A stretch of DNA of 63,996 nucleotides, counting the filler, from Salisapilia sapeloensis CBS 127946 (Eukaryota; Protista; Oomycota): the NCBI GenBank assembly GCA_023334545.1. It is 6 parts of 6 records of this genome, joined end to end, with 100 filler letters (N's around TTAATTAATTAA, not from the genome) between each part and the next. Parts side by side here need not be neighbours in the genome. Positions count along the whole stretch, not along the records: positions 22,562 to 52,481 come from JAADVB010000225.1; 5 more parts are not named here. One strand, written 5' to 3'. The position numbers and the translations under genes are program-made. Shown piece by piece: positions 1 to 63,996 of this stretch (within the stretch, counting starts at the first letter, position 1; each line of letters begins with the position of its first letter). Below the pieces are notes generated by a model, which made no database searches, was not told where the DNA came from, and saw only the letters and a list, made by a program, of their open reading frames with translations.

Positions 1-426
1 GGATACGAGATAAACTAGACCCTCCCTCTCGAAGATATAGAGACACGGGAACACACTATTCGGACAATGAACTCCATTTATATTGTCTCTACCCTACAAC
101 CTTCAAACTCTTCCCATCCAAGTAGAACTGGCTGATTGTATCCTACATATCCTTGTACTCTTCCTGCTTCAATAGTTTGACGCGTAGATTCGTCTATTGC
201 GTTCGATAGTCTCCCACGTAGACATTGTCTTCTATTGCAATGACTGTGACATTCCGGTAATTAGATCACTTGTCTTGAAGTTGCCATTAACAGGTACGAT
301 ATTCCCATCTTTCTAGTGCTTCAAAGAGAATGCTGATCTACTTAACGATGTACTCACGACAACTTAAACGCTACCTTCAATGTTGCTTTGATAAAATACT
401 CAATGCTTGTCAATTATCCAACGTGC

Positions 427-2637
427 CTATTCTCCCTTTTCGAGGCACTCAGCCAATGTTTGGACTGCCAGTTGTAAGGTTGATGGATGACATCTATCCT
501 GCGTAAGCTGTACTTGGTTCTCGCCTTGCAAACTCTGCAAGAGCTGTATGGTCGTATGCGAAAGTTGCTCTAGTTGACGTTGCTGGATGCGAATCAATAC
601 TAGACAATAGGCGATCGCAAGTACAAGCAGGTACGGCATGAACATTCTTAGATTCATTGATTTGAGTGCATCCGTCGCCTTGGTAAAGAAAGACGAAATC
701 GTAAGCGCATCGTCAACGTCGTTCATGTCATTCACCTCGGACTTTGTGACTATATGGTAGTCACTTGCAATCTTTGGAGCTTGGCGTTTTGCCGGTGCTG
801 CTTTCACCTTCTTCGTCTGTTCAGATTGCTTCTGAATGTGCTTTGTCGCAAGTGCTGCCCATGCATCCAAGACGTCTTTACTCTCCGACTTTGTTGATGA
901 ATTGATTTGGGATTTGAACCAAGTAGACTTGTGGAAGTGGACAACAAGCCCAGTCTGTACTCGACAGAACTGAGCACCGTCACGCGTGAAGACCCACCTA
1001 GTCTCGATTTCGAAGTAATCACTAAAAGGAATTTTGGACATACGATGGCGGTCAGCGATCACGAAACGATCCCACCTCTCCCCATTCTTTTCCACTCGGA
1101 AGCGCTGCAGTCGAGAGCAATCTGCGTATGGTGGTAACCCAGGGAAAGACACTTTCGGCGGATGCTTCGACGTTACGTGTCGATATAAAGTGTAGTCATC
1201 TTCAGCTGAAAAGATGAACCCTTTCGATAGTTCTTCACGACTGGCACTATCAGTAGGGTACGTTTGCCAGTCGCCAATGTCAATGTCAATGTCCTGGGAC
1301 TGGGTCATTTGCTCCCGGAGGAACGCTTGCCCAGCACCATCGCCCCAAAGCTGCTCAAATACCAATTTAACATCCGCATGGAGTTCGCAATCTAGGAGCA
1401 GAGCCATCTTGGCGAGCGGAGCATCCGGTGGAAGTGGCTCGAATGGCTCATCGTCGCAGCTATGAGTCGAAGACTGGTCTTCGCTGATAGATCGCTGTTT
1501 GCTAGGTAGAGACATGAGTCCTCCTGTCTTTGGAGGAGTTAGATCGACAGCATCCTCTCCGTTGAAAGTGTTCTCTTGCTTCATATAGAACCGACGTCTG
1601 GCAGCAGCTTCATTCATAAGCTCATTTGCACTAGGTTTCCGATGCAGTCGCTCACTATCTCGGTACGCGTTCAAGAGCTGATCAAATCGGAGAAAGCACA
1701 TGTCTCGGAAGCCATTAAACTCTGCAAAGAAGTATTTTTCCTTGGCATTCGTCTTCACCTGCAATGCGTTGATGTAGTAAAACTGTGGTTTAACGATGTT
1801 CGCGACCTCGTCGTACTTGACCTTTAGCTTTAAATTTGTGTAGCCGAGAAAGCAAACGTGCTCTCTCGTGAGGAACAAATGACCGTAGTAAGGCTTTAGA
1901 TCAAGGAAAAAGGAGCAATGGAAGAGTGCTAGCGGCCGCTCTTCGTACGACAGCTCAAAGTCATCAAGAAAGTCAGAGGCAGACGGTGGCGGCAGTCCGC
2001 TCCAAGCAACAGACGTCGTTCCAGCCTGCTCTTGGAAGTCTTTAATCCGATTGTAGCAAGTGTCACACACGCGTTGAGGCTGTCCCTTGTTAATGTACAA
2101 GTCAAAGGGGACGATCGCCGTTTTAGCCGAACAAGAGGCACAGAAGGAGCCTCCACAGTTCCGGCAATGGTGCCGACCTTGTCCGAGCAAAGCTCCGACG
2201 TCCTGACGACAATTATCGCAGGAAAACATGTTTGCAAAGGGTGGTGGTGGGAGGTTCGCTTGCATGATCAGGGACGATAGATCGTCGCCAGATAACTCTT
2301 CATCAACGCCAGATCCGACGGAAAACTTTTCCATGACGTCGTGGAGATTCGTCTCCGTCGCTCTACGCTTTGGCTGATCAAACGATGCTCGACCGGATGA
2401 AAGTTGGGGGGACGACGTGTTACGCATGGAGGCTTTAAAGTCTGGTGGGAGTGTCTGAGACGCAGCATCGCCGTCCGAAAGAGACGACGGAAGGCTCAGG
2501 CGACGTGAGAGGCGTCGATCCGAGTCTTCACTGCCTCTAGCTCCATCGTCAGGAGAAAGCGAAGCCGTGTCGTGATCGTCGTAAGTGGCGCCCATTTCAG
2601 GATCTGGTAGAGAAGTGTCCACTACTTGTTCTTGCAT
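427..2637 (-). CDS. FYVE + GRAM + VASt (StART-like) lipid-transfer protein with C-terminal TM anchor (LAM/Aster/GRAMD1-like)
   Basis: 736-aa ORF. FYVE-type Cys pattern (CDNC..GRHHCRNCG..CASC..RVCDTC); GRAM-like segment (YGHLFLTREHVCF); VASt motifs (IPFSDYFEIETRW, FHKSTWFKSQI); hydrophobic MPYLLVLAIAYCLVLI near the C-terminus. Confidence 0.85.
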   Translation of the reverse strand: MQEQVVDTSLPDPEMGATYDDHDTASLSPDDGARGSEDSDRRLSRRLSLPSSLSDGDAASQTLPPDFKASMRNTSSPQLSSGRASFDQPKRRATETNLHDVMEKFSVGSGVDEELSGDDLSSLIMQANLPPPPFANMFSCDNCRQDVGALLGQGRHHCRNCGGSFCASCSAKTAIVPFDLYINKGQPQRVCDTCYNRIKDFQEQAGTTSVAWSGLPPPSASDFLDDFELSYEERPLALFHCSFFLDLKPYYGHLFLTREHVCFLGYTNLKLKVKYDEVANIVKPQFYYINALQVKTNAKEKYFFAEFNGFRDMCFLRFDQLLNAYRDSERLHRKPSANELMNEAAARRRFYMKQENTFNGEDAVDLTPPKTGGLMSLPSKQRSISEDQSSTHSCDDEPFEPLPPDAPLAKMALLLDCELHADVKLVFEQLWGDGAGQAFLREQMTQSQDIDIDIGDWQTYPTDSASREELSKGFIFSAEDDYTLYRHVTSKHPPKVSFPGLPPYADCSRLQRFRVEKNGERWDRFVIADRHRMSKIPFSDYFEIETRWVFTRDGAQFCRVQTGLVVHFHKSTWFKSQINSSTKSESKDVLDAWAALATKHIQKQSEQTKKVKAAPAKRQAPKIASDYHIVTKSEVNDMNDVDDALTISSFFTKATDALKSMNLRMFMPYLLVLAIAYCLVLIRIQQRQLEQLSHTTIQLLQSLQGENQVQLTQDRCHPSTLQLAVQTLAECLEKGE

Positions 2638-2927
2638 TTTACTGAAGTTATCAAGTGAGACCGCTTCCTGCCCATCCTATTCCCACAGATCCTCATTAGG
2701 ACGTGACATGCGACAAGATATATAGGTCAAAAGTTCAGAGACGAGCAAGAGGTATTTATAGTGTAACTCGTCCGAGGACGGCGGGATAAGGTGCCTGGCT
2801 GACAAAGTCATTCATGGGTAGTCGGACCATTCCAATGCGAGTGCATGCTTGCGCATCATATGAAATGATGACACTCGAATCAACAACTGAAATGCTTGCT
2901 GTCAATGTTAAATTCCATGAAAAAGCT

Positions 2928-4160
2928 TTAGCTCGAGCTACTTTCGTTCATGTCGTCGTTGTCAATCTCGGCCGTAGCTGAAGTGTCCGTCTCGCTCTCT
3001 TCTTCGCCCTTGGCCGAACTGCCACTTTGGCTTTCGTTTTCCTCGGTAGCTAAAGTGTCCGTGTCGCCCTCTTCTTGACTGTCGTCCGAAGTACCAACTT
3101 CGTCGCTTGTGTCCAGAGTTGAACTTCCATCGTCATCAGCTGTGTCTTCAATGGTATCCCCGTCGCCGCTGTTAGCCTTGGTATGTTCACCAAAGCTTTC
3201 GCCAAACTGACTAGCATCTTCTTGAATTTTGCTCGAAATGTCTTCTTCTTTCGTCTGCATCAAGAGCAAGTTGTTCATACCATTCGCTTGCTGTTTAATG
3301 ACTTGAGAGCCACTTCCAGTGAACGTGGTGGTATTTCCATTCGAGCTGCTGCCGTCGTCTGAAGGGTCATCACTACCGGCAGACTTATCCAAACTCGAGG
3401 ACGATGATCCGCCGACAGATGAGTCACTGCTCGTACGTGAGGAAGATGCGTTCGAAGTGACATTCCCGTCGGAGCCACTGTCATTGCCTCCAATAGTCGT
3501 GTTCTTGTCCGAAACAGAGGAAGTGTCACTGCCGACAGCAGAGGAAGTACCTTGATCCAATGCAGAACCATCGTTGCTGTTACCAGTAACCGACGTATCA
3601 TCATTCGATGCAGAAGCACTGCTGCTACGCGTAGTGGGGGTATCGTTTCCAGATACTGAAGCACTGTCGATGCTACCAGCATTAGGCGTATTGTTACTAG
3701 ATGCAGGAGCTTCTTCGCTACTGCTGGTAGATGACGCGTCTTGGTCCATTTGAGGAGTACTGCTACTGCTTCCAGTAGGCGTCGTGCCTTCACTTGTTTT
3801 TTCTTCATTTCCATTGTTCGCAGTTGCGGAAGGCTCATTAGCCGATGACAGCGCATTATCATTGTCTGCAGTAGAAGACGTATTATGTTCCGTTACGCCA
3901 TCATTCTCGCTGTCACCACCAGGAAATGTGCTATCTTTCGATTCGGTACCAGCTTTGGAGCGATTAGGACCTTCTTCGCCAGTCGCCGGCTTTGCTTCGC
4001 CTTGGATGTTTGAAGGATTGTCATTATTGCTGGTAAAGTCATCCGAAGGTTTCGTCGCGGAGTTCGAGTCCACCGTCTGAAGGTACCGTCCTTCAGCGTC
4101 GGCGTACCAACATGCAGCTAAGAATAATACGATGAAGAAGAACCGTGTTGTCACTGCCAT
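2928..4160 (-). CDS. Secreted acidic Ser/Thr/Asp/Asn-rich mucin-like protein 1 (signal peptide + RYLQ)
   Basis: ATG at 4160 gives signal peptide MAVTTRFFFIVLFLAACWYADA, then EGRYLQ and a low-complexity acidic Cys-free body. No TM or GPI tail. Confidence 0.75.
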   Translation of the reverse strand: MAVTTRFFFIVLFLAACWYADAEGRYLQTVDSNSATKPSDDFTSNNDNPSNIQGEAKPATGEEGPNRSKAGTESKDSTFPGGDSENDGVTEHNTSSTADNDNALSSANEPSATANNGNEEKTSEGTTPTGSSSSTPQMDQDASSTSSSEEAPASSNNTPNAGSIDSASVSGNDTPTTRSSSASASNDDTSVTGNSNDGSALDQGTSSAVGSDTSSVSDKNTTIGGNDSGSDGNVTSNASSSRTSSDSSVGGSSSSSLDKSAGSDDPSDDGSSSNGNTTTFTGSGSQVIKQQANGMNNLLLMQTKEEDISSKIQEDASQFGESFGEHTKANSGDGDTIEDTADDDGSSTLDTSDEVGTSDDSQEEGDTDTLATEENESQSGSSAKGEEESETDTSATAEIDNDDMNESSSS

Positions 4161-4686
4161 GTTATAAAGTCTAATAGTCCGTTGTTGGAGCTGCGCCAGT
4201 TCGTCCGGCTGAAGAGCCACAAGTTACAGCTGGCTGCCAGCGCATGGCTGACTCAGCCTAAACGTCATTATGACGTGGCGCTGACTTATGCCGGTCAACA
4301 TATGACAAGAGAGACTTCCAGCAAGCAGTGAAGGCTACATTTCATGACGTATGGCTGTGATTGTACATTAGCTGTTGTACTTGATTCCTACATACAGCTA
4401 ATATGTGATCTGGGACGAAGTATGCAGCCTATGCACCCGTATGCTTCCTCTTGACGCAAGGACGGCAATAGTACGTGAAGAACAGATCATATAGGAGTAC
4501 TACTTTTACGGGCACAGTTGGCTTCATTAACTACTCGATCTATTGAAAGGGCATTGCAGAGTTGTAGACCGGATACCATCGACAAATACGTTTTAAACAA
4601 AAGGTTTCTTTCTTAACGCTTGTACTTTGCATCATCCTGTACTGTTATGAGCGTATCTGTTGAGGGCCTGGATCCGCTAGAATCAA

Positions 4687-5544
4687 TTAATCACTCAGGT
4701 CGATCATGAGTAGGAAAGCTTCCATATTGGTTTTGGAGTCAACTGTGATGTTGCTGCTGGAAGCGTCAATCGAACCACTGGCTGACAGGCTTACGAGTAC
4801 GTCTTCATCCGAGTCATCCCCAGCATCCGCATCAGACCCCTGACTGTCACTTTCCGATTTCGTTGACGAGTCTGCCGCGGTGCTAGAGCCGTCATCGTCC
4901 ATTTCGTTCGACTGTTCTGCCGTAAGGTCAGAGCCGCTGTTTTCTGCTTCCGTCGATGATCCTGTCGCACTTACAGACCCGCTACTTGTCGCTTCCGTTG
5001 ATGATTCTGCAACATTATTGGAGTCTCCAATTGCATCATTCTCCGCAGACTTTGTCGTGACATCGGTGCTGCCACTAGCCTCTTCCTTTCGTGAATTTGC
5101 CTTACTCTCGGAGGCACCGGTGACCGCCTCCTTTGGCGGGCTTACAGCATCATCGGACCCGCTATCACTTGAGGGTAATGTTGCTCCGCTTCCAACACTC
5201 GATTCTTCAGGTTCGGGAGTAGTAGCCGTATTTGCGTCCGCGGCGGGACCATCGTTAGGACTGTTGCTTTTATCCCCAGAAGTCTTATCTTTCGTCGCTG
5301 ATGCAGTTGTGGTTTGAGACGCACTTGCTCCTAGATCAGAACCTTGTGACGTTTCACTCGCTTCAGTCATATCCGCACCATGGGCTTGTCCCAGGACGTC
5401 ATTTATACTCGACTCCGTGCTTAACGTCGTATCCAGTCTTCTGTCAGCTTGACCTTGCATAGTGTTGGAAGATATATCGGCTTGGACGATGGACGTAGCC
5501 ATGGTCATGAGCGCCATTGCGAACACCACTTTGCTGATCTTCAT
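4687..5544 (-). CDS. Secreted acidic Ser/Thr-rich mucin-like protein 2 (signal peptide + RRL)
   Basis: ATG at 5544 gives MKISKVVFAMALMTMATSIVQA, then ADRRLD and an S/T/D/E-rich body. Confidence 0.75.
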   Translation of the reverse strand: MKISKVVFAMALMTMATSIVQADISSNTMQGQADRRLDTTLSTESSINDVLGQAHGADMTEASETSQGSDLGASASQTTTASATKDKTSGDKSNSPNDGPAADANTATTPEPEESSVGSGATLPSSDSGSDDAVSPPKEAVTGASESKANSRKEEASGSTDVTTKSAENDAIGDSNNVAESSTEATSSGSVSATGSSTEAENSGSDLTAEQSNEMDDDGSSTAADSSTKSESDSQGSDADAGDDSDEDVLVSLSASGSIDASSSNITVDSKTNMEAFLLMIDLSD

Positions 5545-5848
5545 GCTTTTCAAATGCAGCTCTTTCGCTAGCAAGTGTTATAATGCCGTTCTGCGTGTAC
5601 TTGGCAAACGTCTATGCACTGCCTGAACAGCTCAGCGCATTAGTATATCTCCAAAAGTATCCACGTAGGATGAGCTGGCATGAGTAGTAACTCAGACATA
5701 TGATAAATTGCATTTTTTACAAGAAGTAGAAACTACGTAGCCTACGTGTCCGCAGCCAACTCTGTAGTCCATCAAGTACGGTGTGCGCTGGCACGTGATA
5801 ATGGTGTGCATTTATTCTTTCAAAAATAAAAAGTTGAGCTAGAGCACG

Positions 5849-7096
5849 ATGCGGATCTACCGAACACTTACACTGCTAGCACTCCTTGTCACCTGCATGG
5901 AAATGGGTGCATCTGCCAGATACCTCCAGCAAATGAGCGATACTCCTGTGGACGAAACTAGAAACACGCAAAATGCTGTGGAAAGCGGCCAAGGCAGCAG
6001 TACCGGACAAACATCTAGCAAGATGGACTTTAAAGGTACGAATAAAGCTGACGTCAAGGAAGTTACTGGAGAGGTTGATCCAGGCTCGGCCGAAGAGACA
6101 GAGTCCCTTCCGGCGACCTCTAGCTCGGATGGTGAAGCTGAGTCACCTCCAACGAGCTCTACCCCCAGCAACAAATCCAGTTCCACTGGAGAGAGCTCTG
6201 GATCCGGTGATGAGCTTAGCTCTACTCCGACAAGCGCTAGCTCTGGAGAAAAGTCGAAGTCTCCTGCTACGAGCCCTACTTCAGATGCTGAACCTAAAAC
6301 TCCTACGATGAGCTCTAATTCTGCAGGTGAAGATACTGCTACTACGACGGGCTCTAGTTCAAACAGTGAAACTGAGACTCCTACGACGGACTCTAATTCC
6401 GAGAGTGGAGGTAGTTCTTCAACTACAAGCTCTAGTTCGGATGATGGAGCTAAGACTCCTGTAGTGGACTCTGGCTCCGGTTTGCTACCGGATACTTCTT
6501 CAACAGGCTCCATATCCGGTGATGCAGCTAGTTCTCTTGCGAAGAGCCCAGGCTCTGGTGGTAGCGCTGCTGAGGCTGGAGGGTCGGATAGTGACGATGG
6601 TGAGGTCGGTTTGGAAAGCTTGAGCGGTTCAGGCAGTTCTGGCGATACTCTAAGCGGCTTTAGTGGTTCAACCTTCATGGCGGAGAACACCCCTACACTC
6701 CCTACCGGTCAAGAGGTCCCGATTACCGAGAGCCCAGAGAAGAAGAAAGAGACGAAAGAAAAGTTTGAAGAAAATGATCTCAAAGGAGAGGGTAGTGAGG
6801 ATAATATCATCAGTACCGACTCTGGTGACAAGAGCGAGGCGGGATCTGAAATCGAAGAAGTGGGAAGTTCTAGTAATGAAGATACGACGGAATCCAGTGA
6901 GGCAGATAAGACAGCAACAAGCGGAGGAGATACGACGGAGTCTAGTGGAGGAGATATTTCAAGCTCTGGAACGACAAGTGAGGCGAACTCTAATACTGGA
7001 GACGCATCGAGCGCCTCAAAGACAAGCGAGTCGGATACTATGACTGCTGATAAGGCGGAGTCTGGTACTGACGAAGAGACTGGAGTCGATTTGTAG
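5849..7096 (+). CDS. Secreted acidic Ser/Thr/Glu-rich mucin-like protein 3 (signal peptide + RYLQQ)
   Basis: MRIYRTLTLLALLVTCMEMGASA followed by RYLQQ and a repetitive S/T/E/G body; divergent from protein 2. Confidence 0.78.
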   Translation: MRIYRTLTLLALLVTCMEMGASARYLQQMSDTPVDETRNTQNAVESGQGSSTGQTSSKMDFKGTNKADVKEVTGEVDPGSAEETESLPATSSSDGEAESPPTSSTPSNKSSSTGESSGSGDELSSTPTSASSGEKSKSPATSPTSDAEPKTPTMSSNSAGEDTATTTGSSSNSETETPTTDSNSESGGSSSTTSSSSDDGAKTPVVDSGSGLLPDTSSTGSISGDAASSLAKSPGSGGSAAEAGGSDSDDGEVGLESLSGSGSSGDTLSGFSGSTFMAENTPTLPTGQEVPITESPEKKKETKEKFEENDLKGEGSEDNIISTDSGDKSEAGSEIEEVGSSSNEDTTESSEADKTATSGGDTTESSGGDISSSGTTSEANSNTGDASSASKTSESDTMTADKAESGTDEETGVDL

Positions 7097-7236
7097 TGAG
7101 GTGGGTTATCAGATACATGCGCCTACTGGATCTAAATGTCAAGCGACGATGCTTTTCAAAGAGATTGGATGCAAGAAAACAAGTTATGATCATTTCCATT
7201 TCCAATATGCAGCTTGTTGATCATTAATAAAGAATG

Positions 7237-9296
7237 TTAAAGCGAAGTCTGCCATTTCGGACGCAAGTGGTCATTAACGGAGCGTAGAAGTGGTGCTGGC
7301 GTATACTCCGCCCTACCTCGACCACCATGCATGTTCTCATCCAACGTGAAGCATAATAAGAGCATATTGATAGAGGTCTCATAGATCTAGTGATGTACAT
7401 TAGACGATACTTGATAGGGAAATATATAAGTGTGGTACCGTCATGAAGCCATGGGCGACACCATAGGAGAAGATTCCCATCGCCAATAGCGGCAGCAATG
7501 GGGATCCGACCTACACCACACGTTGAGATGATATCGACTAAACAATTGTAGAGATACGTACGTCATTTAGGAGAAACCAAGCGATGAGGCACGTTGTGGT
7601 GCACACAATCATCTTTCCAAGCAGAACAGAAGCATTTCCGATGACACTCAGTGCCCCCATCCGGAGTAAATTAGACGACACGAGCGTGTACGCCAACTTG
7701 CCGGACGAGTAAAAGTTCGATCCACGGATTGCTGTTATATACATTGCTTCGTTGCAAACGAACTTGAGACACGAGTTGAAACACCAGATACAGCAGCAAC
7801 ATCCTTTCGTGAGGAAGTTTGTCACTGCGTTATTATCCACTTCATTCTTTTCTTGCAAGTACAGGAAAAACCCTCGAATGGTACTCACAGGAGCAATCGT
7901 CGCACTGCTTAACGCTACGGTACCGAGATGATAGCGCATGGTGACGTGCGCAGCAAAGTTCACCGGGTCAGGATATGACTCGTGCGTATGTGTCGAGTCA
8001 CCGCGGTTGTTGACGCCAAAGTACCACAATGCAACAGCGATGGAGACGATCATCTCGCCAATCGACAGGACGAACGTTGCTGTCCAGTACATGCCCCACG
8101 CATGGAACAGGAACAACCAGCGTAGACGAGTGTCTGGCTCAAAGCTCTGCGTTGTGATCTGGATGGTCGATGGAGACGCTGCATCGATTGTCGCAACTCG
8201 TTCGGACATTTGCCCAGCACCGAACAAATGGACAGTCACGAGAATCCCCCACCAGAAGATGACTAGTAGTAGTAGGAAGGACAGAAACGGAACGACAAGT
8301 AGCTTCTTTAGTTTGGATTGGGCAGCAGCGGCGTGCGAGATGAACGTCCCTGCGAGGAGGAAGCGAGGGAGCATCATGAGTGCAAAGATGAAGAAGAGGA
8401 TGGCGCTGCAGCAACAGACGACAGCCGTGAGCTGGAGAGAGCTCTTCATGGCTGGATCATTCGGGTATACGAGAGGATCGGACGATGCTGCTAGCATTCG
8501 ATAGCTGGCGTACACGAGAATACTTTCAATACCGAGGATGGAGACGCCGATGGTGAGACAGCCACAGTAGCGAAGCATGATGAGGTAGATGGTAGCAGTG
8601 CCCACTGCTATGCCACACCCGATGAAGAGGGATTGCCATGCCTACTCGTCGTTAGATACTATGGTACAAGGACTATGTCAGAAGGGGGTGTACCTCGGAT
8701 AATGCACCGATGAAACGTCCGATGTTGTCCTGCAATTTCGCGACCATGACAGACTCAGAGTCGATTTCCACTGGTGCACAGACATACGTCCACGGGTGTG
8801 TTTTGTAGGACTTGAAATGCACTTCCGTCAGGTGTCTAGTGGCATTACTAGTACTATCCTCCGTCGCCATCGAGTTGTCATCTTCCAACGGGAGTTGGAA
8901 AACAAGATCTTGTCCGTCTTGCCGAGGACAATCGTCGATGCAAATGCCGAAATCGGGATTCCGTTGAAAGTCAGGAAAATATAAGAAACGACTGGAGCCA
9001 CATTCATGACCTTTAAAGTCGACACCCTGGTCTTTTACGTACTCCGCATAGTTTGTACTACTGTCCTGGGTAAATGCATAAAAGGATAGAGCTAGCAATG
9101 CAATCCAGTAGACGCCGAATAGCAATAAGAAGAGGATATCTGTAGGTCCTCGACGCATCTGAACGATATGAGCAGACTGATCGTCACTAAGAAGCGGCTG
9201 CATTTCTCTCCCTTGAGGTGGCTGTGCATTTTGAGCAGCCTGTCGACGCTGTGAAGACGATGATGGACGTCCTTCCTCTGGAGAGCTCTCGCTCAT
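7237..9296 (-). CDS. Choline transporter-like (CTL/SLC44/PNS1 family) protein, 4 exons
   Basis: RGPTDILFLLLF N-terminus, RYHLGTVA, LTKGCCCCIWC, IYETSINMLLLCF. In-frame GT-AG introns at 8642-8693, 7511-7561 and 7387-7438; stop TAA 7237-7239. Confidence 0.88.
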
Positions 9297-9670
9297 GATC
9301 CAAGCTCGTCCTTATTTCGTTTAGCTTCCAAGCTCTCGCTCTGTCTCGGATAATAACTCAGCTTTTTGTATTGATAAAGTGAGCATATATTTTGGATCAG
9401 TAGCTTCACTAAAGTCATGACAGTGATGGTGACAAGCTTCGGTGGCCAGTTTTTTCCTGTCGTTACAACGGCACTCTATATGCGCCTGATAGCTTACTTG
9501 CATGGCATGGTGATCTGCATGAAAAGCCATGCCGTAGCAACCTTTCAAGATGCACTATGTAGCCATGTTTCTTTTTTCAGCCAATCAAGTTATAAACCTG
9601 ATAATCTGGTATCGACTGGCCAAGGAATCGCATCATCGGTTCGTCTCGACACTACTCGGTCCAGCTCAGC

Positions 9671-10297
9671 ATGACAGACTCGATTGATGCTGAAGCCCAA
9701 GCGCTTATTGCTGCAAATGACCACCTTGAAGTGGTGCAGGTCGGCGAAGCTCCCAACCAACGTACTCGCGTGAAATGTGACTTGACTGGCCACGAGATGA
9801 TGCCCACGACTTCCGCGATTAACACGTACTTGGCATCAAAGAAGTACAAGAAAGCTCGTGACTGGTACAACTATGACTTTTCCAAGTACGAGCCGTACAT
9901 TGTGCCTCACCGTCGTAAACACAAGTGTCTGTACTGTAACGTGACAAATCAAATTCTGAATCGCATTCCGGCGGAAGTCGAGAAGCATGTGAATGGAAAG
10001 AAGTTTAAACGCATGAAGGAGCATGTCAAGGTCAAAGAATCGGATGGTACTGGAAAAGATGATCATGAGTTTGACGCCGATCTGTTTGAATTTGAGAATG
10101 CACAAGTCCTCGTATCTGACGAAGAGGAAGACGAGGGCTTAGAAGAAGAAAAGGTAGAAGACGATTTCACCGACTTGTATCCGTCGGATGAAGAAGACAG
10201 TAAAAAGCGAAAGCAAGAGGATGTGCAGATGGAGACGACGGAAGAAGATGTAGACATGGAAAAGAAAGCGCCGAAAAGAACGAAACGTAAAGCATAA
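9671..10297 (+). CDS. SURF2: Surfeit locus protein 2-like
   Basis: RVKCDLTGHEM, FSKYEPYIVP, LYCNVTNQILNRIPAEVEKHVNGKKFK, acidic/basic tail. Confidence 0.85.
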   Translation: MTDSIDAEAQALIAANDHLEVVQVGEAPNQRTRVKCDLTGHEMMPTTSAINTYLASKKYKKARDWYNYDFSKYEPYIVPHRRKHKCLYCNVTNQILNRIPAEVEKHVNGKKFKRMKEHVKVKESDGTGKDDHEFDADLFEFENAQVLVSDEEEDEGLEEEKVEDDFTDLYPSDEEDSKKRKQEDVQMETTEEDVDMEKKAPKRTKRKA

Positions 10298-10310
10298 CAA
10301 TCCTATTCTC

Positions 10311-11579
10311 TTAAATTGCTGCTTCCATACTTTCCTTTGGACTTGAACGCGTCACTTTGACAATGTACGGGGACTCACGATGCGGCTGGTGCGCCGGCTT
10401 GCCCTTCAGTCCGAGCTTCTCGAACATGATCGCATCTTTCTCAAACTCCGGATTGGCAGTCGTCAGCAGCGTCTCACCGGTGAAAATCGAATTGGCACCC
10501 GCCATAAACAGCATTCCTTGCTCAGCTTCCGTGAAGCTCATACGGCCGGCGCTGAGACGAACCATGGTGCGTGGCATGAGGAGACGGGCGGCGGCAATGG
10601 CACGAGCCATGTCCAATGCCGTGACTGGAGGCAGGTTCTCTTCGTAGAGAGGCGTTCCCTCCACCGGCACGAGAGCGTTGATCGGGACAGACTCGGGGTG
10701 CTTTTCCATAGTTGCGAAGGTATGGAGTAGACCGACGCGGTCGTGCTCTTGCTCGCCGACGCCGAGGATACCACCAGAACAGACAGAGATACCAGCCTTG
10801 CGGACGTTATCGATCGTCTGCAGTCGGTCATCGTACGTGCGAGTGGTAATGATGTTGGAATAGTGCTCGCGACTGGTGTCCAAGTTGTGATTGTAGGCAG
10901 AGAGACCAGCCTCCTTGAGCTGCTGTGCTTGCTCTTCATTGAGCATGCCTAAGGTGCAGCAGACTTCGAGGTCCATGGCTCGAATCTGACGCACCATCTC
11001 CAACACGTGTTTGAACGCGTTCTTCTTTCCGACCTCACGCCATGCAGAGCCCATGCAGAAACGGGTGCTTCCAGCAGCCTTGGCCCTTCGTGCCATGTCC
11101 ACGACTTCCTCTACCTAAAAAGATACAAGATGAGGAATAGAATGACGGAGACTTTAGAGGGAACATGGTACCTTCTTTCGAGGCTCTGGCTTGACAAACG
11201 TCTTGTGGCTTGTGGATTGAGAGCAGTACTTGCAATCTTCCGTGCATCCACCCGTTTTAATCGACAGAAGCGTACACCGCTGGACCTCTTGCGGGTCAAA
11301 GTGCTGACGGTGCACGGTAGCAGCCTTGTACATGAGTTCTAGCAAAGGCTGCTCATACAACTCCTTCACTTCATCGTACGTCCAGTCCTAAAATGTGTTT
11401 GCGTCAGCATGAAATGGAGGATGTGCATGTCCTGATAGTCCTACATTGCGTGGCTCGGCGGTGACGCCTGGGAGTGTGAGCGTGGTCGTGGCGCTGGACT
11501 GCCATCGCTTTGCCAGTGCAACTCCGTTCGTGGCATTTAAGGCACGTTTGGAGGATTGGAGCATACGCTGGAGGTGCAT
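10311..11579 (-). CDS. BIO2: Biotin synthase (radical SAM), mitochondrial presequence, 3 exons
   Basis: CTEDCKYC radical-SAM motif, [33 protein letters not shown]. Introns 11388-11444 and 11115-11171 restore EPRN-DWTYDEV and RKK-VEEVV. Confidence 0.96.
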
Positions 11580-13467
11580 GATGACTTGAGGTGGAAAATC
11601 GCGTTTTGAAGGGCGAGATGTGGTCGCGAGTTGTTGGTGTTGCGTTTACGGTGATGCTTCGAGCTACTTTAGACCCACTTCAGATGACGTCACGGCGTGT
11701 GTTAAACGAGTGCTTCCGACTGTGCAAGATCGCGGGCATAGACGCGGTCGATTGGATCGAGTGAGACGATAGAATGGATACGATTCAAGTGGCGAGTACT
11801 GTTGTTTGGCTTTCATGAAGAAGAAGGACGTGTAGAAGGACAAGATTCTGCTGTAAAGTGTACGATGGATGCTGTTGGTACATGATAAGATGCTAGGAGA
11901 ACCCGGGAAGTACGCTGGTCATCCTATCATGTGCTCTGTTTAACATGGTTGGCCCATATCTTACACATACGGCTACCTGATGGCACTCCCTTGCGATGGT
12001 CATCCACAGGACAATATCTGATCGGTAACAGACACGCAGTACCTTTACGGTCGGATACGATGCGAGATCTCTTTTATATCGCTCGATGTCTTTCGCAGCA
12101 GTGCATATAGCGCAGTAGATAAGAAAAGCTCGACCTGTACTCGCCTTGCCAACTCAAGCACAGCATCAGCATCGTACAAGCCTTGCAATAGAGCTCCTAG
12201 CATGCATCCGAGCATAAGAGGCTCTACTAACACGAAAGTTCATGAACCACGCATCGAGCAGAATGCAGACTAAGCAGTTTTGACTTTTCCATCGCCAGGG
12301 TTTACCAAAAAAGATCCTAGGACACTATCTACCTAATCTTGACCACATTAGCTTATACACGTACAACCGGGTTAGCTCGGGGTGGCTTTGCTTACCATGG
12401 GAAAATGAACTGCGGCAAAAGACGCTATAGAGTCCCAAGCACTGGACTTCGTCAAGAGCACATGCCGAAGTACCTTTAGCTACTCCATCACAACTTCCAC
12501 TTGACACAAAAACTGCACAAAACGTATTTGTAATGGCTGTTCGGGGTATCAACCATGGGTAAGAGTGCGCGCCACATTTCCGGCCTAAAGATACTAAAGA
12601 GGACAATTCAAAGGCTGTTGCATCTCGTCCTCTTCTATTTGATAAGACTGATGCATTTTCTACTCCAAAAGACGCTAATAGTACGTGCGTGATTGTTTGC
12701 AAGGTAAATACGCTCAGGAAGCAAAGATGGAACGAGGGAACACGAGTTTATCAGCTTTCTATGTGTCATCAAATCTACTTCAGACGGTCATGGATACGCA
12801 ATCGCCGTCACACATGGCGGGTGACAGTATGATGTCACTACTCCAACCATCGGGACGTTCATACCGTGACACTTTTACGTTTCTACGAGATCCGTGGCAT
12901 GAAGACCACGAATGAAACTTAAGGTACAAAGCAGAGAGCTTGTTAGAGATTTTTGACGAGGGAAACTGGCGCCGCTTCATAAAATCTTTCCGCTCTTCTT
13001 CAGAATCATCACCATCGATCAGATGAGGCATTCTATCTGGAAGAAGAAGACTGAGATAGCACCAGCTTTAACATCATGTCGAGTGATGGAGCAGCCCAAG
13101 CTCTATAATGGAAATACTCTGCCGATTTCAAAACTAGCTCAATATTCCAACAGTCACGATCTACTAACCGACGGCCAGTATAGAGCGACGATGCCCTATA
13201 AGGTCTGCATTGAAATGAAAAGTCCGAGATCGAGCCCTGTGCTCTGAGCCACAGATAAATAACCTTTTAAGATATCCATCACACACGCTTAGGCTAGATT
13301 ACCACCACACGACCGAAGTGGAAACCTAGACATCGGTTCACTCCTCGGACACCGCCAAGAACCAACTTGCAATTTCTTCGTAAACAAAACCAAGTGTATT
13401 TCAGTTCGTAGCTAACCGTCTATGCAAATCGATTTTAAAATATATCGTACAAGCGCTCCAGAGTAGT

Positions 13468-14232
13468 CTACTTCTCGTCGCTCGCCATGACCTGACGCAT
13501 CTTCTCTAAAAGCTTGATCGGTGCAGACAGACCCAAATACTTGATCATAGCCGCCGGAATGTTGCCGCCAAGATCCATGTGCGCGACCACCGCAATCTCG
13601 CACGCGTTAGGATCCTCCGGATCCGGCGTCACGACGTAACCAGAGATGAAGATCAGCGCACGGCAGAAGTCTTTGCGGGGCTGGCCGTCCGGGTGATCCA
13701 CACTGCGCGTGGCGATAAGCACGCGACCAGAGTCCTCCTTTACGACCGTCGTCGAGACACAGAAGTCGCGCGCAGTCGTGAACATGACGCTCTTGCACGA
13801 GTTCAGACGCACCTCGGTTCGGTCACTCAGCTTTTCGAGCGTCTCCAATTTCTTCGTCTGCTCCTCGAATTTGGGCACCAAATGCGGCGTCTGCAAAACG
13901 TACGCCGCGCGCTCCGGAGAGACGTTGACGCGGCCAACGGTGCACATTGTGTACCAGTCGTTGTCCTGCACAGGGCCGTAGCGAACCTGCACGCCGTTCT
14001 TGGACGGACCCATCTGCCATCCGCCGACGACGTCTTTGCCACTCAGTCGAACGAGCAATCGGTTGATCGTGTCCTCCTCGTACTCTTGTAGTGAGGATCG
14101 GACGACATGAGCGGGAATGGGCACCTGGGCCTGTTCAACGGCACGGCGCTTGGTGTCGACATCATCTTCGGATCGGATGCGAATGACCTCTTCAGGCTGC
14201 TGGGCTACTTCTACACCGTTGGAAAGGACCAT
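13468..14232 (-). CDS. START-domain lipid-binding protein
   Basis: TARDFCV, LIATRSVDHP, RALIFISGYVVTP, HMDLGGNIPAAMI; strongly biased codon usage. Confidence 0.88.
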   Translation of the reverse strand: MVLSNGVEVAQQPEEVIRIRSEDDVDTKRRAVEQAQVPIPAHVVRSSLQEYEEDTINRLLVRLSGKDVVGGWQMGPSKNGVQVRYGPVQDNDWYTMCTVGRVNVSPERAAYVLQTPHLVPKFEEQTKKLETLEKLSDRTEVRLNSCKSVMFTTARDFCVSTTVVKEDSGRVLIATRSVDHPDGQPRKDFCRALIFISGYVVTPDPEDPNACEIAVVAHMDLGGNIPAAMIKYLGLSAPIKLLEKMRQVMASDEK

Positions 14233-14274
14233 TGTGATAGATTGGTGTTCGTTTCAATGTGGGCTCGAGCAAGT

Positions 14275-14288
14275 AAATTGCGGAATGA
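14275..14288 (-). promoter_or_regulatory. Oomycete Inr+FPR core promoter of the START gene
   Basis: Minus strand reads TCATTCCGCAATTT, matching the YCATTYYNCAWTTT consensus, 43-56 nt upstream of the ATG at 14232. Confidence 0.7.
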
Positions 14289-15019
14289 AAGGTTATTGCT
14301 CGTTCCATCACGCGAAAGTGCGGGCAGTGGCTTCACTGAAACTTTGTATGGTCGCACGAACGTATGTGACAGCCCTAGCGGACAATTGTAGGAGAAACCG
14401 ATCCGTATTCGATTCAATTCGAGCAGTGCCCATCGCGTCAGCACATGCGAAAGATAATTAAATTGCCTATTCTCCAAGAGACATTACGCCATGCGTTGCC
14501 GCAAGCTAGTACCGCTGCAATGAGCGTCTAAGCGACTTCGTCTTTCCGCGCGCAATCGTTTTCGACTCGCACTGAAGAATCAAGGAAGCTTCGCAATACT
14601 TTGATGGAGCCGTAATCACATTTTTCAGTGGCGCAAACATCCCGCCAGCACTTGACCTGCACTCTAGCAGGCGGAGGACTAACGTTTCTGCCGCCTACTC
14701 TTTTCATTGGTGCATTTTGCCGGATCCTTTTTTGTCGCGTACTGTAGCTGGGTTTCGCAGCAAAGCATCTCCCTAAAAAGAAAAAAATCTCGATTGCAGT
14801 CTTTCCTATCGATAGATTGACGAGCAGTCGGCGTCCGATCTCATTGGTCCAACGATCCTCCGGCTCTACGAATGCAGCGAGACATCGAGTGGCTATTGGT
14901 CGGCAGTCGTTGTCTACGAAGCGAGTCATCCATCTCCTGATTACACGTTCTAGAAACTCAGGTCAAGCTTTGGGCATCATTGCTTCAACATTGCGTCCAT
15001 GAGATGTCGACTACTTGAC

Positions 15020-15052
15020 TGCCACCGGCATCAAACTATGATGCCGGTGGCA
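15020..15052. repeat. Perfect 14-bp inverted repeat with 5-nt loop
   Basis: TGCCACCGGCATCA-AACTA-TGATGCCGGTGGCA in intergenic DNA. Confidence 0.9.
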
Positions 15053-16182
15053 CCCCATAGCCATCTGGGAAACCTCACCGATGGACTATCAATTTATTCA
15101 CCGTACCGCCAGAATTCACGATCTAATGCACTGACAGCCTTCCCCAGTACTAATGACGTGAGATATGTTAAAGAATGAATGCAAGGGAAGTGATGGCCAT
15201 CACTGAAATCAGTGAATTGAGGCGGGCAAATTTCAAAGACCTGGGCTGGTTTCAGTGCGTTTCAGTGGTAGGAATAGTACCGAAAGACATGCATCGGATA
15301 GTTTGTGCATAGAGAGCAGCTTCTCACTTGCTTCGATTTTATAAAAAACATCGTGCGCTGATGGCTAGTCAGCGGTATGCAAGCCATCTTAATTTTTGTG
15401 GGAATACGCGATTATTCTTTTAATTCTATCACGAAAAGATCAAATCAATCACGGTGCAGTTGACACTTGCCAGCTTAGATGTCACATCGATCATTTCAAC
15501 GCAGGCATCACCGACTCTGACCCCTCTATCCTTGATATCCGGAAGACCTTTGACAAATGCAAGATGCATTTAGTATGCTTTATGAAATTTTAAGCTCGGG
15601 AGTAAATCTTAGCATTCTGTGTAATTGATATACTTCTTCAAACGCGAAGTAGGTCTGACTTTCCATCGAAAGTATAGTAGTTTGGCAAATGCTCCATGAC
15701 GACGGGTAAGTCGTAGCGAACTAAAGCTCTTATTGCTGGCTGTACCTAGCGTCGTACACTTGTGTCGTAGTAGCTTGGATCGTCGGTCACACTCGGTGGT
15801 CTAGTCCGTCCATGCGTTGGCATGTGGCAATACAAATATGAAAATTGCCAAGTAGAGTAGCGACAAAGTACATATTATACGCTTCCATTCTTCACGACTC
15901 GTTTCTAGCTTTCTATATAGCTGGTCACGAACGAGAACGGTACTAGCATAGCTTCGATAGCGCAGATAAGAACGCTATCTGTGTGCGCAAAAGGAAGTGT
16001 AGTAGAAGCAACGAAATGAGAATGAAGACATCAGTCGAATCTTAGACTGGTCATAAGATGTTCGAATTGTGCCTGTAAAAGCCTAGGCTTTCTACCTTAT
16101 AAGCAAACAAATGCATCAGATCGCAACAAAATACATAATATGAGAATGGCCGATTGCAATAAAGCTCAACTCCATCGCTGTG

Positions 16183-17016
16183 TTATGCTTTACTTTCCTC
16201 TACATTCTCTTCCTTGTCATTATTACACGGTTCGACAGACAACACTTTGTGCTTGAATGGCGTTACGGCGGAGATGTACCAGTCGATCATTCCAGGAAAC
16301 GTCAAGTTGGACTCAAATGTCCATGAAAAGGTGTTTTGCACTTCTGCTCGCAGACTTTCATCTTCACCTGCTCGCTCATAGGCAAGCGATATGTGCTCAT
16401 TCACTTTAAAGTCCACCGATAGACGCATCAGCTCTTCTTCATAATACCCTTTCTTCTGTGCTTCCTTCTCTTTTAAAAATACCTGTTCAAACTCGACTTT
16501 CGAGACGGTGGCTTGCTTCACATAGAATGTGTCTAAGACGAGATCGCGAGGCTCATCCATGGGACCTGCAATGAGTTTTGCCTGCTCTAATTTCTTGCTC
16601 CTTAAGACTGATATACTTTCTTCTAGTCCGAAAGTCCTCAGTGCGTCGTTTGCTGCGTTTTGATCGAGACTTGGACGGAGAGGCTGTCGATACATTTCTT
16701 CGTAGATGGATGGCAATACCGACTTGACACCATGAAGTGTCTCACCTAGATGCACAGGATTGTATCTCGGCATGGAACTGAGCATTTGCATGAGAATTTG
16801 CTCTCGTTCACCAGTATTCGGGCTGAACACGTCATTCTCCATTAAACCTTCGAAATCGGACATGAGCGTCGGAAGCACACGCGTAAACAGGAGTAACGTT
16901 CGCTCAAATTGACTAATGGGCTTTAGAGGCTCGGTCTTGGCATCCGAATGCATGAATCTGCTCGAGCGAGGCTGGTACAAGCGAGCATTGCAGCTCCTCC
17001 GAAGCCGAGCCAGCAT
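16183..17016 (-). CDS. Mitochondrial protein, probable Tim44-like/Mba1/MAIP1-type domain
   Basis: Arg-rich, acid-free N-terminus (MLARLRRSCNARLYQPRSSRF); C-terminal LSVDFKVNEH..FSWTFESNL..IDWYISAV resembles Tim44-like domains. Confidence 0.55.
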   Translation of the reverse strand: MLARLRRSCNARLYQPRSSRFMHSDAKTEPLKPISQFERTLLLFTRVLPTLMSDFEGLMENDVFSPNTGEREQILMQMLSSMPRYNPVHLGETLHGVKSVLPSIYEEMYRQPLRPSLDQNAANDALRTFGLEESISVLRSKKLEQAKLIAGPMDEPRDLVLDTFYVKQATVSKVEFEQVFLKEKEAQKKGYYEEELMRLSVDFKVNEHISLAYERAGEDESLRAEVQNTFSWTFESNLTFPGMIDWYISAVTPFKHKVLSVEPCNNDKEENVEESKA

Positions 17017-17345
17017 AATGTATCGAATTGTGACGAAGAGATTCGTATCCTATAATGTCGTAAACGTAGTAAATATACTTTAAATAGTTAATATTAAATA
17101 TAAAACTTACACTTTGTGTAAAATTTATATGTCATTGCCGTGATGTGATGTATAGAGAAATGGTAGCACGACACAAAAGCTGACAACAAAGCACATTTGT
17201 AAGTCGAGCTATCGAGGGTACGAGGTCGAGTACGATCTAAAAGCTACTTGTTATTTCCTGAGGATTATACATAGATCCAAACATCCTTCCCTTACTGTTC
17301 TATTACAGCAATATAATCTTTACGCTGCCATTGCCCTTATAAGCG

Positions 17346-20300
17346 ATGCAAAGAGTGATTTCACGCGTCCATCGGAGCATTGTGCCTCCGGGGGAACAAG
17401 GCTCTAGCGCGATAGAGGGAAATGCAGCCGTTGCTAGTGATATCAAACAGGAGATACAGGACGCAGTTGATGGATTGCAATTCGCTACCATTCTAGGAGA
17501 GCGCAAGAGCGCTGTTGCGACATTAGATCATCTCGTCACCAAATACTCTTTATCATCTGATGCTTCACACCATGACGGGAACACTAGCTTGAGTGAATTA
17601 AGCAAACGCGTTGTACCTGTCTCACTTGCAGCACTAACATCCGATCCTCGGGACACGGAGCTCATGGAGTCAATGCTAGAACTGCTCCAAAAGCTGGTTT
17701 CGTCTAGTTCAGACGCTGCTCTTCCGTTGCTGTCACTAGATAGTATCGATCCGGAGATGATTGAACAACTAGACCTTTCGTTTACTGGGCTACAACTATG
17801 TCTAGACCTACTACAAGACCCTTCTCCATGGATTCGAGGTCCCAGTGTCCTATTGATAAAGCTATTGCAGGAAGCGCAGCGCAATGTCTTTGCATCAACC
17901 ATAGTGGACTGTAACGAAGGTTTCCGGAGGTTATTGGAGACTGTGGAAGACAGACAAGAGCACATTCGAGATGCTGCACTGCAAGTCTTGTCTAGACTGA
18001 CAGAGCGAGAGAAGAATATGCAGCAGTTTCTAGCATTTGAAGACGGATTCACACGTCTCTTTGGTATTATACAGACAGAAGATATGGACGATAACGGTAG
18101 CGTCGCTGCGGACTGTCTCCAGATCGTGAATAACATGATTCGAGACAATGTAATGACGCAGACCTTATTACTAGACATCCCGGACGTCCTATCATCCCAC
18201 CTGCCATTCTTACTTGCTGTTAACGTATCAGGAGATATTCCAGACCAACGAAAGCGTAGTATAAAGTTGACTCTTCAATTACTCCGGTACCTCCTATCTG
18301 GTATCTACGAAGGAGTGCGAGAAAGTCAGTTGGATGATGCAGGTCGTCGAGATCAGACAAAGAAGGATGCAGAGCTGTACAAGATCCAGTCAGTGCTCGG
18401 TCGACAGGACGCACTCGTGGATGCGATCGTTCAGTTGGCATGTGCAGACACGGACCATTTCATGGATGTACAAGTGCAAGCTCTAGACGTGTTAAACCTC
18501 TTAGTGGCGCATCATCAAGACAATCAAGTCCGTCTCGTTCACTTTAAAACGGCAGAAAGATCCAAAAGCCTTCTCTCAGAGCTTTTACGCATGGAACTAA
18601 CGTCGGAAGAGACGACACTAAGCTCTACCAGCTCTCAACTCCTAGACAGCATTCTCTTAGACAACCAAGATGCTCGTACGTCTCTCCTCCAACAGGTGCA
18701 TGCAGTCGACGAAAGCGTTCCGTCTGGCAAGAGACTATTGGATGCATGCGTCCAGACGTCCGAGGAAGTTTTAATTGAAAATAGATACCCTAGCGTCCGC
18801 CAGCACGTTGTCATCGGTCGGAAAGCTAGTGAACGACTGCGTAGTCTACTAGCAGACAGTGACAGTTGCAAGGAACTAGCGCTGCGTTTCCCATCCAACT
18901 ACAACGACACTGAAGTTTCCGTCGTGAAAGGCGGTCTGCTCTTCACTCGCCTCTTGAAGCTCGCGACAACCTCGACAAGCTCCGATGTAGCGTATAGTCA
19001 GCTCAAGATCTCTTTACTCGTCACGCTCATGTACTGGACTAAAGACTGCTCGAAAGCAGCAGAAGAGCTGACGTCTTCCGTCGGGAATATGATGCAGCTA
19101 CTCGATTGTATCCATGCAGATAGCACGAATGAGTATCAAGTGCAGGTGGCAGGTCTCTCGGCTCTTTTATTCGGCTGTTGCTTATTGTCGTTGGATGCTA
19201 CAAAGTCGAAGAAACTACTAGACCTTGTATCTCAAACAGTCGGTCTCGATGTCTTTTGTGATGCGTTCATCTCAACACAACAGACGTCGATCTTTTTTTC
19301 TTGCAGTCACAAACGTCCACGTAAGAAATCGATGGACGAAGAAGAGTTGCTGTACTTGCCTCCGTATGATCATGCGTTCACATTGTTGTTCAAAGAGATG
19401 AGTGACAAGGTACAACGGAAGATGATGGATGTCTATACGACTTGTGCTGATGGAGAAGAAGCCAAGGCTTATCAGAAGATTATACGTATGCAGGATGAAG
19501 AGTTGCAGCAGCTAAAAGAGCAACTATCGAATGTCCAGACGACTGGTACGTCTGAAGATTGGACGGAAGAGAAGAAGCAGTGGGAGGCACAGGTTGCAGA
19601 GGATAAGCGTCGGTATGAAGCCAAGGTCTCTGTCTTGCAGTCGGAGAAGGAGGAGATGGAAAAGCGATTGGAAGAAATGGCAAACAAGTTGACAGATGCT
19701 AAGAAGTCGAAGCAAGGAGAAGACTTGACACATGCGAAAGAGCAAGTAGAAAAGCTCGAACGAGAGTTGTATTCAGCTCGAAAATCTTTTAAAGAAGAGC
19801 AGGAGAAGAGTCGTGGGTTAGAAGAGCATTTGGAAAGTGTTAATAGCGAGTGGGAAGCAACGTCTGTCCAGCTCCAGAAAGACTTGAATACGCTTCGGAA
19901 GCAGTTGGACGTCAAGTCGAACGAATGTGACGACTTGAAGCGTCAATTCGCTTCATATAATCTGCAAAAAGAGGAAGATGGAACGACGTCTACTTCCTCG
20001 ACAGCATGGCAAGAGTCTCTTGCACCTATTGAAGACCGGAATGATAGGCGCAGTAGTGTCGATAGTACGTTGCAGATGCATACTCCAGGCGACTTGTCCG
20101 ACATGATGGCGAGTGTCATGCAAGGTGCGCTTGGAGATGGAGACAACGAGTCTGCTGATGAGATATTCCGACTGTGGGAGAAGCAGCGTAGTCGAACGAG
20201 AAATCTGAAGGAGATGGTAGCAGAGTTGGGCGAAGAAAAGGCTTGGTTGGAAGAACAGCTACGTGCGTCTCAGAACTATACAGAGCAAGTGGTGAGTCAG

Positions 20301-21098
20301 TTGGAGCAAGTGGAAGAGACGTTGCACGACGAGGCGCAGTACGTGAAGACGGAGGTGTATGAAGAAGAACGAGGGGAGAAGGAGGCGATGCAGAAGGAGT
20401 TGATGAAAGTGAAGGAGGAAAAGAAGAGACTGGAAGATGAAGTTGAGACATTGAAAAGCGAAGTGGAGGAGGTAGAGAAGAAGATGAAGGTGATGGCAAG
20501 TAGACGGGAGAAGGAAGAGTCGGAAACAACTGCAGAGGATGGGAGTGATGACCTTCGAAAGGAGATGGCGTCGATGCAAGAAGAGAAAGAGAGGTTGGGA
20601 ACAAAAGTCGAAGAGCAGGAAAAGGAATTGGAAGAGCTTCGTGTACTTGTGGATGAGATGGAGTCTGTATGTGAACGCTCTTTGAAGCAGATTGAAGACA
20701 GCCAGACCGAGATTGACGCTTTAAAGAGTGAAAAAGAAGATTTGCAAAAGGCAGAGGACGAGAGACTGCGTCTGGCGTCTCGAGTGGAAGAACTAGAGAA
20801 GACTCAGACGGTGTCGGAGGAAGCGCAAAGCAGACTAAACGAGCTAGAGAAAACGCAGGGCAGACTAAAGGAGTTGGAAGAGCAAGTCCAGGAGAGTCAC
20901 AAGACCAGACAGGAATTGGACGACCTCATGGAAGAGAAAAGAGGGTGGGAAGAGCGCGAGACAGAGGCACTTATGTTGCTGGCGAGTCTCGAGATCCAGT
21001 GCTCTACTCTATGTGCGACGCTGCGAGAAGGATTGGGGAAGGAGGCAGTGGAGAGTGCACTCGCGTTATCGCGAGAGAAAGGAGCTCTGGTCAATTAA
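17346..21098 (+). CDS. USO1: Uso1/p115-like vesicle-tethering protein (armadillo head + long coiled coil)
   Basis: 1250 aa. Head motifs (LLETVEDRQEHIRDAALQVL, LAFEDGFTRLFGII, VAADCLQIVNNMIRDN), E/K-rich coiled coil, C-terminal ETEALMLLASLE. Confidence 0.85.
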   Translation: MQRVISRVHRSIVPPGEQGSSAIEGNAAVASDIKQEIQDAVDGLQFATILGERKSAVATLDHLVTKYSLSSDASHHDGNTSLSELSKRVVPVSLAALTSDPRDTELMESMLELLQKLVSSSSDAALPLLSLDSIDPEMIEQLDLSFTGLQLCLDLLQDPSPWIRGPSVLLIKLLQEAQRNVFASTIVDCNEGFRRLLETVEDRQEHIRDAALQVLSRLTEREKNMQQFLAFEDGFTRLFGIIQTEDMDDNGSVAADCLQIVNNMIRDNVMTQTLLLDIPDVLSSHLPFLLAVNVSGDIPDQRKRSIKLTLQLLRYLLSGIYEGVRESQLDDAGRRDQTKKDAELYKIQSVLGRQDALVDAIVQLACADTDHFMDVQVQALDVLNLLVAHHQDNQVRLVHFKTAERSKSLLSELLRMELTSEETTLSSTSSQLLDSILLDNQDARTSLLQQVHAVDESVPSGKRLLDACVQTSEEVLIENRYPSVRQHVVIGRKASERLRSLLADSDSCKELALRFPSNYNDTEVSVVKGGLLFTRLLKLATTSTSSDVAYSQLKISLLVTLMYWTKDCSKAAEELTSSVGNMMQLLDCIHADSTNEYQVQVAGLSALLFGCCLLSLDATKSKKLLDLVSQTVGLDVFCDAFISTQQTSIFFSCSHKRPRKKSMDEEELLYLPPYDHAFTLLFKEMSDKVQRKMMDVYTTCADGEEAKAYQKIIRMQDEELQQLKEQLSNVQTTGTSEDWTEEKKQWEAQVAEDKRRYEAKVSVLQSEKEEMEKRLEEMANKLTDAKKSKQGEDLTHAKEQVEKLERELYSARKSFKEEQEKSRGLEEHLESVNSEWEATSVQLQKDLNTLRKQLDVKSNECDDLKRQFASYNLQKEEDGTTSTSSTAWQESLAPIEDRNDRRSSVDSTLQMHTPGDLSDMMASVMQGALGDGDNESADEIFRLWEKQRSRTRNLKEMVAELGEEKAWLEEQLRASQNYTEQVVSQLEQVEETLHDEAQYVKTEVYEEERGEKEAMQKELMKVKEEKKRLEDEVETLKSEVEEVEKKMKVMASRREKEESETTAEDGSDDLRKEMASMQEEKERLGTKVEEQEKELEELRVLVDEMESVCERSLKQIEDSQTEIDALKSEKEDLQKAEDERLRLASRVEELEKTQTVSEEAQSRLNELEKTQGRLKELEEQVQESHKTRQELDDLMEEKRGWEERETEALMLLASLEIQCSTLCATLREGLGKEAVESALALSREKGALVN

Positions 21099-21128
21099 AT
21101 ATGACAGGATAACTTTTGAATGTACTTG

Positions 21129-22247
21129 TTACGCGTCGGCTTGACAAAAGTTCTGGTGCTGACGAAGTGCTCGGTCTTGATCAAATGCTTTGCCACATGA
21201 ACACACTTTCTTCTTTGGCTGCAGCGGCTGCAGCTGACCCAAGTGCGTGTCCAGTGTGTCTTTGGTAAAGTAGAAGCCACATATATCACACTCGACGTCA
21301 TCCTTCCTGTCGCTGCTTTCAGTCGAGCCCGTTTGTTTCCAATCTGGCTGGATGTTCGTGTCACTCCCGTGCTTGGCGACCTGGTGCTGCCGTCTGGCTT
21401 CTTCGTTTTTGAACGTTTTGTCACAAGAGCTACATGGGAGACGTTTTGATGACGATGTTGTGCCGTCGACCTGGAGCTCATGAACCATGTGGACGTGAGT
21501 TCGATACCCCTGAGCTGTGGAAAATGATTTATCACAAGCTTCGCAATGGAAAGCAGTAGACTGGTCGTCACTGCGTCTTCGTTTCTTGGTCACGACTGGC
21601 CCTTGGACGACTGGTTTATTGTCTGAGAGCTGGAAGATAAGCAGATCACTCTTTTGTCTCTTCTTTTCTCCATGCAGTGTCACTTGATGGAAAGACTTGC
21701 CGTTCTGATGACGCTTGCGATCGTACTCAACACCATAAGTGGCGTCTTCATCCACGTCCGAGATGACACGAGTGAGGTGAAAGTGGACTCTTGCAGCACA
21801 TTTCTCTGCACCCCATCGATCTTTTTGATCTTCGGCTAAAGAGATGCGAACTTCGCTACCCTTACTACATAGAAGAGGCTTGGTGGAGGCGAAGAAGTGC
21901 GATAGGAGCATCTGATGACGCTGGACATTCTCCTCACCGCAATGAGGATGGTTGAATATGATAGTATCAAAGCATTCGCTCGCATCTATAGCTTTAAATA
22001 GATCGTCTTGTAAGTTCGTGGCATCAATGTTGTGTACTACGCGAGCTCCTGCGCTTTGGAGCGAAGCGCAGATATTCATGCTTTCCGGATACTTCGATAC
22101 GAGGTCGTCATAGCTATCAAAGGACGTTGCAGTCAATTCAATTTGATTACCAAGTTCTTCTTGCTGTCGAAGGTAGTTCAACGAGAATGAAAAGTTGCCA
22201 TCTCCAACCGTAAGCACCTTGATGGTGTCTGCCTTCGTGCTCGCCAT
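21129..22247 (-). CDS. DUF2431/Bmt5-like rRNA uridine-N3 methyltransferase domain + C2H2 zinc fingers
   Basis: VLTVGDGNFSFS, ATSFDS, HNIDATNL, FDTIIFNHPH; fingers CEAC..THVHMVH, CSSC..QHQVAKH, CDIC..H, CSC..QHQNFC. Likely ATG at 22247. Confidence 0.85.
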   Translation of the reverse strand: MASTKADTIKVLTVGDGNFSFSLNYLRQQEELGNQIELTATSFDSYDDLVSKYPESMNICASLQSAGARVVHNIDATNLQDDLFKAIDASECFDTIIFNHPHCGEENVQRHQMLLSHFFASTKPLLCSKGSEVRISLAEDQKDRWGAEKCAARVHFHLTRVISDVDEDATYGVEYDRKRHQNGKSFHQVTLHGEKKRQKSDLLIFQLSDNKPVVQGPVVTKKRRRSDDQSTAFHCEACDKSFSTAQGYRTHVHMVHELQVDGTTSSSKRLPCSSCDKTFKNEEARRQHQVAKHGSDTNIQPDWKQTGSTESSDRKDDVECDICGFYFTKDTLDTHLGQLQPLQPKKKVCSCGKAFDQDRALRQHQNFCQADA

Positions 22248-22461
22248 CGCTTTATAGGTTTTATGTAAATTGATGGTGTCAGTGCAACATTCGGAAAACA
22301 TTTTTAAGCAGCGAAAAGGAAGTTGAAGTTGAATGCAACTTTTGAAGATTGTCGCAGGTATCTACTTTGGGAGGCGTTGGGATCATGTCGACGGAATGGA
22401 GGAAGATGGATACGCTACGTCCGCCTGCGTATGTCTGTCTTCGTAGGAAGGCTCGCGCAGA

Positions 22462-22561
22462 NNNNNNNNNNNNNNNNNNNNNNNNNNNNNNNNNNNNNNN
22501 NNNNNTTAATTAATTAANNNNNNNNNNNNNNNNNNNNNNNNNNNNNNNNNNNNNNNNNNNN
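22462..22561. other. Artificial contig-joining spacer
   Basis: 44 N + TTAATTAATTAA (stops in all six frames) + 44 N. Confidence 0.97.
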
Positions 22562-22562
22562 A

Positions 22563-23078
22563 GAAGAACCTCCTGCTGAAGATCCACCTGCAAGACTAAC
22601 TCCAGCCGATGAAGAAGAAAAGGAGCGTAAGCGAAAGCGTCAGCGAGAGTACGAAAAGACCTACCGTAAGCGCAAGCAAGTGAGTCGAGTATACCATGTC
22701 CGTCTATCCTTTCAATTTTGTAACAATGCGTACTCGTAGATCAAAATGGCGGAACTTCGTGAACAATGGATCAACAACGAGATCAAGATCGAAAAGCTCC
22801 GAGCGAAAAGCATTCAATCGGCTGTAATTCCTACCAAAGCGATGCATACTACAATCATGGATGAGTTTAATTATCTACGGATGGAAGAGAGAGCACTGAC
22901 TTTGGACTACATCGCTTTACGTTCTTTAAAGGCTTGGAATCAAATTGCGCAGCTAAAGGACCAAAGAGAATGTGCTGAGCTCAAGACGGCCGCTCTATCA
23001 GGCTCTGGATTGGAAGATGACGTTAGAAGCCATCCACTTTCGTTGTTGTTTCTGCCACAATTTGAGTTTTCCTGGTAA
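22563..23078 (+). CDS. 5'-truncated bZIP-like protein (basic region + coiled coil), intron 22680-22739
   Basis: Open frame from the contig edge: EEEKERKRKRQREYEKTYRKRKQ; GTGAGT..TAG intron joins in frame to IKMAELREQWINNEIKIEKL. The 3' end may continue in a degenerate or spliced form. Confidence 0.55.
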
Positions 23079-23972
23079 TGGATTTGCCTATTGGAGTTCA
23101 TTTTCGAGAGAAAATGTTGAGAGACGAACGTAGCGTATACGTAATATGTTGAGTTTATAGTCAATGGCTTCTATTTCTTTTAATTTGGTTGGATCGAACC
23201 AATGTGTAAGTAGTAGTAATAGTTTGTGGTACATGGCGTTATACCCGCTGGTATCGAAGTAGCAATGATTAATTTGCACCACTTGGAAGGAGATATACCT
23301 TACGACGATACAAGCAATGATAGGAAAATCATGATAAAACTCTCTTAGGGGGTAAGCATTCTTCCAGTAGGACCGTCCAGAGTTCTCGAAACCGGTGAAG
23401 GTGTGGGTAACTAGGCGGCAGATCATAATGCTGGAATGGGAGATGCAAGAGAGATATCTGGTGATACTGAAACATCTGCATGTCCAATATCCGTACTGCT
23501 TGTTCTGGCAACCAGAAGTCTTGATCCATATTGAATGAGAGTCGGCAGTGCCCAATGATCTCAACAAATAATATACTAGCAGGCATGCCGTGTCATGTGG
23601 TAATCTCGGATGTTTGTGCGAAGCTACTGCATCTGATGTCATAGATATCAACTTGAACGATCAAATGCTATTCATCACTCTATGTAGTTGAACCAACCAA
23701 TCTGCTCCTTCCATGTGACGCAATAAAGGATCGGCATCAATGAAAGCGATCACCAACTGAAATTAATAGATTGTCATTTTCTATCGACGAACATGTTTGT
23801 AAGATAGTGCCACACCTATGATACTATTCAATTATTCTTTAACATTTACTAAGGATCACATACGCTTCCCAGGATGGATGTTGGTCTGGGAGCTTCAACT
23901 TGTACGAAGTTTATAAAGATAGAAACTCGAAACTACCGGAACTAAATGTAGCAGTTGAAACGCCCAAGTGCC

Positions 23973-26900
23973 ATGGCATGGAAGAGGACTCATTCACCAA
24001 GCGACGCAAAGAGGAAAAAGGCGAAGAAAGGAATTAAAGATATGTTTGACTGGGTAAGGGAGAGAAGCAGTCAAATTCGTAAGTCAAAGTCACCACAATT
24101 TACTCCCCATGAGCTCCAAAATGCGGTTTTTAATAAGCATCGTACAATGTTTGTAAACGAACTGGATCGTACATATGAGCATGCTGCTGCTGTAGGCACC
24201 TACTACAGTACGAACGACGTGTGCACTTCCAAGTACACTTGGCTTAGTTTTATGCCAAAGTCACTGCTCGAACAATTTCGCCGAGTTGCAAATTGCTACT
24301 TTCTCGTCATTTCCTTGCTCCAGCTCGGCACTAATCTTTCGCCAACGAATGAGTACTCTACAATTGGACCACTTCTACTTGTTTTATTTGCAACGATGAT
24401 AAAGGCTGGTCTGGAAGACCGCCGCCGCCATCATCTCGACTATGAATTGAACCATCGTTTTGCAGAAGTTCTTGTTTCTGCCGCTAACGATTCGACAGGC
24501 ACTTTTCGAAAGAAAAACAAGGTCGTGAATTCGCCTGAGGACTGTCGTGACGGCTCTCTCGGGGATATATTTGAGTCGGTACATTGGAAAAGTTTACGTG
24601 TTGGTCAGGTTGTGCGAGTCCAGAAGGATGAAGCAGTTCCAGCGGACCTCTTATTACTCTTCTCAAGTGACAGCAACAATGAAGCTGTGTGTGAGACATC
24701 CTCATTAGATGGCGAGTCCGACATGAAAATTCGCCATTGCCTAGCTTGGGATAATATCAAACCGGCTAAAGCTTGTGACTTTGGTGACTCAGTTCGAGCA
24801 AGGATCCGTTGTGAAGAGCCCCACCAGAGCATTTCTACTTTTGAAGGATTAATCACAATATCCAGGCTAAAATCTAAATCTTCTTCAGGTCAGGGGAAGG
24901 TTCCAACTTACAAGCCAATATGGTCGCAAGATCGATCTATGGGGGCTGCTGATGATAGCGACGACTTGAGTATCAGTATAGAAAACTTACTTTTACGTGG
25001 TACGAAGCTGAAGAACACCAAGTGGGTGATTGGTACCGTTGTTGCGGCTGGGAAAGATACCAAACTTATGCAGAATATGAAAGGAGCGCCATCAAAGTTT
25101 AGCCGAATGGATCGCATGGCAAATCGATGCGTGTTAGCTGTATTCGCAACCTTGTTTGTAATTTGCTCTTCTCATGCTGCAAATCACTTGGTCGGTGCTG
25201 CTGCTGTCTACAAAAGGCAAGATACAGCTGATGCAATGTTGCACGTAGACCCTCCATCCTTTGCAAGTTACTGCAAATCCTGGATCACCTTTCTTATTCT
25301 TTACAACAACATGGTACCAATTTCGCTGTACATCAGTTTGGAAGTTATCAAGTGGTATCAAGCTCGTCGTATAGAAGAAGATACAGAATTGCACTGTCGC
25401 GAAACAGGTAACCATGCAACAGTCCGCACCACAGATATTAATGAGAACCTTGGTGAGATCAAGTACATTTTCAGTGATAAAACAGGCACTATAACAAAGA
25501 ATCAAATGCTCTTCCGTCATTGTAGCATAGGCGGAATCGTTTTTGATGGGAAGACGATGGAGCTACGACAAAATTTTCGCGAAAGAAAAGGAGATAAAGA
25601 AGGAACAACGGATTTGCAACAGACAGGTTCTGAAAGTCCATTTTTCTCCAACACTGCAATGCAGCAGTCGAAACCATATAGTAATCGAAATGGTCGTCAG
25701 GTATCCTTAGACATACGATCGCATGACCAGCTATTTAATTTTGTTCATCCGACCCATGACTTGAGTTTGCGAGAGCAGGCAGTTGGAAAACTTGCTATTC
25801 CATTCTTTAGATGTATACTTCTTTGCCACACTGTGTCCATCGCAGAGTCGGACGGCACAGATGAGCACGCGTGTACGTATTACGGAACGTCGCCAGACGA
25901 AGTAGCATTGCTTAACGCAGCTGCAGAGTTTTCATGTTATTATGATGGGAAAGATGGAAGTGTGGTATCACTTCGAGTGTTTGGAAAGCGTGAGAAGTAC
26001 CAAATTCTCGATACGAATGAATTTGATAGCACTCGAAAATGCATGTCAGTTGTTGCACAACGCGTATTCGACGATGAGAATGTCGAGGTCATGGACTATG
26101 AGAGAGATATCTTCGTATTCATGAAGGGTGCTGATAACGTTATGTTTCACAAAGCACTGAGAACATCAGAGCTCAAGCAGTTAGGGCAGCACATTCAGTA
26201 TTTTGCTGAAATGGCATTGCGGACATTACTTTTCGGATTTAAAATAATATCTCAAGATGAATACGAAACATGGAAAGAGGAGTCAGATAGCAGCAAGAAG
26301 AGCATGGAAAATAGGGAGCACAAAATTCAAACGAGTTTAAAAAGTCTTGAGTCATCTATGTACCTCGTAGGAGCAAGTGGAGTGGAAGATCTCTTGCAAG
26401 AGAATGCAAAAGCGAGCATTCAAACTCTTCGAGAAGCTGATATCAATGTTTGGATGCTAACGGGAGACAAAGAGGCAACTGCGGTTTCCATTGGTCATAT
26501 GTGTGGCTTAATCGAGAAACAAACGCGTTTGATTGTCATAAAGGGAAAAAATCGAAATGAATGTCTGGAGGAAATTGCTTTCGCTCGCAAGAGGATGAAA
26601 AGAAACGGCTTATGGACACCAGGCATTGCGAAGAAGAACTATGCTCTAGTGGTCAATAGCTCAGCTCTGGAATTTCTTCTGTCGGATCCTGGAGCAGCTA
26701 CTCGACAGACAGTAATTGCGAGGCCATTGACTGCGGATGGATTAAACGAGACAAGTGTAGGTGGTCTATCTGAAAATGGAGGAGATAGTCATACGACGCC
26801 ACCCAAGAGCAGGTTTGAAACAAATTTAGACAAAGCAGAACGGCATCAGATTGCGAACGACAACCGTGGAAGCACGCGCAGATCGATAACAAGTACATCA

Positions 26901-29900
26901 TCCATAGTTTCCAGCTCGGAACCAGCAAGTACAGAAGAGATTTTCATACAATTGGCGACTCAGTGTTCTACCGTCATCGCTTGTAGATTGAGTCCGATCC
27001 AAAAAGCTCAAGTGGTAAGTCTCATAAGAGAGTCCATCGGCAATCCGTTGACCTTGGCAATTGGTGATGGAGGTAATGATGTTAGCATGATCCAAGAGGC
27101 GGACGTTGGTGTAGGTGTCTATGGTCATGAAGGTATGCAAGCCGTACGCGCTGCAGACTTTACGCTTGCTAATTTTAGTCATCTACCACGCCTACTACTT
27201 GTTCATGGCAGATGGAATGCTCGACGCCTAGGACTGGTCATCTTGTTCACATTTTACAAAAACTTTGCTCTCATCTCGACGCTGATGTGGAACTCTGTGC
27301 GAAATACGTTTTCAGGTCAAACACTTTACGAGTCATATCTGATGGCTGGATGGAATGTCTTTTATACTTTCTTTCCAATTTTCGTACTAGGTATCTATGA
27401 CAAAGACTTGTCTGCTGGCATCGTACTTGCATGCCCGTTCGCCTATAAAACTTCTATGAAAGAGAACCAGCTTACCATATCTCGTTTAACGAAGTGGACG
27501 TCCGCAGCGGCGCTTCATGCGTCAATTGTGATTGGGATGTTTTTTATGGCAGAAAACCGCTCTATGTCAGATGCTGACGGGAAGACCGATGGTATCTACA
27601 CACTTGGGACTGCGATTTATAGTTGCCTCATCTACGTGGTCACTGCTAAAGCTGCTTTAATAATGGAGCCAATATATAGGTGGCGAAGTGTGCAGTATTT
27701 ATCTCTAGCCGGCGGCATTATTGCATTCTTTGTCTACACTGGCATATACTGCAACCTCTACGTCCTCTTTCCATACTTCGATGTCTTTCGAGATATGTAT
27801 GGAATATTTTCTCGTCTCGTCTTAAACTCGACGTACTGGCTTATTTGCCTTTTAACGACTGTGCTGTCAATTCTACCTGACGTCGTTGTCGTGTACTTCC
27901 AAAAGACGTATTTGCCAAGCAGCAATGACATCCTTCGCGAGATCGATGTCGGTTTTGATGAAGAATACATTGAAGAGCGAGACTACGCCTTAAATGCATC
28001 GATTTCAGCGGATCGCAGCATGGATTTACTTGGTCCAACGCGTTCACAGAGAAGTGGGAGTTTTTCTGCAAGACGTAGAACACTTCGAGATTCATCAGGC
28101 TCCTTTCATCCTAATCGTGCAAATGAAAATTGGGGAGTGGACTTGTCCGATTCTCACAATGAACCATCAGAATGCATGGAGCTCACGAGGCTGCTAACAG
28201 ATTGTCAAAGAGCGATTGCCCAAGAACTTGGTATGCCAGATCCATTGCTTCGAGATGAAGAAATAAACAACACTTCCTCATTCAAGCGTCAGCCAAAAAC
28301 TCATCCGATAACACTACAGTTCATGGGAGAAGAGCATCAATACCTGGAGCAAGAGTATCAGTACGTGTTTGCGTGTCGTGAACGCCCACGTGTCTTACTC
28401 TGCCTTCACTTGTTATTAGTCTTCATTCCTTTCTACGCAGTTTATGAAGTCTTCATAGAGAAGCAGATGGACTATTTAAATGTACGCATAAGTATGTTCC
28501 TCTTGGCTGTCTTATGCATACGCCTGGTTCGAACAACGGCATTTATTAAGCACTATCACAAGATAGTAACAACATGCACGGCTATTGCTGGCTTCACTTT
28601 AACAGTGACCATTTCGGACACTGGGAAATTTGCTACTGCACTATTTCCCGTTGTGGCATTCGTAATCATACGAGTCCACTTTCACTACGCGCTTCTTCTG
28701 GCTGCAGGTCATGCTGCCTTCTACTTTTCTCTAACATCCTTTGCAATGGCATTTAAACCTGGATCCCCAGCAGCCAACGAACAACTGTTCTTTTGTCTCT
28801 ACATGATATTCACGATTATCTTTTCTGCCACGGCGAGCTACTCGCTTCAGCTCACTATGCGAAAAGAGTTTTTACAAAGTCGATCTCTAGGATTAGAGCA
28901 AAAGCGATCGACTGAGATATTGAACAATATGATGCCAGCACACGTTGTGCAAAGACTTCACAATGGTGAAACTTCTATTAGTGATGAAGAACCGGACGTC
29001 ACGATTTTATTTTGTGATATTGCCAATTTTAATGCCGCACTTAATAAGTTTGATGCGAATGAAGTTGTTTCAATTCTCGATAGGCTGTATTCTTTATTCG
29101 ACCAACTCTGCATCAAGCATGGAGTTCAAAAGATGGAAACAGTAGGGAAGACATACATGGCATGTGCTGGTCTTCAAGGAAAAATGAAAGGCAAGATGGC
29201 TGCTGTTCGGGTTGCTGCCATGGCAACAGATATGCTCGATATAATCTCATCGATTGGCACATCCGAAGGGTATAGTATTCAAATACGCATCGGAATCAAT
29301 TCTGGACCTGTATTGAGTGGACTAGTTGGCACCAAGAAGCAGCAATTTTCTTTATTCGGAGACACTGTGAACACGGCATCAAGAATGCAATCTACAGGGA
29401 TTATCGGTCGGTGCCAGTTATCTCGTGAAACCTATTTAAAGTTGTCCAGGCATTTCATTTTTGATGAACGTAAGGTGGAGGCGAAAGGCAAAGGTTGGCT
29501 TACAACCTATATCCTCGATGAGCCAAAAAGTATTTTAGCTCACATGGCTTGTGCAGGAAGACTCGATGCTGTCAACAGACGAACTTCAACACAATCAACA
29601 CCTTCTTTTAAACCTTCCTCACCAGTGCATGGAAATCTTAATGAAGATAGTCTGAGGATGCTTACAGCGGCTGGACAGTCAAAGTTGAAAGTCTGGAGTG
29701 ATTTCTTAAATATGAGAAGCGTATCGAGATGGGTATTAGGCGTAGGAGATGCGGAATCTACAGCGGAAGCGGATGAAAATCGAACAAACGTGGAAATAAT
29801 GGCACAAATCAGAAGGCTGATACTAACTTTCAAAGACGATGATGTAGAAGATGAATACCGGCTGAAAACCAGTTCAGCTCGGGTGGCTGGTTCCCGTAAG

Positions 29901-31562
29901 ACGATTCTAGCAATCATCTACTACTTTACATTTGCAATTATCCGAGATATTACATTATCTGATACGATTTTTAGCAGCAATACGAAAACTTATGGACATG
30001 TCTACGAAGATACTCTATTGCTTGTTGGTTCGCGAGGCGGCTTCATTGTGTTTGCTGCAGTTATATTGCTTACATTTCGAAAGGGAATAAGTGAAGCGTT
30101 TATAAAGTATGCTCCTTATATGACGACACTGAATTACTTCTGTTGTTTACTTGCGGCAAACAATCCTCTATATGTGTTTTGGCGGAGAGCGTACGAAGCT
30201 GATCTCAATCCAGGCCCATTCTATGTTCTAGCCTGTTTGGACTTTATTGCCATTATGCTCGTCATGTCGAACGGAGGATCTTTGCAGCACCGGTTCGTGA
30301 TCATGTGCAATACAGTACTACTGGTGACCACAACAGCGATAAATATACACATGATGATATCAAGTCCACTGCAACCGGAAAAGTTTAACTCCAACTTTCA
30401 GCCGTCCTACCCGTTAATATTGCTGTTCATGGCAGCAATCATTAATTTCATTGCAACTTCAAGTGTCGAATCTTTCCATCGTCGTCAATATCTACTCATC
30501 AAGCGAACAAAGCAGGAGACTGAAACTGCAGATCATTTAATATATCACATGCTTCCTGCAGCAGTTGTAGCCCGACTTAAGACTGGTGATGCCGTTTGTG
30601 AACATCACCGTCAGGTCGGCATATTGTTTTCGGACATCAAAGGTTTTACTTCCATGTCGTCTAAAGCAGATCCGACACAAGTGGTCTCCGTCCTTAGCTC
30701 TCTATTCAGTGCTTTTGATCGGCTAACCGAAACGCACGGCGTTTTCAAATTACAGACCATTGGAGATGCCTACGTGATTGTATCTGGATTGCCGTATGTT
30801 GACATCAGCGCTGCTGCCTCGAAGTCGTTAGCAGACATCTCGTTCTCAAATTATGCCCTTTCAAAGTCAACCGCTGTCCGGCAGCCAGTGCTCAATTATG
30901 GTGCTAACAAAGCTGGTGAAGATGTATTGAAAGAGATTGAGGCAGACGAAATACGGACTTCTTCTCCGACAGCAAAATTGGCAGAAAATGCCAGGAGAGT
31001 AACTTTGGTAAGAACGATGACTCAACGAAGCGACATACAATCGAAAGAATCATCAGCGAAGCAATCGTCTGCAGATAGCAGCTCAAAACCTATAGAATAC
31101 ACTCGGAACGGTAGAAAAGGAGCCGCAAATGTCTTAACTGGGCGATCTAGATTGGCGTCGCGCCGAACCACGATTAAAGATGCGTCGAGACTCCAGTTAC
31201 GAACACATATTCGTGATTTGTTATTGATGGCACGCGATATGCATCGTGAAGTTGCGGCCATTACAGATCCAAACACTGGAGAGCAGCTTCAGATGCGCAT
31301 TGGTATTCACATCGGAAATATTATTGGTGGCGTGATTGGCACTACGACACTAAGGTATGATATGTGGGGGCACGATGTCTTGACTGCGAATGAGATGGAA
31401 TCCAATGGTGTACCTGGAAAGACGCTTGTGAGCCCCCAAGTGGCATTGGCTGTGAGTGGCATGAAAGATATCCAGTGCGAGTTCCATCGAGAAGTGGAAT
31501 TTACGAATGCTGGCAAGATGAACACCTACCTAGTTGAGTGTAGCCCGGACCAGGAAGACTAG
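23973..31562 (+). CDS. Bifunctional P4-type ATPase (flippase-like)/guanylyl cyclase
   Basis: One uninterrupted ORF of about 2530 aa (first ATG 23973). P4 motifs TSKYT, LDGESD, VPISLY, SDKTGT, SPDEVALL, WMLTGDK, ACRLSPIQK, GDGGNDVSMIQ; then two TM clusters and two class III cyclase domains (ILFCDI..KMETVGKTY..FSLFGDTVNTASRM; ILFSDIKGF..QTIGDAY..YDMWGHDV). Confidence 0.95.
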   Translation: MAWKRTHSPSDAKRKKAKKGIKDMFDWVRERSSQIRKSKSPQFTPHELQNAVFNKHRTMFVNELDRTYEHAAAVGTYYSTNDVCTSKYTWLSFMPKSLLEQFRRVANCYFLVISLLQLGTNLSPTNEYSTIGPLLLVLFATMIKAGLEDRRRHHLDYELNHRFAEVLVSAANDSTGTFRKKNKVVNSPEDCRDGSLGDIFESVHWKSLRVGQVVRVQKDEAVPADLLLLFSSDSNNEAVCETSSLDGESDMKIRHCLAWDNIKPAKACDFGDSVRARIRCEEPHQSISTFEGLITISRLKSKSSSGQGKVPTYKPIWSQDRSMGAADDSDDLSISIENLLLRGTKLKNTKWVIGTVVAAGKDTKLMQNMKGAPSKFSRMDRMANRCVLAVFATLFVICSSHAANHLVGAAAVYKRQDTADAMLHVDPPSFASYCKSWITFLILYNNMVPISLYISLEVIKWYQARRIEEDTELHCRETGNHATVRTTDINENLGEIKYIFSDKTGTITKNQMLFRHCSIGGIVFDGKTMELRQNFRERKGDKEGTTDLQQTGSESPFFSNTAMQQSKPYSNRNGRQVSLDIRSHDQLFNFVHPTHDLSLREQAVGKLAIPFFRCILLCHTVSIAESDGTDEHACTYYGTSPDEVALLNAAAEFSCYYDGKDGSVVSLRVFGKREKYQILDTNEFDSTRKCMSVVAQRVFDDENVEVMDYERDIFVFMKGADNVMFHKALRTSELKQLGQHIQYFAEMALRTLLFGFKIISQDEYETWKEESDSSKKSMENREHKIQTSLKSLESSMYLVGASGVEDLLQENAKASIQTLREADINVWMLTGDKEATAVSIGHMCGLIEKQTRLIVIKGKNRNECLEEIAFARKRMKRNGLWTPGIAKKNYALVVNSSALEFLLSDPGAATRQTVIARPLTADGLNETSVGGLSENGGDSHTTPPKSRFETNLDKAERHQIANDNRGSTRRSITSTSSIVSSSEPASTEEIFIQLATQCSTVIACRLSPIQKAQVVSLIRESIGNPLTLAIGDGGNDVSMIQEADVGVGVYGHEGMQAVRAADFTLANFSHLPRLLLVHGRWNARRLGLVILFTFYKNFALISTLMWNSVRNTFSGQTLYESYLMAGWNVFYTFFPIFVLGIYDKDLSAGIVLACPFAYKTSMKENQLTISRLTKWTSAAALHASIVIGMFFMAENRSMSDADGKTDGIYTLGTAIYSCLIYVVTAKAALIMEPIYRWRSVQYLSLAGGIIAFFVYTGIYCNLYVLFPYFDVFRDMYGIFSRLVLNSTYWLICLLTTVLSILPDVVVVYFQKTYLPSSNDILREIDVGFDEEYIEERDYALNASISADRSMDLLGPTRSQRSGSFSARRRTLRDSSGSFHPNRANENWGVDLSDSHNEPSECMELTRLLTDCQRAIAQELGMPDPLLRDEEINNTSSFKRQPKTHPITLQFMGEEHQYLEQEYQYVFACRERPRVLLCLHLLLVFIPFYAVYEVFIEKQMDYLNVRISMFLLAVLCIRLVRTTAFIKHYHKIVTTCTAIAGFTLTVTISDTGKFATALFPVVAFVIIRVHFHYALLLAAGHAAFYFSLTSFAMAFKPGSPAANEQLFFCLYMIFTIIFSATASYSLQLTMRKEFLQSRSLGLEQKRSTEILNNMMPAHVVQRLHNGETSISDEEPDVTILFCDIANFNAALNKFDANEVVSILDRLYSLFDQLCIKHGVQKMETVGKTYMACAGLQGKMKGKMAAVRVAAMATDMLDIISSIGTSEGYSIQIRIGINSGPVLSGLVGTKKQQFSLFGDTVNTASRMQSTGIIGRCQLSRETYLKLSRHFIFDERKVEAKGKGWLTTYILDEPKSILAHMACAGRLDAVNRRTSTQSTPSFKPSSPVHGNLNEDSLRMLTAAGQSKLKVWSDFLNMRSVSRWVLGVGDAESTAEADENRTNVEIMAQIRRLILTFKDDDVEDEYRLKTSSARVAGSRKTILAIIYYFTFAIIRDITLSDTIFSSNTKTYGHVYEDTLLLVGSRGGFIVFAAVILLTFRKGISEAFIKYAPYMTTLNYFCCLLAANNPLYVFWRRAYEADLNPGPFYVLACLDFIAIMLVMSNGGSLQHRFVIMCNTVLLVTTTAINIHMMISSPLQPEKFNSNFQPSYPLILLFMAAIINFIATSSVESFHRRQYLLIKRTKQETETADHLIYHMLPAAVVARLKTGDAVCEHHRQVGILFSDIKGFTSMSSKADPTQVVSVLSSLFSAFDRLTETHGVFKLQTIGDAYVIVSGLPYVDISAAASKSLADISFSNYALSKSTAVRQPVLNYGANKAGEDVLKEIEADEIRTSSPTAKLAENARRVTLVRTMTQRSDIQSKESSAKQSSADSSSKPIEYTRNGRKGAANVLTGRSRLASRRTTIKDASRLQLRTHIRDLLLMARDMHREVAAITDPNTGEQLQMRIGIHIGNIIGGVIGTTTLRYDMWGHDVLTANEMESNGVPGKTLVSPQVALAVSGMKDIQCEFHREVEFTNAGKMNTYLVECSPDQED

Positions 31563-32093
31563 CGGCATCTTAGCAAAGTGTTCTCATTTAACATCTTGTG
31601 ACCATCAACTTCAATAAGACTTCTAGCTAGTTCACACATCACTTGTACTGGTCTAGATACAAAAGCATTTTTCAGATATACTTCATCTAATAAAAGTTAG
31701 TTTTATTTGCTAATGTGCGCTTTTTTGTTGTATTTATTTTTACCAAAGTGTACTCTAACCAAGTCCGCTGATTGGTCAAAATACGTGTACATCTATCTAT
31801 CGTGACACAACCAACGAAATGGGATTTTTGAGGTCTCATCTCCGCTTGCTTCCATGTCAAATGCCCAATATGCTTTCTCAAATGGCATGATGTTTTCCTT
31901 TTGCAACCATAAATGAAATGACCAGAATTATTTACTTGTATATTGGTATCTAGCGCTCATCAGTTCATACTCGCTACCGTCTTATCGATTCATTCCCCAA
32001 ACGACTTTATAGCGATAGCAAAGTCACGAATAGAGCTCCACGCGTCTTGTCTGATTTGGTAATGTGATCTAAGTAGCATGTACGATCAAGATA

Positions 32094-33683
32094 GTGAACT
32101 TATTCGTGTACATACGTTCTTACGTGCAGAAAATTACTTCATGGGATGAAGAGGCCCAAGGTATGGGTATTGACACTGCTACCCAATTGCCAGTCAAAGT
32201 GCCGTGGACAATCCCAGGCGACTGGATAACAGCAAATCTATGGGAACGCGACTTGGACTCTAATAACAAGAAGCAGAAGCAACAGTCTTTTATATTCGGT
32301 GAGCTTCACGCCATCGAGCAAGAAAGTAACGATCGTGTGCGTCCAGCTTGTCAAAAGTACTTTGGTACTTGTGGAGGTTGTCGATATCAGCACATGGACT
32401 ATGCACTTCAGTTGGCCTATAAGCAGCAACTCATTGAAAAGATGTTCCAACCTTTCGTGAAAGACGGAAACACAAAGACCCGGCAAGTCCATGGAGTAGC
32501 TGATGTACTTCACTACCGAAATAAGATGGAATTCACGTGTAGTACAGAAGAATGGCTCCTGAGGGATGATTTGATGGCCGATCAACGCCGGACGTCATTC
32601 GCCATTGGTCTTTTTCCGGCCAAAAGTGTGGGCGTACAACGAGCAAAACTACAGCGATCAAGAAAAAAACGAGGAAACCAATGGAGTCCACAAGTTTTAT
32701 CCATCGATCATTGTGTGGTGCAGGATGAAGTGTGTGATTCTATATTGCGTGAGCTTCGCACATTGCTCTATTCATCGTCATTAGCTGCCTACAATTTTAA
32801 AGACCACTCTGGTCATTTAAAACAAATCGTTTTAAGGAGCGGAATACAAGGTCACGACCAACAGAAAGAGGTGATGCTAGGACTAGTGACGACATCGTTC
32901 AAAGGAGAACAACAGAAAGAGCTTGAACGGATCGTTGCAGAGTTACTAAGCAACCAAACAGTCTCGAATCCGATTACTTCGGTCGTACAAAAGCTAGATG
33001 AAGAAGCGCTGCGCCATCGAAGCGAGACAGACACAGTCGAGCGGCAACGTACGCTGTATGGACGAAACTTTATCTACGACCGTATCCTACAGCACGACTT
33101 CCGCATCGCTTTCGATGCCTTCTTCCAGCCAAACACTGCACAGGCGAACGTCTTATATGGTCACATTGAATCGGCCATCCAAGAGCATTGGACAGATAAT
33201 ACAAAGCAACCAGTCATTTGGGATCTCTTCTGCGGGGTGGGTAGCATCGGTATCTGTATGGCAAAACATGCTCGTAAAGTTGTCGGCTTTGAAGTTGTGG
33301 AGAGTGCCGTTGAAAATGCGAGAGAGAATGCAAAGTTGAACGGATACGACAGCGACAAGACCGAGTTTTACTGCATGGACTTGACAAAAGCATGGTCGGA
33401 TGCAGAATTGTTCGAACGCGTTGGCAATGATCGACCAGACATTGTCATCGTAGATCCGCCGCGCATGGGTTTACATAAGAAATTGATCGCTGCTCTCGAG
33501 AAATTACGACCAAAGCATATCTGCTACGTATCGTGCAACCCGAAGACTCAAGTGATTGATTTGCACCACCTATGTGATAACGCGAAAGGTAGAGCAGGGT
33601 ACGACTTGAAGATGATCCAACCAGTCGACATGGTCCCTCATACTCCGCACATCGAAACGGTCGCCTGGCTGACTCGAAACTAG
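32094..33683 (+). CDS. TrmA/RlmD(RumA)-family RNA m5U methyltransferase with TRAM domain and 4Fe-4S motif; 5' exon(s) unresolved
   Basis: CQKYFGTCGGC, HYRNKMEF, FFQPN, DLFCGVG, VDPPR, YVSCNP, PHTPHIE. A probable intron (GTAATG..GCAG) upstream gives RVLSDL-KITSW in frame, so the true start lies further 5'. Confidence 0.9.
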   Translation: MNLFVYIRSYVQKITSWDEEAQGMGIDTATQLPVKVPWTIPGDWITANLWERDLDSNNKKQKQQSFIFGELHAIEQESNDRVRPACQKYFGTCGGCRYQHMDYALQLAYKQQLIEKMFQPFVKDGNTKTRQVHGVADVLHYRNKMEFTCSTEEWLLRDDLMADQRRTSFAIGLFPAKSVGVQRAKLQRSRKKRGNQWSPQVLSIDHCVVQDEVCDSILRELRTLLYSSSLAAYNFKDHSGHLKQIVLRSGIQGHDQQKEVMLGLVTTSFKGEQQKELERIVAELLSNQTVSNPITSVVQKLDEEALRHRSETDTVERQRTLYGRNFIYDRILQHDFRIAFDAFFQPNTAQANVLYGHIESAIQEHWTDNTKQPVIWDLFCGVGSIGICMAKHARKVVGFEVVESAVENARENAKLNGYDSDKTEFYCMDLTKAWSDAELFERVGNDRPDIVIVDPPRMGLHKKLIAALEKLRPKHICYVSCNPKTQVIDLHHLCDNAKGRAGYDLKMIQPVDMVPHTPHIETVAWLTRN

Positions 33684-34404
33684 TGGTTGGAAATCAAACG
33701 ATGCAGAATAAAGCGTAGCGTGTTTACTTTGATAGACAAAAGACTGAGTATCCAATGTTCACGTGCGCAATAGACGTTTTGACTTTACATCAAACAATCT
33801 TATTGACGTCTACCTATAGCACAATCCGTGATGTATTGACCATAATTATGTCATGGTTTATGCTCTTGAACAAATCGAAGTAGAATCATAGACAACGCTA
33901 TCCTAGTAATATATTACAAGGGGCATCAAAGCTAGAAAATTGCACCTTCAACATCAGCAGTCTGCGTCTCCCATTATCGTCTCCATCCTACATGATTATC
34001 GATATATTCAAGTTTTATTCCTTCTTGCTTCGATTCCGATAAATACTTTTGAAATTGAGTTTAGCAAAGTGTAATCTTTGCTTGTGCTCTTGCGACCGTC
34101 GTCTCCTTCAACTTACATTCATAAACTCAGAATGGAAGAGTCTGTAGCGAATCGTTACCTGACAAAGCATGCTTCGAGACGGCAAAAATGAACCTCTCGT
34201 CTTTGAATTTTGATTGCATTAAACCAAAACAAGTACAACACATAACCTACAAGGAAGATGTACGCACGCTTCGACCAAAAACACTCTAGTGCTTATTTTA
34301 GGTCTTTCTAGAAATAGATTACTGGGTAGATCGTTGACATTGAACTATGCGTTTCTGCTAAGTTGTGTGAGTCGCCATCAACCTCAAAGGCTGTTCATAC
34401 AAGT

Positions 34405-36711
34405 ATGAAAGTCGGGGTAGAACCTCAACTTGAAAGGATCAGAACAGGAGAACATGACATGAAGTATTCGGATAGTAGCCGTGTCAGTAGCGAGCATCAT
34501 ACCTCTTCTTTAACAAACACCGTCAAAACGCGCATTGAAAAAGAACTGATGAAGAGAAAGCGTGCGGAAAGAAAGGCTAAAGCACGATCTCGAAGGGCAA
34601 AGCAGGATGAATATAAAGCCGAAAATGATCAAGTGAGTGGTCTTCCAAGAGATCAAGCTTCACAACCCATTAAAGAGTTACCTCCACTTCGCGACATTCC
34701 CATTTTGAAGGTAGCAACACCAGAGACGACGATTACTACGAAGGGCTCTGTAACTCTTGAAGAAGATAATGCTGATCAATCACCAGTTACATACACACCT
34801 CGGACAGCCCACGGGGCAGCGAAAAAGATTCAGAAAGTAATGAAGAAGAAGTTTAAAAAGAAGTTAAATTCGATGATAGGTAGATCTCCGCGTATATTTA
34901 TGGAACACAATCCTGGCATCCATCAAACAGAGGATTCTGCAATTTATGTGGGTGATACAAGTCACCTACATCCTGCAACTAGTATGGGACGTACGGTATC
35001 AAGTGAAAGTGAATACTCAAGTCGATCCTGCTGTTCATGCCGGTCCGATTACTCATGCTCGTGTTGCGATTCCGATGGGTCATCCACAACGTCGTGTGAC
35101 TTTACCCAGGTGTATGCTGATAAAGATGGGAGAGACAAGTCATCTCATGCATCAAATGAAGTCGGGCCGAGTGCTCGGCTGCTTGAGAGTCATCATTCGG
35201 GCTTTGCAGTCCCATCGAAGATGACCCAGGAAGACTTCGTAGCCACTCGAATTCAGGCCTGCTGGCGAGGCAGCCGAGGTCGGCGCTTGGCTGTACTGCG
35301 TTTACTTGAATTTGAGATGGAAATGAGGTCCGCGGCACTAGATGAAATAAGGTATGAAGCGTGTGTTCGAATCCAAGCACTTGCTCGAGGTTTTCTTACG
35401 AGAACACGTCTTCAGCGGAAGAGGTGCACGCAGCCATATACGGTGGACACCCACAAACCATCAGCCATGGAGGATAAAGTGCTTCTTCACAATATATCCA
35501 GCACCGTAGAAGCTATGCAGCTCGACAAAGGAATATGTGAGAAAGAAAATGAGATGTCCTCTTTGGATAGAAACGAAGAGGAAGGTCCTCTTATATGGCC
35601 TGATGAACTAAATCTAGAGGCGGAGGATACGTCCGGAAATGAGCACCATTCCGTCACTTACAGTTCCATCGAAGACCTACCCAAGTTGGTCTATGAAAAT
35701 AAACTAAAAGTATTCTGCGGAACGTGGAATCTTGGTGGTCAATTGTCAACGGAAAACCTTCGTTCCTGGATCGAACCGAACAAGTACCATATCGTTACAA
35801 TTGGTACGGAGGAATGTGGACGTTCAATTGCCCAAAGTGTGCTCTTTTCATCAAAAGAAGCGTGGGAAGACCAGTTAAAAATTACGCTCGGAATCGAGTA
35901 CACGCCAGTTGCATCACACACGTTGACAGCTATTCATAACATAGTGTTTGCACACCAGAGCGTCTTACCACTCATTCATGACGTATGCTCGAGCGCTGTT
36001 CCGACTGGACTTGGTAATAAACTAGGGAACAAAGGTGGTATTGGTATCTCGTTCACCGTCGGACGAACTTCATTTGCATTCATTAATTGCCATTTCGAAG
36101 CCCATCAAAGCAAAGTCACGAGACGAAACGCCAACTTTGATCGCATCAATAACGAGCTCAAGCTTCGAAGACAGCAGCTTCGAACGACTGAATGTGCTTC
36201 CGAAGATGCTCAGATGAGAGCCTGGACAGGCCATCGGCCAGTATCTAAATCCTTCGATCGTGTCTTTTGGTTTGGAGACTTGAACTATCGAATCAATGGC
36301 ACGAGAGAAATGGTTGACAGACTACTCAAGGAAAACCGACACGACGTTCTCTACGCGAACGACCAACTTCGTATTGAAAGAGAGCGAGGGCATGTATTTA
36401 ATCATTTCATGGAAGGACCAGTCAACTTCCGTCCAACCTATAGGTACGACATTCAAAGCGACAACTACGATACATCTTCCAAGCAAAGGATACCAGCATG
36501 GACTGATCGAATATTATACTTATCCAACGACAAGAAGGATGATATTCACATCACTAGCTACCAGAGTAAGCAAGATTACCGTATATCTGACCATCGACCA
36601 GTCAGTGCCACTTTTATCGTCAAGTTTCAAGTAAAGGAGATGAAACAAACGACGACAAGTATAAAGTATGCATCAGAAAACACAAAGAGCGAAGCATGTA
36701 ATATTCAATAA
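34405..36711 (+). CDS. Inositol polyphosphate 5-phosphatase (INPP5E-like) with two IQ motifs and C-terminal CaaX; start uncertain
   Basis: IQACWRGSRGR, IQALARGFLTR; GTWNLGG, CHFEAHQ, WFGDLNYR, PAWTDRILY, SDHRPV; ends CNIQ. Confidence 0.9.
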   Translation: MKVGVEPQLERIRTGEHDMKYSDSSRVSSEHHTSSLTNTVKTRIEKELMKRKRAERKAKARSRRAKQDEYKAENDQVSGLPRDQASQPIKELPPLRDIPILKVATPETTITTKGSVTLEEDNADQSPVTYTPRTAHGAAKKIQKVMKKKFKKKLNSMIGRSPRIFMEHNPGIHQTEDSAIYVGDTSHLHPATSMGRTVSSESEYSSRSCCSCRSDYSCSCCDSDGSSTTSCDFTQVYADKDGRDKSSHASNEVGPSARLLESHHSGFAVPSKMTQEDFVATRIQACWRGSRGRRLAVLRLLEFEMEMRSAALDEIRYEACVRIQALARGFLTRTRLQRKRCTQPYTVDTHKPSAMEDKVLLHNISSTVEAMQLDKGICEKENEMSSLDRNEEEGPLIWPDELNLEAEDTSGNEHHSVTYSSIEDLPKLVYENKLKVFCGTWNLGGQLSTENLRSWIEPNKYHIVTIGTEECGRSIAQSVLFSSKEAWEDQLKITLGIEYTPVASHTLTAIHNIVFAHQSVLPLIHDVCSSAVPTGLGNKLGNKGGIGISFTVGRTSFAFINCHFEAHQSKVTRRNANFDRINNELKLRRQQLRTTECASEDAQMRAWTGHRPVSKSFDRVFWFGDLNYRINGTREMVDRLLKENRHDVLYANDQLRIERERGHVFNHFMEGPVNFRPTYRYDIQSDNYDTSSKQRIPAWTDRILYLSNDKKDDIHITSYQSKQDYRISDHRPVSATFIVKFQVKEMKQTTTSIKYASENTKSEACNIQ

Positions 36712-36861
36712 TGCTGGGTTACCAAACCTCGACGCCTACCGGATCGAATGCAAATCGATATGATGACCTTGGTTGCACCTGTTCTCAGATTCCATTCAGT
36801 TGTCGTCCGAAGGTTTCTTGAAGGTCTGCATTGCTCTTGGCGTCCAGAAGTTCAAATCAAA

Positions 36862-38198
36862 ATGATCCGCCCCGCACGTACTCTTCTCCAGCGCTCTGCA
36901 CGTGCGCCCACGGGCCGTAGCTTTTCCACAAACGTACTCATTTATTCGCATTAGCCTATTTTATACCTGTGCTGAAGGTATCATGTGTCTTGCGTCCTGT
37001 AGCTCAAGAAAACAGCCTTGTATGACTTTCATGTCGAGCGCGGGGGCAAGGTAAACATCTATCATTTAAATGTCTTATGTACGGACTGTATTGTTTATCT
37101 ACTGTGGTGATGTAGATGGTGGAGTTTGCCGGTTACTCGATGCCTGTGCAGTACAAGGACGGCGTGCTCAAGTCGCACAACCATACGCGAGCTCCTGGCA
37201 AAGCGAGCCTGTTTGACGTGAGCCACATGGGCCAGCTCAAGATCACTGGTAAAGACCGCATCAAATTTCTCGAATCCGTTGTCGTGGGAGACCTCGAGGC
37301 GCTTTCCATCGGTGAAGGCAAGCTCAGTCTCATTACGAACGCCAAGGGAGGCATCATTGACGACTGCGTCATCACCAACTATGACGACCACTTGTACGTT
37401 GTGGTGAACGCTGGCAACCAGGACATTGACTGGCAGCACATGCAGTCTCTCTTGTCCGACTTTCGCGGTGACGCGAAGATGGAGAAACTCGATGATCGGT
37501 CGCTCGTGGCGCTACAAGGTCCTGGCGCAGCGGAGGTGATGCAGTCCATTGCTTCCAAGGTGGACCTGAAGACGCTAGGCTTCATGGAAGGCACCTTTAC
37601 TTCTCTCCCTGTCAATGGGAAAGATGTCGATGTCATTCTCACCCGATGCGGATACACGGGAGAAGATGGATTTGAAGTGTCCGTCGCTAGTGACAACATC
37701 GACGCCTTTGCGAGGCAGTTGGTGGAAGACGAGCGCGTGTTGGAGGCTGGACTTGGCGCTCGCGACAGCCTGCGTCTCGAAGCTGGTCTGTGTCTCCACG
37801 GTCATGACATGACGCCTGATACGACGCCAGTGGAGGCTACGTTGGCCTGGACGGTCGGGAAGCGTCGTCGTGAAGAAGGAGGTTTCCCAGGCCACGACGT
37901 GATCATGGACCAGCTGACGAACAAGACTCACACGCGTCGTCGTGTGGGCTTTACGGTGGAAGGTGCAGCTGCGAGGGAAGGCGCGGAACTGTTGGACGAG
38001 AACGATCAAGTCGTCGGGACCGTGACGAGTGGTACGTTCAGTCCGACGCTTAAGAAAGCGATCGGGATGGCGTACGTGACGAAGAAGAAGGGCAAGGTCG
38101 GTACGGAGCTACACGTGCGTGCTCGGAACAAGACGCAACGTGTGGAAATCACCAAGATGCCGTTCGTTTCGCCCAACTACTACAAGAAAGAGGCGTAG
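36862..38198 (+). CDS. GCVT: Glycine cleavage system T protein (aminomethyltransferase), mitochondrial, 3 exons
   Basis: Presequence MIRPARTLLQR..; introns 36934-37002 and 37051-37115 give LKKTALYDFH..GGK-MVEFAGYSMPVQY; LFDVSHMGQ, RCGYTGEDGFE, GLGARDSLRLEAG. Confidence 0.96.
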
Positions 38199-38306
38199 AT
38201 CGTCTTGTGAATGCAACGGAGTCATCATCCTCTCTTGCGACGTACGACTGCTTTTGTTTAACCAGTCAAACACCTCTTTTATTTCTCTCTTTCAACTATC
38301 ACATGC

Positions 38307-39302
38307 TTACAACAGAATGTACTTGAGACTCAATCGTTTGCTCTCTCCACGCTTTGCAGATACAACGTCATGTGGACCTGGACCGAGTTCACAAAGAGGT
38401 GAGATAAGTGCTTTCGACAATATTTCATTCGCACTTTGAGCACTTTGTAACAATTGTGCAAAAGCCGAGAAGAAATCGACATGTAAATCCAATCGCGTTA
38501 ATCGTCCAGTCGGACCAAAGTGAAGACTGAAGCGGAAGGATGGATGGATTTCCTGTCCGACGATACGTAGACTTAATTCATCATCATTGACAATGTGCGG
38601 ATACAAGAGCATGACCGTGTCTCGAGAGATTCGGAGAAGAAAGACTCCGGTCAAGTCGAACGAACTCGTCATATCTTGTTCTCGCTCACTCAAATCGACC
38701 ACATTCTCTACTTGTACAGACGCAATGTCGATATGACAAATCGCATGATACGACGTATATCTTTTCATTTGTGTACAAAGTGCCTCGACACCGTTCGTCG
38801 AAGCGCTTTGGCAAGCAAAGTCTGTCGTAGTGGCAAAGTGGAGAAAGCGCTCTTGAAGATCGCGTAGCCACGTCGAGTGGAGGGCAAATCCGTCCTGAAA
38901 TAAACGAAGGAATTGACGCGTGATGAGCCACGGGCGAGCATTCGCTTCGTCCAATGTCCTTGCACGCGACTGATCAAACGTAGATAGGAATGTTCGGTAG
39001 ACAAACAGCTCCGTCAGCTCTTCTCCCAATGTCTGTGTTTCATCTGATAGAGACTCAATGATGCCTTGCTGTCGAGCGCGGTAGCGACGTTGATTGAGTT
39101 TGCACTGCATTTTGCGTCTCGCTTTTCGTTCGTCCTCATTCTGGACAATCGGTCGTCGACCTCGCTTGCGAGGTGCTTTGCCATTCGATTTAGTTGACCC
39201 GTCTGCGACCTGTCGAGTGTCCTCGAGGGGAGGTCCGTCTGACGGTTGCGATGTGGACGTGGGCGTTGTGATCAAAGCGCTCGGACTTGCCCTTGTATCC
39301 AT
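38307..39302 (-). CDS. Oomycete-type bZIP transcription factor (Cys at the invariant-Asn position)
   Basis: RRKMQCKLNQRRYRARQQ basic region, zipper, then the typical oomycete bZIP C-terminal domain (WLITRQFLRLFQDG..). Confidence 0.85.
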   Translation of the reverse strand: MDTRASPSALITTPTSTSQPSDGPPLEDTRQVADGSTKSNGKAPRKRGRRPIVQNEDERKARRKMQCKLNQRRYRARQQGIIESLSDETQTLGEELTELFVYRTFLSTFDQSRARTLDEANARPWLITRQFLRLFQDGFALHSTWLRDLQERFLHFATTTDFACQSASTNGVEALCTQMKRYTSYHAICHIDIASVQVENVVDLSEREQDMTSSFDLTGVFLLRISRDTVMLLYPHIVNDDELSLRIVGQEIHPSFRFSLHFGPTGRLTRLDLHVDFFSAFAQLLQSAQSANEILSKALISPLCELGPGPHDVVSAKRGESKRLSLKYILL

Positions 39303-40558
39303 ATTCTCTCCCTTCTGTATTTCTACTGTGCAGTCGATGCTGTAGAAATTTATATTTGATTCGAAATGTAACGAATAGTGATAGACGGACGGAGGTTCAT
39401 AGTAGTGTTCACATCCATGATGCTACAGATAATGAAACTAGGTAAAGAGTTTGCTAGCGTGAAATGCAGGACGCACACATCGTCCTGCGCTGTCTACTAT
39501 GAATCGCTGTAATTTGAGTATTAAAAAAGAGAGGTAGCAATGGCAAGCACGAGAAGGAGGAAGCGAGCGGTTATATGGGATTCGCGTAGTTCTTTTAGTT
39601 TAGATGTAAAGACGTAGCTTTGCCGTGCATACTTGGATCTTCGCTACATTACTCGAGGAGAATACAGACAAACCACTTGGGGCGAATGTTAAATCACTAG
39701 AAACCTATAAATATGTGTTTCCGTGATAAACATTAGAGCGAATTAAAAGGCTGGGATTGTCATCGACTACAAGAGTCTGCACTAGATGCCTATGCAAGCG
39801 TCCGATCGGGTTGTAGCCACTACGGCTGGTGCTCATTACATTTTCTCAAGATCAGTATACGGTTCTGTAGTAAGACTCTTTTTACGCGTTAAAGGTTCTG
39901 TATAATAATAACTGTGCTCGGATCTACTAGCTAGATTTCGTCTTGGGTGTCTTGCAACTTTTCATAAACAGTAGTTTTCATTTGTTGATAGTTGCGATGG
40001 AGGTACAAACGCTTGATGCCATGCAAAAGTTTTCTCAAGAACAAGACATGATATCTGATAGAACTTTCATTATACCTTGTTTGCCACAATATGGCAAGTA
40101 TTCTTAAAAGAGAATTCTAGTATTGTTTTCCTTGATCTTTATTCAAAGAAGAGCAGCTAAAGCTTACAATGGAATACATCAAGCTGCGAAAAGCTAATAG
40201 AGAAGTTGACCTACAAATCTAAGCGAGTGCTCAACAATAAATTGAAGTGATTGACAATGTAGTTTCGTAAGTAGAGTGCGACCGCGATTTATCTGCATAT
40301 TTGCTACATTTTCAACTTTTCTTTCTCGCCTGTTGTAACATGATTTTCGCCTTCTGGTGAAAGACAAAATATATGGATCCCTTAGCACGTGTTGCATTCC
40401 ACGTCAAAACCATTAAAATTAAAACAATCTTCCATTCTACAAAAGCAAAGTACTCACTAAAGTAAATTTACATCGATACATTCGACTTAGAGTGCCGCTA
40501 TGATCCCTCCACCTGAGTCACAAATTTCAATCTTATCGTTTGAAGTGGTTCGAGTGGT

Positions 40559-41806
40559 TCATCGCTCACATTTAGGTATACTCGAGGCGTCTTTGAATAA
40601 AACGATATCGTCATAATCCACGCTCTCGGATTTAATGCCTGACGTCGAATTGGAGTCCAATGCGAGACTTTCCAAAGTCAGATCTGCTGAAGTTCCAATC
40701 GATGCTTTCAACTCGCTACGGATGCACACATCTGCACTGACACGACGCGCAATAAGGACGCATCCCTTACAGAACGAAAAGTTTTTAGCCTTCAAGACAC
40801 CCCGATCGAGACGAAGTATGATACGACGGCGCACTTTACAACGACTGCAAAGAGGCTGGCGACAAACGGTGCAAGTGCCATGGTTGATCAAAGATTTGCC
40901 GGCTCCACAGCGACCAGCACAATCCGACGTCGATGGTTCGTTACGCATATATGTATCCTTATACGATGTCTGCATCATCCAGTGAAGCTTCCTCGATAAA
41001 CCGGCTTCGCCGACTAGCGAAGATGTCGCAAGAAACATGCTTACAGCTTTGGTTGATGCTATTTCCGGAATCGATCCCATCGTAGCCATAAATCCAGAAT
41101 GATAGAGCTCGACAAAGTTAGCATCCAACTGACGTCTGAGATAGCAGACCGATCCTTGGGCGCGCACACAACCATTATTCAACTCGGTCTCGCGAATATC
41201 AATAGAATGTGCGATAAAGTAACCGATTTGTTGACCATCTTTTCCCTCCGTCATGCCCATTTTGAAAAGGACTAGTACATCCCTCACATCGACGAAAGGG
41301 ATGACCGAGTTGCCCATCGTTAACCATGCGATAGCACAACTCTGATACGGCTTCTCAACGGTCGGTGTTTCGAGCGTGCATAAGTATCTGGTGTTTACCA
41401 AATTGTCTTCGACGAACATGGATCGAGCATTCCATTCAGAGGCTGTGGCTGATAGGTCTCCGTATTGGAAGTCAGATACTGTTCCAGGCACTTTGCCGAC
41501 GAGAAGAAATTTAGGAACTGATTGTTTTGGGTCAGTGACCTTATATCCACCCCGTGGTGTCTTGAGCATACGCGGGGTCTCACGAATGCGTTTCCGATCT
41601 TGGAATATTTCCAAGTGATCAACTCGTTGATGAAGCTTCCAGTATTCAGGATCCACTTGCCGATCGCGTTTATCTCGGAAATCTTTAAAATCTGCGATTG
41701 CTTTTTGTAGAATCTCGTCAGCCATTTCCTTTAATACAACCTCGGACTCTGGTCGCAATGCGAAATTCTTGGGGGCATTCGCCAATATCTTTTCCATAGA
41801 TGGCAT
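40559..41806 (-). CDS. START-like domain + degenerate FYVE-type zinc finger protein (oomycete-expanded type)
   Basis: WKLHQRVDHLEIF, LLVGKVPGTVSD..G, VRDVLVL, YFIAHSIDI, VRAQGSVCYL, then CAGRC..CTVC..CSRC..CKGC. Confidence 0.75.
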   Translation of the reverse strand: MPSMEKILANAPKNFALRPESEVVLKEMADEILQKAIADFKDFRDKRDRQVDPEYWKLHQRVDHLEIFQDRKRIRETPRMLKTPRGGYKVTDPKQSVPKFLLVGKVPGTVSDFQYGDLSATASEWNARSMFVEDNLVNTRYLCTLETPTVEKPYQSCAIAWLTMGNSVIPFVDVRDVLVLFKMGMTEGKDGQQIGYFIAHSIDIRETELNNGCVRAQGSVCYLRRQLDANFVELYHSGFMATMGSIPEIASTKAVSMFLATSSLVGEAGLSRKLHWMMQTSYKDTYMRNEPSTSDCAGRCGAGKSLINHGTCTVCRQPLCSRCKVRRRIILRLDRGVLKAKNFSFCKGCVLIARRVSADVCIRSELKASIGTSADLTLESLALDSNSTSGIKSESVDYDDIVLFKDASSIPKCER

Positions 41807-41842
41807 CGTGCGGTAGACTATGGAGTCTCTTCAGTGGATTGC

Positions 41843-41856
41843 AATTTGTAGAATGG
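41843..41856 (-). promoter_or_regulatory. Inr+FPR-like core promoter of the START-like/FYVE gene
   Basis: Minus strand CCATTCTACAAATT, 37-50 nt upstream of the ATG at 41806. Confidence 0.5.
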
Positions 41857-44800
41857 CAGTGATGATACAAGGTGATAGAGAGAAAGCATTCACAAGTTCA
41901 ACAGATTAGATCAGATTTTCAATCTAGCTAACTACCCGCACTTTAGCCGACCAGCTTTCGTTACCGCGATAAACTATTCATGCTACTTTGGAATAGTCTA
42001 GGTTAGGGCGTTTGCATGCTATATGATTTATGTAAGGGTTACTAGACTGGTCCGAAGGAATTGTATATACTTTCATGTATAAGTAGTCTTCGCCAAGCTG
42101 TAGGTAAAGCTTCTGAGGAGCTGAGTAACAGTCAAACAATGCGAACGTCACGAGGGATAATACCAAAGAGTTAATTGCTTACTTTTTGTTTCGCTTTCTA
42201 TGTATTCTTGCTGGATGCAGCAACTGCTTTAGCAATAGGCGCAGGGCCGCCCACAACTTATTTCTAGCTTTCATGGAGACCACTCAACCGAGTGACAAGT
42301 TAAATGCTTTATACTACGTAGACGACTTTCGAACTACAAGGTATAGCCAAACATCTACTTTAAAACAAGCATATTTGTGAATATCTAGTGTAAATAACTA
42401 AAACGACGGCGCTTCCGACTATGATGTGCCGAATGTAGAAAGCTTGTGGCGCATGAGAGCAATTATATCAAATACTAGAGCATTACCTTTCTGAGAATTG
42501 TCATCCAAGTTGAAGTATAAGGCTTCAAAAATGCTTAAAGATACTGGAGTTAGCACATAGCTGACTCTTGTGGACGTCTTCTATCTAAACCTTCTCTACA
42601 TGATTGAACGATTATCTTTTAGCGATACTAATCACTACTCAACAGAGCATTAGTTATTTAATATCCTAAAATTGGCAGTGAACATTTCCTTGACTTTCGC
42701 ATCAATGTGCCTCACCGTATTTCATGCGCTGAAGAGGATGAGCATATGATACACAGCAACCGTAGGTGCATATATGGTAATGCGATAGACTGTATGAACA
42801 CAACGTGGTTTGACCTATGATAGTGTATACGGCGCGTCTATCGGCTTCTAATGATTATAACAGTTCAAGATGACTATACTACTTTCTAGAGCTTCTTATA
42901 TCGGATAGTCTACACTGTTGTTCCTTGCATAAAGAGTTTTGGTACATCAATTAAGATGACCATGCATATCATCGACTTTGGTTTCCGTCTAGAATGTCCT
43001 TCGAAATGCTTGTAAGCTTCTACGCCTCTAGCATCTTTTCAGAAAGCTGTATCGCTTATGATACTTTAGAAAACACACAAGAAACACTTCAGCAGGTTGT
43101 CCATGGTAGACTTCTACTTCCTTATCTTTACCTTTGCACTCGATAATGTATTATTTGAAATGACATATGCTCACACTATGTCATTTTAAAAATACCTTTG
43201 ATAATTTATAAATAAATATTTGATTGATCTTTGGCTTTTCGAAAAGCATTGCTTTGTCAAGGGCACGTCTTCTTCAAAGCGATATAGTTTTCCTCGCGCT
43301 ATCGAAGGCTAGCTTTACTGTATGGAAGATTAAATGATGACCATCATTAAATATAGTATTGGTAAGTTTGTGGTAACCTGGTCGTCAAATTTTGAAGGCT
43401 ATGGAGCATTTGCATGCAACCGACCCATCGCGCGCCCACAAATGATGGACTGGGGACTAGCATCCTTTCATAAAAGACCTAGATATCATCGAAACAAAAT
43501 TATATCACCATAAAAAGGAGAAACTCGCTATGAAATGGGTGATAATCGCCACGTAGAAGGTATCGATACGTCCATACAGGTCATTACACGTCCAGCTGTA
43601 CAAGGAACACTTAGATCGTCGGGTGCATGATTTGGAGGTTTCATGATAAAGCGAGAGTACATACAACGAGGATAATACAAGAAGCCCCAAAACCCTATCC
43701 ATGATCTATGTTCATGCAGTCTATGTATTGTGTTGCGCTTGTATCATACACAGTTGGTTTGTATCTTTTGCTAGCCTGCTTGTATGTACTTTCGTTCCAT
43801 CACCTATCTGGATTGACTCGTGCGGACTGTTCATGCTCCCTTTGCACAATGATGAAAGGAACTTGTATAAACGTTATTATTGTTCCGTACGTTTCTCCTT
43901 TCGCACTGCGACGGCCGACCTTGCTTTAAAGATGTTAGCGCATATCATCAAAACGTTGATCGCTCCTTGCCGATAACAAAGTTATACTTCATGCAGGCTT
44001 TGTGACATTTGTTAATTTTTGAAGAGGCTATCGTTTTGTCTGCGTTGATAGGCAAAGGTACGGTGTTCATTTTATAAATTTCCAAACTCTCTTGTCGTAG
44101 AGTAGTAACTTTATTTTGTTGGGTAACTGCAGCGACCATGCGACGCGACCAGTAGGCTCATCTGAGGTTGTTTCTCTGTTGACAGATTAGTGGAATCAGA
44201 TGCACACGAAGGCTCTTTCGTGTCTACTACATTTTAGACCTACTTACATGCAAATATTGTACTATTCGATGTGAATGATGGAGGATAAGCTAGGCTTATC
44301 GCAGGTGGTTACGGGAAGGTTTAAAACAAGGTGGTATTATCGAAGGTGAAGATTAAGGAAGCAGGTTAATTCGACACACACGAATGGTACGATCATCCTT
44401 TTTCGGTATCTTCATCAGATGTAGACGAACGGTTGTGCTTTGATGAGACTTTAGCTGACTGGATCTCTCACCGAATATGAGCAGCTGGTCGTGATATAGC
44501 AGACACTTCACCAGGGAGTGGAGTGTGATTATCGCAGTGCTTGGTATCTTTGCGTCTGATCCGGGCGAGTCGCACGATAATCGCGCATTGAACTTGCCGT
44601 TGACAAAATGATTTGATGAGAGCTAGGAGAGCCGGAATCTACGCGAGACAGGCCGAGAGAGGAAGGAATGGAGATGGACAGCATAGTAGGACTCCCTGTA
44701 GAAGAGGTCAACCATACTTTGTCGCGGAAGGACACGCAATTATTCGATAATTTGCATTCAAGCTGAAGTTGAAAAGAACGACGGATTTTAGTGTAGGAAG

Positions 44801-45546
44801 CTAGTATGCGCAGTCAGTGGTGTCACAATTCGATGAATGTAACATCGAAGCCACTGCGTTGAACATCGTTATGGGAGCCAACCTTGCCGGCTATGACTTC
44901 TGCAGCCTCGTACGCTTTTGCTTCCACGTTAGAGCCGTGCTTGCCCTTGCGCAACCATAGACGGTTCAGATATTGACATCCCGCAGATGTCACTGTTTCA
45001 TCGTTGTGCTGGATGTTTGACCGTGACTCGGCGGTCCCTCAAATAGGCACGATTGGCCAAACCAATCTTTCAAGATAACCAAATCATCTGCGCGACCAAG
45101 CTCAACGTACAGATTGCTGGCTTCGTCGACAACGGCTTTTTTTAATTTTTCTCGGAAGCTTATTCGAGTCCAGCACACCGGTTTTCGGTAAAGCCGCCCA
45201 GTACTCTATGGCGCATTCTGTGGTCCATTGGTTTGATTGGTAACCTAGAATAGTCTCAGTAGTAAACAACACTTACTTGTAGTATTTAATCTGTACCGAG
45301 ACATTTCGTCTGAAGCAAGATGTTTGTTATCTGAATCACGTTCGTATACAAGATCCCGATCTCACCTATCCACGTTTTGCAGCTCCAGTGCAAATCGGAT
45401 GGTCTTCGAATACATGTTTAGACCTTTTTTGCTTCAAACAGCAGATAGCATCAGGAAGTACCTGCGACTCGCTGATAGAATTGGCATTCTCGTTTTTTCG
45501 AGCTTTCTCTCAAGCGGACTTTCATCTTATCGAAACGGACGCTGAC

Positions 45547-48500
45547 ATGAAAGCCATCTTTCAGGCCCTCGTGGTTTCGGCGGCAGCAACGCTGATACCT
45601 TCCATCTATGCTGCCGCTCCAGATCAAGCAGACTTTCCTGCTTGTCCTTCTCACTGGATGACCAAGTACTGTTGTGACCTGGGTATCTATCAAGAGGGCG
45701 ATACCAACGAAGAGTACGGCACGATCAAGTATGTCTTCAAGGAGTATCAGCGGCCTCGTGGAAAAGGAAATAGCGGAGGTGATATCACGGAAACCTACGA
45801 AGAAGGCTGGCTAAAGGAACGCCAGATCAACTACCCGTACTCTCAGTACACGGTCGGCACTCAAAAGTTCCATTGGCGTGCTGATGACTACTGTACACTG
45901 TCCAAGGTTGGCACCGAAATGGACGGCAATGAATTCGTCTACGAATACAACTGTACGAACGACCCAGCTGAAGCCAAGGCGCTTGGATTCGTGGAAGACA
46001 AGTATGTCACGTTTGAGGAGAACCCTCGAAACAACATGGCTCGTTGTAATGGCACCTACGTCAAGATCAACACGACTGACGATGAACTCGCGTGCAGCTT
46101 CATTAGTGTACCGATCGACTACTACTTTACGACCGGAGGTGAACCACCAGCTATCGTCATCTACGTTATCTACGGAGCTCTATTTGCATGCATCGGTCTC
46201 TGGTATGCGTACAAGAAGATGTACGAAGCTGCCGTCCTACACCAGACCAAGAACAAGTCGGCGACAGCAGACAAGGGTGCCAGTTTGATGGAGGACCGTG
46301 GTGGCCCCGTCACGCCCGTTCCGGGTGAGGACACTGCCGGTCGCAAGTCACACGTCAGCATGCGATCCACGGAGATTAAGCTACGTGAGCAGACGAAGGA
46401 AATCAAGCAGGTTGGTTACAAGGACTCTATCTTTGGCAACGCGCTGCTTGCTTGGTTCGGCTTTATGGCTCTCTGCGTCCACGTCCTTCTCATCATGGTT
46501 ATCATGGACTACTACGGACACTTCCCGCGACCTTTGCTCAAGTCTGGCCAACCTCTTCTGTCGGTCTACATCTTCTTCTGGTGTACCATGCTCATCTGGA
46601 GTATGGTCATCGTGCTAACCCAGAAGACCATCCGCAACTTCTTCCGGCTTCGTGCACCGCTCGAAAAGTCGGACTTTGTCTACTTGTTCAAGCCCGAGTA
46701 CAGCGAAATTATGCTCAAGGACCGCACCAAGATTGTCGACTTTGTCCAAAAGATCGAGAAGACACTGATGCCGGATTACCAGCCAGGTCATGAAGCCACT
46801 GTCCCGGTCCAGATTACGGAGAACGGTTCTCGCTACATTGAGTTCCAGAACATCCGCTACAGCTTCTTGGAAGAGTGGGATCAATTTGTTCCGTCCACCA
46901 TCGAACTTGGTGAAACGTTTAAAGACATTCTGCTCGAGAGCGAAGGACTTAGCGAACAGGCATACAACGCCCGACTCAACCACGTCGGTCCGAATGCTAT
47001 TGACATCGAAATGCCGACGCTGCTTATGTCCATCCGGATGGAATTCTTCACGTTCTTCTACATCTACCAAATGGTCTGCTACTACGTCTGGTACTACTTT
47101 GACTACTGGAAGCTTGCTATCGTCATGACCTGTGTCATCGCCTTATCGGCTGTCATCAACATCTATACGACGCGTAAGATGCGTGCTTCGATTGTCAAAA
47201 TGTCCAAGTACGAGACCCAAGTCCGTGTCAAGCGCTCTGACCAATGGAAGACTGTCAGCTCCCGTGATCTTGTTCCTGGTGACCTTGTGTCCGTCGAAGA
47301 GAACTGGACGCTACCGTGCGACATGGTCATCGTCGCTGGTGCCACTGTCTGTGACGAAAGTATGCTCACGGGTGAAGCAAACCCGGTGCAAAAGTTCCCG
47401 ATTCCGGAGTCGGACCACGAGTACGATGCCGCGGGCGGCGGAAAGAAGTACACGCTCTTCTCTGGTACCAAGGTTCTATCTTCTGGACGTGATGAAGAGA
47501 TTTATGCTGTGGTGCAAACTACTGGTGCCCACACGTCCAAGGGTCTGCTCATCCAGAACATTCTCTTCCCAGTCCTCATGCGATTTAAGTACGACGAGCA
47601 CCTCAAGGTCATTATCGGCTTGCTCCTCATCTACGCCGTTATTGCTGTCATCCTTGCTGTCAAATTCCTCACGAGCAATGCTTCGCTTTCCAACCCTCTG
47701 AACGCTTTCTGCTACGCCATCTTCTTGCTCTCTGGTATTGTATCTCCTCTTCTCCCGTGTGTTGTCACGATCGGTCAAGTGAATGCTGCCAAGCGTCTAG
47801 AAGAGCTTAGCGTCTTCTCTCTCAACACCAACCGTATCACCCTCACGGGTAAGATCCGTGTCTTCTGCTTCGACAAGACCGGTACGCTAACCAAGGAAGG
47901 TCTTGACTTTCTTGGATTCAAACCCATCGACACGTCGAACCAAACGTTCTTGGACATGGTGCCTGGCATCGACCTGAACAACATGGGCAAGCTCTCCACG
48001 TTTGCGCTCGCTTCGTGCCACTCTGTTGGTTCCCTCAACGGTGATCTCGTCGGTAATCAGGTTGAAGTGAAGATGTTCCGTGCTACTGGATGGGAGCTCA
48101 TTGAAGAGCAAGGCAAGCAACCGATCGTCAAGAGTCCGTCTGGCACGCAGCTTCAGGTTGTCAAGCGCTTCGAGTTTGACCACCACCGTATGTCCATGTC
48201 TGTCGTAATGCGTGACGTGGAGAGTGGCAAGCTGTACGTCTTCTGCAAGGGTTCGTACGAAAAGATGCAGCAAGTCGCCACCGACGAAAGTCTTCCTGGT
48301 GACTACATGAAGGTGTCGGAAGAGCTTGCGCGTGATGGTTGCTATGTCCTCGGTATGACCGTGCGTGAGCTGCCTGCCATGGAAGAGTCGGAGCTCCAGA
48401 GCTTTATCAAGGACCGTGACGCCGTTGAAACTGGCCTCCACTCCCTTGGTCTCGTGCTCTTCCGTAACGAGCTGAAGGAAGACACTACTGATGCTATCCG

Positions 48501-49788
48501 CCAACTGCAGGAAGGACAAATCCGTCCGGCCATGATCACTGGTGACAATGCCATGTGCGGTTGCTACATTGCTAAGCAGTGTGGCATGGTCAAGGGTAAC
48601 TCTCAGGTCATCCTCGCTGACATGCAGGGTGAACGTGGCACTGGTAAGCAGCTTGTCTGGAGTGACGTCAAGACCCGCGAGACTTACTCCACCGAACAGG
48701 TGCGTGGTATGGCTGGTGGCGATGATATTGAACTTGCAGTTACTGGACCTGCCTTTGACCACCTTTGCAAGATCGACTTGATGAACGAGCTGCTTCTCCA
48801 CACGCGTATCTACTCACGTATGACTCCGGACGGGAAGGTCCAGTGCGTCCAGATGCACATGGACAAGGGTCTCGTGACTGGTATGTGCGGTGACGGTGGT
48901 AATGACTGCGGTGCCCTACGTATTGCTCACGCCGGTATCGCTCTGTCTGACGCTGAAGCATCGATCGTGTCTCCGTTCACGTCCAAGACGAAGACGGTCA
49001 TGTCGGTTGTGGACTTGTGCCGTGAAGGCCGTTGCTCGCTTGCAACGAGCTTCGGTAGTGTCAAGTTCCTCATCATGTACGGCCTCATCTGTTCGACGCT
49101 GCGTCTGGTGCAGTACTACTACGCTATTATGATCAGTGAGTGGTGCTTCGTCGTGTCTGACGCCTTCTGTCTCGTCGGTTTCTCCTACTTCATTACATTG
49201 TCCAAGCCGAAGCCGTACTTGGGTAGCGAACGACCGACGTCGAGTTTGGTTGGCCCAACGACAATTGCATCCATCCTCGGACAAGAAGCCATCAACGTCA
49301 TCTTCCTACTGACTGGTCTCCACTACCTCAGTCAAGCGGACTGGTACTGCCCGTTCGACCCCGCTGGTGCGGATCTTTCCAAGTGGTGGTTGCTTGCAGA
49401 CAACTCCATTACGACGTGCCTCTTCTTTTCAGGTGTCGTCCAGCAACAAGCCTCAGCCTTCGTATATTCGTTCGGCTCGAGCTTCCGTCAGCCCATTTGG
49501 CGCAACTGGCAGTTCTGCCTGTTCTTCGCGGCGTTGGTCGCGTTCACCTTGTACTTGCTCTTGGGTGAGCCCTCCGTCGTTATGGACCAGTTGCGCATTG
49601 CAAGCAGTACGAACGTGGTTGGTCTACCGGACATTCCGATGCCGATCAGCTTCCGCACAGAGTACATGGGCTTCTTGTTGGGCAACATGGTCGCCACGAT
49701 GCTCTTTGAATATATATTCATCCTGGGCCCAGTGCGTAACTTCCTCCGATCCAAGTTCCACAAGGACCTCTTCGACTTGAAGATGTAA
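45547..49788 (+). CDS. P5-type ATPase with N-terminal signal peptide and Cys-containing ectodomain
   Basis: Likely ATG 45547 (MKAIFQALVVSAAATLIPSIYA). Motifs DLVPGD, DESMLTGEA, VSPLLP, CFDKTGTLT, FEFDHHRMSMSV, KGSYE, MITGDN, MCGDGGNDCGAL, SPFTS, EGRCSL. Confidence 0.93.
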   Translation: MKAIFQALVVSAAATLIPSIYAAAPDQADFPACPSHWMTKYCCDLGIYQEGDTNEEYGTIKYVFKEYQRPRGKGNSGGDITETYEEGWLKERQINYPYSQYTVGTQKFHWRADDYCTLSKVGTEMDGNEFVYEYNCTNDPAEAKALGFVEDKYVTFEENPRNNMARCNGTYVKINTTDDELACSFISVPIDYYFTTGGEPPAIVIYVIYGALFACIGLWYAYKKMYEAAVLHQTKNKSATADKGASLMEDRGGPVTPVPGEDTAGRKSHVSMRSTEIKLREQTKEIKQVGYKDSIFGNALLAWFGFMALCVHVLLIMVIMDYYGHFPRPLLKSGQPLLSVYIFFWCTMLIWSMVIVLTQKTIRNFFRLRAPLEKSDFVYLFKPEYSEIMLKDRTKIVDFVQKIEKTLMPDYQPGHEATVPVQITENGSRYIEFQNIRYSFLEEWDQFVPSTIELGETFKDILLESEGLSEQAYNARLNHVGPNAIDIEMPTLLMSIRMEFFTFFYIYQMVCYYVWYYFDYWKLAIVMTCVIALSAVINIYTTRKMRASIVKMSKYETQVRVKRSDQWKTVSSRDLVPGDLVSVEENWTLPCDMVIVAGATVCDESMLTGEANPVQKFPIPESDHEYDAAGGGKKYTLFSGTKVLSSGRDEEIYAVVQTTGAHTSKGLLIQNILFPVLMRFKYDEHLKVIIGLLLIYAVIAVILAVKFLTSNASLSNPLNAFCYAIFLLSGIVSPLLPCVVTIGQVNAAKRLEELSVFSLNTNRITLTGKIRVFCFDKTGTLTKEGLDFLGFKPIDTSNQTFLDMVPGIDLNNMGKLSTFALASCHSVGSLNGDLVGNQVEVKMFRATGWELIEEQGKQPIVKSPSGTQLQVVKRFEFDHHRMSMSVVMRDVESGKLYVFCKGSYEKMQQVATDESLPGDYMKVSEELARDGCYVLGMTVRELPAMEESELQSFIKDRDAVETGLHSLGLVLFRNELKEDTTDAIRQLQEGQIRPAMITGDNAMCGCYIAKQCGMVKGNSQVILADMQGERGTGKQLVWSDVKTRETYSTEQVRGMAGGDDIELAVTGPAFDHLCKIDLMNELLLHTRIYSRMTPDGKVQCVQMHMDKGLVTGMCGDGGNDCGALRIAHAGIALSDAEASIVSPFTSKTKTVMSVVDLCREGRCSLATSFGSVKFLIMYGLICSTLRLVQYYYAIMISEWCFVVSDAFCLVGFSYFITLSKPKPYLGSERPTSSLVGPTTIASILGQEAINVIFLLTGLHYLSQADWYCPFDPAGADLSKWWLLADNSITTCLFFSGVVQQQASAFVYSFGSSFRQPIWRNWQFCLFFAALVAFTLYLLLGEPSVVMDQLRIASSTNVVGLPDIPMPISFRTEYMGFLLGNMVATMLFEYIFILGPVRNFLRSKFHKDLFDLKM

Positions 49789-50109
49789 TTGCGCACAGAA
49801 TTAATGGATGGAGATGCTGTATTGCAGATCATTAAAATAAATGGTTTCATTTTCGAACGAATGTACTCTTGATGCGATCTTGTCAACTTTGTGTCTTTTA
49901 GTTGCTATCCTGTCTGCTACAAGCAATAGCCTTTCAATTCTCACCATGTCAAACAACCAGGTTATCCACTGAATAGTTTCAAAGTAGTTTTGTTGCCTGA
50001 CCACTTGCTTGGAGTTCTTGCCGGATGCCTCGTAAGTTTCCATTTCAAAGATCAGATGATAAGATTGTATCTTTAAAAACGCTTCGTACACCACAGTATT
50101 ATCCTACTT

Positions 50110-51982
50110 TTATTCAAAAGCGATACCGCTATGAGATGAAACGTGTTTCATCATTTTATGAAAGTAGTACTGGATCTGGGCAGCAGTCGGGTAATCTTCT
50201 GGGTTAGACGAAAGACACTTGTCTGCCAACGATCGAATCGACTTTGGACATGGTTCTATCATCGACAGACGAAGGCTACCTTATGCTATTTTATTCACGA
50301 GGGAGCAGCACACTCCCAAATGGCTGGTTTCTCCAGCAATGTCGTAGTACAAAAGTTCACGCGTCGACAGCTCCGTGAGTATGAGTAGATATCACAGGCC
50401 TGCACGTAGTGTCACTCTCCTATCAGACTCTCGGGAACCAGCCATCGCACTGTTTCCACGCCTTCGACCATCATCGTCTGTAGATCGTGCTCTCGAGCAG
50501 TCCCAAAGTCACTCAGCTCAGCCAACATCGAAGGATTTACTAAAATCTCGACAGGTTTTAGGACTTGATGCAGCAGCGGAGGGACGAACGAATGAAGGTA
50601 GACCAGTGCCTTGATGATGTCATCTACGATGTAAAACTTTTGGTCACTCTATCCGTGGCGAGATGAATTCCCCTGAAGGTGACTTCGCAAGTCTCCATTC
50701 TCCATTCTCCAAGTACTCGAGCAATGCCTGGAAGTTGGAACGTTTGGTCCATGCAGCTCCAACAACTCTCAAGACATTCGGATGCTCGAGCAACGCCACG
50801 AGCTTTATTTTTTCAATAAAGTTCTGGATCACTTCCGCGTTTACCCTTTCTTCACTCACCCGCTTAGAAGCATAGAACTTGTCGTAATACTCGACCAAGT
50901 GCACGACACCGAACGCCCCTCCGCCAAATTTCCTGACATCGCGAATGTCATCAACTTTCATCTGGATATCGATCAGCTGCTGGTTGTTCCCTATCGACTT
51001 GTTTCTATCCTCCCTGCCTCCTATTCCCGCTGGAACATTCGAGCTGTCCTCTGCATAGTTCAGAGAACGCATGTTCAGCGATTAGTCTCGCTTTCGCCGC
51101 TTTAGGTAGAATAAGAATAAGCCAGCAGCGATGATAACAACAACGACGATAGAGAAGTCGATGTACATGACAGTGGATGAAGACGTTTCCTTTTCAATGG
51201 TACCTAGACTCATTTCGTAAGAACATAATGATGTGTCGCTCTTATCAACTTGACTTAAAGTCATTTTGTTCATCACACAAACCTACAGAGTGCTTGCATT
51301 CACGTAGCGAACGTCTCTATGTGGATAATCCAATGTGTCGTTTTCAAAGGCTACACCTTCCGCGTCGAGTAGTGCCTTGTTTATCGTCTTATAGAGACTT
51401 GGAGACACTGCTCGATCGGTGAAAGTATTATTGCTTAGATATCTATTCCACAATCATGCCATGACGATATCTTAATCTTGCAACGAGTAAGCTGATATAA
51501 AATTCTTAGATTGGATAAATAGGCCATGGCTTCTGGAATCATCTTCAATGAGATATAGCTCAGATCCCTATAAAACACTATAAAAGTTCTGTCAATTAAG
51601 CTAGCGTGTAGGACGACGCACAGGAATGTGAGATTCGTGCATTCTCCTGCGAAAGATTTTAATGTTGTTCTGACATCTTCTAGCTCGGTCAAGCACGTTT
51701 CTGTCTACTTTCGGAGAGTCCTTCAAATTTAAAAACTGAGAGTCTAGTTGGAGAGTTCTGAAGTTTTAGTGAATTCACCGACGTGCAGGAGTCGTAGATG
51801 TTATATTTGCCTTCGGATGGATAGGGTACGGAACTTATTAGGATGAACATCAAATGAATAGAATCATCATGGTTTATTTTACAATTCAAGCGGAATCTAT
51901 ATGGTTCTGTGCGCAACGTACTCGGTCTTTGGCAAACTAATTGGCTATACACAGTCGAACATTGTCGAGATACATCGGGCAT
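50110..51982 (-). pseudogene. Decayed LRR-TM-TKL receptor-like kinase (5' limit approximate)
   Basis: LRR-like DLSYISLKMIPEAMAYLSNLRIL; TM FSIVVVVIIAAGLFLFYL-KRRKR followed by in-frame TAA; kinase GGGAFGVV, HPNVLRVVG, LLEYLENGDL, LVYLHS, HQVLKP, LSDFG, RWLVPE, DIYS, CLSSNPEDYPTA, broken by several stops and frameshifts. Confidence 0.85.
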
Positions 51983-52481
51983 GGACGTAAAAATTAGCTG
52001 GGACCAGACTGATTTCCCACGCAGATTAATTTGTCCGCACGGACGAAGTACGTTGGACGGGTTAATGATGTGAAAAGCACCGTCTGTGAGAGCTCGGTCA
52101 ACACGACGTTAACTCTACATTTCCTATCCTAGCTGGTGCTTCCGTTACTTAAAGAAAATGAGAGTATGCAATTCGACTACGAAACACTAGACATATACAG
52201 TCTACCCTCCCACAAATGATTCTCACCGTGAAAGGCTTCAACAGTATCAATTATCATATTTGACAGTTTTTTAGGCTATAAATTATTGCTGTATGTGGTC
52301 ATGTCTATATTATGTGACGGTAGTAATATTGACCAATAAGAATCAACAGTCGGTACGTCATCAAGGGGAGGCTTAAACCAATATAACTGCATGGGAAGCT
52401 TGAAAACGTTGTTTGAAGACAAATCTGATGGTATATCCCCTTCAGAAGATCAGCAAGCAGTAGGTGACTAGGATAAACGGA

Positions 52482-52581
52482 NNNNNNNNNNNNNNNNNNN
52501 NNNNNNNNNNNNNNNNNNNNNNNNNTTAATTAATTAANNNNNNNNNNNNNNNNNNNNNNNNNNNNNNNNNNNNNNNNNNNN
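52482..52581. other. Artificial contig-joining spacer
   Basis: Same 44N-TTAATTAATTAA-44N pattern. Confidence 0.97.
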
Positions 52582-52610
52582 ATAGTATTTAGGCGCTGAA
52601 ATTAGTATAA

Positions 52611-52682
52611 GGTCCTATGGTGTAATGGTTAGCACTCTGGACTCTGAATCCAGCGATCCGGGTTCAAATCCCGGTAGGACCT
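52611..52682 (+). tRNA. trnQ-CTG: tRNA-Gln, anticodon CTG
   Basis: GGTCCTA..TAGGACC acceptor stem, CTGGA-CTCTGAA-TCCAG anticodon arm, GGTTCAAATCC T-loop; 72 nt, no intron. Confidence 0.97.
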
Positions 52683-52683
52683 C

Positions 52684-52689
52684 TTTTTT
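52684..52689 (+). terminator. RNA polymerase III T-run terminator
   Basis: TTTTTT directly after the tRNA. Confidence 0.7.
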
Positions 52690-52798
52690 CCATCTCTATT
52701 TTTACACAAACCAGACACAGACTAGCTAATGGACTATTTTGCGTAGCTCTTCTAATTTTTCAAGTCTTCACAACGAAAAATAACTGCAAGCGTCGAAG

Positions 52799-53659
52799 AT
52801 GGTGTCTGCTTCTCGTGTGTGCTTGGCTGTGGGTGGGCTCCTTGCCTATGTCGAAGCTGCAAACGTTGGCGGGTGGTCGGACGCTGAGGTAGGACCTGAA
52901 GGGAAAGATCGTCTTGTGCGTGCGGTGGCCGCTGTTGATGGGGACAACGTCAACGGCGAGTCGGCGTGCTTCAACGAGATCAAATCCGTCGAGACACAAG
53001 TCGTCGCCGGCCAGAACTATCGCTACCATGTGACTGGATGCAAGGATGCTCCATTAGGAGAATGCCAGGTAGTTGCTCCGAACTGTGAAGCTTCTACGGA
53101 TCTTGTCTTCGTAGTCTTTGAACAGACATGGACGAGCACTCTTCGCCTCACCAGCATCTACGAGGAAAGCGAGTCCTTGGACACGATCCGTAACACAGGT
53201 GCGGATGCTTAAGCAAAATATTTTTTTACTTTTAAAAGAACTTCAATAATATTCATGTGAACACTATATATAGTTGAAGAACAAGAGGAGATCTCGGAGG
53301 AAGAGAAGAAGAGGATCGAAGCCTGGATTGACGCGGAAGGGCGAAACTACTACGGTGACTCGGCCGGACTCATGTACCCAGGTGGCACACCGCTTTTTGA
53401 TGAAACTACAGGCGATTCCGTGGATCGCTATGTCTACATTAAGCGGAAGCATCCGGACGCTCCATGGAAAGAGGAGGCTAAAAAGAGCGAGTTAAAGGCT
53501 GCCGTGGCGGATCAGAAAGATACTGAAGAAAGTAATGCTGGTATGGCATGGCCGCTTGCTGGGCTAGTCGGCATCGCCGCCATCTTTGCTGCTGGATACG
53601 GCTACAACAGGTGGAACAGTAGCGAGGCGACGTACATGTCGCTCAACAACGAAGATTAA
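52799..53659 (+). CDS. Membrane-anchored cystatin-like (EPIC-family) protease inhibitor, 2 exons, 261 aa
   Basis: Signal peptide, GGW, QVVAG, EQTW. Intron 53199-53273 joins in frame to IEAWIDAEGRNYYGDSAGLMYPGGTPLFDETTG..DRYVYI..HPDAPW, TM MAWPLAGLVGIAAIFAAGYGY and tail YMSL. Confidence 0.82.
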
Positions 53660-53731
53660 CGCTGGGACTCACCTTCACAATCCGTTCAAAATACATGTTC
53701 TACCTGATTAATTCAATTCCTTTGTTATTTG

Positions 53732-55738
53732 TTATCCTAGTCCTGCCACGGCAGCTCGTATATCCTGTAATGTGCTCGTATGAGAGACCTTGTTCACATT
53801 AAGTTTCTTTATCACCTTCTGTGGCTTGTGTTCACCAAATACTTGTGTACACCCTTCCTCCGTTGGTTGTGCTCGATTAAAGCCATTAACGAAGGTATGT
53901 CGGATTCCATGTCCAGTCGCAAAGTAGACTTTAAGATGGATGGGGAGTTGATTCATTTCTGGACACAGCGTCAGTGTGATACCGAGACCTTCGCTGATTT
54001 TATAATGGCGAGGTAAAGCATTCTCTTCGTCACTTTGAATTTGGCGGTCAGCATGCCACTGGGAGATCACTTGTCCACCATCCGGAGAGAGATACATTCC
54101 ATCACCATTTGTCGTCGTCGAAATCATTGTACGACCGCTAGGATGGTAATTCACGAAGCCCACGCCGAGGCTATCGAAACTAAGAGCTATCGCACCGTCT
54201 TGGTGAGCAGCATAGATTCGAAAGCCGTCCTTCTCTCGGTCGATGCTCACCGCTATACTTCCACTTGGCCATTTAGCCAAGACCGATCCGTCAGATCGAA
54301 CAAAGATGGCTGTAGTGCTAGAATTTGGATACTGTACTTCAAAACTCTCTTGTTGAGAGCCAATCAAATCACTTAGTTGCTCCTGTGATGCAGTCGAGGA
54401 TGACGTCTTTAGTCTGGATGCCGCCTTTGCGGTCGGAGGAGTGGGTTGCCGACTTATCTTTTTGTTAGACGGAAACGTCGGAAGCGACTGAATTGCATGA
54501 GCAAATGCAGATTCAGCACTAGGATCATCATTTTTCGCTGTGATATTATCATTTGGAGCTAGACTGTCTTCCTTTTCTTTTAGCTCCGCGTCATTTTGAT
54601 TGGAACTATCTCCATTGAAAAGAAGAGGTTGTTCGTCAACGGAGTTGCTTTCATAAGTAAAATCATTGGTTTCATCTCCAACTGGAATGTACTCTTGAAC
54701 CGGGAAGGCGTTCATAAAGTCTAGAGCTGCCGCCTACATAGCCCAGTAACATAAACATTTGCAATTATATCATTTTATCACTTTTATACTTGAATGGTAA
54801 GCTACCCTTTTGGAAAGCCTCGATGTCGTTCCTATAGCTCCATCAGAAGCTTGCACTTTTAGATTTGAGTCGTGATCGATCTGGTTCGTAGTCTTCGTCT
54901 TAAGGTCTAAATAGATGTTATAAGATTCACTCGAACATCGGGAGGTGTATATGCCATTTTAATGAACAAATATGCTCGTACTGTGCAGTGTGGGTTTATC
55001 TAGTGCGATATCTTCATGGATTGTTGGTACATCAGACTCACCTTTTACCCTACCATGCAATTCATTTGCTACAACTGCACCATCTAGCCATTCTAGCCAA
55101 GGCACCACCTTCACCACACATTCCCTGTCACTTGTTAAACTTGATGGTTGTTTGTATCTACATGTAAACTACTTACGGGTACGTATCTTTATGGCAGCAA
55201 GGATTGGGAGCCAGGACGAGACGCTTGAGAGACACCAACTTGTCCAAATGCTTTATTTGATCTTCATCTATGTTATTGTGCTGAATCCAAAGTTCTTCTA
55301 GCTGAGATAGCTCTGCTAATGGAACGAGATCTTTTATATTGTTGAACGAACACTCTAACTTTCGTAGATGTACCAGTCCCGACAGCTCATCGATGGATGC
55401 CAAACGATTATGGGCGATATTGAGATTACGCAACGACGTTGCCTACATCAATCGCAATGCTCAGCCTTTGACTACATACGCAGAATATTGTACACATACA
55501 CTTGCAATTCCTTGTAGCGATTCGAGACGATTGAACTGCTCATAGCCACTTTTAATTAATTTAGCAAAGGTAGAGCCCATTTCAGCTACAATACCGATAT
55601 ATTGAGATACTGGAGATCCTTAAGCTCGGTTTGTACTTTTTCCAATGAATCTATTTCTTCATCGACGAGAAGTAGCTGGATGTCATTTTGCATGCGCATT
55701 CTGTTTCCAGCCCTACGACTTTTCACAGCACTAGACAT
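53732..55738 (-). CDS. Leucine-rich-repeat (SDS22-like, with LRRcap) + FAM194/ERICH6-like domain protein, 6 exons
   Basis: In-frame GT-AG introns 55536-55594, 55443-55499, 55125-55176, 54907-54981 (alternative same-phase donor near 55041) and 54734-54805. LxxLxLxxNxI repeats, NPCC..YP..VVPWLEWLDG; C-terminal YPNS..SDGS..WPSGSIAV..ALSFDSLGVGFVNYHPSG. Confidence 0.75.
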
Positions 55739-55849
55739 CAACGGCACTATACAACTGTACCGAAGATGTACCTATTGATCTACTCGCCAACAACAAATTA
55801 CGGACATCGATTCCGAGAGCTCTACGTTCCGATCCTATCTTGAGCAACT

Positions 55850-56167
55850 ATGAACTTTGGCGGCGGATTAATGGGTAGCCAGGGCAATGCAGCCCAGGGA
55901 CAGCCTGCGATGAGTCAGCAGCAGCAGCAACTGATGATGGCCAAGGTCGAAATGCAATCGTACTCGGACCTCTTCGAGCGATTGTCGCGCGTCTGCTTCC
56001 AGAAGTGCAAATTCAAATACAACGAAGGCCAGTTGAATGTCGGCGAGATGAGTTGCATCGATCGGTGCTCTGGCAAGTACATGCAAGCTTACCAGGCACT
56101 CGGTGTGAAGATGGGCGAGGTCGAGAAGGAGATTGTGGAGCAAGCCCAAGCCGCTGGACAGATGTAG
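55850..56167 (+). CDS. TIM10: Mitochondrial small Tim chaperone Tim10
   Basis: Twin CX3C (CFQKC, CIDRC), LNVGEMSCIDRCSGKY. Confidence 0.9.
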   Translation: MNFGGGLMGSQGNAAQGQPAMSQQQQQLMMAKVEMQSYSDLFERLSRVCFQKCKFKYNEGQLNVGEMSCIDRCSGKYMQAYQALGVKMGEVEKEIVEQAQAAGQM

Positions 56168-56372
56168 ATGAGCACCATTATCCTAATGGAGATAGCTTTG
56201 GCCTGCACAGATAAAACAATACCCTTCCATCATCCAAACACATTTGCAATGGCACTCTTATTTCCGTCGTAGTTGGTCCTCACTTGTCACAGACGAAAGT
56301 ATATTCAAGTAAACATCCTTGGACGATTTAAAATGAAAATGGTTATGATTCCAGTAAACTTATCGGCAGACA

Positions 56373-57936
56373 TTAAAAGTTGTGCCTGCTGTAGCCGGAG
56401 AAGCCACCGTCGCCAACACCTACGGATGGTCCAGCATTCACTGACCATGCTGGTGCCCGTACAGCACTGCCACTAGGGAGAGGAAGAACAGGAGCTCCCT
56501 CACTGCGTTCGACTCCACTACCACCACTTGCACCTGGGGCATATCTAGCTTGGCGAAGGTATCGATTTCCACCTGTGCCTAGTGGCCCACCAGTATGCTG
56601 AGGCGTCCTGCCGTTGCTTAGCATGCTGCTACCAGCAGCAAGCATGGTGCTGCGTCCGTATGATCTCGGACCACCCAGATTAAAGCTTCCTGTATCTCTA
56701 CCGCTACCATGCCGACTACCTCCTGCTGCTTGTTTCATACTCGTATACCCATCCATCGCAGCGACAGCAGGCTTTTTCGGGATAGCATAATGGTTGTTCG
56801 TTGGAATGGAAGAGGCATGTGTAGGGTACGACTGCTCTGGAGGAGTGAAAGCTACCGCGTCCTTCAAAATAGAGTGCTTATTCTGCTCTAGCTGCTGCTC
56901 ACCTGGCGTCGCGACCGTCAGTGGCATGGGGACATTCACATTGACCTGGAAGAATGGATATTGCAAGGATTGGCTCGCGGTCGGTCGTTGCTGTGGGTCG
57001 TATTTGAGTAAGTCAGTCATGAGCTGAATAGCTTCATTGCTAGCGTGAGGAATGAGTTGGGCTAAAGCGGTCGGTGTGAACTGAGGAAATTTGTAATTCA
57101 TTTGTGCTGCCAGTTTCATTCCTTCAGGCCAGTTACCATGGGACGGACTGCCGAGAACAGAGCAAATTTTGTAGAGCTGGTCACCTTCACTACTCCCCGG
57201 GAACAGAGGTCGCAGCATAAAGAGCTCAGCCATAATACACCCCATTGCCCAAGCATCGACAGGAGAGTTGTAGGTCGTGGATCGTAAAAGTACTTCTGGG
57301 GCTCGATACCATCGTGTCGAGACGTAATCAGTAAATGGAGGTCTCGAGCGAATTTCACGAGCTAGCCCAAAGTCAGCGATCTTAACGATATCGCCTTTGA
57401 CCAGCATGTTCTCCGGCTTTATATCCCGATGGAAGAAGCTGTGCTTGTGCATGAAGGCGAGACCTTGCATCATTTGGTACCTATTCACAATAGTGCGTAT
57501 CAGTTGACAGAATTACTGCATCCATGCATATAGGATGTACATTAAGTTGCGAATTTTAGCTTCTGGGAAGTGTCGTTCCCGCTTCTTCATAGCCTCATAT
57601 AAGTTGTTCTCCATAAACTCAAACACAAAGTAAAGCTCGTCGTTTTCACGAATAACTTCCTTCAGTTTGATAATATTCGGGTGATTCAGTTTCCGCAACG
57701 AGTTTACTTCCCGAAGTTGCATACACTCTTCCCACGAGTAAAATTTTTTTTTCATCTTCTTGACGGCAACCTGTGAGTGCATTAAAAGCCATTAGGACGA
57801 CCAGTCTTCTCAATATCAGTACAACATCTTTTCATGAAAGCGAACGTACCACTTCACCAGATTGTCGATTGACTGCTTTTAGTACAGACCCATAGGTTCC
57901 ATCTCCAAGCTGCTTGGTCACTTTGTACCGGTTCAT
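56373..57936 (-). CDS. MAK: MAK/ICK-family CMGC kinase, 3 exons
   Basis: [60 protein letters not shown], tail motif [10 protein letters not shown]; introns 57771-57849 and 57481-57540. Confidence 0.95.
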
Positions 57937-58743
57937 ACTTGACTGAGTGTCGTGGTGCGTACAAACGAATGAGGCTTTTTGACACCTTCCCTAAGTTCTT
58001 GCGACGCGTCCTTTTCCTCGAACTGTAGAGCCAAGCTAAAAATAATCACACCAACACTGCGTCCGGTTCTCATTCTTATAAATGATCTAAAGCTGTTCAG
58101 CTAGTATTGGTATTACAATGGCAATTGCAGTGGGTTCAAGAAACACTAGTGCGAGTACGTCAACCACGCACTACATGAATCTACTCATGTTTGATCGAAA
58201 ATGTTATTTTACATGAAATCACGAGTAGTGTGTATTGCTTCAAGCTTAGCAGTCCTGCAGCTCTGAGTACTCATTCGGCATATTGCTCCATGATCCAGCA
58301 TGTACAGACCCACTGGCATTCTATGAGCTTGAGTCGACTCCCATTTAATGCCTTTCAAAATTGGGCGGTTACCATGTTGATACAGATAGCCAAATTTATC
58401 GGCAAATGCCCAGAGATTGAAGGACAATGTGAGTAAGGCTTTTAGATTAAGTTATGTTTGGATAGGCCCTCATCATAGTTTACCTGTATACAGTAGCTTA
58501 GCCATTGTGTCTTATAGTGGAAATGTCGTCTACCTCTCCAACCTGTCGTGATGCGAATATAAGAATAATATAGCAAACCAACGAGGACATTTAAATAACA
58601 CACTTGGGTATGACTTGATGGAGATAACCGTAGTCGATGCTCTTAATTGCTTTTAACTCGCTTCCAACATACTCGTTCTGCCCAGGATTATACCAAAAGA
58701 TAGGCCGGAAACATGGTACCTGGCAACTGCTTCCATAGACTTC

Positions 58744-58914
58744 TTAACTTAGGAGGAACTCCACATCAAAGACTTTTGGACGCATGCCCACTGTCGTCAT
58801 GACCACGCCGTCCTCCAAATGGTACTTGTAACCCTTCTCGATGCCAGGCCACTGCCACAACTGGAAGTCTAATAGGATATGCACCAAACGCTTTGACGAT
58901 ACCAGATCTTCTGC
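58744..58914 (-). pseudogene. Fragment resembling the region preceding oomycete prolyl-4-hydroxylase-like catalytic domains
   Basis: Frame from the contig edge reads RLVHILLDFQLWQWPGIEKGYKYHLEDGVVMTTVGMRPKVFDVEFLLS then TAA; recognised from memory of the family only. Confidence 0.35.
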
Positions 58915-58915
58915 A

Positions 58916-59015
58916 NNNNNNNNNNNNNNNNNNNNNNNNNNNNNNNNNNNNNNNNNNNNTTAATTAATTAANNNNNNNNNNNNNNNNNNNNNNNNNNNNN
59001 NNNNNNNNNNNNNNN
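58916..59015. other. Artificial contig-joining spacer
   Basis: Same 44N-TTAATTAATTAA-44N pattern. Confidence 0.97.
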
Positions 59016-59156
59016 CATCTTATTGTTGGCGTTGGAGACGCACAGCGTCTCGAGATCGTGCCTCGTGTGGATGCTCGTAGCGGCGTTCTTGAGGGACGCG
59101 ATGGCGTTTTCGATATTGCTCGCCCTCTTCTGCACCAGTGTAGATGCAACAGCAAC
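59016..59156 (-). repeat. Exact 141-bp inverted copy of 61085-61225 (lipase 3' coding segment)
   Basis: CATCTTATTGTTGGC..GCAACAGCAAC is the reverse complement of GTTGCTGTTGC..GCCAACAATAAGATG; identity stops abruptly at 59156/61085. Confidence 0.95.
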
Positions 59157-59789
59157 AAGGACTTTAGAGTGCTCGATCGATCCGATGGACGTGAATCAAA
59201 GTTGTCATGGAAATAAAATGTCCAATCGAGGTGTTGTTGGAAGAGTGAATGCAAGTAGAAACCTAGCAGTTGCTGAGCCGAAACAGAACGCTAATATTGC
59301 CGTGCATGAACGAAATAGAGGAAGCGATGTTTATCTCCTAAAGTTTGATATTTAAAGATTTAAAATGTACTCGTGGGTTGAACTAAAAGCGCAAAAGCTT
59401 CTAGGAGGTAAAAGTGTGGTATTGCTGACGTGATATGATACTGCTTCATATGTCCGAGTTTAACACGGGTTCAAATTTCATGATGTAACTTCCGTTGCAC
59501 AGGACTCTACCGTTCATACTATGTAAATGCACATATCGCTCGATACTTTAAATGCCATGCATGTCTTCTTTCGAACCGTATAGCATTTCTTCTTCGGAAG
59601 CTTTTGAGCTCAGACGAAGGAAAAACATGGGAGAGAACAGTCTGATGAAGACAGGCCATTTACAGGTGTACATAACCGATGCAGCTAGTCAACCTGGCTT
59701 CGATCCTAGCGCTGAGATGCTAGATCTCCCTACACCGAATCACTTTATCATTTTCTTCCAGACAGCAAAGGACTGGAAATCGAATAGTG

Positions 59790-61225
59790 ATGGCGTTTAT
59801 CCGCTCTCTTCTTCTTCTTCTCACAGCGTCCTTCACGTCCTTGGCAGCAGCTGATAACAGCTACCCGATCATTCTGGTGCATGGCTTTGCCGGCTGGGGA
59901 CGTAATGAGCTATTGGGTATCAAGTATTGGGGGTCTCTCCAAGGTGATCTCGAGGAGCAGCTCAGATCGGAAGGCTATACGGTCTATACTGCAGCCGTTG
60001 GCCCATTCTCCTCCAACTGGGATCGTGCATGTGAACTCTACGCTCGGATCAAGGGTGGCAATGTCAACTACGGAAAGAAACACTCCTCCCACTTTGGGCA
60101 CGAAGCTACTGCTGGACCATTCGAAGCGCTGTATCCTGAATGGGGTGAAAAAGATAAGGATGGAAACATCAATAAGGTGCACCTCGTTGGTCACTCGATG
60201 GGTATTTGTCTTTATAAATCGACTACGTGTATGCTAAGTATAATCATTAATACTGGAATGCAATAGGCGGACAAACGATTAAGATGCTTGCGCACCTACT
60301 CGCGAAGGGCACCGCGGGAGCTCCAGTGGAGGAAGATCCGTCTTCGCATGAGCTGTTCACTGGTGGACACGATTGGGTGGCCTCAGTAACTACTATCTCA
60401 ACACCGAATCAAGGCACACTCCTTGCGAATGGTCTCTCCTCTATCGGAGACTTTGTAAAACATTTACTAGTGTCAACATTATCTTTGGTCGGTGTGGGAG
60501 GTGAGATTAGTGACGTTATATACAATGCGGACTTGGAGCAATGGGGACTGGAGAGCAAGCGTTCCGGCGAAAGCATTGCGGAATATATCGAGAGAGTCTT
60601 TGCGTCAAGATTATTCAAACCTGGCTTCAAAGACATCTCGCTCTGGAGTCTATCGACTGACGGGGCTGCTGAAGAAAACGCATGGGTGACAACGCTACCA
60701 AATGTGTACTATTTTAGCTTTTCAACGTCGGATACACACGCATCTTTCACTTTGACTGGAAAGAGAATCCAAAAGCCCAACCGACTGACCATGTTTTTCC
60801 CATTCCAAGTTACTGCATCTTTCCTTGGGGGACGTTACGGCCCAGACAATGGTTTTTCGGAAGACTGGCAGACTAATGACGGTGTCGTGAATACGATCGC
60901 TATGGGCAATCTTGGCGACGGAAACAGTGTATCCTTCCATGGAAATGCTATTGTCGGAACTTGGAATGAAATGGAAGCGCTCGTTGACATGGATCATCTT
61001 GCAGTAACTGGGCTAACACTGCATACCCAGATTTCCAGCCTATATACTGCGCACGCACAGCTACTGTATAGTTTGGATGACCCGGTTGCTGTTGCATCTA
61101 CACTGGTGCAGAAGAGGGCGAGCAATATCGAAAACGCCATCGCGTCCCTCAAGAACGCCGCTACGAGCATCCACACGAGGCACGATCTCGAGACGCTGTG
61201 CGTCTCCAACGCCAACAATAAGATG
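59790..61225 (+). CDS. Secreted lipase resembling bacterial family I.5/I.6 (3'-truncated by contig end), 2 exons
   Basis: Signal peptide; YPIILVHGFAGWG, VGPFSSNWDRACELY, intron 60202-60266 restores GHSMG-GQTI; NDGVVNT, MDHL. Confidence 0.92.
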
Positions 61226-61325
61226 NNNNNNNNNNNNNNNNNNNNNNNNNNNNNNNNNNNNNNNNNNNNTTAATTAATTAANNNNNNNNNNNNNNNNNNN
61301 NNNNNNNNNNNNNNNNNNNNNNNNN
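61226..61325. other. Artificial contig-joining spacer
   Basis: Same 44N-TTAATTAATTAA-44N pattern. Confidence 0.97.
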
Positions 61326-62723
61326 ATATTAGCCTCTGGCAATCGGAATGATGACGCGTGCATCATCACTTCCGCCTCACTTCGTATGTATATGTACGAA
61401 ATCATCGGGAACAATTGTCATTGTGTCCCACGTAATGATTAGCCCATTACAAATATTGTGGAACAAGGACAGTTTAATAGGTAGCTATGCGTACAAGGAT
61501 AAACAACAACAGAACTAAAAGAGTTAGAGAACGCAATATGCCCATTATGATGATACTATAAGCCGACATACCCCACCTCTCTTTACAGAGAACTTCCAAA
61601 GACAGGGAAGTGTTTGCCTACGGAAACGCTAACGCGCATCGGAACCTCGCCATTAACGCCCTACAAAACCTGAAGGATCACATTTTCCAATGGATTTGGT
61701 GTATGCTTGCCGTAGCAATTACAGCAGAGTACATATGAAGCAAATTGAAAACTGAGCTAAAGTCGCTCCAAGTGGTCCTAAACATCCACTTATTTTCCGA
61801 AAGTATCTAATATACTGGCTACCTAGATATGAAACTGTACAGTTTGTTGTATCTTGCCTTGAGTATGCCGATTCCGTATTTTTGCCTGTTCAATTGTAAG
61901 TAAAATTTAGAGCTCCGGATATCTAACATTCAATTCGCAACACGATTTGCATTTCTAACAAGTAGTAGTCTGGGGTATACAAAAGGCAAGTAAGATAGAA
62001 TGTGACTGATAAAATTCACATGCAAAGCTACAGAGCTATACAGCGCATGAAAAATTTTCGACATAGAGCGGGTCGTGAGTACATGTCTAGGTAGACAAAT
62101 TTTCTCCGTTACTATAACCGTGTCGTGGTAAATGGAACCAATGGGACATTTCAGCAGTATCGCCTATAAAGTGTCAGGTCGAGTGAACATGTTTTAAAGC
62201 TAAATTTTCATGCTGTCATATCCGTTTAAATGCGAAATAAAAGCTGATGTAACATTTTTTTAGTTTCTCAAATTGTGTAACATTTCTTAAATTTCAATTT
62301 GAAAATGTAACATTATTTTTATTTCTCCTATATTGAATTAAATACAAACAAGATGTAGATTGTTGTACGTGTCTTTTGTGCTACCTTGTTATTGCTGGTT
62401 TTACTCCAACTTTCCTATGGCAGCTTATTGAATCGCCAGACTCGAATCACCAGACCTCTAAAATATAAGTTTTAGGCTGCCAAAAGGAATTACCGAGAAA
62501 TAGGATACGAAGAGGACTTAGCGGAGCAATTATTCGAACGAGAGAAGTAAGGAAATCATATTAGCTTCTCGGCATATTGTGGAGGGAGACGCATGGAAGA
62601 GTAAAATAACTGTAGTTTAGAGACTTTTCGCATTGGACAGTGTACTTCTTAGCTATTTATTATCTTCTCTTCTCTATCTACATCCACCCATTGTAATCCT
62701 CTCGGACCTTTCGGCTACCTTTC

Positions 62724-62823
62724 NNNNNNNNNNNNNNNNNNNNNNNNNNNNNNNNNNNNNNNNNNNNTTAATTAATTAANNNNNNNNNNNNNNNNNNNNN
62801 NNNNNNNNNNNNNNNNNNNNNNN
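62724..62823. other. Artificial contig-joining spacer
   Basis: Same 44N-TTAATTAATTAA-44N pattern. Confidence 0.97.
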
Positions 62824-63996
62824 AAATCCATTTTCCAACAAGTTTCTTGCCAGTTTGCAATCCCCACGAGCACAGACCGACATAAATGCTAAAGGAAAGT
62901 CATCCCTTGTCCAATTGATGAGATCACTCTTGTAGCGTTCAAAAAGTTTCTCTGCAATCGAGTTCAAACCTACCTTAATGGTATACAGAAAGCTCTCTTT
63001 AATGAACTCAGGTCCCCATCGCCCATCCTCTCCAGCAGTAATAAGTGTGCCAATCACTGTGGGTTCTTCACTTGCTTCAATCGCTTTTTGAAGGGCTTCC
63101 AAAGCACTTTTATTCCCATCAGGTTGATACTGCAGCAAAAGTTGGATGATATCAATGTCGTCTTTTCTTGCTGCTGCATGCACGGCGGACCCCTCCAACA
63201 CATCGTTCGATTTCGGTGGGTAGTATAGCTTCCATCCTTTCAGTAAAAGTCTCTCGACCGCTCTTTTGTCTTGACGCTCCACAGCATCAACCAAAAGGTA
63301 ATTTCGACCTCTTTGGACAAATTCTACAAGGCTATCATATCCCTTTTGCTTGGCAACTCGTATTAAACCTTCTGTGCTGCTGTCAGTTTTATCTAGTTCT
63401 GCGCCTTCTTCCATTACAAAGCGAGCAGCATTATCATCACCCACACTCGTCGCGAAACCTAGTAATTGACTGTCGGTTTTTATGTGTGACAAGGAATCCA
63501 GCGAGTTTAACAAGGGAGGTGGTATCTCCTCTAGCTTCTGTAGTAAATCTTTATTCCAAGCTGCAGACACGTTTTTTTTATAGTCGCGAACATTTAGCTG
63601 ATGTACATGATCGGTATAGCTCATGGATGACTTTAAAATCACTTCGCGACTTATTTCATCCGATGCAAGCAGAAGACTCTTCATGCTTTCGCCAGCAGCA
63701 ATGTCTAGTGGCGTACAACCCTGTTTATTTTTGCTTGTTGTAGACATCCCGTGATCGAGTAGGAACTTGACTGTTCGGAGCTGGTTCGCTTTCACAGCGC
63801 AATGAACAATGTTTTCTCCATTTGTGTTTTCTGCCCATGCATTTGCTCCAAGCTGAATCAGATATTCTGCAGTATCTTGCCATCCTTTCTGAGCTGCATA
63901 AAGTAAAGGAGTGCTCCCTTCACTAGTTTGAGCCTCCAGATCAGCACCATTTTTAACCAGAAGATGAATCAACAGCTCTGTCCTCGCAAAGTGCAA
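62824..63996 (-). CDS. Ankyrin-repeat protein, partial at both ends
   Basis: GSTPLLYAAQKG, GENIVHCAVKAN, GCTPLDIA, GSAVHAAARKDDIDIIQLLLQY; frame open from the window end to the spacer. Confidence 0.88.

What the first reader, a model, noticed from the sequence alone, without database searches (positions are those of the whole stretch)
23973..31562. Flippase-guanylyl cyclase chimera with apparently intact pump motifs
Seen: an intronless 7.6-kb ORF. The ATPase keeps PISL, the phosphorylatable DKTGT and GDGGND, with DGES for DGET. The cyclase halves are in inverted order: the first has the catalytic N/R (VNTASRM) and the GTP-selecting E (KMET) and S (FSLFG), but Lys in place of the second metal Asp; the second has both Asps (SDI, GDAY). 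Known: the same layout occurs in ciliate and apicomplexan GCs, where it acts with CDC50; oomycete homologues have been noted but, to my knowledge, are little studied. Inference: a lipid-asymmetry sensor producing cGMP, plausibly in zoospores.
Basis: partly seen in the sequence, partly recalled or inferred. Interest (0 to 1): 0.75.

Follow-up and report, generated by a model that had tools for sequence, protein, structure and literature searches.

The report
Oomycete flippase–guanylyl cyclase fusion gene
This is an intact gene for a giant membrane protein that joins a lipid-flippase-type ATPase to a cGMP-making cyclase; the fusion family (P4GC) is already described in alveolates and oomycetes, so this is a new, well-preserved member from an unsampled oomycete, not a new kind of protein.

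Summary
Window 23973-31562 (+) is one uninterrupted 2529-codon reading frame. It encodes a P4-ATPase module followed by a membrane cyclase module of two 6-helix bundles and two catalytic domains.

- **Pump motifs.** DGES, PISL, DKTGT, KGAD, TGDK, GDGGND and the TM5 Lys are all present.
- **Cyclase order.** The first catalytic domain is C2-like (E1722, S1793, N1800, R1804, K1840, with Lys1726 at the second metal position). The second is C1-like (D2221, D2265, R2442, R2461). This gives one GTP-type active site.
- **Family.** This is the known P4GC family: Paramecium, Plasmodium and Toxoplasma, plus 35 genes in 30 oomycete species surveyed in silico in 2026 (PMC13466520). DGES and GDGGND are shared by nearly all the oomycete P4GCs compared, so they are not peculiar to this gene.
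- **What is new.**
  - The nearest relatives are only 44-47% identical, and the host is an unsampled oomycete lineage.
  - The genome carries a second intact copy, 47% identical, from a lineage-specific duplication.
  - An insert in the second catalytic domain is enlarged in both copies.
- **Function.** The "lipid-asymmetry sensor in zoospores" idea remains inference. The only support is that the Phytophthora parasitica orthologue was detected in a zoospore membrane proteome.

Verdict: real, functional-looking, new member of a known kind; modest interest.

The parts
23973..31562 (+). Complete intronless coding sequence of the P4GC protein (2529 aa plus stop)
   Evidence: ORF list and translation. 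Homology to oomycete P4GCs runs from residue ~55 to the C-terminus. The first ~54 residues are poorly conserved, so the exact start codon is not verified.
24135..27932 (+). P4-ATPase (flippase-type) module, residues 55-1320, with 10 predicted membrane helices and the A, N and P domains
   Evidence: Pfam PF16209, PF13246, PF00702 and PF16212. PDB matches to ATP8A1 and Drs2 at E 1e-167 to 1e-164. Hydropathy peaks.
24708..24719 (+). DGES motif of the A domain (E248 is the dephosphorylation glutamate)
   Evidence: Aligned to DGET of fungal, animal and algal flippases. DGES occurs in 8 of the 9 oomycete P4GCs compared.
25317..25328 (+). PISL motif of TM4 (lipid groove)
25476..25490 (+). DKTGT phosphorylation motif (D502)
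27063..27080 (+). GDGGND hinge motif of the P domain
   Evidence: Gly replaces the usual Ala in every oomycete P4GC compared.
27933..28292 (+). Variable linker between the pump and cyclase modules (residues 1321-1440)
   Evidence: 26-27% identity to the paralogue and to P. infestans. The only conserved islands are EIDVGF just at its start and TLQFMGE just beyond its end.
28293..28847 (+). First cyclase membrane bundle (6 helices) plus helical stalk, residues 1441-1625
   Evidence: AlphaFold2 model: helices at model residues 14-214, which is protein residues 1453-1653, at pLDDT 85-93.
28848..29522 (+). Catalytic domain 1, C2-like. It supplies E1722, S1793, N1800, R1804 and K1840, and has Lys1726 at the second metal position.
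29523..29852 (+). c1b-type inter-domain linker; protein residues 1872-1929 are predicted disordered
   Evidence: pLDDT below 50 at model residues 433-490. 29% identity to relatives.
29853..30482 (+). Second cyclase membrane bundle (6 helices) plus helical stalk, residues 1961-2170
   Evidence: AlphaFold2 helices at model residues 528-754.
30483..30800 (+). Catalytic domain 2, N-terminal half, C1-like, with both metal aspartates (D2221, D2265)
30801..31202 (+). Ser/Ala/Arg-rich disordered insert that splits catalytic domain 2 (about residues 2277-2410)
   Evidence: pLDDT below 50 at model residues 841-965. The loop is 166 aa here and 169 aa in the paralogue, 76-121 aa in other oomycetes, and about 40 aa in the shortest relatives.
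31203..31559 (+). Catalytic domain 2, C-terminal half, with R2442 and R2461. L2470 and E2474 replace the transition-state Asn and Arg, so the second site is degenerate.

Best explanation
The ORF is an intact, expressed-type gene for a P4GC: a single 2529-aa membrane protein.

Shown here:
- The C-terminal half is a class IIIa-type cyclase. Two 6-helix bundles, two helical stalks and two catalytic domains fold into a pseudo-heterodimer.
- Only one of the two pseudo-symmetric sites is complete. Domain 2 (C1-like) gives the two metal-binding aspartates and the phosphate-binding Arg2442.
- Domain 1 (C2-like) gives the transition-state Asn1800 and Arg1804, Lys1840, and the base-selecting Glu1722 and Ser1793.
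- Arg2461 of domain 2 completes a guanine-type triad.
- The N-terminal half keeps every residue that a P4-ATPase needs for the phosphoenzyme cycle and for the lipid groove.

Inferred:
- The product should be cGMP. This rests on the specificity rules for class III cyclases and on assays of the Paramecium and Plasmodium homologues.
- The pump module can be phosphorylated at Asp502 and dephosphorylated through Glu248.
- It pairs with one of the two CDC50 subunits encoded in this genome.
- Its conformational cycle or its lipid occupancy is needed for cyclase activity and/or correct membrane placement, as genetics indicates in Plasmodium and Toxoplasma.
- The likely setting is signalling in spores or zoospores.
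For: - Architecture: Pfam and PDB sequence matches. The AlphaFold2 model of residues 1440-2529 has mean pLDDT 76 and pTM 0.67. It matches full-length adenylyl cyclases 5, 9 and 8 at E about 1e-32, with target-normalised TM about 0.6.
- Inverted order and residue assignment.
- Pump motifs match canonical flippases and are conserved in all oomycete relatives and in the second copy.
- Selection pattern: the catalytic domains are 65-75% identical to relatives, the flippase core is 49%, and the linkers are 26-29%.
- Placement inside the oomycete P4GC clade.
- The genome supplies the rest of a pathway: two CDC50 genes, many cNMP-binding domains and phosphodiesterases.
- Literature, enzyme activity: Paramecium and Plasmodium P4GCs make cGMP (PMC13466520; PMC5746546).
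- Literature, need for the pump module: mutants of the DKTGT aspartate are non-viable in Plasmodium (D to N) and Toxoplasma (D to E), and CDC50 is needed for localisation.
- Literature, zoospores: the P. parasitica orthologue PPTG_08439 was detected in zoospore membranes.
Against: - No enzyme activity, expression or localisation data exist for this gene or for this organism.
- No P4GC has ever been shown to hydrolyse ATP or to move lipid.
- The specificity prediction rests on an E/S pair. That pair is documented for ciliates only from my memory of Linder 1999. The papers read here name E/C and E/A.
- One study cited in PMC5322657 found no change in cAMP or cGMP during Phytophthora zoosporogenesis.
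- The start codon is unverified.
Confidence: 0.8

Rival explanations
1. The cyclase makes cGMP, but the flippase-like module does not pump. It serves only as a folding, trafficking or CDC50-docking scaffold, and cyclase output does not depend on ATP hydrolysis or lipid transport.
For: - Flippase or ATPase activity has never been demonstrated for any P4GC.
- Several lineages (Cryptosporidium, gregarines, Tetrahymena, Plasmodium GC-beta) have lost DKTGT or DGET and yet keep the module (PMC13466520).
- The flippase core is less conserved than the cyclase domains here as well, at 49% against 65-75%.
Against: - Every catalytic and groove motif is retained in both copies of this genome and across Saprolegniales, Pythium and Phytophthora. 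A pure scaffold would not be expected to keep them.
- Mutants of the phosphorylated Asp are non-viable in Plasmodium and Toxoplasma.
Confidence: 0.3
2. The enzyme is an adenylyl cyclase or a dual-specificity cyclase, not a guanylyl cyclase.
For: - The closest solved structures by sequence and by fold are mammalian adenylyl cyclases.
- Ser at the second specificity position is less common than Cys.
Against: - Glu1722 replaces the adenine-selecting Lys, and Ser1793 replaces the adenine-selecting Asp.
- Arg2461 sits where adenylyl cyclases have Gln.
- All three residues are invariant in oomycete P4GCs.
- The tested homologues are guanylyl cyclases with minimal adenylyl cyclase activity.
Confidence: 0.07
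3. The window copy is a redundant duplicate drifting towards a pseudogene, and the copy on contig C423 does the work.
For: - The window copy has the slightly longer branch, 0.72 against 0.55.
- It carries a few unusual substitutions in otherwise fixed positions, for example TGDKEAT where relatives have TGDKDET.
- The 2026 survey regarded most oomycete paralogues as defective.
Against: - There is no stop or frameshift in 7.6 kb.
- All catalytic residues of both modules are kept.
- Conservation is concentrated in the functional domains, which indicates purifying selection.
Confidence: 0.05

Closest known systems
Oomycete P4GC proteins (for example Phytophthora infestans XP_002904149, P. nicotianae/parasitica PPTG_08439, Globisporangium ultimum and Lagenidium giganteum homologues), catalogued in PMC13466520
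   Same: - Same domain order and a similar length (about 2600 aa).
- Same DGES, PISL, DKTGT and GDGGND motifs.
- Same E/S/R specificity triad and the same inverted cyclase halves.
- An insert at the same place in the second catalytic domain.
   Different: - Only 44-47% identical overall.
- It branches outside the Lagenidium/Pythium/Phytophthora clade.
- It is present as two diverged intact copies.
- The insert loop is 166-169 aa, against 76-121 aa in other oomycetes.
Alveolate P4GCs: Paramecium and Tetrahymena GC, Plasmodium GC-alpha and GC-beta, Toxoplasma ATPaseP-GC
   Same: - A P4-ATPase fused to a 2 x (6 TM + catalytic domain) cyclase.
- C2-like domain first and C1-like domain second.
- Glu at the purine-selecting position.
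- A single competent active site.
- CDC50 genes present in the genome.
   Different: - About 24-30% identity.
- Alveolates in my alignment have Ala, not Ser, at the second specificity position (the E/A pair is described for Toxoplasma).
- Several alveolate lineages have degenerate pump motifs, whereas this protein has none.
- The apicomplexan partner UGO was not searched for here.
Stand-alone P4A flippases (ATP8A1, Drs2, Dnf1) with CDC50
   Same: - E about 1e-165 over the whole pump module.
- All signature motifs and the TM5 Lys are present.
- The genome also encodes eight stand-alone P4-ATPases and two CDC50 proteins.
   Different: - It carries a 1200-aa cyclase module after TM10 in place of the short regulatory tail.
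- Lipid transport is untested.
Mammalian membrane adenylyl cyclases (AC5, AC8, AC9)
   Same: The overall fold of the cyclase module: 12 helices, a helical stalk and a catalytic pseudo-heterodimer with one active and one degenerate site.
   Different: - The order of the catalytic halves is swapped.
- The specificity residues are the guanine type.
- About 15% identity over the whole module.

Membership tests
P4GC (P4-ATPase/guanylyl cyclase chimera) | One polypeptide with an N-terminal P4-ATPase module and a C-terminal module of two class III cyclase domains | tested here: met
   Pfam and PDB sequence searches on the single uninterrupted ORF.
P4GC (P4-ATPase/guanylyl cyclase chimera) | Cyclase module with the 6 TM + catalytic, 6 TM + catalytic topology of class IIIa enzymes | tested here: met
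   The AlphaFold2 model has two 6-helix bundles with stalks. Foldseek matches full-length AC5, AC9 and AC8 at E about 1e-32.
P4GC (P4-ATPase/guanylyl cyclase chimera) | Inverted catalytic halves: the C2-like domain comes first and the C1-like domain second | tested here: met
   Domain-wise HMMER scores against AC5 and AC8. Residue distribution.
P4GC (P4-ATPase/guanylyl cyclase chimera) | Guanine-type specificity residues (Glu plus Cys, Ala or Ser) | tested here: met
   E1722 and S1793 align to the Lys and Asp of AC5 C2. Both are invariant in oomycete homologues.
P4GC (P4-ATPase/guanylyl cyclase chimera) | Phylogenetic placement inside the stramenopile/alveolate P4GC tree | tested here: met
   It falls within the oomycete clade, as sister to the Lagenidium/Pythium/Phytophthora group, with SH-aLRT 100.
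P4GC (P4-ATPase/guanylyl cyclase chimera) | Guanylyl cyclase activity | not testable with these tools
   This needs a biochemical assay. It has been shown only for the Paramecium and Plasmodium homologues.
P4GC (P4-ATPase/guanylyl cyclase chimera) | Works with a CDC50 subunit | tested here: inconclusive
   There are two CDC50 genes in the genome, on C811 and C989. With eight other flippases present, pairing with the P4GC cannot be inferred.
P4A-ATPase (lipid flippase) | Signature motifs DGET, PISL, DKTGT, KGAD, TGDK and GDGAND, plus the TM5 Lys and TM6 Asn | tested here: met
   All are present. There are two conservative changes, DGES and GDGGND, and the oomycete P4GCs compared share them (all have GDGGND; 8 of 9 have DGES).
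P4A-ATPase (lipid flippase) | ATP-driven phospholipid translocation | not testable with these tools
   This has never been shown for any P4GC.

The most novel reading that the evidence does not exclude
In this unsampled oomycete lineage the P4GC gene duplicated long ago. Both copies, now only 47% identical, have kept every catalytic residue of the pump and of the cyclase. They would then be functionally specialised enzymes, for example serving different life stages or membranes. This would be an independent parallel to Plasmodium GC-alpha and GC-beta. It would also contradict the published view that oomycete P4GC paralogues are decaying copies. Because the pump motifs are fully canonical, such proteins could be the first P4GCs in which real lipid flipping coupled to cGMP synthesis can be demonstrated.
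Probability: 0.35. Interest if true: 0.45.

Novelty: new member of a known kind. Interest (0 to 1): 0.3.

Why it matters
How the flippase half controls the cyclase half is an open question. In apicomplexan parasites P4GC is essential and initiates the cGMP signal behind egress, motility and invasion, and the proteins there are huge, divergent and hard to express. Oomycete versions, including this one, keep a textbook pump and a textbook cyclase in one intron-free gene. They are therefore reasonable material for asking whether the pump really cycles and flips lipid, and whether that gates cGMP synthesis. For oomycete biology the protein is the likely main source of cGMP in spore and zoospore signalling. 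None of this is new in kind: the family and its presence in oomycetes are already published.

Tried and rejected
- **Exact look-ups.** The P4GC and three neighbouring proteins are not in the 15-billion-protein collection, so the organism could not be named.
- **Albugo.** I first suspected it from the G+C content and the tree position. I rejected it because the neighbouring aminomethyltransferase is 73-75% identical to Pythium and Phytophthora but only 63% to Albugo.
- **Mixed assembly.** I considered two organisms as the source of the "paralogues". I rejected this because the aminomethyltransferase is single-copy in the genome.
- **Older duplication.** I tested a duplication that predates the split from Pythium and Phytophthora. 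Constrained trees are worse by 103-107 lnL, with AU p below 1e-38, under LG+F+G4. That model is site-homogeneous and both copies sit on long branches. The site-heterogeneous quick tree agrees, with SH-aLRT 100.
- **Unfinished tree.** The "careful" bootstrap tree did not finish in two 300-s runs. No ultrafast bootstrap values are given for that reason.
- **P. infestans transcript data.** I tried to link the P. infestans orthologue to the spore-induced cyclase genes PITG_09926, PITG_07126 and PITG_10287 of PMC5322657. Neither the supplements nor other papers gave the mapping, so that expression evidence is not used.
- **Flippase module structure.** It is longer than the 1200-aa limit, and I did not cut out internal loops, so no structure prediction was made for it.
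- **CDC50 on C811.** The two exons were not joined. The gene is described exon by exon only.
- **UGO.** The apicomplexan GC partner was not searched for, because no reference sequence was at hand.
Full report
**1. What is there**

The piece of genome given (window 22562-52481) holds one very long open frame on the + strand, from 23955 to 31562. The first ATG is at 23973, and it gives 2529 codons without a stop. G+C is about 43-47% and looks like the rest of the piece.

The neighbours on both strands are ordinary eukaryotic genes:
- a tRNA (uracil-5) methyltransferase-like gene
- an IQ-motif inositol-phosphatase-type gene
- the glycine-cleavage T protein
- two proteins with no Pfam match
- a P5-type ATPase

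Nothing in the neighbourhood bears on the finding.

**2. Architecture**

Pfam finds the N- and C-terminal P4-ATPase domains, the Cation_ATPase and HAD pieces between them, and then the class III cyclase domain in three stretches. Against the sequences of solved structures the two halves behave as follows:
- Residues about 55-1325 match ATP8A1, Drs2, Dnf1, ATP8B1 and ATP11C at E 1e-140 to 1e-167.
- Residues 1623-1849 match the second catalytic domain of adenylyl cyclases 5, 8 and 9.
- Residues 2181-2276 match receptor guanylyl cyclases and the first catalytic domain of adenylyl cyclase 5.

An AlphaFold2 model of residues 1440-2529, built on 28 homologues, has mean pLDDT 76 and pTM 0.67. It shows two bundles of six long helices. 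Each bundle is followed by a helical stalk and an alpha/beta catalytic domain. Foldseek matches the model over its whole length to the cryo-EM structures of adenylyl cyclases 5, 9 and 8, at E about 1e-32 and target-normalised TM about 0.6.

Two stretches are predicted disordered:
- protein residues 1872-1929, the linker between the two cyclase halves
- protein residues 2280-2404, a Ser/Ala/Arg-rich insert that splits the second catalytic domain

**3. Pump motifs**

I aligned the protein with fungal, animal and red-algal flippases returned by the protein search. It has:
- EQFRRVAN...LLQL in TM1
- LDGES (E248)
- PISLYISLE in TM4
- DKTGTIT (D502)
- the N-domain Phe and KGAD
- TGDK
- GDGGNDVSMIQ
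- FYKN (K1096, TM5)
- WNV (TM6)

The two departures from the textbook motifs are DGES for DGET and GDGGND for GDGAND. They are not peculiar to this gene. All nine oomycete P4GCs compared have GDGGND, and eight of the nine have DGES. The catalytic Glu, the phosphorylated Asp and the Mg-binding Asp residues are all in place.

**4. Cyclase residues**

HMMER alignments to adenylyl cyclases 5, 8 and 9 give the assignment.

| Feature | Domain 1 | Domain 2 |
|---|---|---|
| Score against C2 | 95.6 bits (AC5) | 13.8 and 30.7 bits for the two halves (AC8) |
| Score against C1 | 65.3 bits (AC5) | 43.5 and 41.6 bits for the two halves (AC8) |
| Metal positions | first Asp kept (D1682); Lys1726 at the second | both aspartates (D2221, D2265) |
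| Base selection | Glu1722 where C2 has the adenine-selecting Lys; Ser1793 where C2 has the adenine-selecting Asp | Arg2461 where adenylyl cyclases have Gln |
| Transition state | Asn1800 and Arg1804 | Leu2470 and Glu2474 instead of Asn and Arg |
| Phosphate binding | Lys1840 | Arg2442 of MRIGIH |

From my own knowledge of the soluble guanylyl cyclase specificity-swap work, the alpha subunit has Arg at the position of Arg2461.

The protein therefore has one complete active site with guanine-type determinants and one degenerate site. The halves are in the order opposite to mammalian adenylyl cyclases. That layout is described for the Toxoplasma and Plasmodium enzymes (PMC6592433; PMC5746546). 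All these residues are invariant in the oomycete homologues. The two other stramenopile sequences have Cys, and the alveolates have Ala, at the Ser position.

**5. What it is**

It is a member of the P4GC family. A 2026 survey found 177 P4GC genes in 132 species, including 35 genes in 30 oomycete species (PMC13466520). It reports:
- very high conservation of the flippase signature residues in oomycetes
- stronger conservation of the cyclase module than of the pump module
- no demonstrated ATPase or flippase activity for any member

My own per-region comparison gives the same picture for this gene. The catalytic domains are 65-75% identical to the paralogue and to P. infestans, the flippase core is 49%, and the linkers and inserts are 26-29%. 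That is the pattern of a gene under purifying selection.

**6. Whose gene it is**

The best matches are P4GCs of Phytophthora, Pythium, Globisporangium, Peronospora and Lagenidium at only 43-47% identity. Saprolegniales match at 36-40%. The exact protein, and three neighbouring proteins, are absent from the 15-billion-protein collection.

The neighbouring aminomethyltransferase gives this identity series:
- 73-75% to Pythium, Globisporangium and Phytophthora
- 68-70% to Saprolegniales
- 63% to Albugo

In trees of the P4GC protein the window's gene branches after the Saprolegniales. It is sister to the Lagenidium/Pythium/Phytophthora clade. The source is therefore an oomycete lineage that is not represented in the protein databases searched. 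I could not name it.

The assembly is small, 22.4 Mb in 1365 contigs. It contains a radial-spoke-3 gene, so the organism probably has a flagellate stage.

**7. A second copy**

Contig C423 of the same assembly carries another uninterrupted P4GC frame of 2609 aa (L014:777-8603, minus strand). It has the same Pfam architecture and is 47% identical to the window's protein. It keeps all the pump and cyclase residues listed above.

- The aminomethyltransferase is single-copy in the assembly, so a mixture of two organisms is unlikely.
- The two copies are each other's closest relatives, with SH-aLRT 100 under both LG+G4 and a site-heterogeneous model.
- Trees that place only one of them with the Pythium/Phytophthora clade are rejected, with delta lnL 103-107 and AU p below 1e-38 under LG+F+G4.
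- Both copies sit on long branches and the bootstrap search did not finish. The sister relation is therefore well supported but not beyond long-branch artefact.

The 2026 survey regarded most oomycete paralogues as defective. These two are not. Both also share an enlarged insert loop in the second catalytic domain: 166 and 169 aa, against 76-121 aa in other oomycetes.

**8. How it probably works**

Shown here:
- the fold
- the single guanine-type site
- the intact pump chemistry
- the presence in the genome of two CDC50 genes
- eight stand-alone P4-ATPases
- dozens of cyclic-nucleotide-binding domains
- at least five phosphodiesterase genes

One of the CDC50 genes has an in-frame TGA. The stop lies in a short GT...CTAAC...AG intron.

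Inferred from the family:
- The protein makes cGMP at a membrane.
- The pump module binds a CDC50 subunit.
- The pump module is needed for the activity or the placement of the cyclase.

In Plasmodium and Toxoplasma, mutation of the phosphorylated Asp is lethal, and CDC50 is needed for localisation (PMC13466520; abstracts). Whether the module senses or moves lipid is unknown for every member.

For the zoospore idea, the one relevant datum I could tie to an orthologue concerns PPTG_08439. It lies in the same 90% cluster as the Phytophthora nicotianae P4GC hit. It is listed among the cyclases detected by mass spectrometry in P. parasitica zoospore membrane fractions (PMC12223298).

P. infestans transcript data show cyclic-nucleotide genes induced in sporangia and zoospores (PMC5322657). 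I could not map its gene numbers to the orthologue.

**9. Verdict**

The object is real, intact and very probably functional. It belongs to a family whose presence in oomycetes is already published, so it is a new member of a known kind.

The modest additions are:
- the unsampled host lineage
- the pair of diverged intact copies
- the enlarged insert

The functional hypothesis remains open and can be tested with the assays listed under decisive next steps.

Noticed in passing
G000:C423, locus L014:777-8603 (minus strand): A second intact, intronless P4GC gene of 2609 aa, 47% identical to the window's copy. All pump and cyclase catalytic residues are retained. It is sister to the window's copy in the tree.
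   Followed up: yes
G000:C1200, locus L017:144-4247 (minus strand): A 1368-aa ORF that combines a class III cyclase domain with AAA_16, FYVE and PH domains. This is an unusual soluble cyclase/lipid-binding fusion.
   Followed up: partly
G000:C811, locus L015 about 1922-1975: The CDC50 gene has an in-frame TGA. The stop lies inside a roughly 54-nt intron with GT, a CTAAC branch site and AG. The genome therefore does use short introns, although the 7.6-kb P4GC gene has none.
   Followed up: partly
window 45388-49788 (+): A 1466-aa P-type ATPase ORF with a DKTGT-type motif and only E1-E2_ATPase, Hydrolase and Cation_ATPase Pfam hits. It is probably a P5 (ATP13A-like) pump. It lies 14 kb downstream of the P4GC gene. 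Long antisense ORFs inside it look spurious.
   Followed up: no
window 38307-39302 (-) and 40559-41806 (-): Two ORFs of 331 and 415 aa have no Pfam family. The first has a basic region that resembles a bZIP. The second is Cys-rich near its C-terminus.
   Followed up: no
G000:C549:11651-12615: A phosphodiesterase (PDEase_I) match is broken by several stop codons (TAA, TGA, 2 TAG). It may be a pseudogene or a gene with many introns.
   Followed up: no

What the first reader, a model, noticed from the sequence alone, without database searches (positions are those of the whole stretch)
45547..46620. P5 ATPase with a receptor-like signal peptide, ectodomain and extra TM
Seen: a cleavable-looking signal peptide, about 175 aa luminal domain with seven Cys and NCT/NGT/NTT sequons, a TM (46150-46212), a charged cytosolic linker, then two further TMs before the standard P5 N-terminal domain. 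Known: P5A (dislocase) and P5B (polyamine exporter) pumps from yeast and animals have no signal peptide or ectodomain. Inference: a ligand-sensing or substrate-capturing module fused to a pump, conceptually parallel to the P4-cyclase chimera on the same contig.
Basis: partly seen in the sequence, partly recalled or inferred. Interest (0 to 1): 0.72.

Follow-up and report, generated by a model that had tools for sequence, protein, structure and literature searches.

The report
P5 pump with outward-facing N-terminal domain
An oomycete P5-type transport ATPase really does begin with a signal peptide, a cysteine-rich glycosylated outer domain and one extra membrane helix, and this layout is shared by a whole family of pumps rather than being a one-off fusion.

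Summary
One uninterrupted ORF (first ATG 45547, stop 49788) encodes a 1413-aa P5 ATPase. It starts with a hydrophobic leader (aa 1-22), a 179-aa domain with seven Cys and three N-x-S/T sequons, a membrane helix (TM0, aa 202-222), a basic, partly disordered linker, and then two long helices.

Only aa 1 to about 280 has no counterpart in solved P5A or P5B structures.

The module is not unique. At least 56 non-identical oomycete homologues carry it, with all seven Cys conserved. TM0 and its juxtamembrane motif also occur in the nearest relatives:
- non-seed plants, with a short Cys-containing tail;
- early-diverging fungi, with a different Cys-rich domain.

All members examined have an M4 motif (S/N/T)PL(L/I)P instead of PPALP or PPELP. 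Three of the four spermine-binding Asp of ATP13A2 are replaced. The taxon range matches the "P5C" clade named in 2025 (TgFLP12). No paper I found describes the outward N-terminus.

The ectodomain model matched no solved fold, but the TM0 helix dominated those searches. Its function is inferred, not shown. No RNA evidence could be obtained.

The parts
45547..49788 (+). Complete intron-less gene for a 1413-aa P5-type (P5C-like) P-type ATPase, including the stop codon
   Evidence: Single ORF. First in-frame ATG is 45547. Pfam E1-E2_ATPase, Cation_ATPase and Hydrolase. Best solved relatives are ATP13A2 (1.6e-120), Ypk9 and Spf1/ATP13A1.
45547..45612 (+). Signal-peptide-like leader (aa 1-22). MK, then an 18-residue hydrophobic core, then a likely cleavage site after I-Y-A
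   Evidence: Hydropathy. A leader in the same position, ending 8-10 residues before the conserved [YF]-P-A-C motif, occurs in 44 of 56 homologues by the hydropathy cut-off; P0040 just misses it. No SignalP was available.
45613..46149 (+). Exoplasmic Cys-rich domain (aa 23-201). Seven conserved Cys and sequons at N135, N168 and N175
   Evidence: C33, C42, C43, C116, C136, C167 and C183 are invariant or at least 90% conserved in 49 sequences. AF2 gives a beta-rich domain with pLDDT 72-92. No Pfam family. No fold match. Sequon density is 16.2 per 1000 aa against 2.5 in the rest of the protein.
46150..46212 (+). Extra transmembrane helix TM0 (aa 202-222), running from outside to the cytosol
   Evidence: Hydropathy. 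AF2 helix aa 200/201 to 237/248 with pLDDT 91-97. Net charge averages +1.95 in the 12 residues after it across the family. It is homologous to the TM0 of fungal relatives by hhalign (89%, E 2e-6) and aligns with plant relatives.
46213..46422 (+). Cytosolic linker (aa 223-292). A basic start, a disordered middle holding an R-G-G-P-x-T-P motif, a short helix at 274-284, and a strand at 287-292 that opens the P5 N-terminal domain
   Evidence: AF2 pLDDT is 41-57 for aa 240-272, then rises. The motifs recur in paralogues. Structural alignment to Spf1 residue 7 and ATP13A2 residue 34 starts at aa 280-285.
46429..46617 (+). Membrane hairpin of the P5 N-terminal domain. Ma is aa 295-322 (28-residue helix), then a short loop, then Mb at aa 335-357 (23-residue helix)
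   Evidence: AF2 secondary structure. Residues D321, W345 and W351 are almost invariant across oomycetes, plants and fungi. The hairpin falls inside the region aligned to P5A and P5B structures.
46618..49785 (+). Remaining N-terminal domain, the A, P and N domains, and M1-M10 of the pump
47743..47757 (+). M4 signature S-P-L-L-P (aa 733-737)
   Evidence: All 126 family sequences that hold a DKTGT motif have (S/N/T)P(L/V)(L/I/V)P here, and 123 of them fit (S/N)PL(L/I)P. None has PPALP or PPELP.
47872..47886 (+). Phosphorylation motif D-K-T-G-T (aa 776-780)
   Evidence: Read directly from the sequence. Invariant in alignment A2.

Best explanation
The gene encodes an oomycete P5-type ATPase of the non-A, non-canonical-B lineage, most likely the 'P5C' clade of TgFLP12. 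Its N-terminus lies on the luminal or extracellular side.

Proposed route of the chain:
1. A cleavable leader sends the first ~180 residues into the ER lumen. There they fold into a disulfide-bonded, N-glycosylated, beta-rich domain.
2. The extra helix TM0 brings the chain back to the cytosol.
3. A flexible basic linker leads into the usual P5 N-terminal domain, with its two-helix membrane hairpin.
4. The ten-helix pump follows, giving 13 predicted membrane helices.

Shown here: the elements exist, are in one frame, are conserved family-wide, and have no counterpart in solved P5A or P5B structures.

Inferred:
- TM0 is the ancestral feature. The ~175-aa oomycete ectodomain is a lineage-specific addition to it.
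- The module acts in cis like the accessory subunits of other P-type pumps (Na,K-ATPase beta, Cdc50). It would support folding, ER exit and stability. It would also cover the exoplasmic mouth of a substrate path that is much less acidic than in the polyamine pump ATP13A2. That suits an amphipathic or lipid-like cargo rather than spermine.

I rate a dedicated ligand-sensing role as less likely.
For: - One ORF with the first ATG at the leader.
- P5 identity.
- An exhaustive HMMER search with aa 1-340 found only P5 pumps or their fragments from oomycetes, and no stand-alone ectodomain protein.
- At least 56 non-identical homologues have the same module, with seven conserved Cys. Across those homologues the median ectodomain is 172 aa with 3 sequons, sequon density is 16.2 against 2.5 per 1000 aa, and the net charge after TM0 averages +1.95.
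- AF2 models TM0 as a confident long helix and Ma and Mb as 28- and 23-residue helices.
- Alignments to Spf1 and ATP13A2 start at aa 280-285. The linker must therefore be cytosolic and the domain before TM0 exoplasmic.
- TM0 and the juxtamembrane (T/S)-E/D-x-P motif are shared with plant and fungal relatives, while the ectodomains differ.
- The M4 motif is SPLLP throughout.
- Of the ATP13A2 spermine ligands named in PMC8564547, D254, D463 and D960 are F, F and E/Q here. W251, F963 and D967 are kept.
- The P5C clade's published taxon range (fungi, mosses, diatoms, oomycetes, alveolates; absent from animals, yeast and flowering plants) matches the relatives found.
- AlphaFold was reported to give Plasmodium ATPase3, a P5C member, two N-terminal TM helices plus one extra membrane-crossing helix. 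That author dismissed the extra helix as hallucinated.
Against:
- No signal-peptide predictor was available. The likely cleavage site has Ile at -3, which is only moderately good.
- Eleven of the 56 homologue models lack a leader, probably because of mis-called starts. This was not checked at the DNA level.
- The ectodomain has no recognisable fold, so no biochemical role can be read from it.
I could not see where TM0 or the ectodomain docks on the pump.
- P5C membership rests on taxon range and shared motifs, not on a tree containing TgFLP12.
- The accessory-subunit analogy is an inference from general architecture only.
Confidence: 0.7

Rival explanations
1. Receptor-like or substrate-capturing module. 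The ectodomain binds a specific extracellular or luminal ligand. It either hands that ligand to the pump's exoplasmic entry or gates the ATPase allosterically through TM0 and the linker.
For: - The ectodomain scaffold is strictly conserved: seven Cys, W88, R92 and the N-P-R-N-N-N-A-S motif.
- It evolves faster than the core, at 24-35% against 37-58% identity, as binding domains often do.
- The family is expanded to several paralogues per oomycete genome.
- Unrelated ectodomains were acquired on the same TM0 in fungi and in an unidentified protist, P0133.
- P5B pumps take substrate from the exoplasmic side (PMC8564547).
Against: - No match to any known ligand-binding fold or Pfam family.
- Plant relatives work with a tail of only ~25 residues, so the pump itself does not need a large domain.
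- The linker is largely disordered in the model, a poor conduit for allostery.
- Nothing was tested experimentally.
Confidence: 0.2
2. Gene-model or reading artefact. The N-terminal 220-290 codons are a separate small type-I membrane protein gene, untranslated leader sequence, or a skipped exon. The real pump would start further downstream.
For: - No RNA data could be obtained.
- Eleven database models of homologues start just before the Cys-rich domain without a leader. This shows that start-site calling in this family is unreliable.
Against: - There is no stop codon between the module and the pump here, in L001 or in L002/L003.
- The module, linker and hairpin stay in one frame in at least 56 homologues across Albugo, Lagenidium, Pythium, Phytophthora and the downy mildews.
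- Fern transcriptome contigs encode the short tail, TM0 and the pump on one ORF.
- The linker carries conserved motifs that run straight into the strand opening the P5 N-terminal domain.
- Coding-level GC runs through the whole interval.
Confidence: 0.04
3. The hydrophobic segments are real, but the N-terminal domain is cytosolic. TM0 would be a membrane-embedded, non-spanning helix, like the N-terminal loop of ATP13A2.
For: The N-terminal hydrophobic region of ATP13A2 does not cross the membrane (the triangular loop described in PMC12655044). Hydropathy alone can therefore mislead in P5 pumps.
Against: - A leader at the very N-terminus, seven conserved Cys and sequon enrichment all argue for the secretory lumen.
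- TM0 is a 21-residue hydrophobic core within a helix of about 40-50 residues in the two models, followed by Lys/Arg.
- The ATP13A2-type loop corresponds to the later Ma/Mb region, not to TM0.
Confidence: 0.05

Closest known systems
P5C-ATPases (TgFLP12 of Toxoplasma gondii, PF3D7_0504000/ATPase3 of Plasmodium; Nat Commun 2025, PMC12217143)
   Same: A third P5 clade reported in fungi, mosses, diatoms, oomycetes and alveolates, and absent from animals, yeast and flowering plants. The relatives found here have the same range. Plasmodium ATPase3 has an N-terminal extension. AlphaFold gave it two N-terminal TM helices plus one extra membrane-crossing helix, which resembles TM0 + Ma + Mb.
   Different: TgFLP12 is described with 12 predicted TMs and no N-terminal targeting sequence. 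That paper describes no signal peptide, ectodomain or outward N-terminus. Its proposed role, C14:0 export from the apicoplast, is called a derived state. I could not place the window protein in a tree with TgFLP12.
P5B polyamine pumps (human ATP13A2, fungal Ypk9)
   Different: M4 is SPLLP, not PPALP. D254, D463 and D960 become F, F and E/Q, and Q944 becomes C. The N-terminal membrane element is modelled as two long helices rather than a short non-spanning loop. ATP13A2 has nothing equivalent to aa 1 to about 280.
P5A helix dislocases (yeast Spf1, human ATP13A1)
   Same: Two N-terminal membrane helices (Ma/Mb) inside the N-terminal domain. Structural alignments cover model residues 81-1199, starting at Spf1 residue 7.
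   Different: Weaker sequence match, about 1e-89 at 22-26% identity. No PPELP motif. Spf1 begins where the window protein is already at aa ~280.
Single-pass or two-pass accessory subunits of other P-type pumps (Na,K-ATPase beta subunit; Cdc50 of P4 flippases), and the 11th helix plus luminal tail of SERCA2b
   Same: A membrane anchor joined to a disulfide-bonded, N-glycosylated exoplasmic domain next to a P-type pump. In SERCA2b, an extra helix puts a terminus in the lumen. This comparison rests on textbook knowledge, not on a test here.
   Different: Here the module is fused in cis at the N-terminus and has type-I orientation. No fold similarity to the beta subunit or Cdc50 was detected. This is a functional analogy only.
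P4-ATPase-guanylate cyclase chimera (P4GC), present on the same contig at 23955-31562
   Same: Another P-type ATPase of stramenopiles and alveolates with an added module.
   Different: That fusion is C-terminal, cytosolic and enzymatic, with two cyclase domains. It is already described (PMC13466520). It is not related to the P5 N-terminal module.

Membership tests
P-type ATPase, type P5 | DKTGT phosphorylation site in the extended F-D-K-T-G-T-L-T context, a TGE(S) actuator motif and a GDGxND hinge | tested here: met
   DKTGT at aa 776-780, within F-C-F-D-K-T-G-T-L-T. L-T-G-E-A at 607-611 (Ser replaced by Ala; homologues have TGES). G-D-G-G-N-D at 1115-1120.
P-type ATPase, type P5 | Closest solved relatives are P5 pumps, with an N-terminal domain holding a membrane element ahead of M1 | tested here: met
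P5B (polyamine pumps) | M4 motif P-P-A/V-L-P | tested here: not met
   S-P-L-L-P at aa 733-737. None of 126 family sequences has PPALP. ATP13A2 shows P-P-A-L-P in the alignment.
P5B (polyamine pumps) | Acidic and aromatic spermine ligands D254, D463, D960, D967, W251 and F963 (PMC8564547) | tested here: not met
   W515, F1201 and D1205 are kept. D254 is F518, D463 is F726, and D960 is E1198 (Q in most members).
P5B (polyamine pumps) | N-terminal membrane loop of three short helices that does not span the bilayer | tested here: inconclusive
   AF2 gives two helices of 28 and 23 residues. This is a prediction, not a topology experiment.
P5A (helix dislocases) | M4 motif P-P-E/D-L-P | tested here: not met
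   S-P-L-L-P here.
P5A (helix dislocases) | Closer to Spf1/ATP13A1 than to P5B in sequence | tested here: not met
   297-304 bits to P5A, against 370-407 bits to P5B.
P5C (TgFLP12 clade) | Falls in the clade with TgFLP12 (TGGT1_289070) and PF3D7_0504000 in a P5 phylogeny | not testable with these tools
   No apicomplexan P5C sequence could be obtained.
P5C (TgFLP12 clade) | Taxon range: fungi, basal land plants, oomycetes and other protists; absent from animals, yeast and flowering plants | tested here: met
   Of the 120 best core hits listed, nearly all with a source name are oomycetes, liverworts, mosses, lycophytes, ferns, or Mucoromycota/Zoopagomycota fungi. No animal, ascomycete yeast or angiosperm appears. 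Mosses have only one non-P5A type in PMC3355532.
Type-I membrane topology of the N-terminal module | N-terminal hydrophobic leader, exoplasmic-type composition (conserved Cys, sequons), a single TM, and positive charge on the cytosolic side | tested here: met
   Cleavage and glycosylation themselves cannot be tested in silico.

The most novel reading that the evidence does not exclude
The whole P5C lineage would have a 13-helix topology with an exoplasmic N-terminus, which to my knowledge is unique among eukaryotic P-type ATPases. On the shared TM0 anchor, different lineages independently mounted different Cys-rich ectodomains: oomycetes, zygomycete-grade fungi and at least one unidentified protist. 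These would act as substrate-capture or ligand-gating modules, making the proteins pump-receptor hybrids whose paralogue expansion in oomycetes diversifies what is sensed or taken up.
Probability: 0.2. Interest if true: 0.8.

Novelty: new variant of a known kind. Interest (0 to 1): 0.58.

Why it matters
As far as I know, well-studied eukaryotic P-type ATPases start in the cytosol. A family that starts outside, with a cleavable leader, a glycosylated disulfide-bonded domain and an odd number of helices, would change how these pumps are modelled. One published AlphaFold analysis dismissed what may be the equivalent helix in Plasmodium ATPase3 as a hallucination.

It would also bear on how the pumps are targeted and on how their substrate reaches the entry site. 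The P5C clade has only one functionally studied member. The clade-wide SPLLP motif and the loss of three of the four spermine-binding aspartates give concrete handles for substrate work.

In oomycetes the family has several paralogues per genome, and the outward domain would be accessible from outside the cell or the lumen. That makes localisation, tagging and antibody experiments straightforward.

Tried and rejected
Searches that found nothing or little:
- A word-indexed search with aa 1-340 found nothing, because the region is too divergent. The exhaustive HMMER search was needed.
- The ESM Atlas feature search on the ectodomain gave no usable hit. On the core it returned only generic P5 clusters.
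- Pfam found nothing in aa 1-428, nor in the fungal, protist or other oomycete ectodomains.
- Foldseek against the PDB gave a best E of 0.049, to the PAC/ASOR channel at TM-score 0.14. The Atlas structure search gave TM 0.30 or lower.
- Both VIA searches aligned only the TM0 helix.

- Supplements of the P5C paper are not held, so accession-level membership could not be checked.

Other dead ends:
- The zoospore membrane proteome paper mentions P-type ATPases but none identifiable as P5.
- The bacterial-type promoter scan is irrelevant to a eukaryote.

Ideas considered and rejected:
- N-myristoylation of the plant M-G-K-Y tail. Lys at position 2 is disallowed by the PROSITE rule (recalled from memory), and the Gly is not conserved in liverworts.
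- A separate upstream gene, because there is no stop codon.
- Homology between the oomycete and fungal ectodomains. hhalign aligns only the last Cys, the juxtamembrane motif and TM0.
Full report
**The observation**

The piece contains one long uninterrupted ORF, 45388..49788 on the + strand. In that frame there is a stop near 45280 and no ATG before 45547. The natural product is therefore 1413 aa starting M-K-A-I-F.

- a hydrophobic leader at aa 2-25;
- Cys at 33, 42, 43, 116, 136, 167 and 183;
- sequons N-C-T (135), N-G-T (168) and N-T-T (175);
- a hydrophobic helix at aa 198-222, whose core 202-222 is nt 46150-46212;
- a Lys-rich, charged stretch after it;
- two further hydrophobic stretches, at 293-326 and 336-360.

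GC content is at coding level (0.51-0.54) across the whole gene and lower in most of the flanking sequence.

**What the protein is**

Pfam finds E1-E2_ATPase, Cation_ATPase and Hydrolase, but nothing in the first 428 residues. Against solved structures the best sequence matches are:
- human ATP13A2 (P5B), 1.6e-120, with query 427-1354 aligned to residues 162-1080;
- fungal Ypk9, 2.6e-109;
- the P5A pumps ATP13A1 and Spf1, about 1e-89.

The catalytic motifs are present: DKTGT at 776-780, T-G-E-A at 608-611 and GDGGND at 1115-1120.

**Is the N-terminal module real and conserved?**

An exhaustive HMMER search of 1.84 billion representatives with aa 1-340 gave 18 hits. The named ones are all oomycete P5 pumps, from Globisporangium, Lagenidium, Albugo and Pythium insidiosum. 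The short hits are fragments or broken models of such pumps, not stand-alone proteins.

A search with the core (aa 430-1400) returned 3429 proteins at E 1e-20 or better. The top ~95 are mostly named oomycete proteins of about 1400 aa. They come from Phytophthora, Pythium, Peronospora, Hyaloperonospora, Bremia, Plasmopara, Lagenidium (at least seven loci) and Albugo, and a few are unnamed metagenomic sequences.

Their N-termini show the same plan:
- a leader;
- [Y/F]-P-A-C-[P/A]-x-x-H ... Y-Y-C-C;
- G-W-x-x-x-R-Q-[V/I]-N;
- C-R, then Q-C;
- N-P-R-N-N-N-A-S-x-P-x-G-A-x-C, then a last C;
- F-T-T-F-x-E-x-P-L running into the helix.

In a 49-sequence alignment all seven Cys are invariant or at least 90% conserved.

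Figures over 56 non-identical full-length oomycete members:

| Measure | Value |
|---|---|
| Median ectodomain length | 172 aa |
| Median Cys in ectodomain | 7 |
| Median sequons in ectodomain | 3 |
| Sequon density, ectodomain vs rest | 16.2 vs 2.5 per 1000 residues |
| Cys content, ectodomain vs rest | 4.0% vs 2.0% |
| Mean net charge of the 12 residues after the helix | +1.95 |

Forty-four members pass the cut-off for a hydrophobic leader and one more (P0040) just misses it. Eleven database models start 2-10 residues before the first Cys motif. I take these as mis-called starts but did not check the DNA.

The homologous genes in L001 and in L002/L003 are also single ORFs.

**Topology**

AlphaFold2 with family alignments gave two models.

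Model of aa 1-240 (pLDDT 78, pTM 0.65):
- a beta-rich domain, with a long hairpin at 38-68, a helix at 79-88, and further strands between 114 and 174;
- then one long helix, 200-237.

Model of aa 200-1399 (pLDDT 86.4, pTM 0.83):
- TM0 as a helix, 201-248;
- a disordered stretch, 250-272;
- a short helix, 274-284;
- a strand, 287-292;
- two long helices, 295-322 and 335-357;
- then a normal P5 pump.

Two conclusions follow:
- Only aa 1 to about 280 is additional.

The strand before Ma belongs to the cytosolic N-terminal domain in all solved P5 pumps. The linker must therefore be cytosolic, and a single spanning TM0 puts aa 23-201 on the exoplasmic side. The leader, the conserved Cys, the sequon enrichment and the positive-inside charge all agree with this.

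**How old is the module?**

The nearest non-oomycete relatives (37-44% identity in the core) fall into three groups:
- Non-seed plants: Marchantia, Calypogeia, Ceratodon, Sphagnum, Selaginella, Diphasiastrum, Adiantum and Ceratopteris, plus transcriptome ORFs from Pteridium and Psilotum.
- Early-diverging fungi: Mucoromycota, Basidiobolus, Conidiobolus and Mycoemilia.
- A few unnamed protist sequences.

All of them have a helix at the TM0 position followed by basic residues, then the linker and the hairpin. What precedes TM0 differs:
- plants have only ~25 residues with two Cys;
- the fungi have a leader and a different Cys-rich domain with 12 invariant Cys;
- one protist sequence, P0133, has about 350 residues.

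Profile-profile comparison of the oomycete and fungal modules aligns only the last Cys, the F-[T/S]-E-P juxtamembrane motif, TM0 and the basic stretch (probability 89%, E 2e-6). TM0 is therefore ancestral to this lineage, and the large ectodomains are lineage-specific additions.

In a quick maximum-likelihood tree of the core (69 sequences, 983 columns, rooted on the fungi):
- the oomycete sequences form one clade (SH-aLRT 100);
- at least three paralogue groups lie inside the Peronosporales, Pythiales, Albugo and Lagenidium set;
- the window protein, with a metagenomic sequence (P0040), branches outside that set.

This suggests the organism is an oomycete from another order. I could not identify it further.

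**Which P5 subtype?**

All 126 family sequences that hold a DKTGT motif carry (S/N/T)P(L/V)(L/I/V)P in M4, mostly SPLLP or NPLLP. None has the P5B motif PPALP or the P5A motif PPELP.

The ATP13A2 residues that coordinate spermine are D254, D463, D960, D967, W251 and F963 (PMC8564547). Their equivalents here are:

| ATP13A2 residue | Window protein | Rest of the family |
|---|---|---|
| W251 | W515 | mostly W |
| D254 | F518 | F, T or N |
| D463 | F726 | F or A |
| D960 | E1198 | Q in most |
| F963 | F1201 | F, Y or W |
| D967 | D1205 | D in 64 of 69, E in the rest |

Q944 of the stabilising tetrad is Cys. The substrate path therefore keeps one acidic centre but is otherwise aromatic and hydrophobic.

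A 2025 paper defined a third clade, P5C, around Toxoplasma TgFLP12 and Plasmodium PF3D7_0504000. [quoted passage not shown] TgFLP12 is proposed to export C14:0 fatty acid from the apicoplast (PMC12217143). This range is the one found here.

Mosses have only one non-P5A type, called P5B in PMC3355532. By elimination, the plant relatives here are the moss P5C. I could not obtain an apicomplexan sequence to build the confirming tree, so membership is likely but not shown.

That paper reports 12 predicted TMs and no N-terminal targeting signal. It does not mention an outward N-terminus.

A modelling study of Plasmodium ATPase3 notes an N-terminal extension. It reports that AlphaFold produced two N-terminal TM helices plus a "hallucinated" helix crossing the membrane (PMC12655044). 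Given the conservation seen here, that helix may be real. This is a lead, not a result.

**Mechanism**

Shown:
- the architecture, its conservation, and its absence from solved P5A and P5B structures;
- the altered M4 motif and substrate-site residues.

Inferred:
- The leader is cleaved.
- The domain is glycosylated and disulfide-bonded.
- TM0 spans once, giving 13 helices in all.

My preferred functional reading is that the module behaves as a built-in accessory subunit. It resembles in outline the Na,K-ATPase beta subunit or Cdc50, which are a membrane anchor plus a glycosylated, disulfide-bonded exoplasmic domain. It would assist folding, ER exit and stability. It would also sit over the exoplasmic mouth of a pump that handles an amphipathic rather than a polycationic substrate.

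Reasons for this reading:
- TM0 is universal in the lineage while the ectodomain is dispensable in plants.
- The linker is flexible.
- No binding fold is recognisable.

Independent acquisition of different ectodomains on the same anchor, together with the paralogue expansion, argues in its favour.

**Limits**

- No signal-peptide predictor was available.
- The ectodomain was not folded on its own, and the structural searches were dominated by the TM0 helix.

**Verdict**

This is an ordinary member of a large oomycete pump family, most likely P5C. The family's N-terminal architecture is unusual for a P-type ATPase and, as far as the searched literature shows, undescribed.

Noticed in passing
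window 23955-31562 (+): A 2535-codon ORF encodes a P4-ATPase (PhoLip_ATPase_N and _C) fused to guanylate/adenylate cyclase catalytic domains, with three Guanylate_cyc stretches. The family is already described in stramenopiles and alveolates (PMC13466520).
   Followed up: partly
window 32094-33683 (+), 34363-36711 (+), 37116-38198 (+), 38307-39302 (-), 40559-41806 (-): Neighbouring ORFs with ordinary Pfam hits. They are a tRNA (uracil-5)-methyltransferase-like protein; an inositol-polyphosphate-phosphatase-type Exo_endo_phos2 domain with an IQ motif; the glycine-cleavage T protein; a weak bZIP; and a weak IBR/RING-like protein. All look like intron-poor housekeeping genes.
   Followed up: no
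window 50644-51072 (-): A 142-aa ORF that looks like the N-lobe of a protein kinase (G-G-G-A-F-G-V-V ... A-S-K-R motif). It is possibly one exon or a fragment. Protein kinase genes also flank the homologous pump in L001.
   Followed up: no
window 47365-47379 (aa 607-611): The actuator-domain motif reads T-G-E-A instead of the T-G-E-S found in nearly all homologues. The catalytic Glu is kept. The effect on dephosphorylation is unknown.
   Followed up: no
window 46288-46310 (aa ~248-255), and the linker of paralogues: A conserved linker motif, [K/D]-L-L-[D/N]-x-R-G-G-P-x-T-P, followed by M-R-[A/S]-[T/S]-E-x-x-L-R, appears in this protein and many paralogues. The T-P could be a proline-directed phosphorylation site regulating the pump. 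This is speculation.
   Followed up: no
P0133 (Logan, 1557 aa) and P0141-P0148, P0151 (fungi): Relatives outside the oomycetes carry other N-terminal exoplasmic domains on the same TM0. P0133, an unidentified protist sequence, has a ~350-aa domain. Mucoromycota and Zoopagomycota fungi have a domain with 12 invariant Cys. Neither has a Pfam match.
   Followed up: partly
Plant relatives P0124-P0140, loop between Ma and Mb: In non-seed plants, and in P0133 and P0146, the Ma-Mb loop is longer and holds a conserved C-x-V-x-G-[I/V]-D-x-L-C-F-[Y/F]-G motif with two Cys. This fits a luminal, disulfide-bonded loop and so a truly membrane-spanning hairpin in this lineage.
   Followed up: no
Pythium oligandrum P0037 and P0041: Two paralogues (locus tags Poli38472_010445 and Poli38472_010453) lie on the same 955,744-bp contig only eight locus tags apart. 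They are each other's closest relatives in the tree, pointing to a recent local duplication.
   Followed up: no
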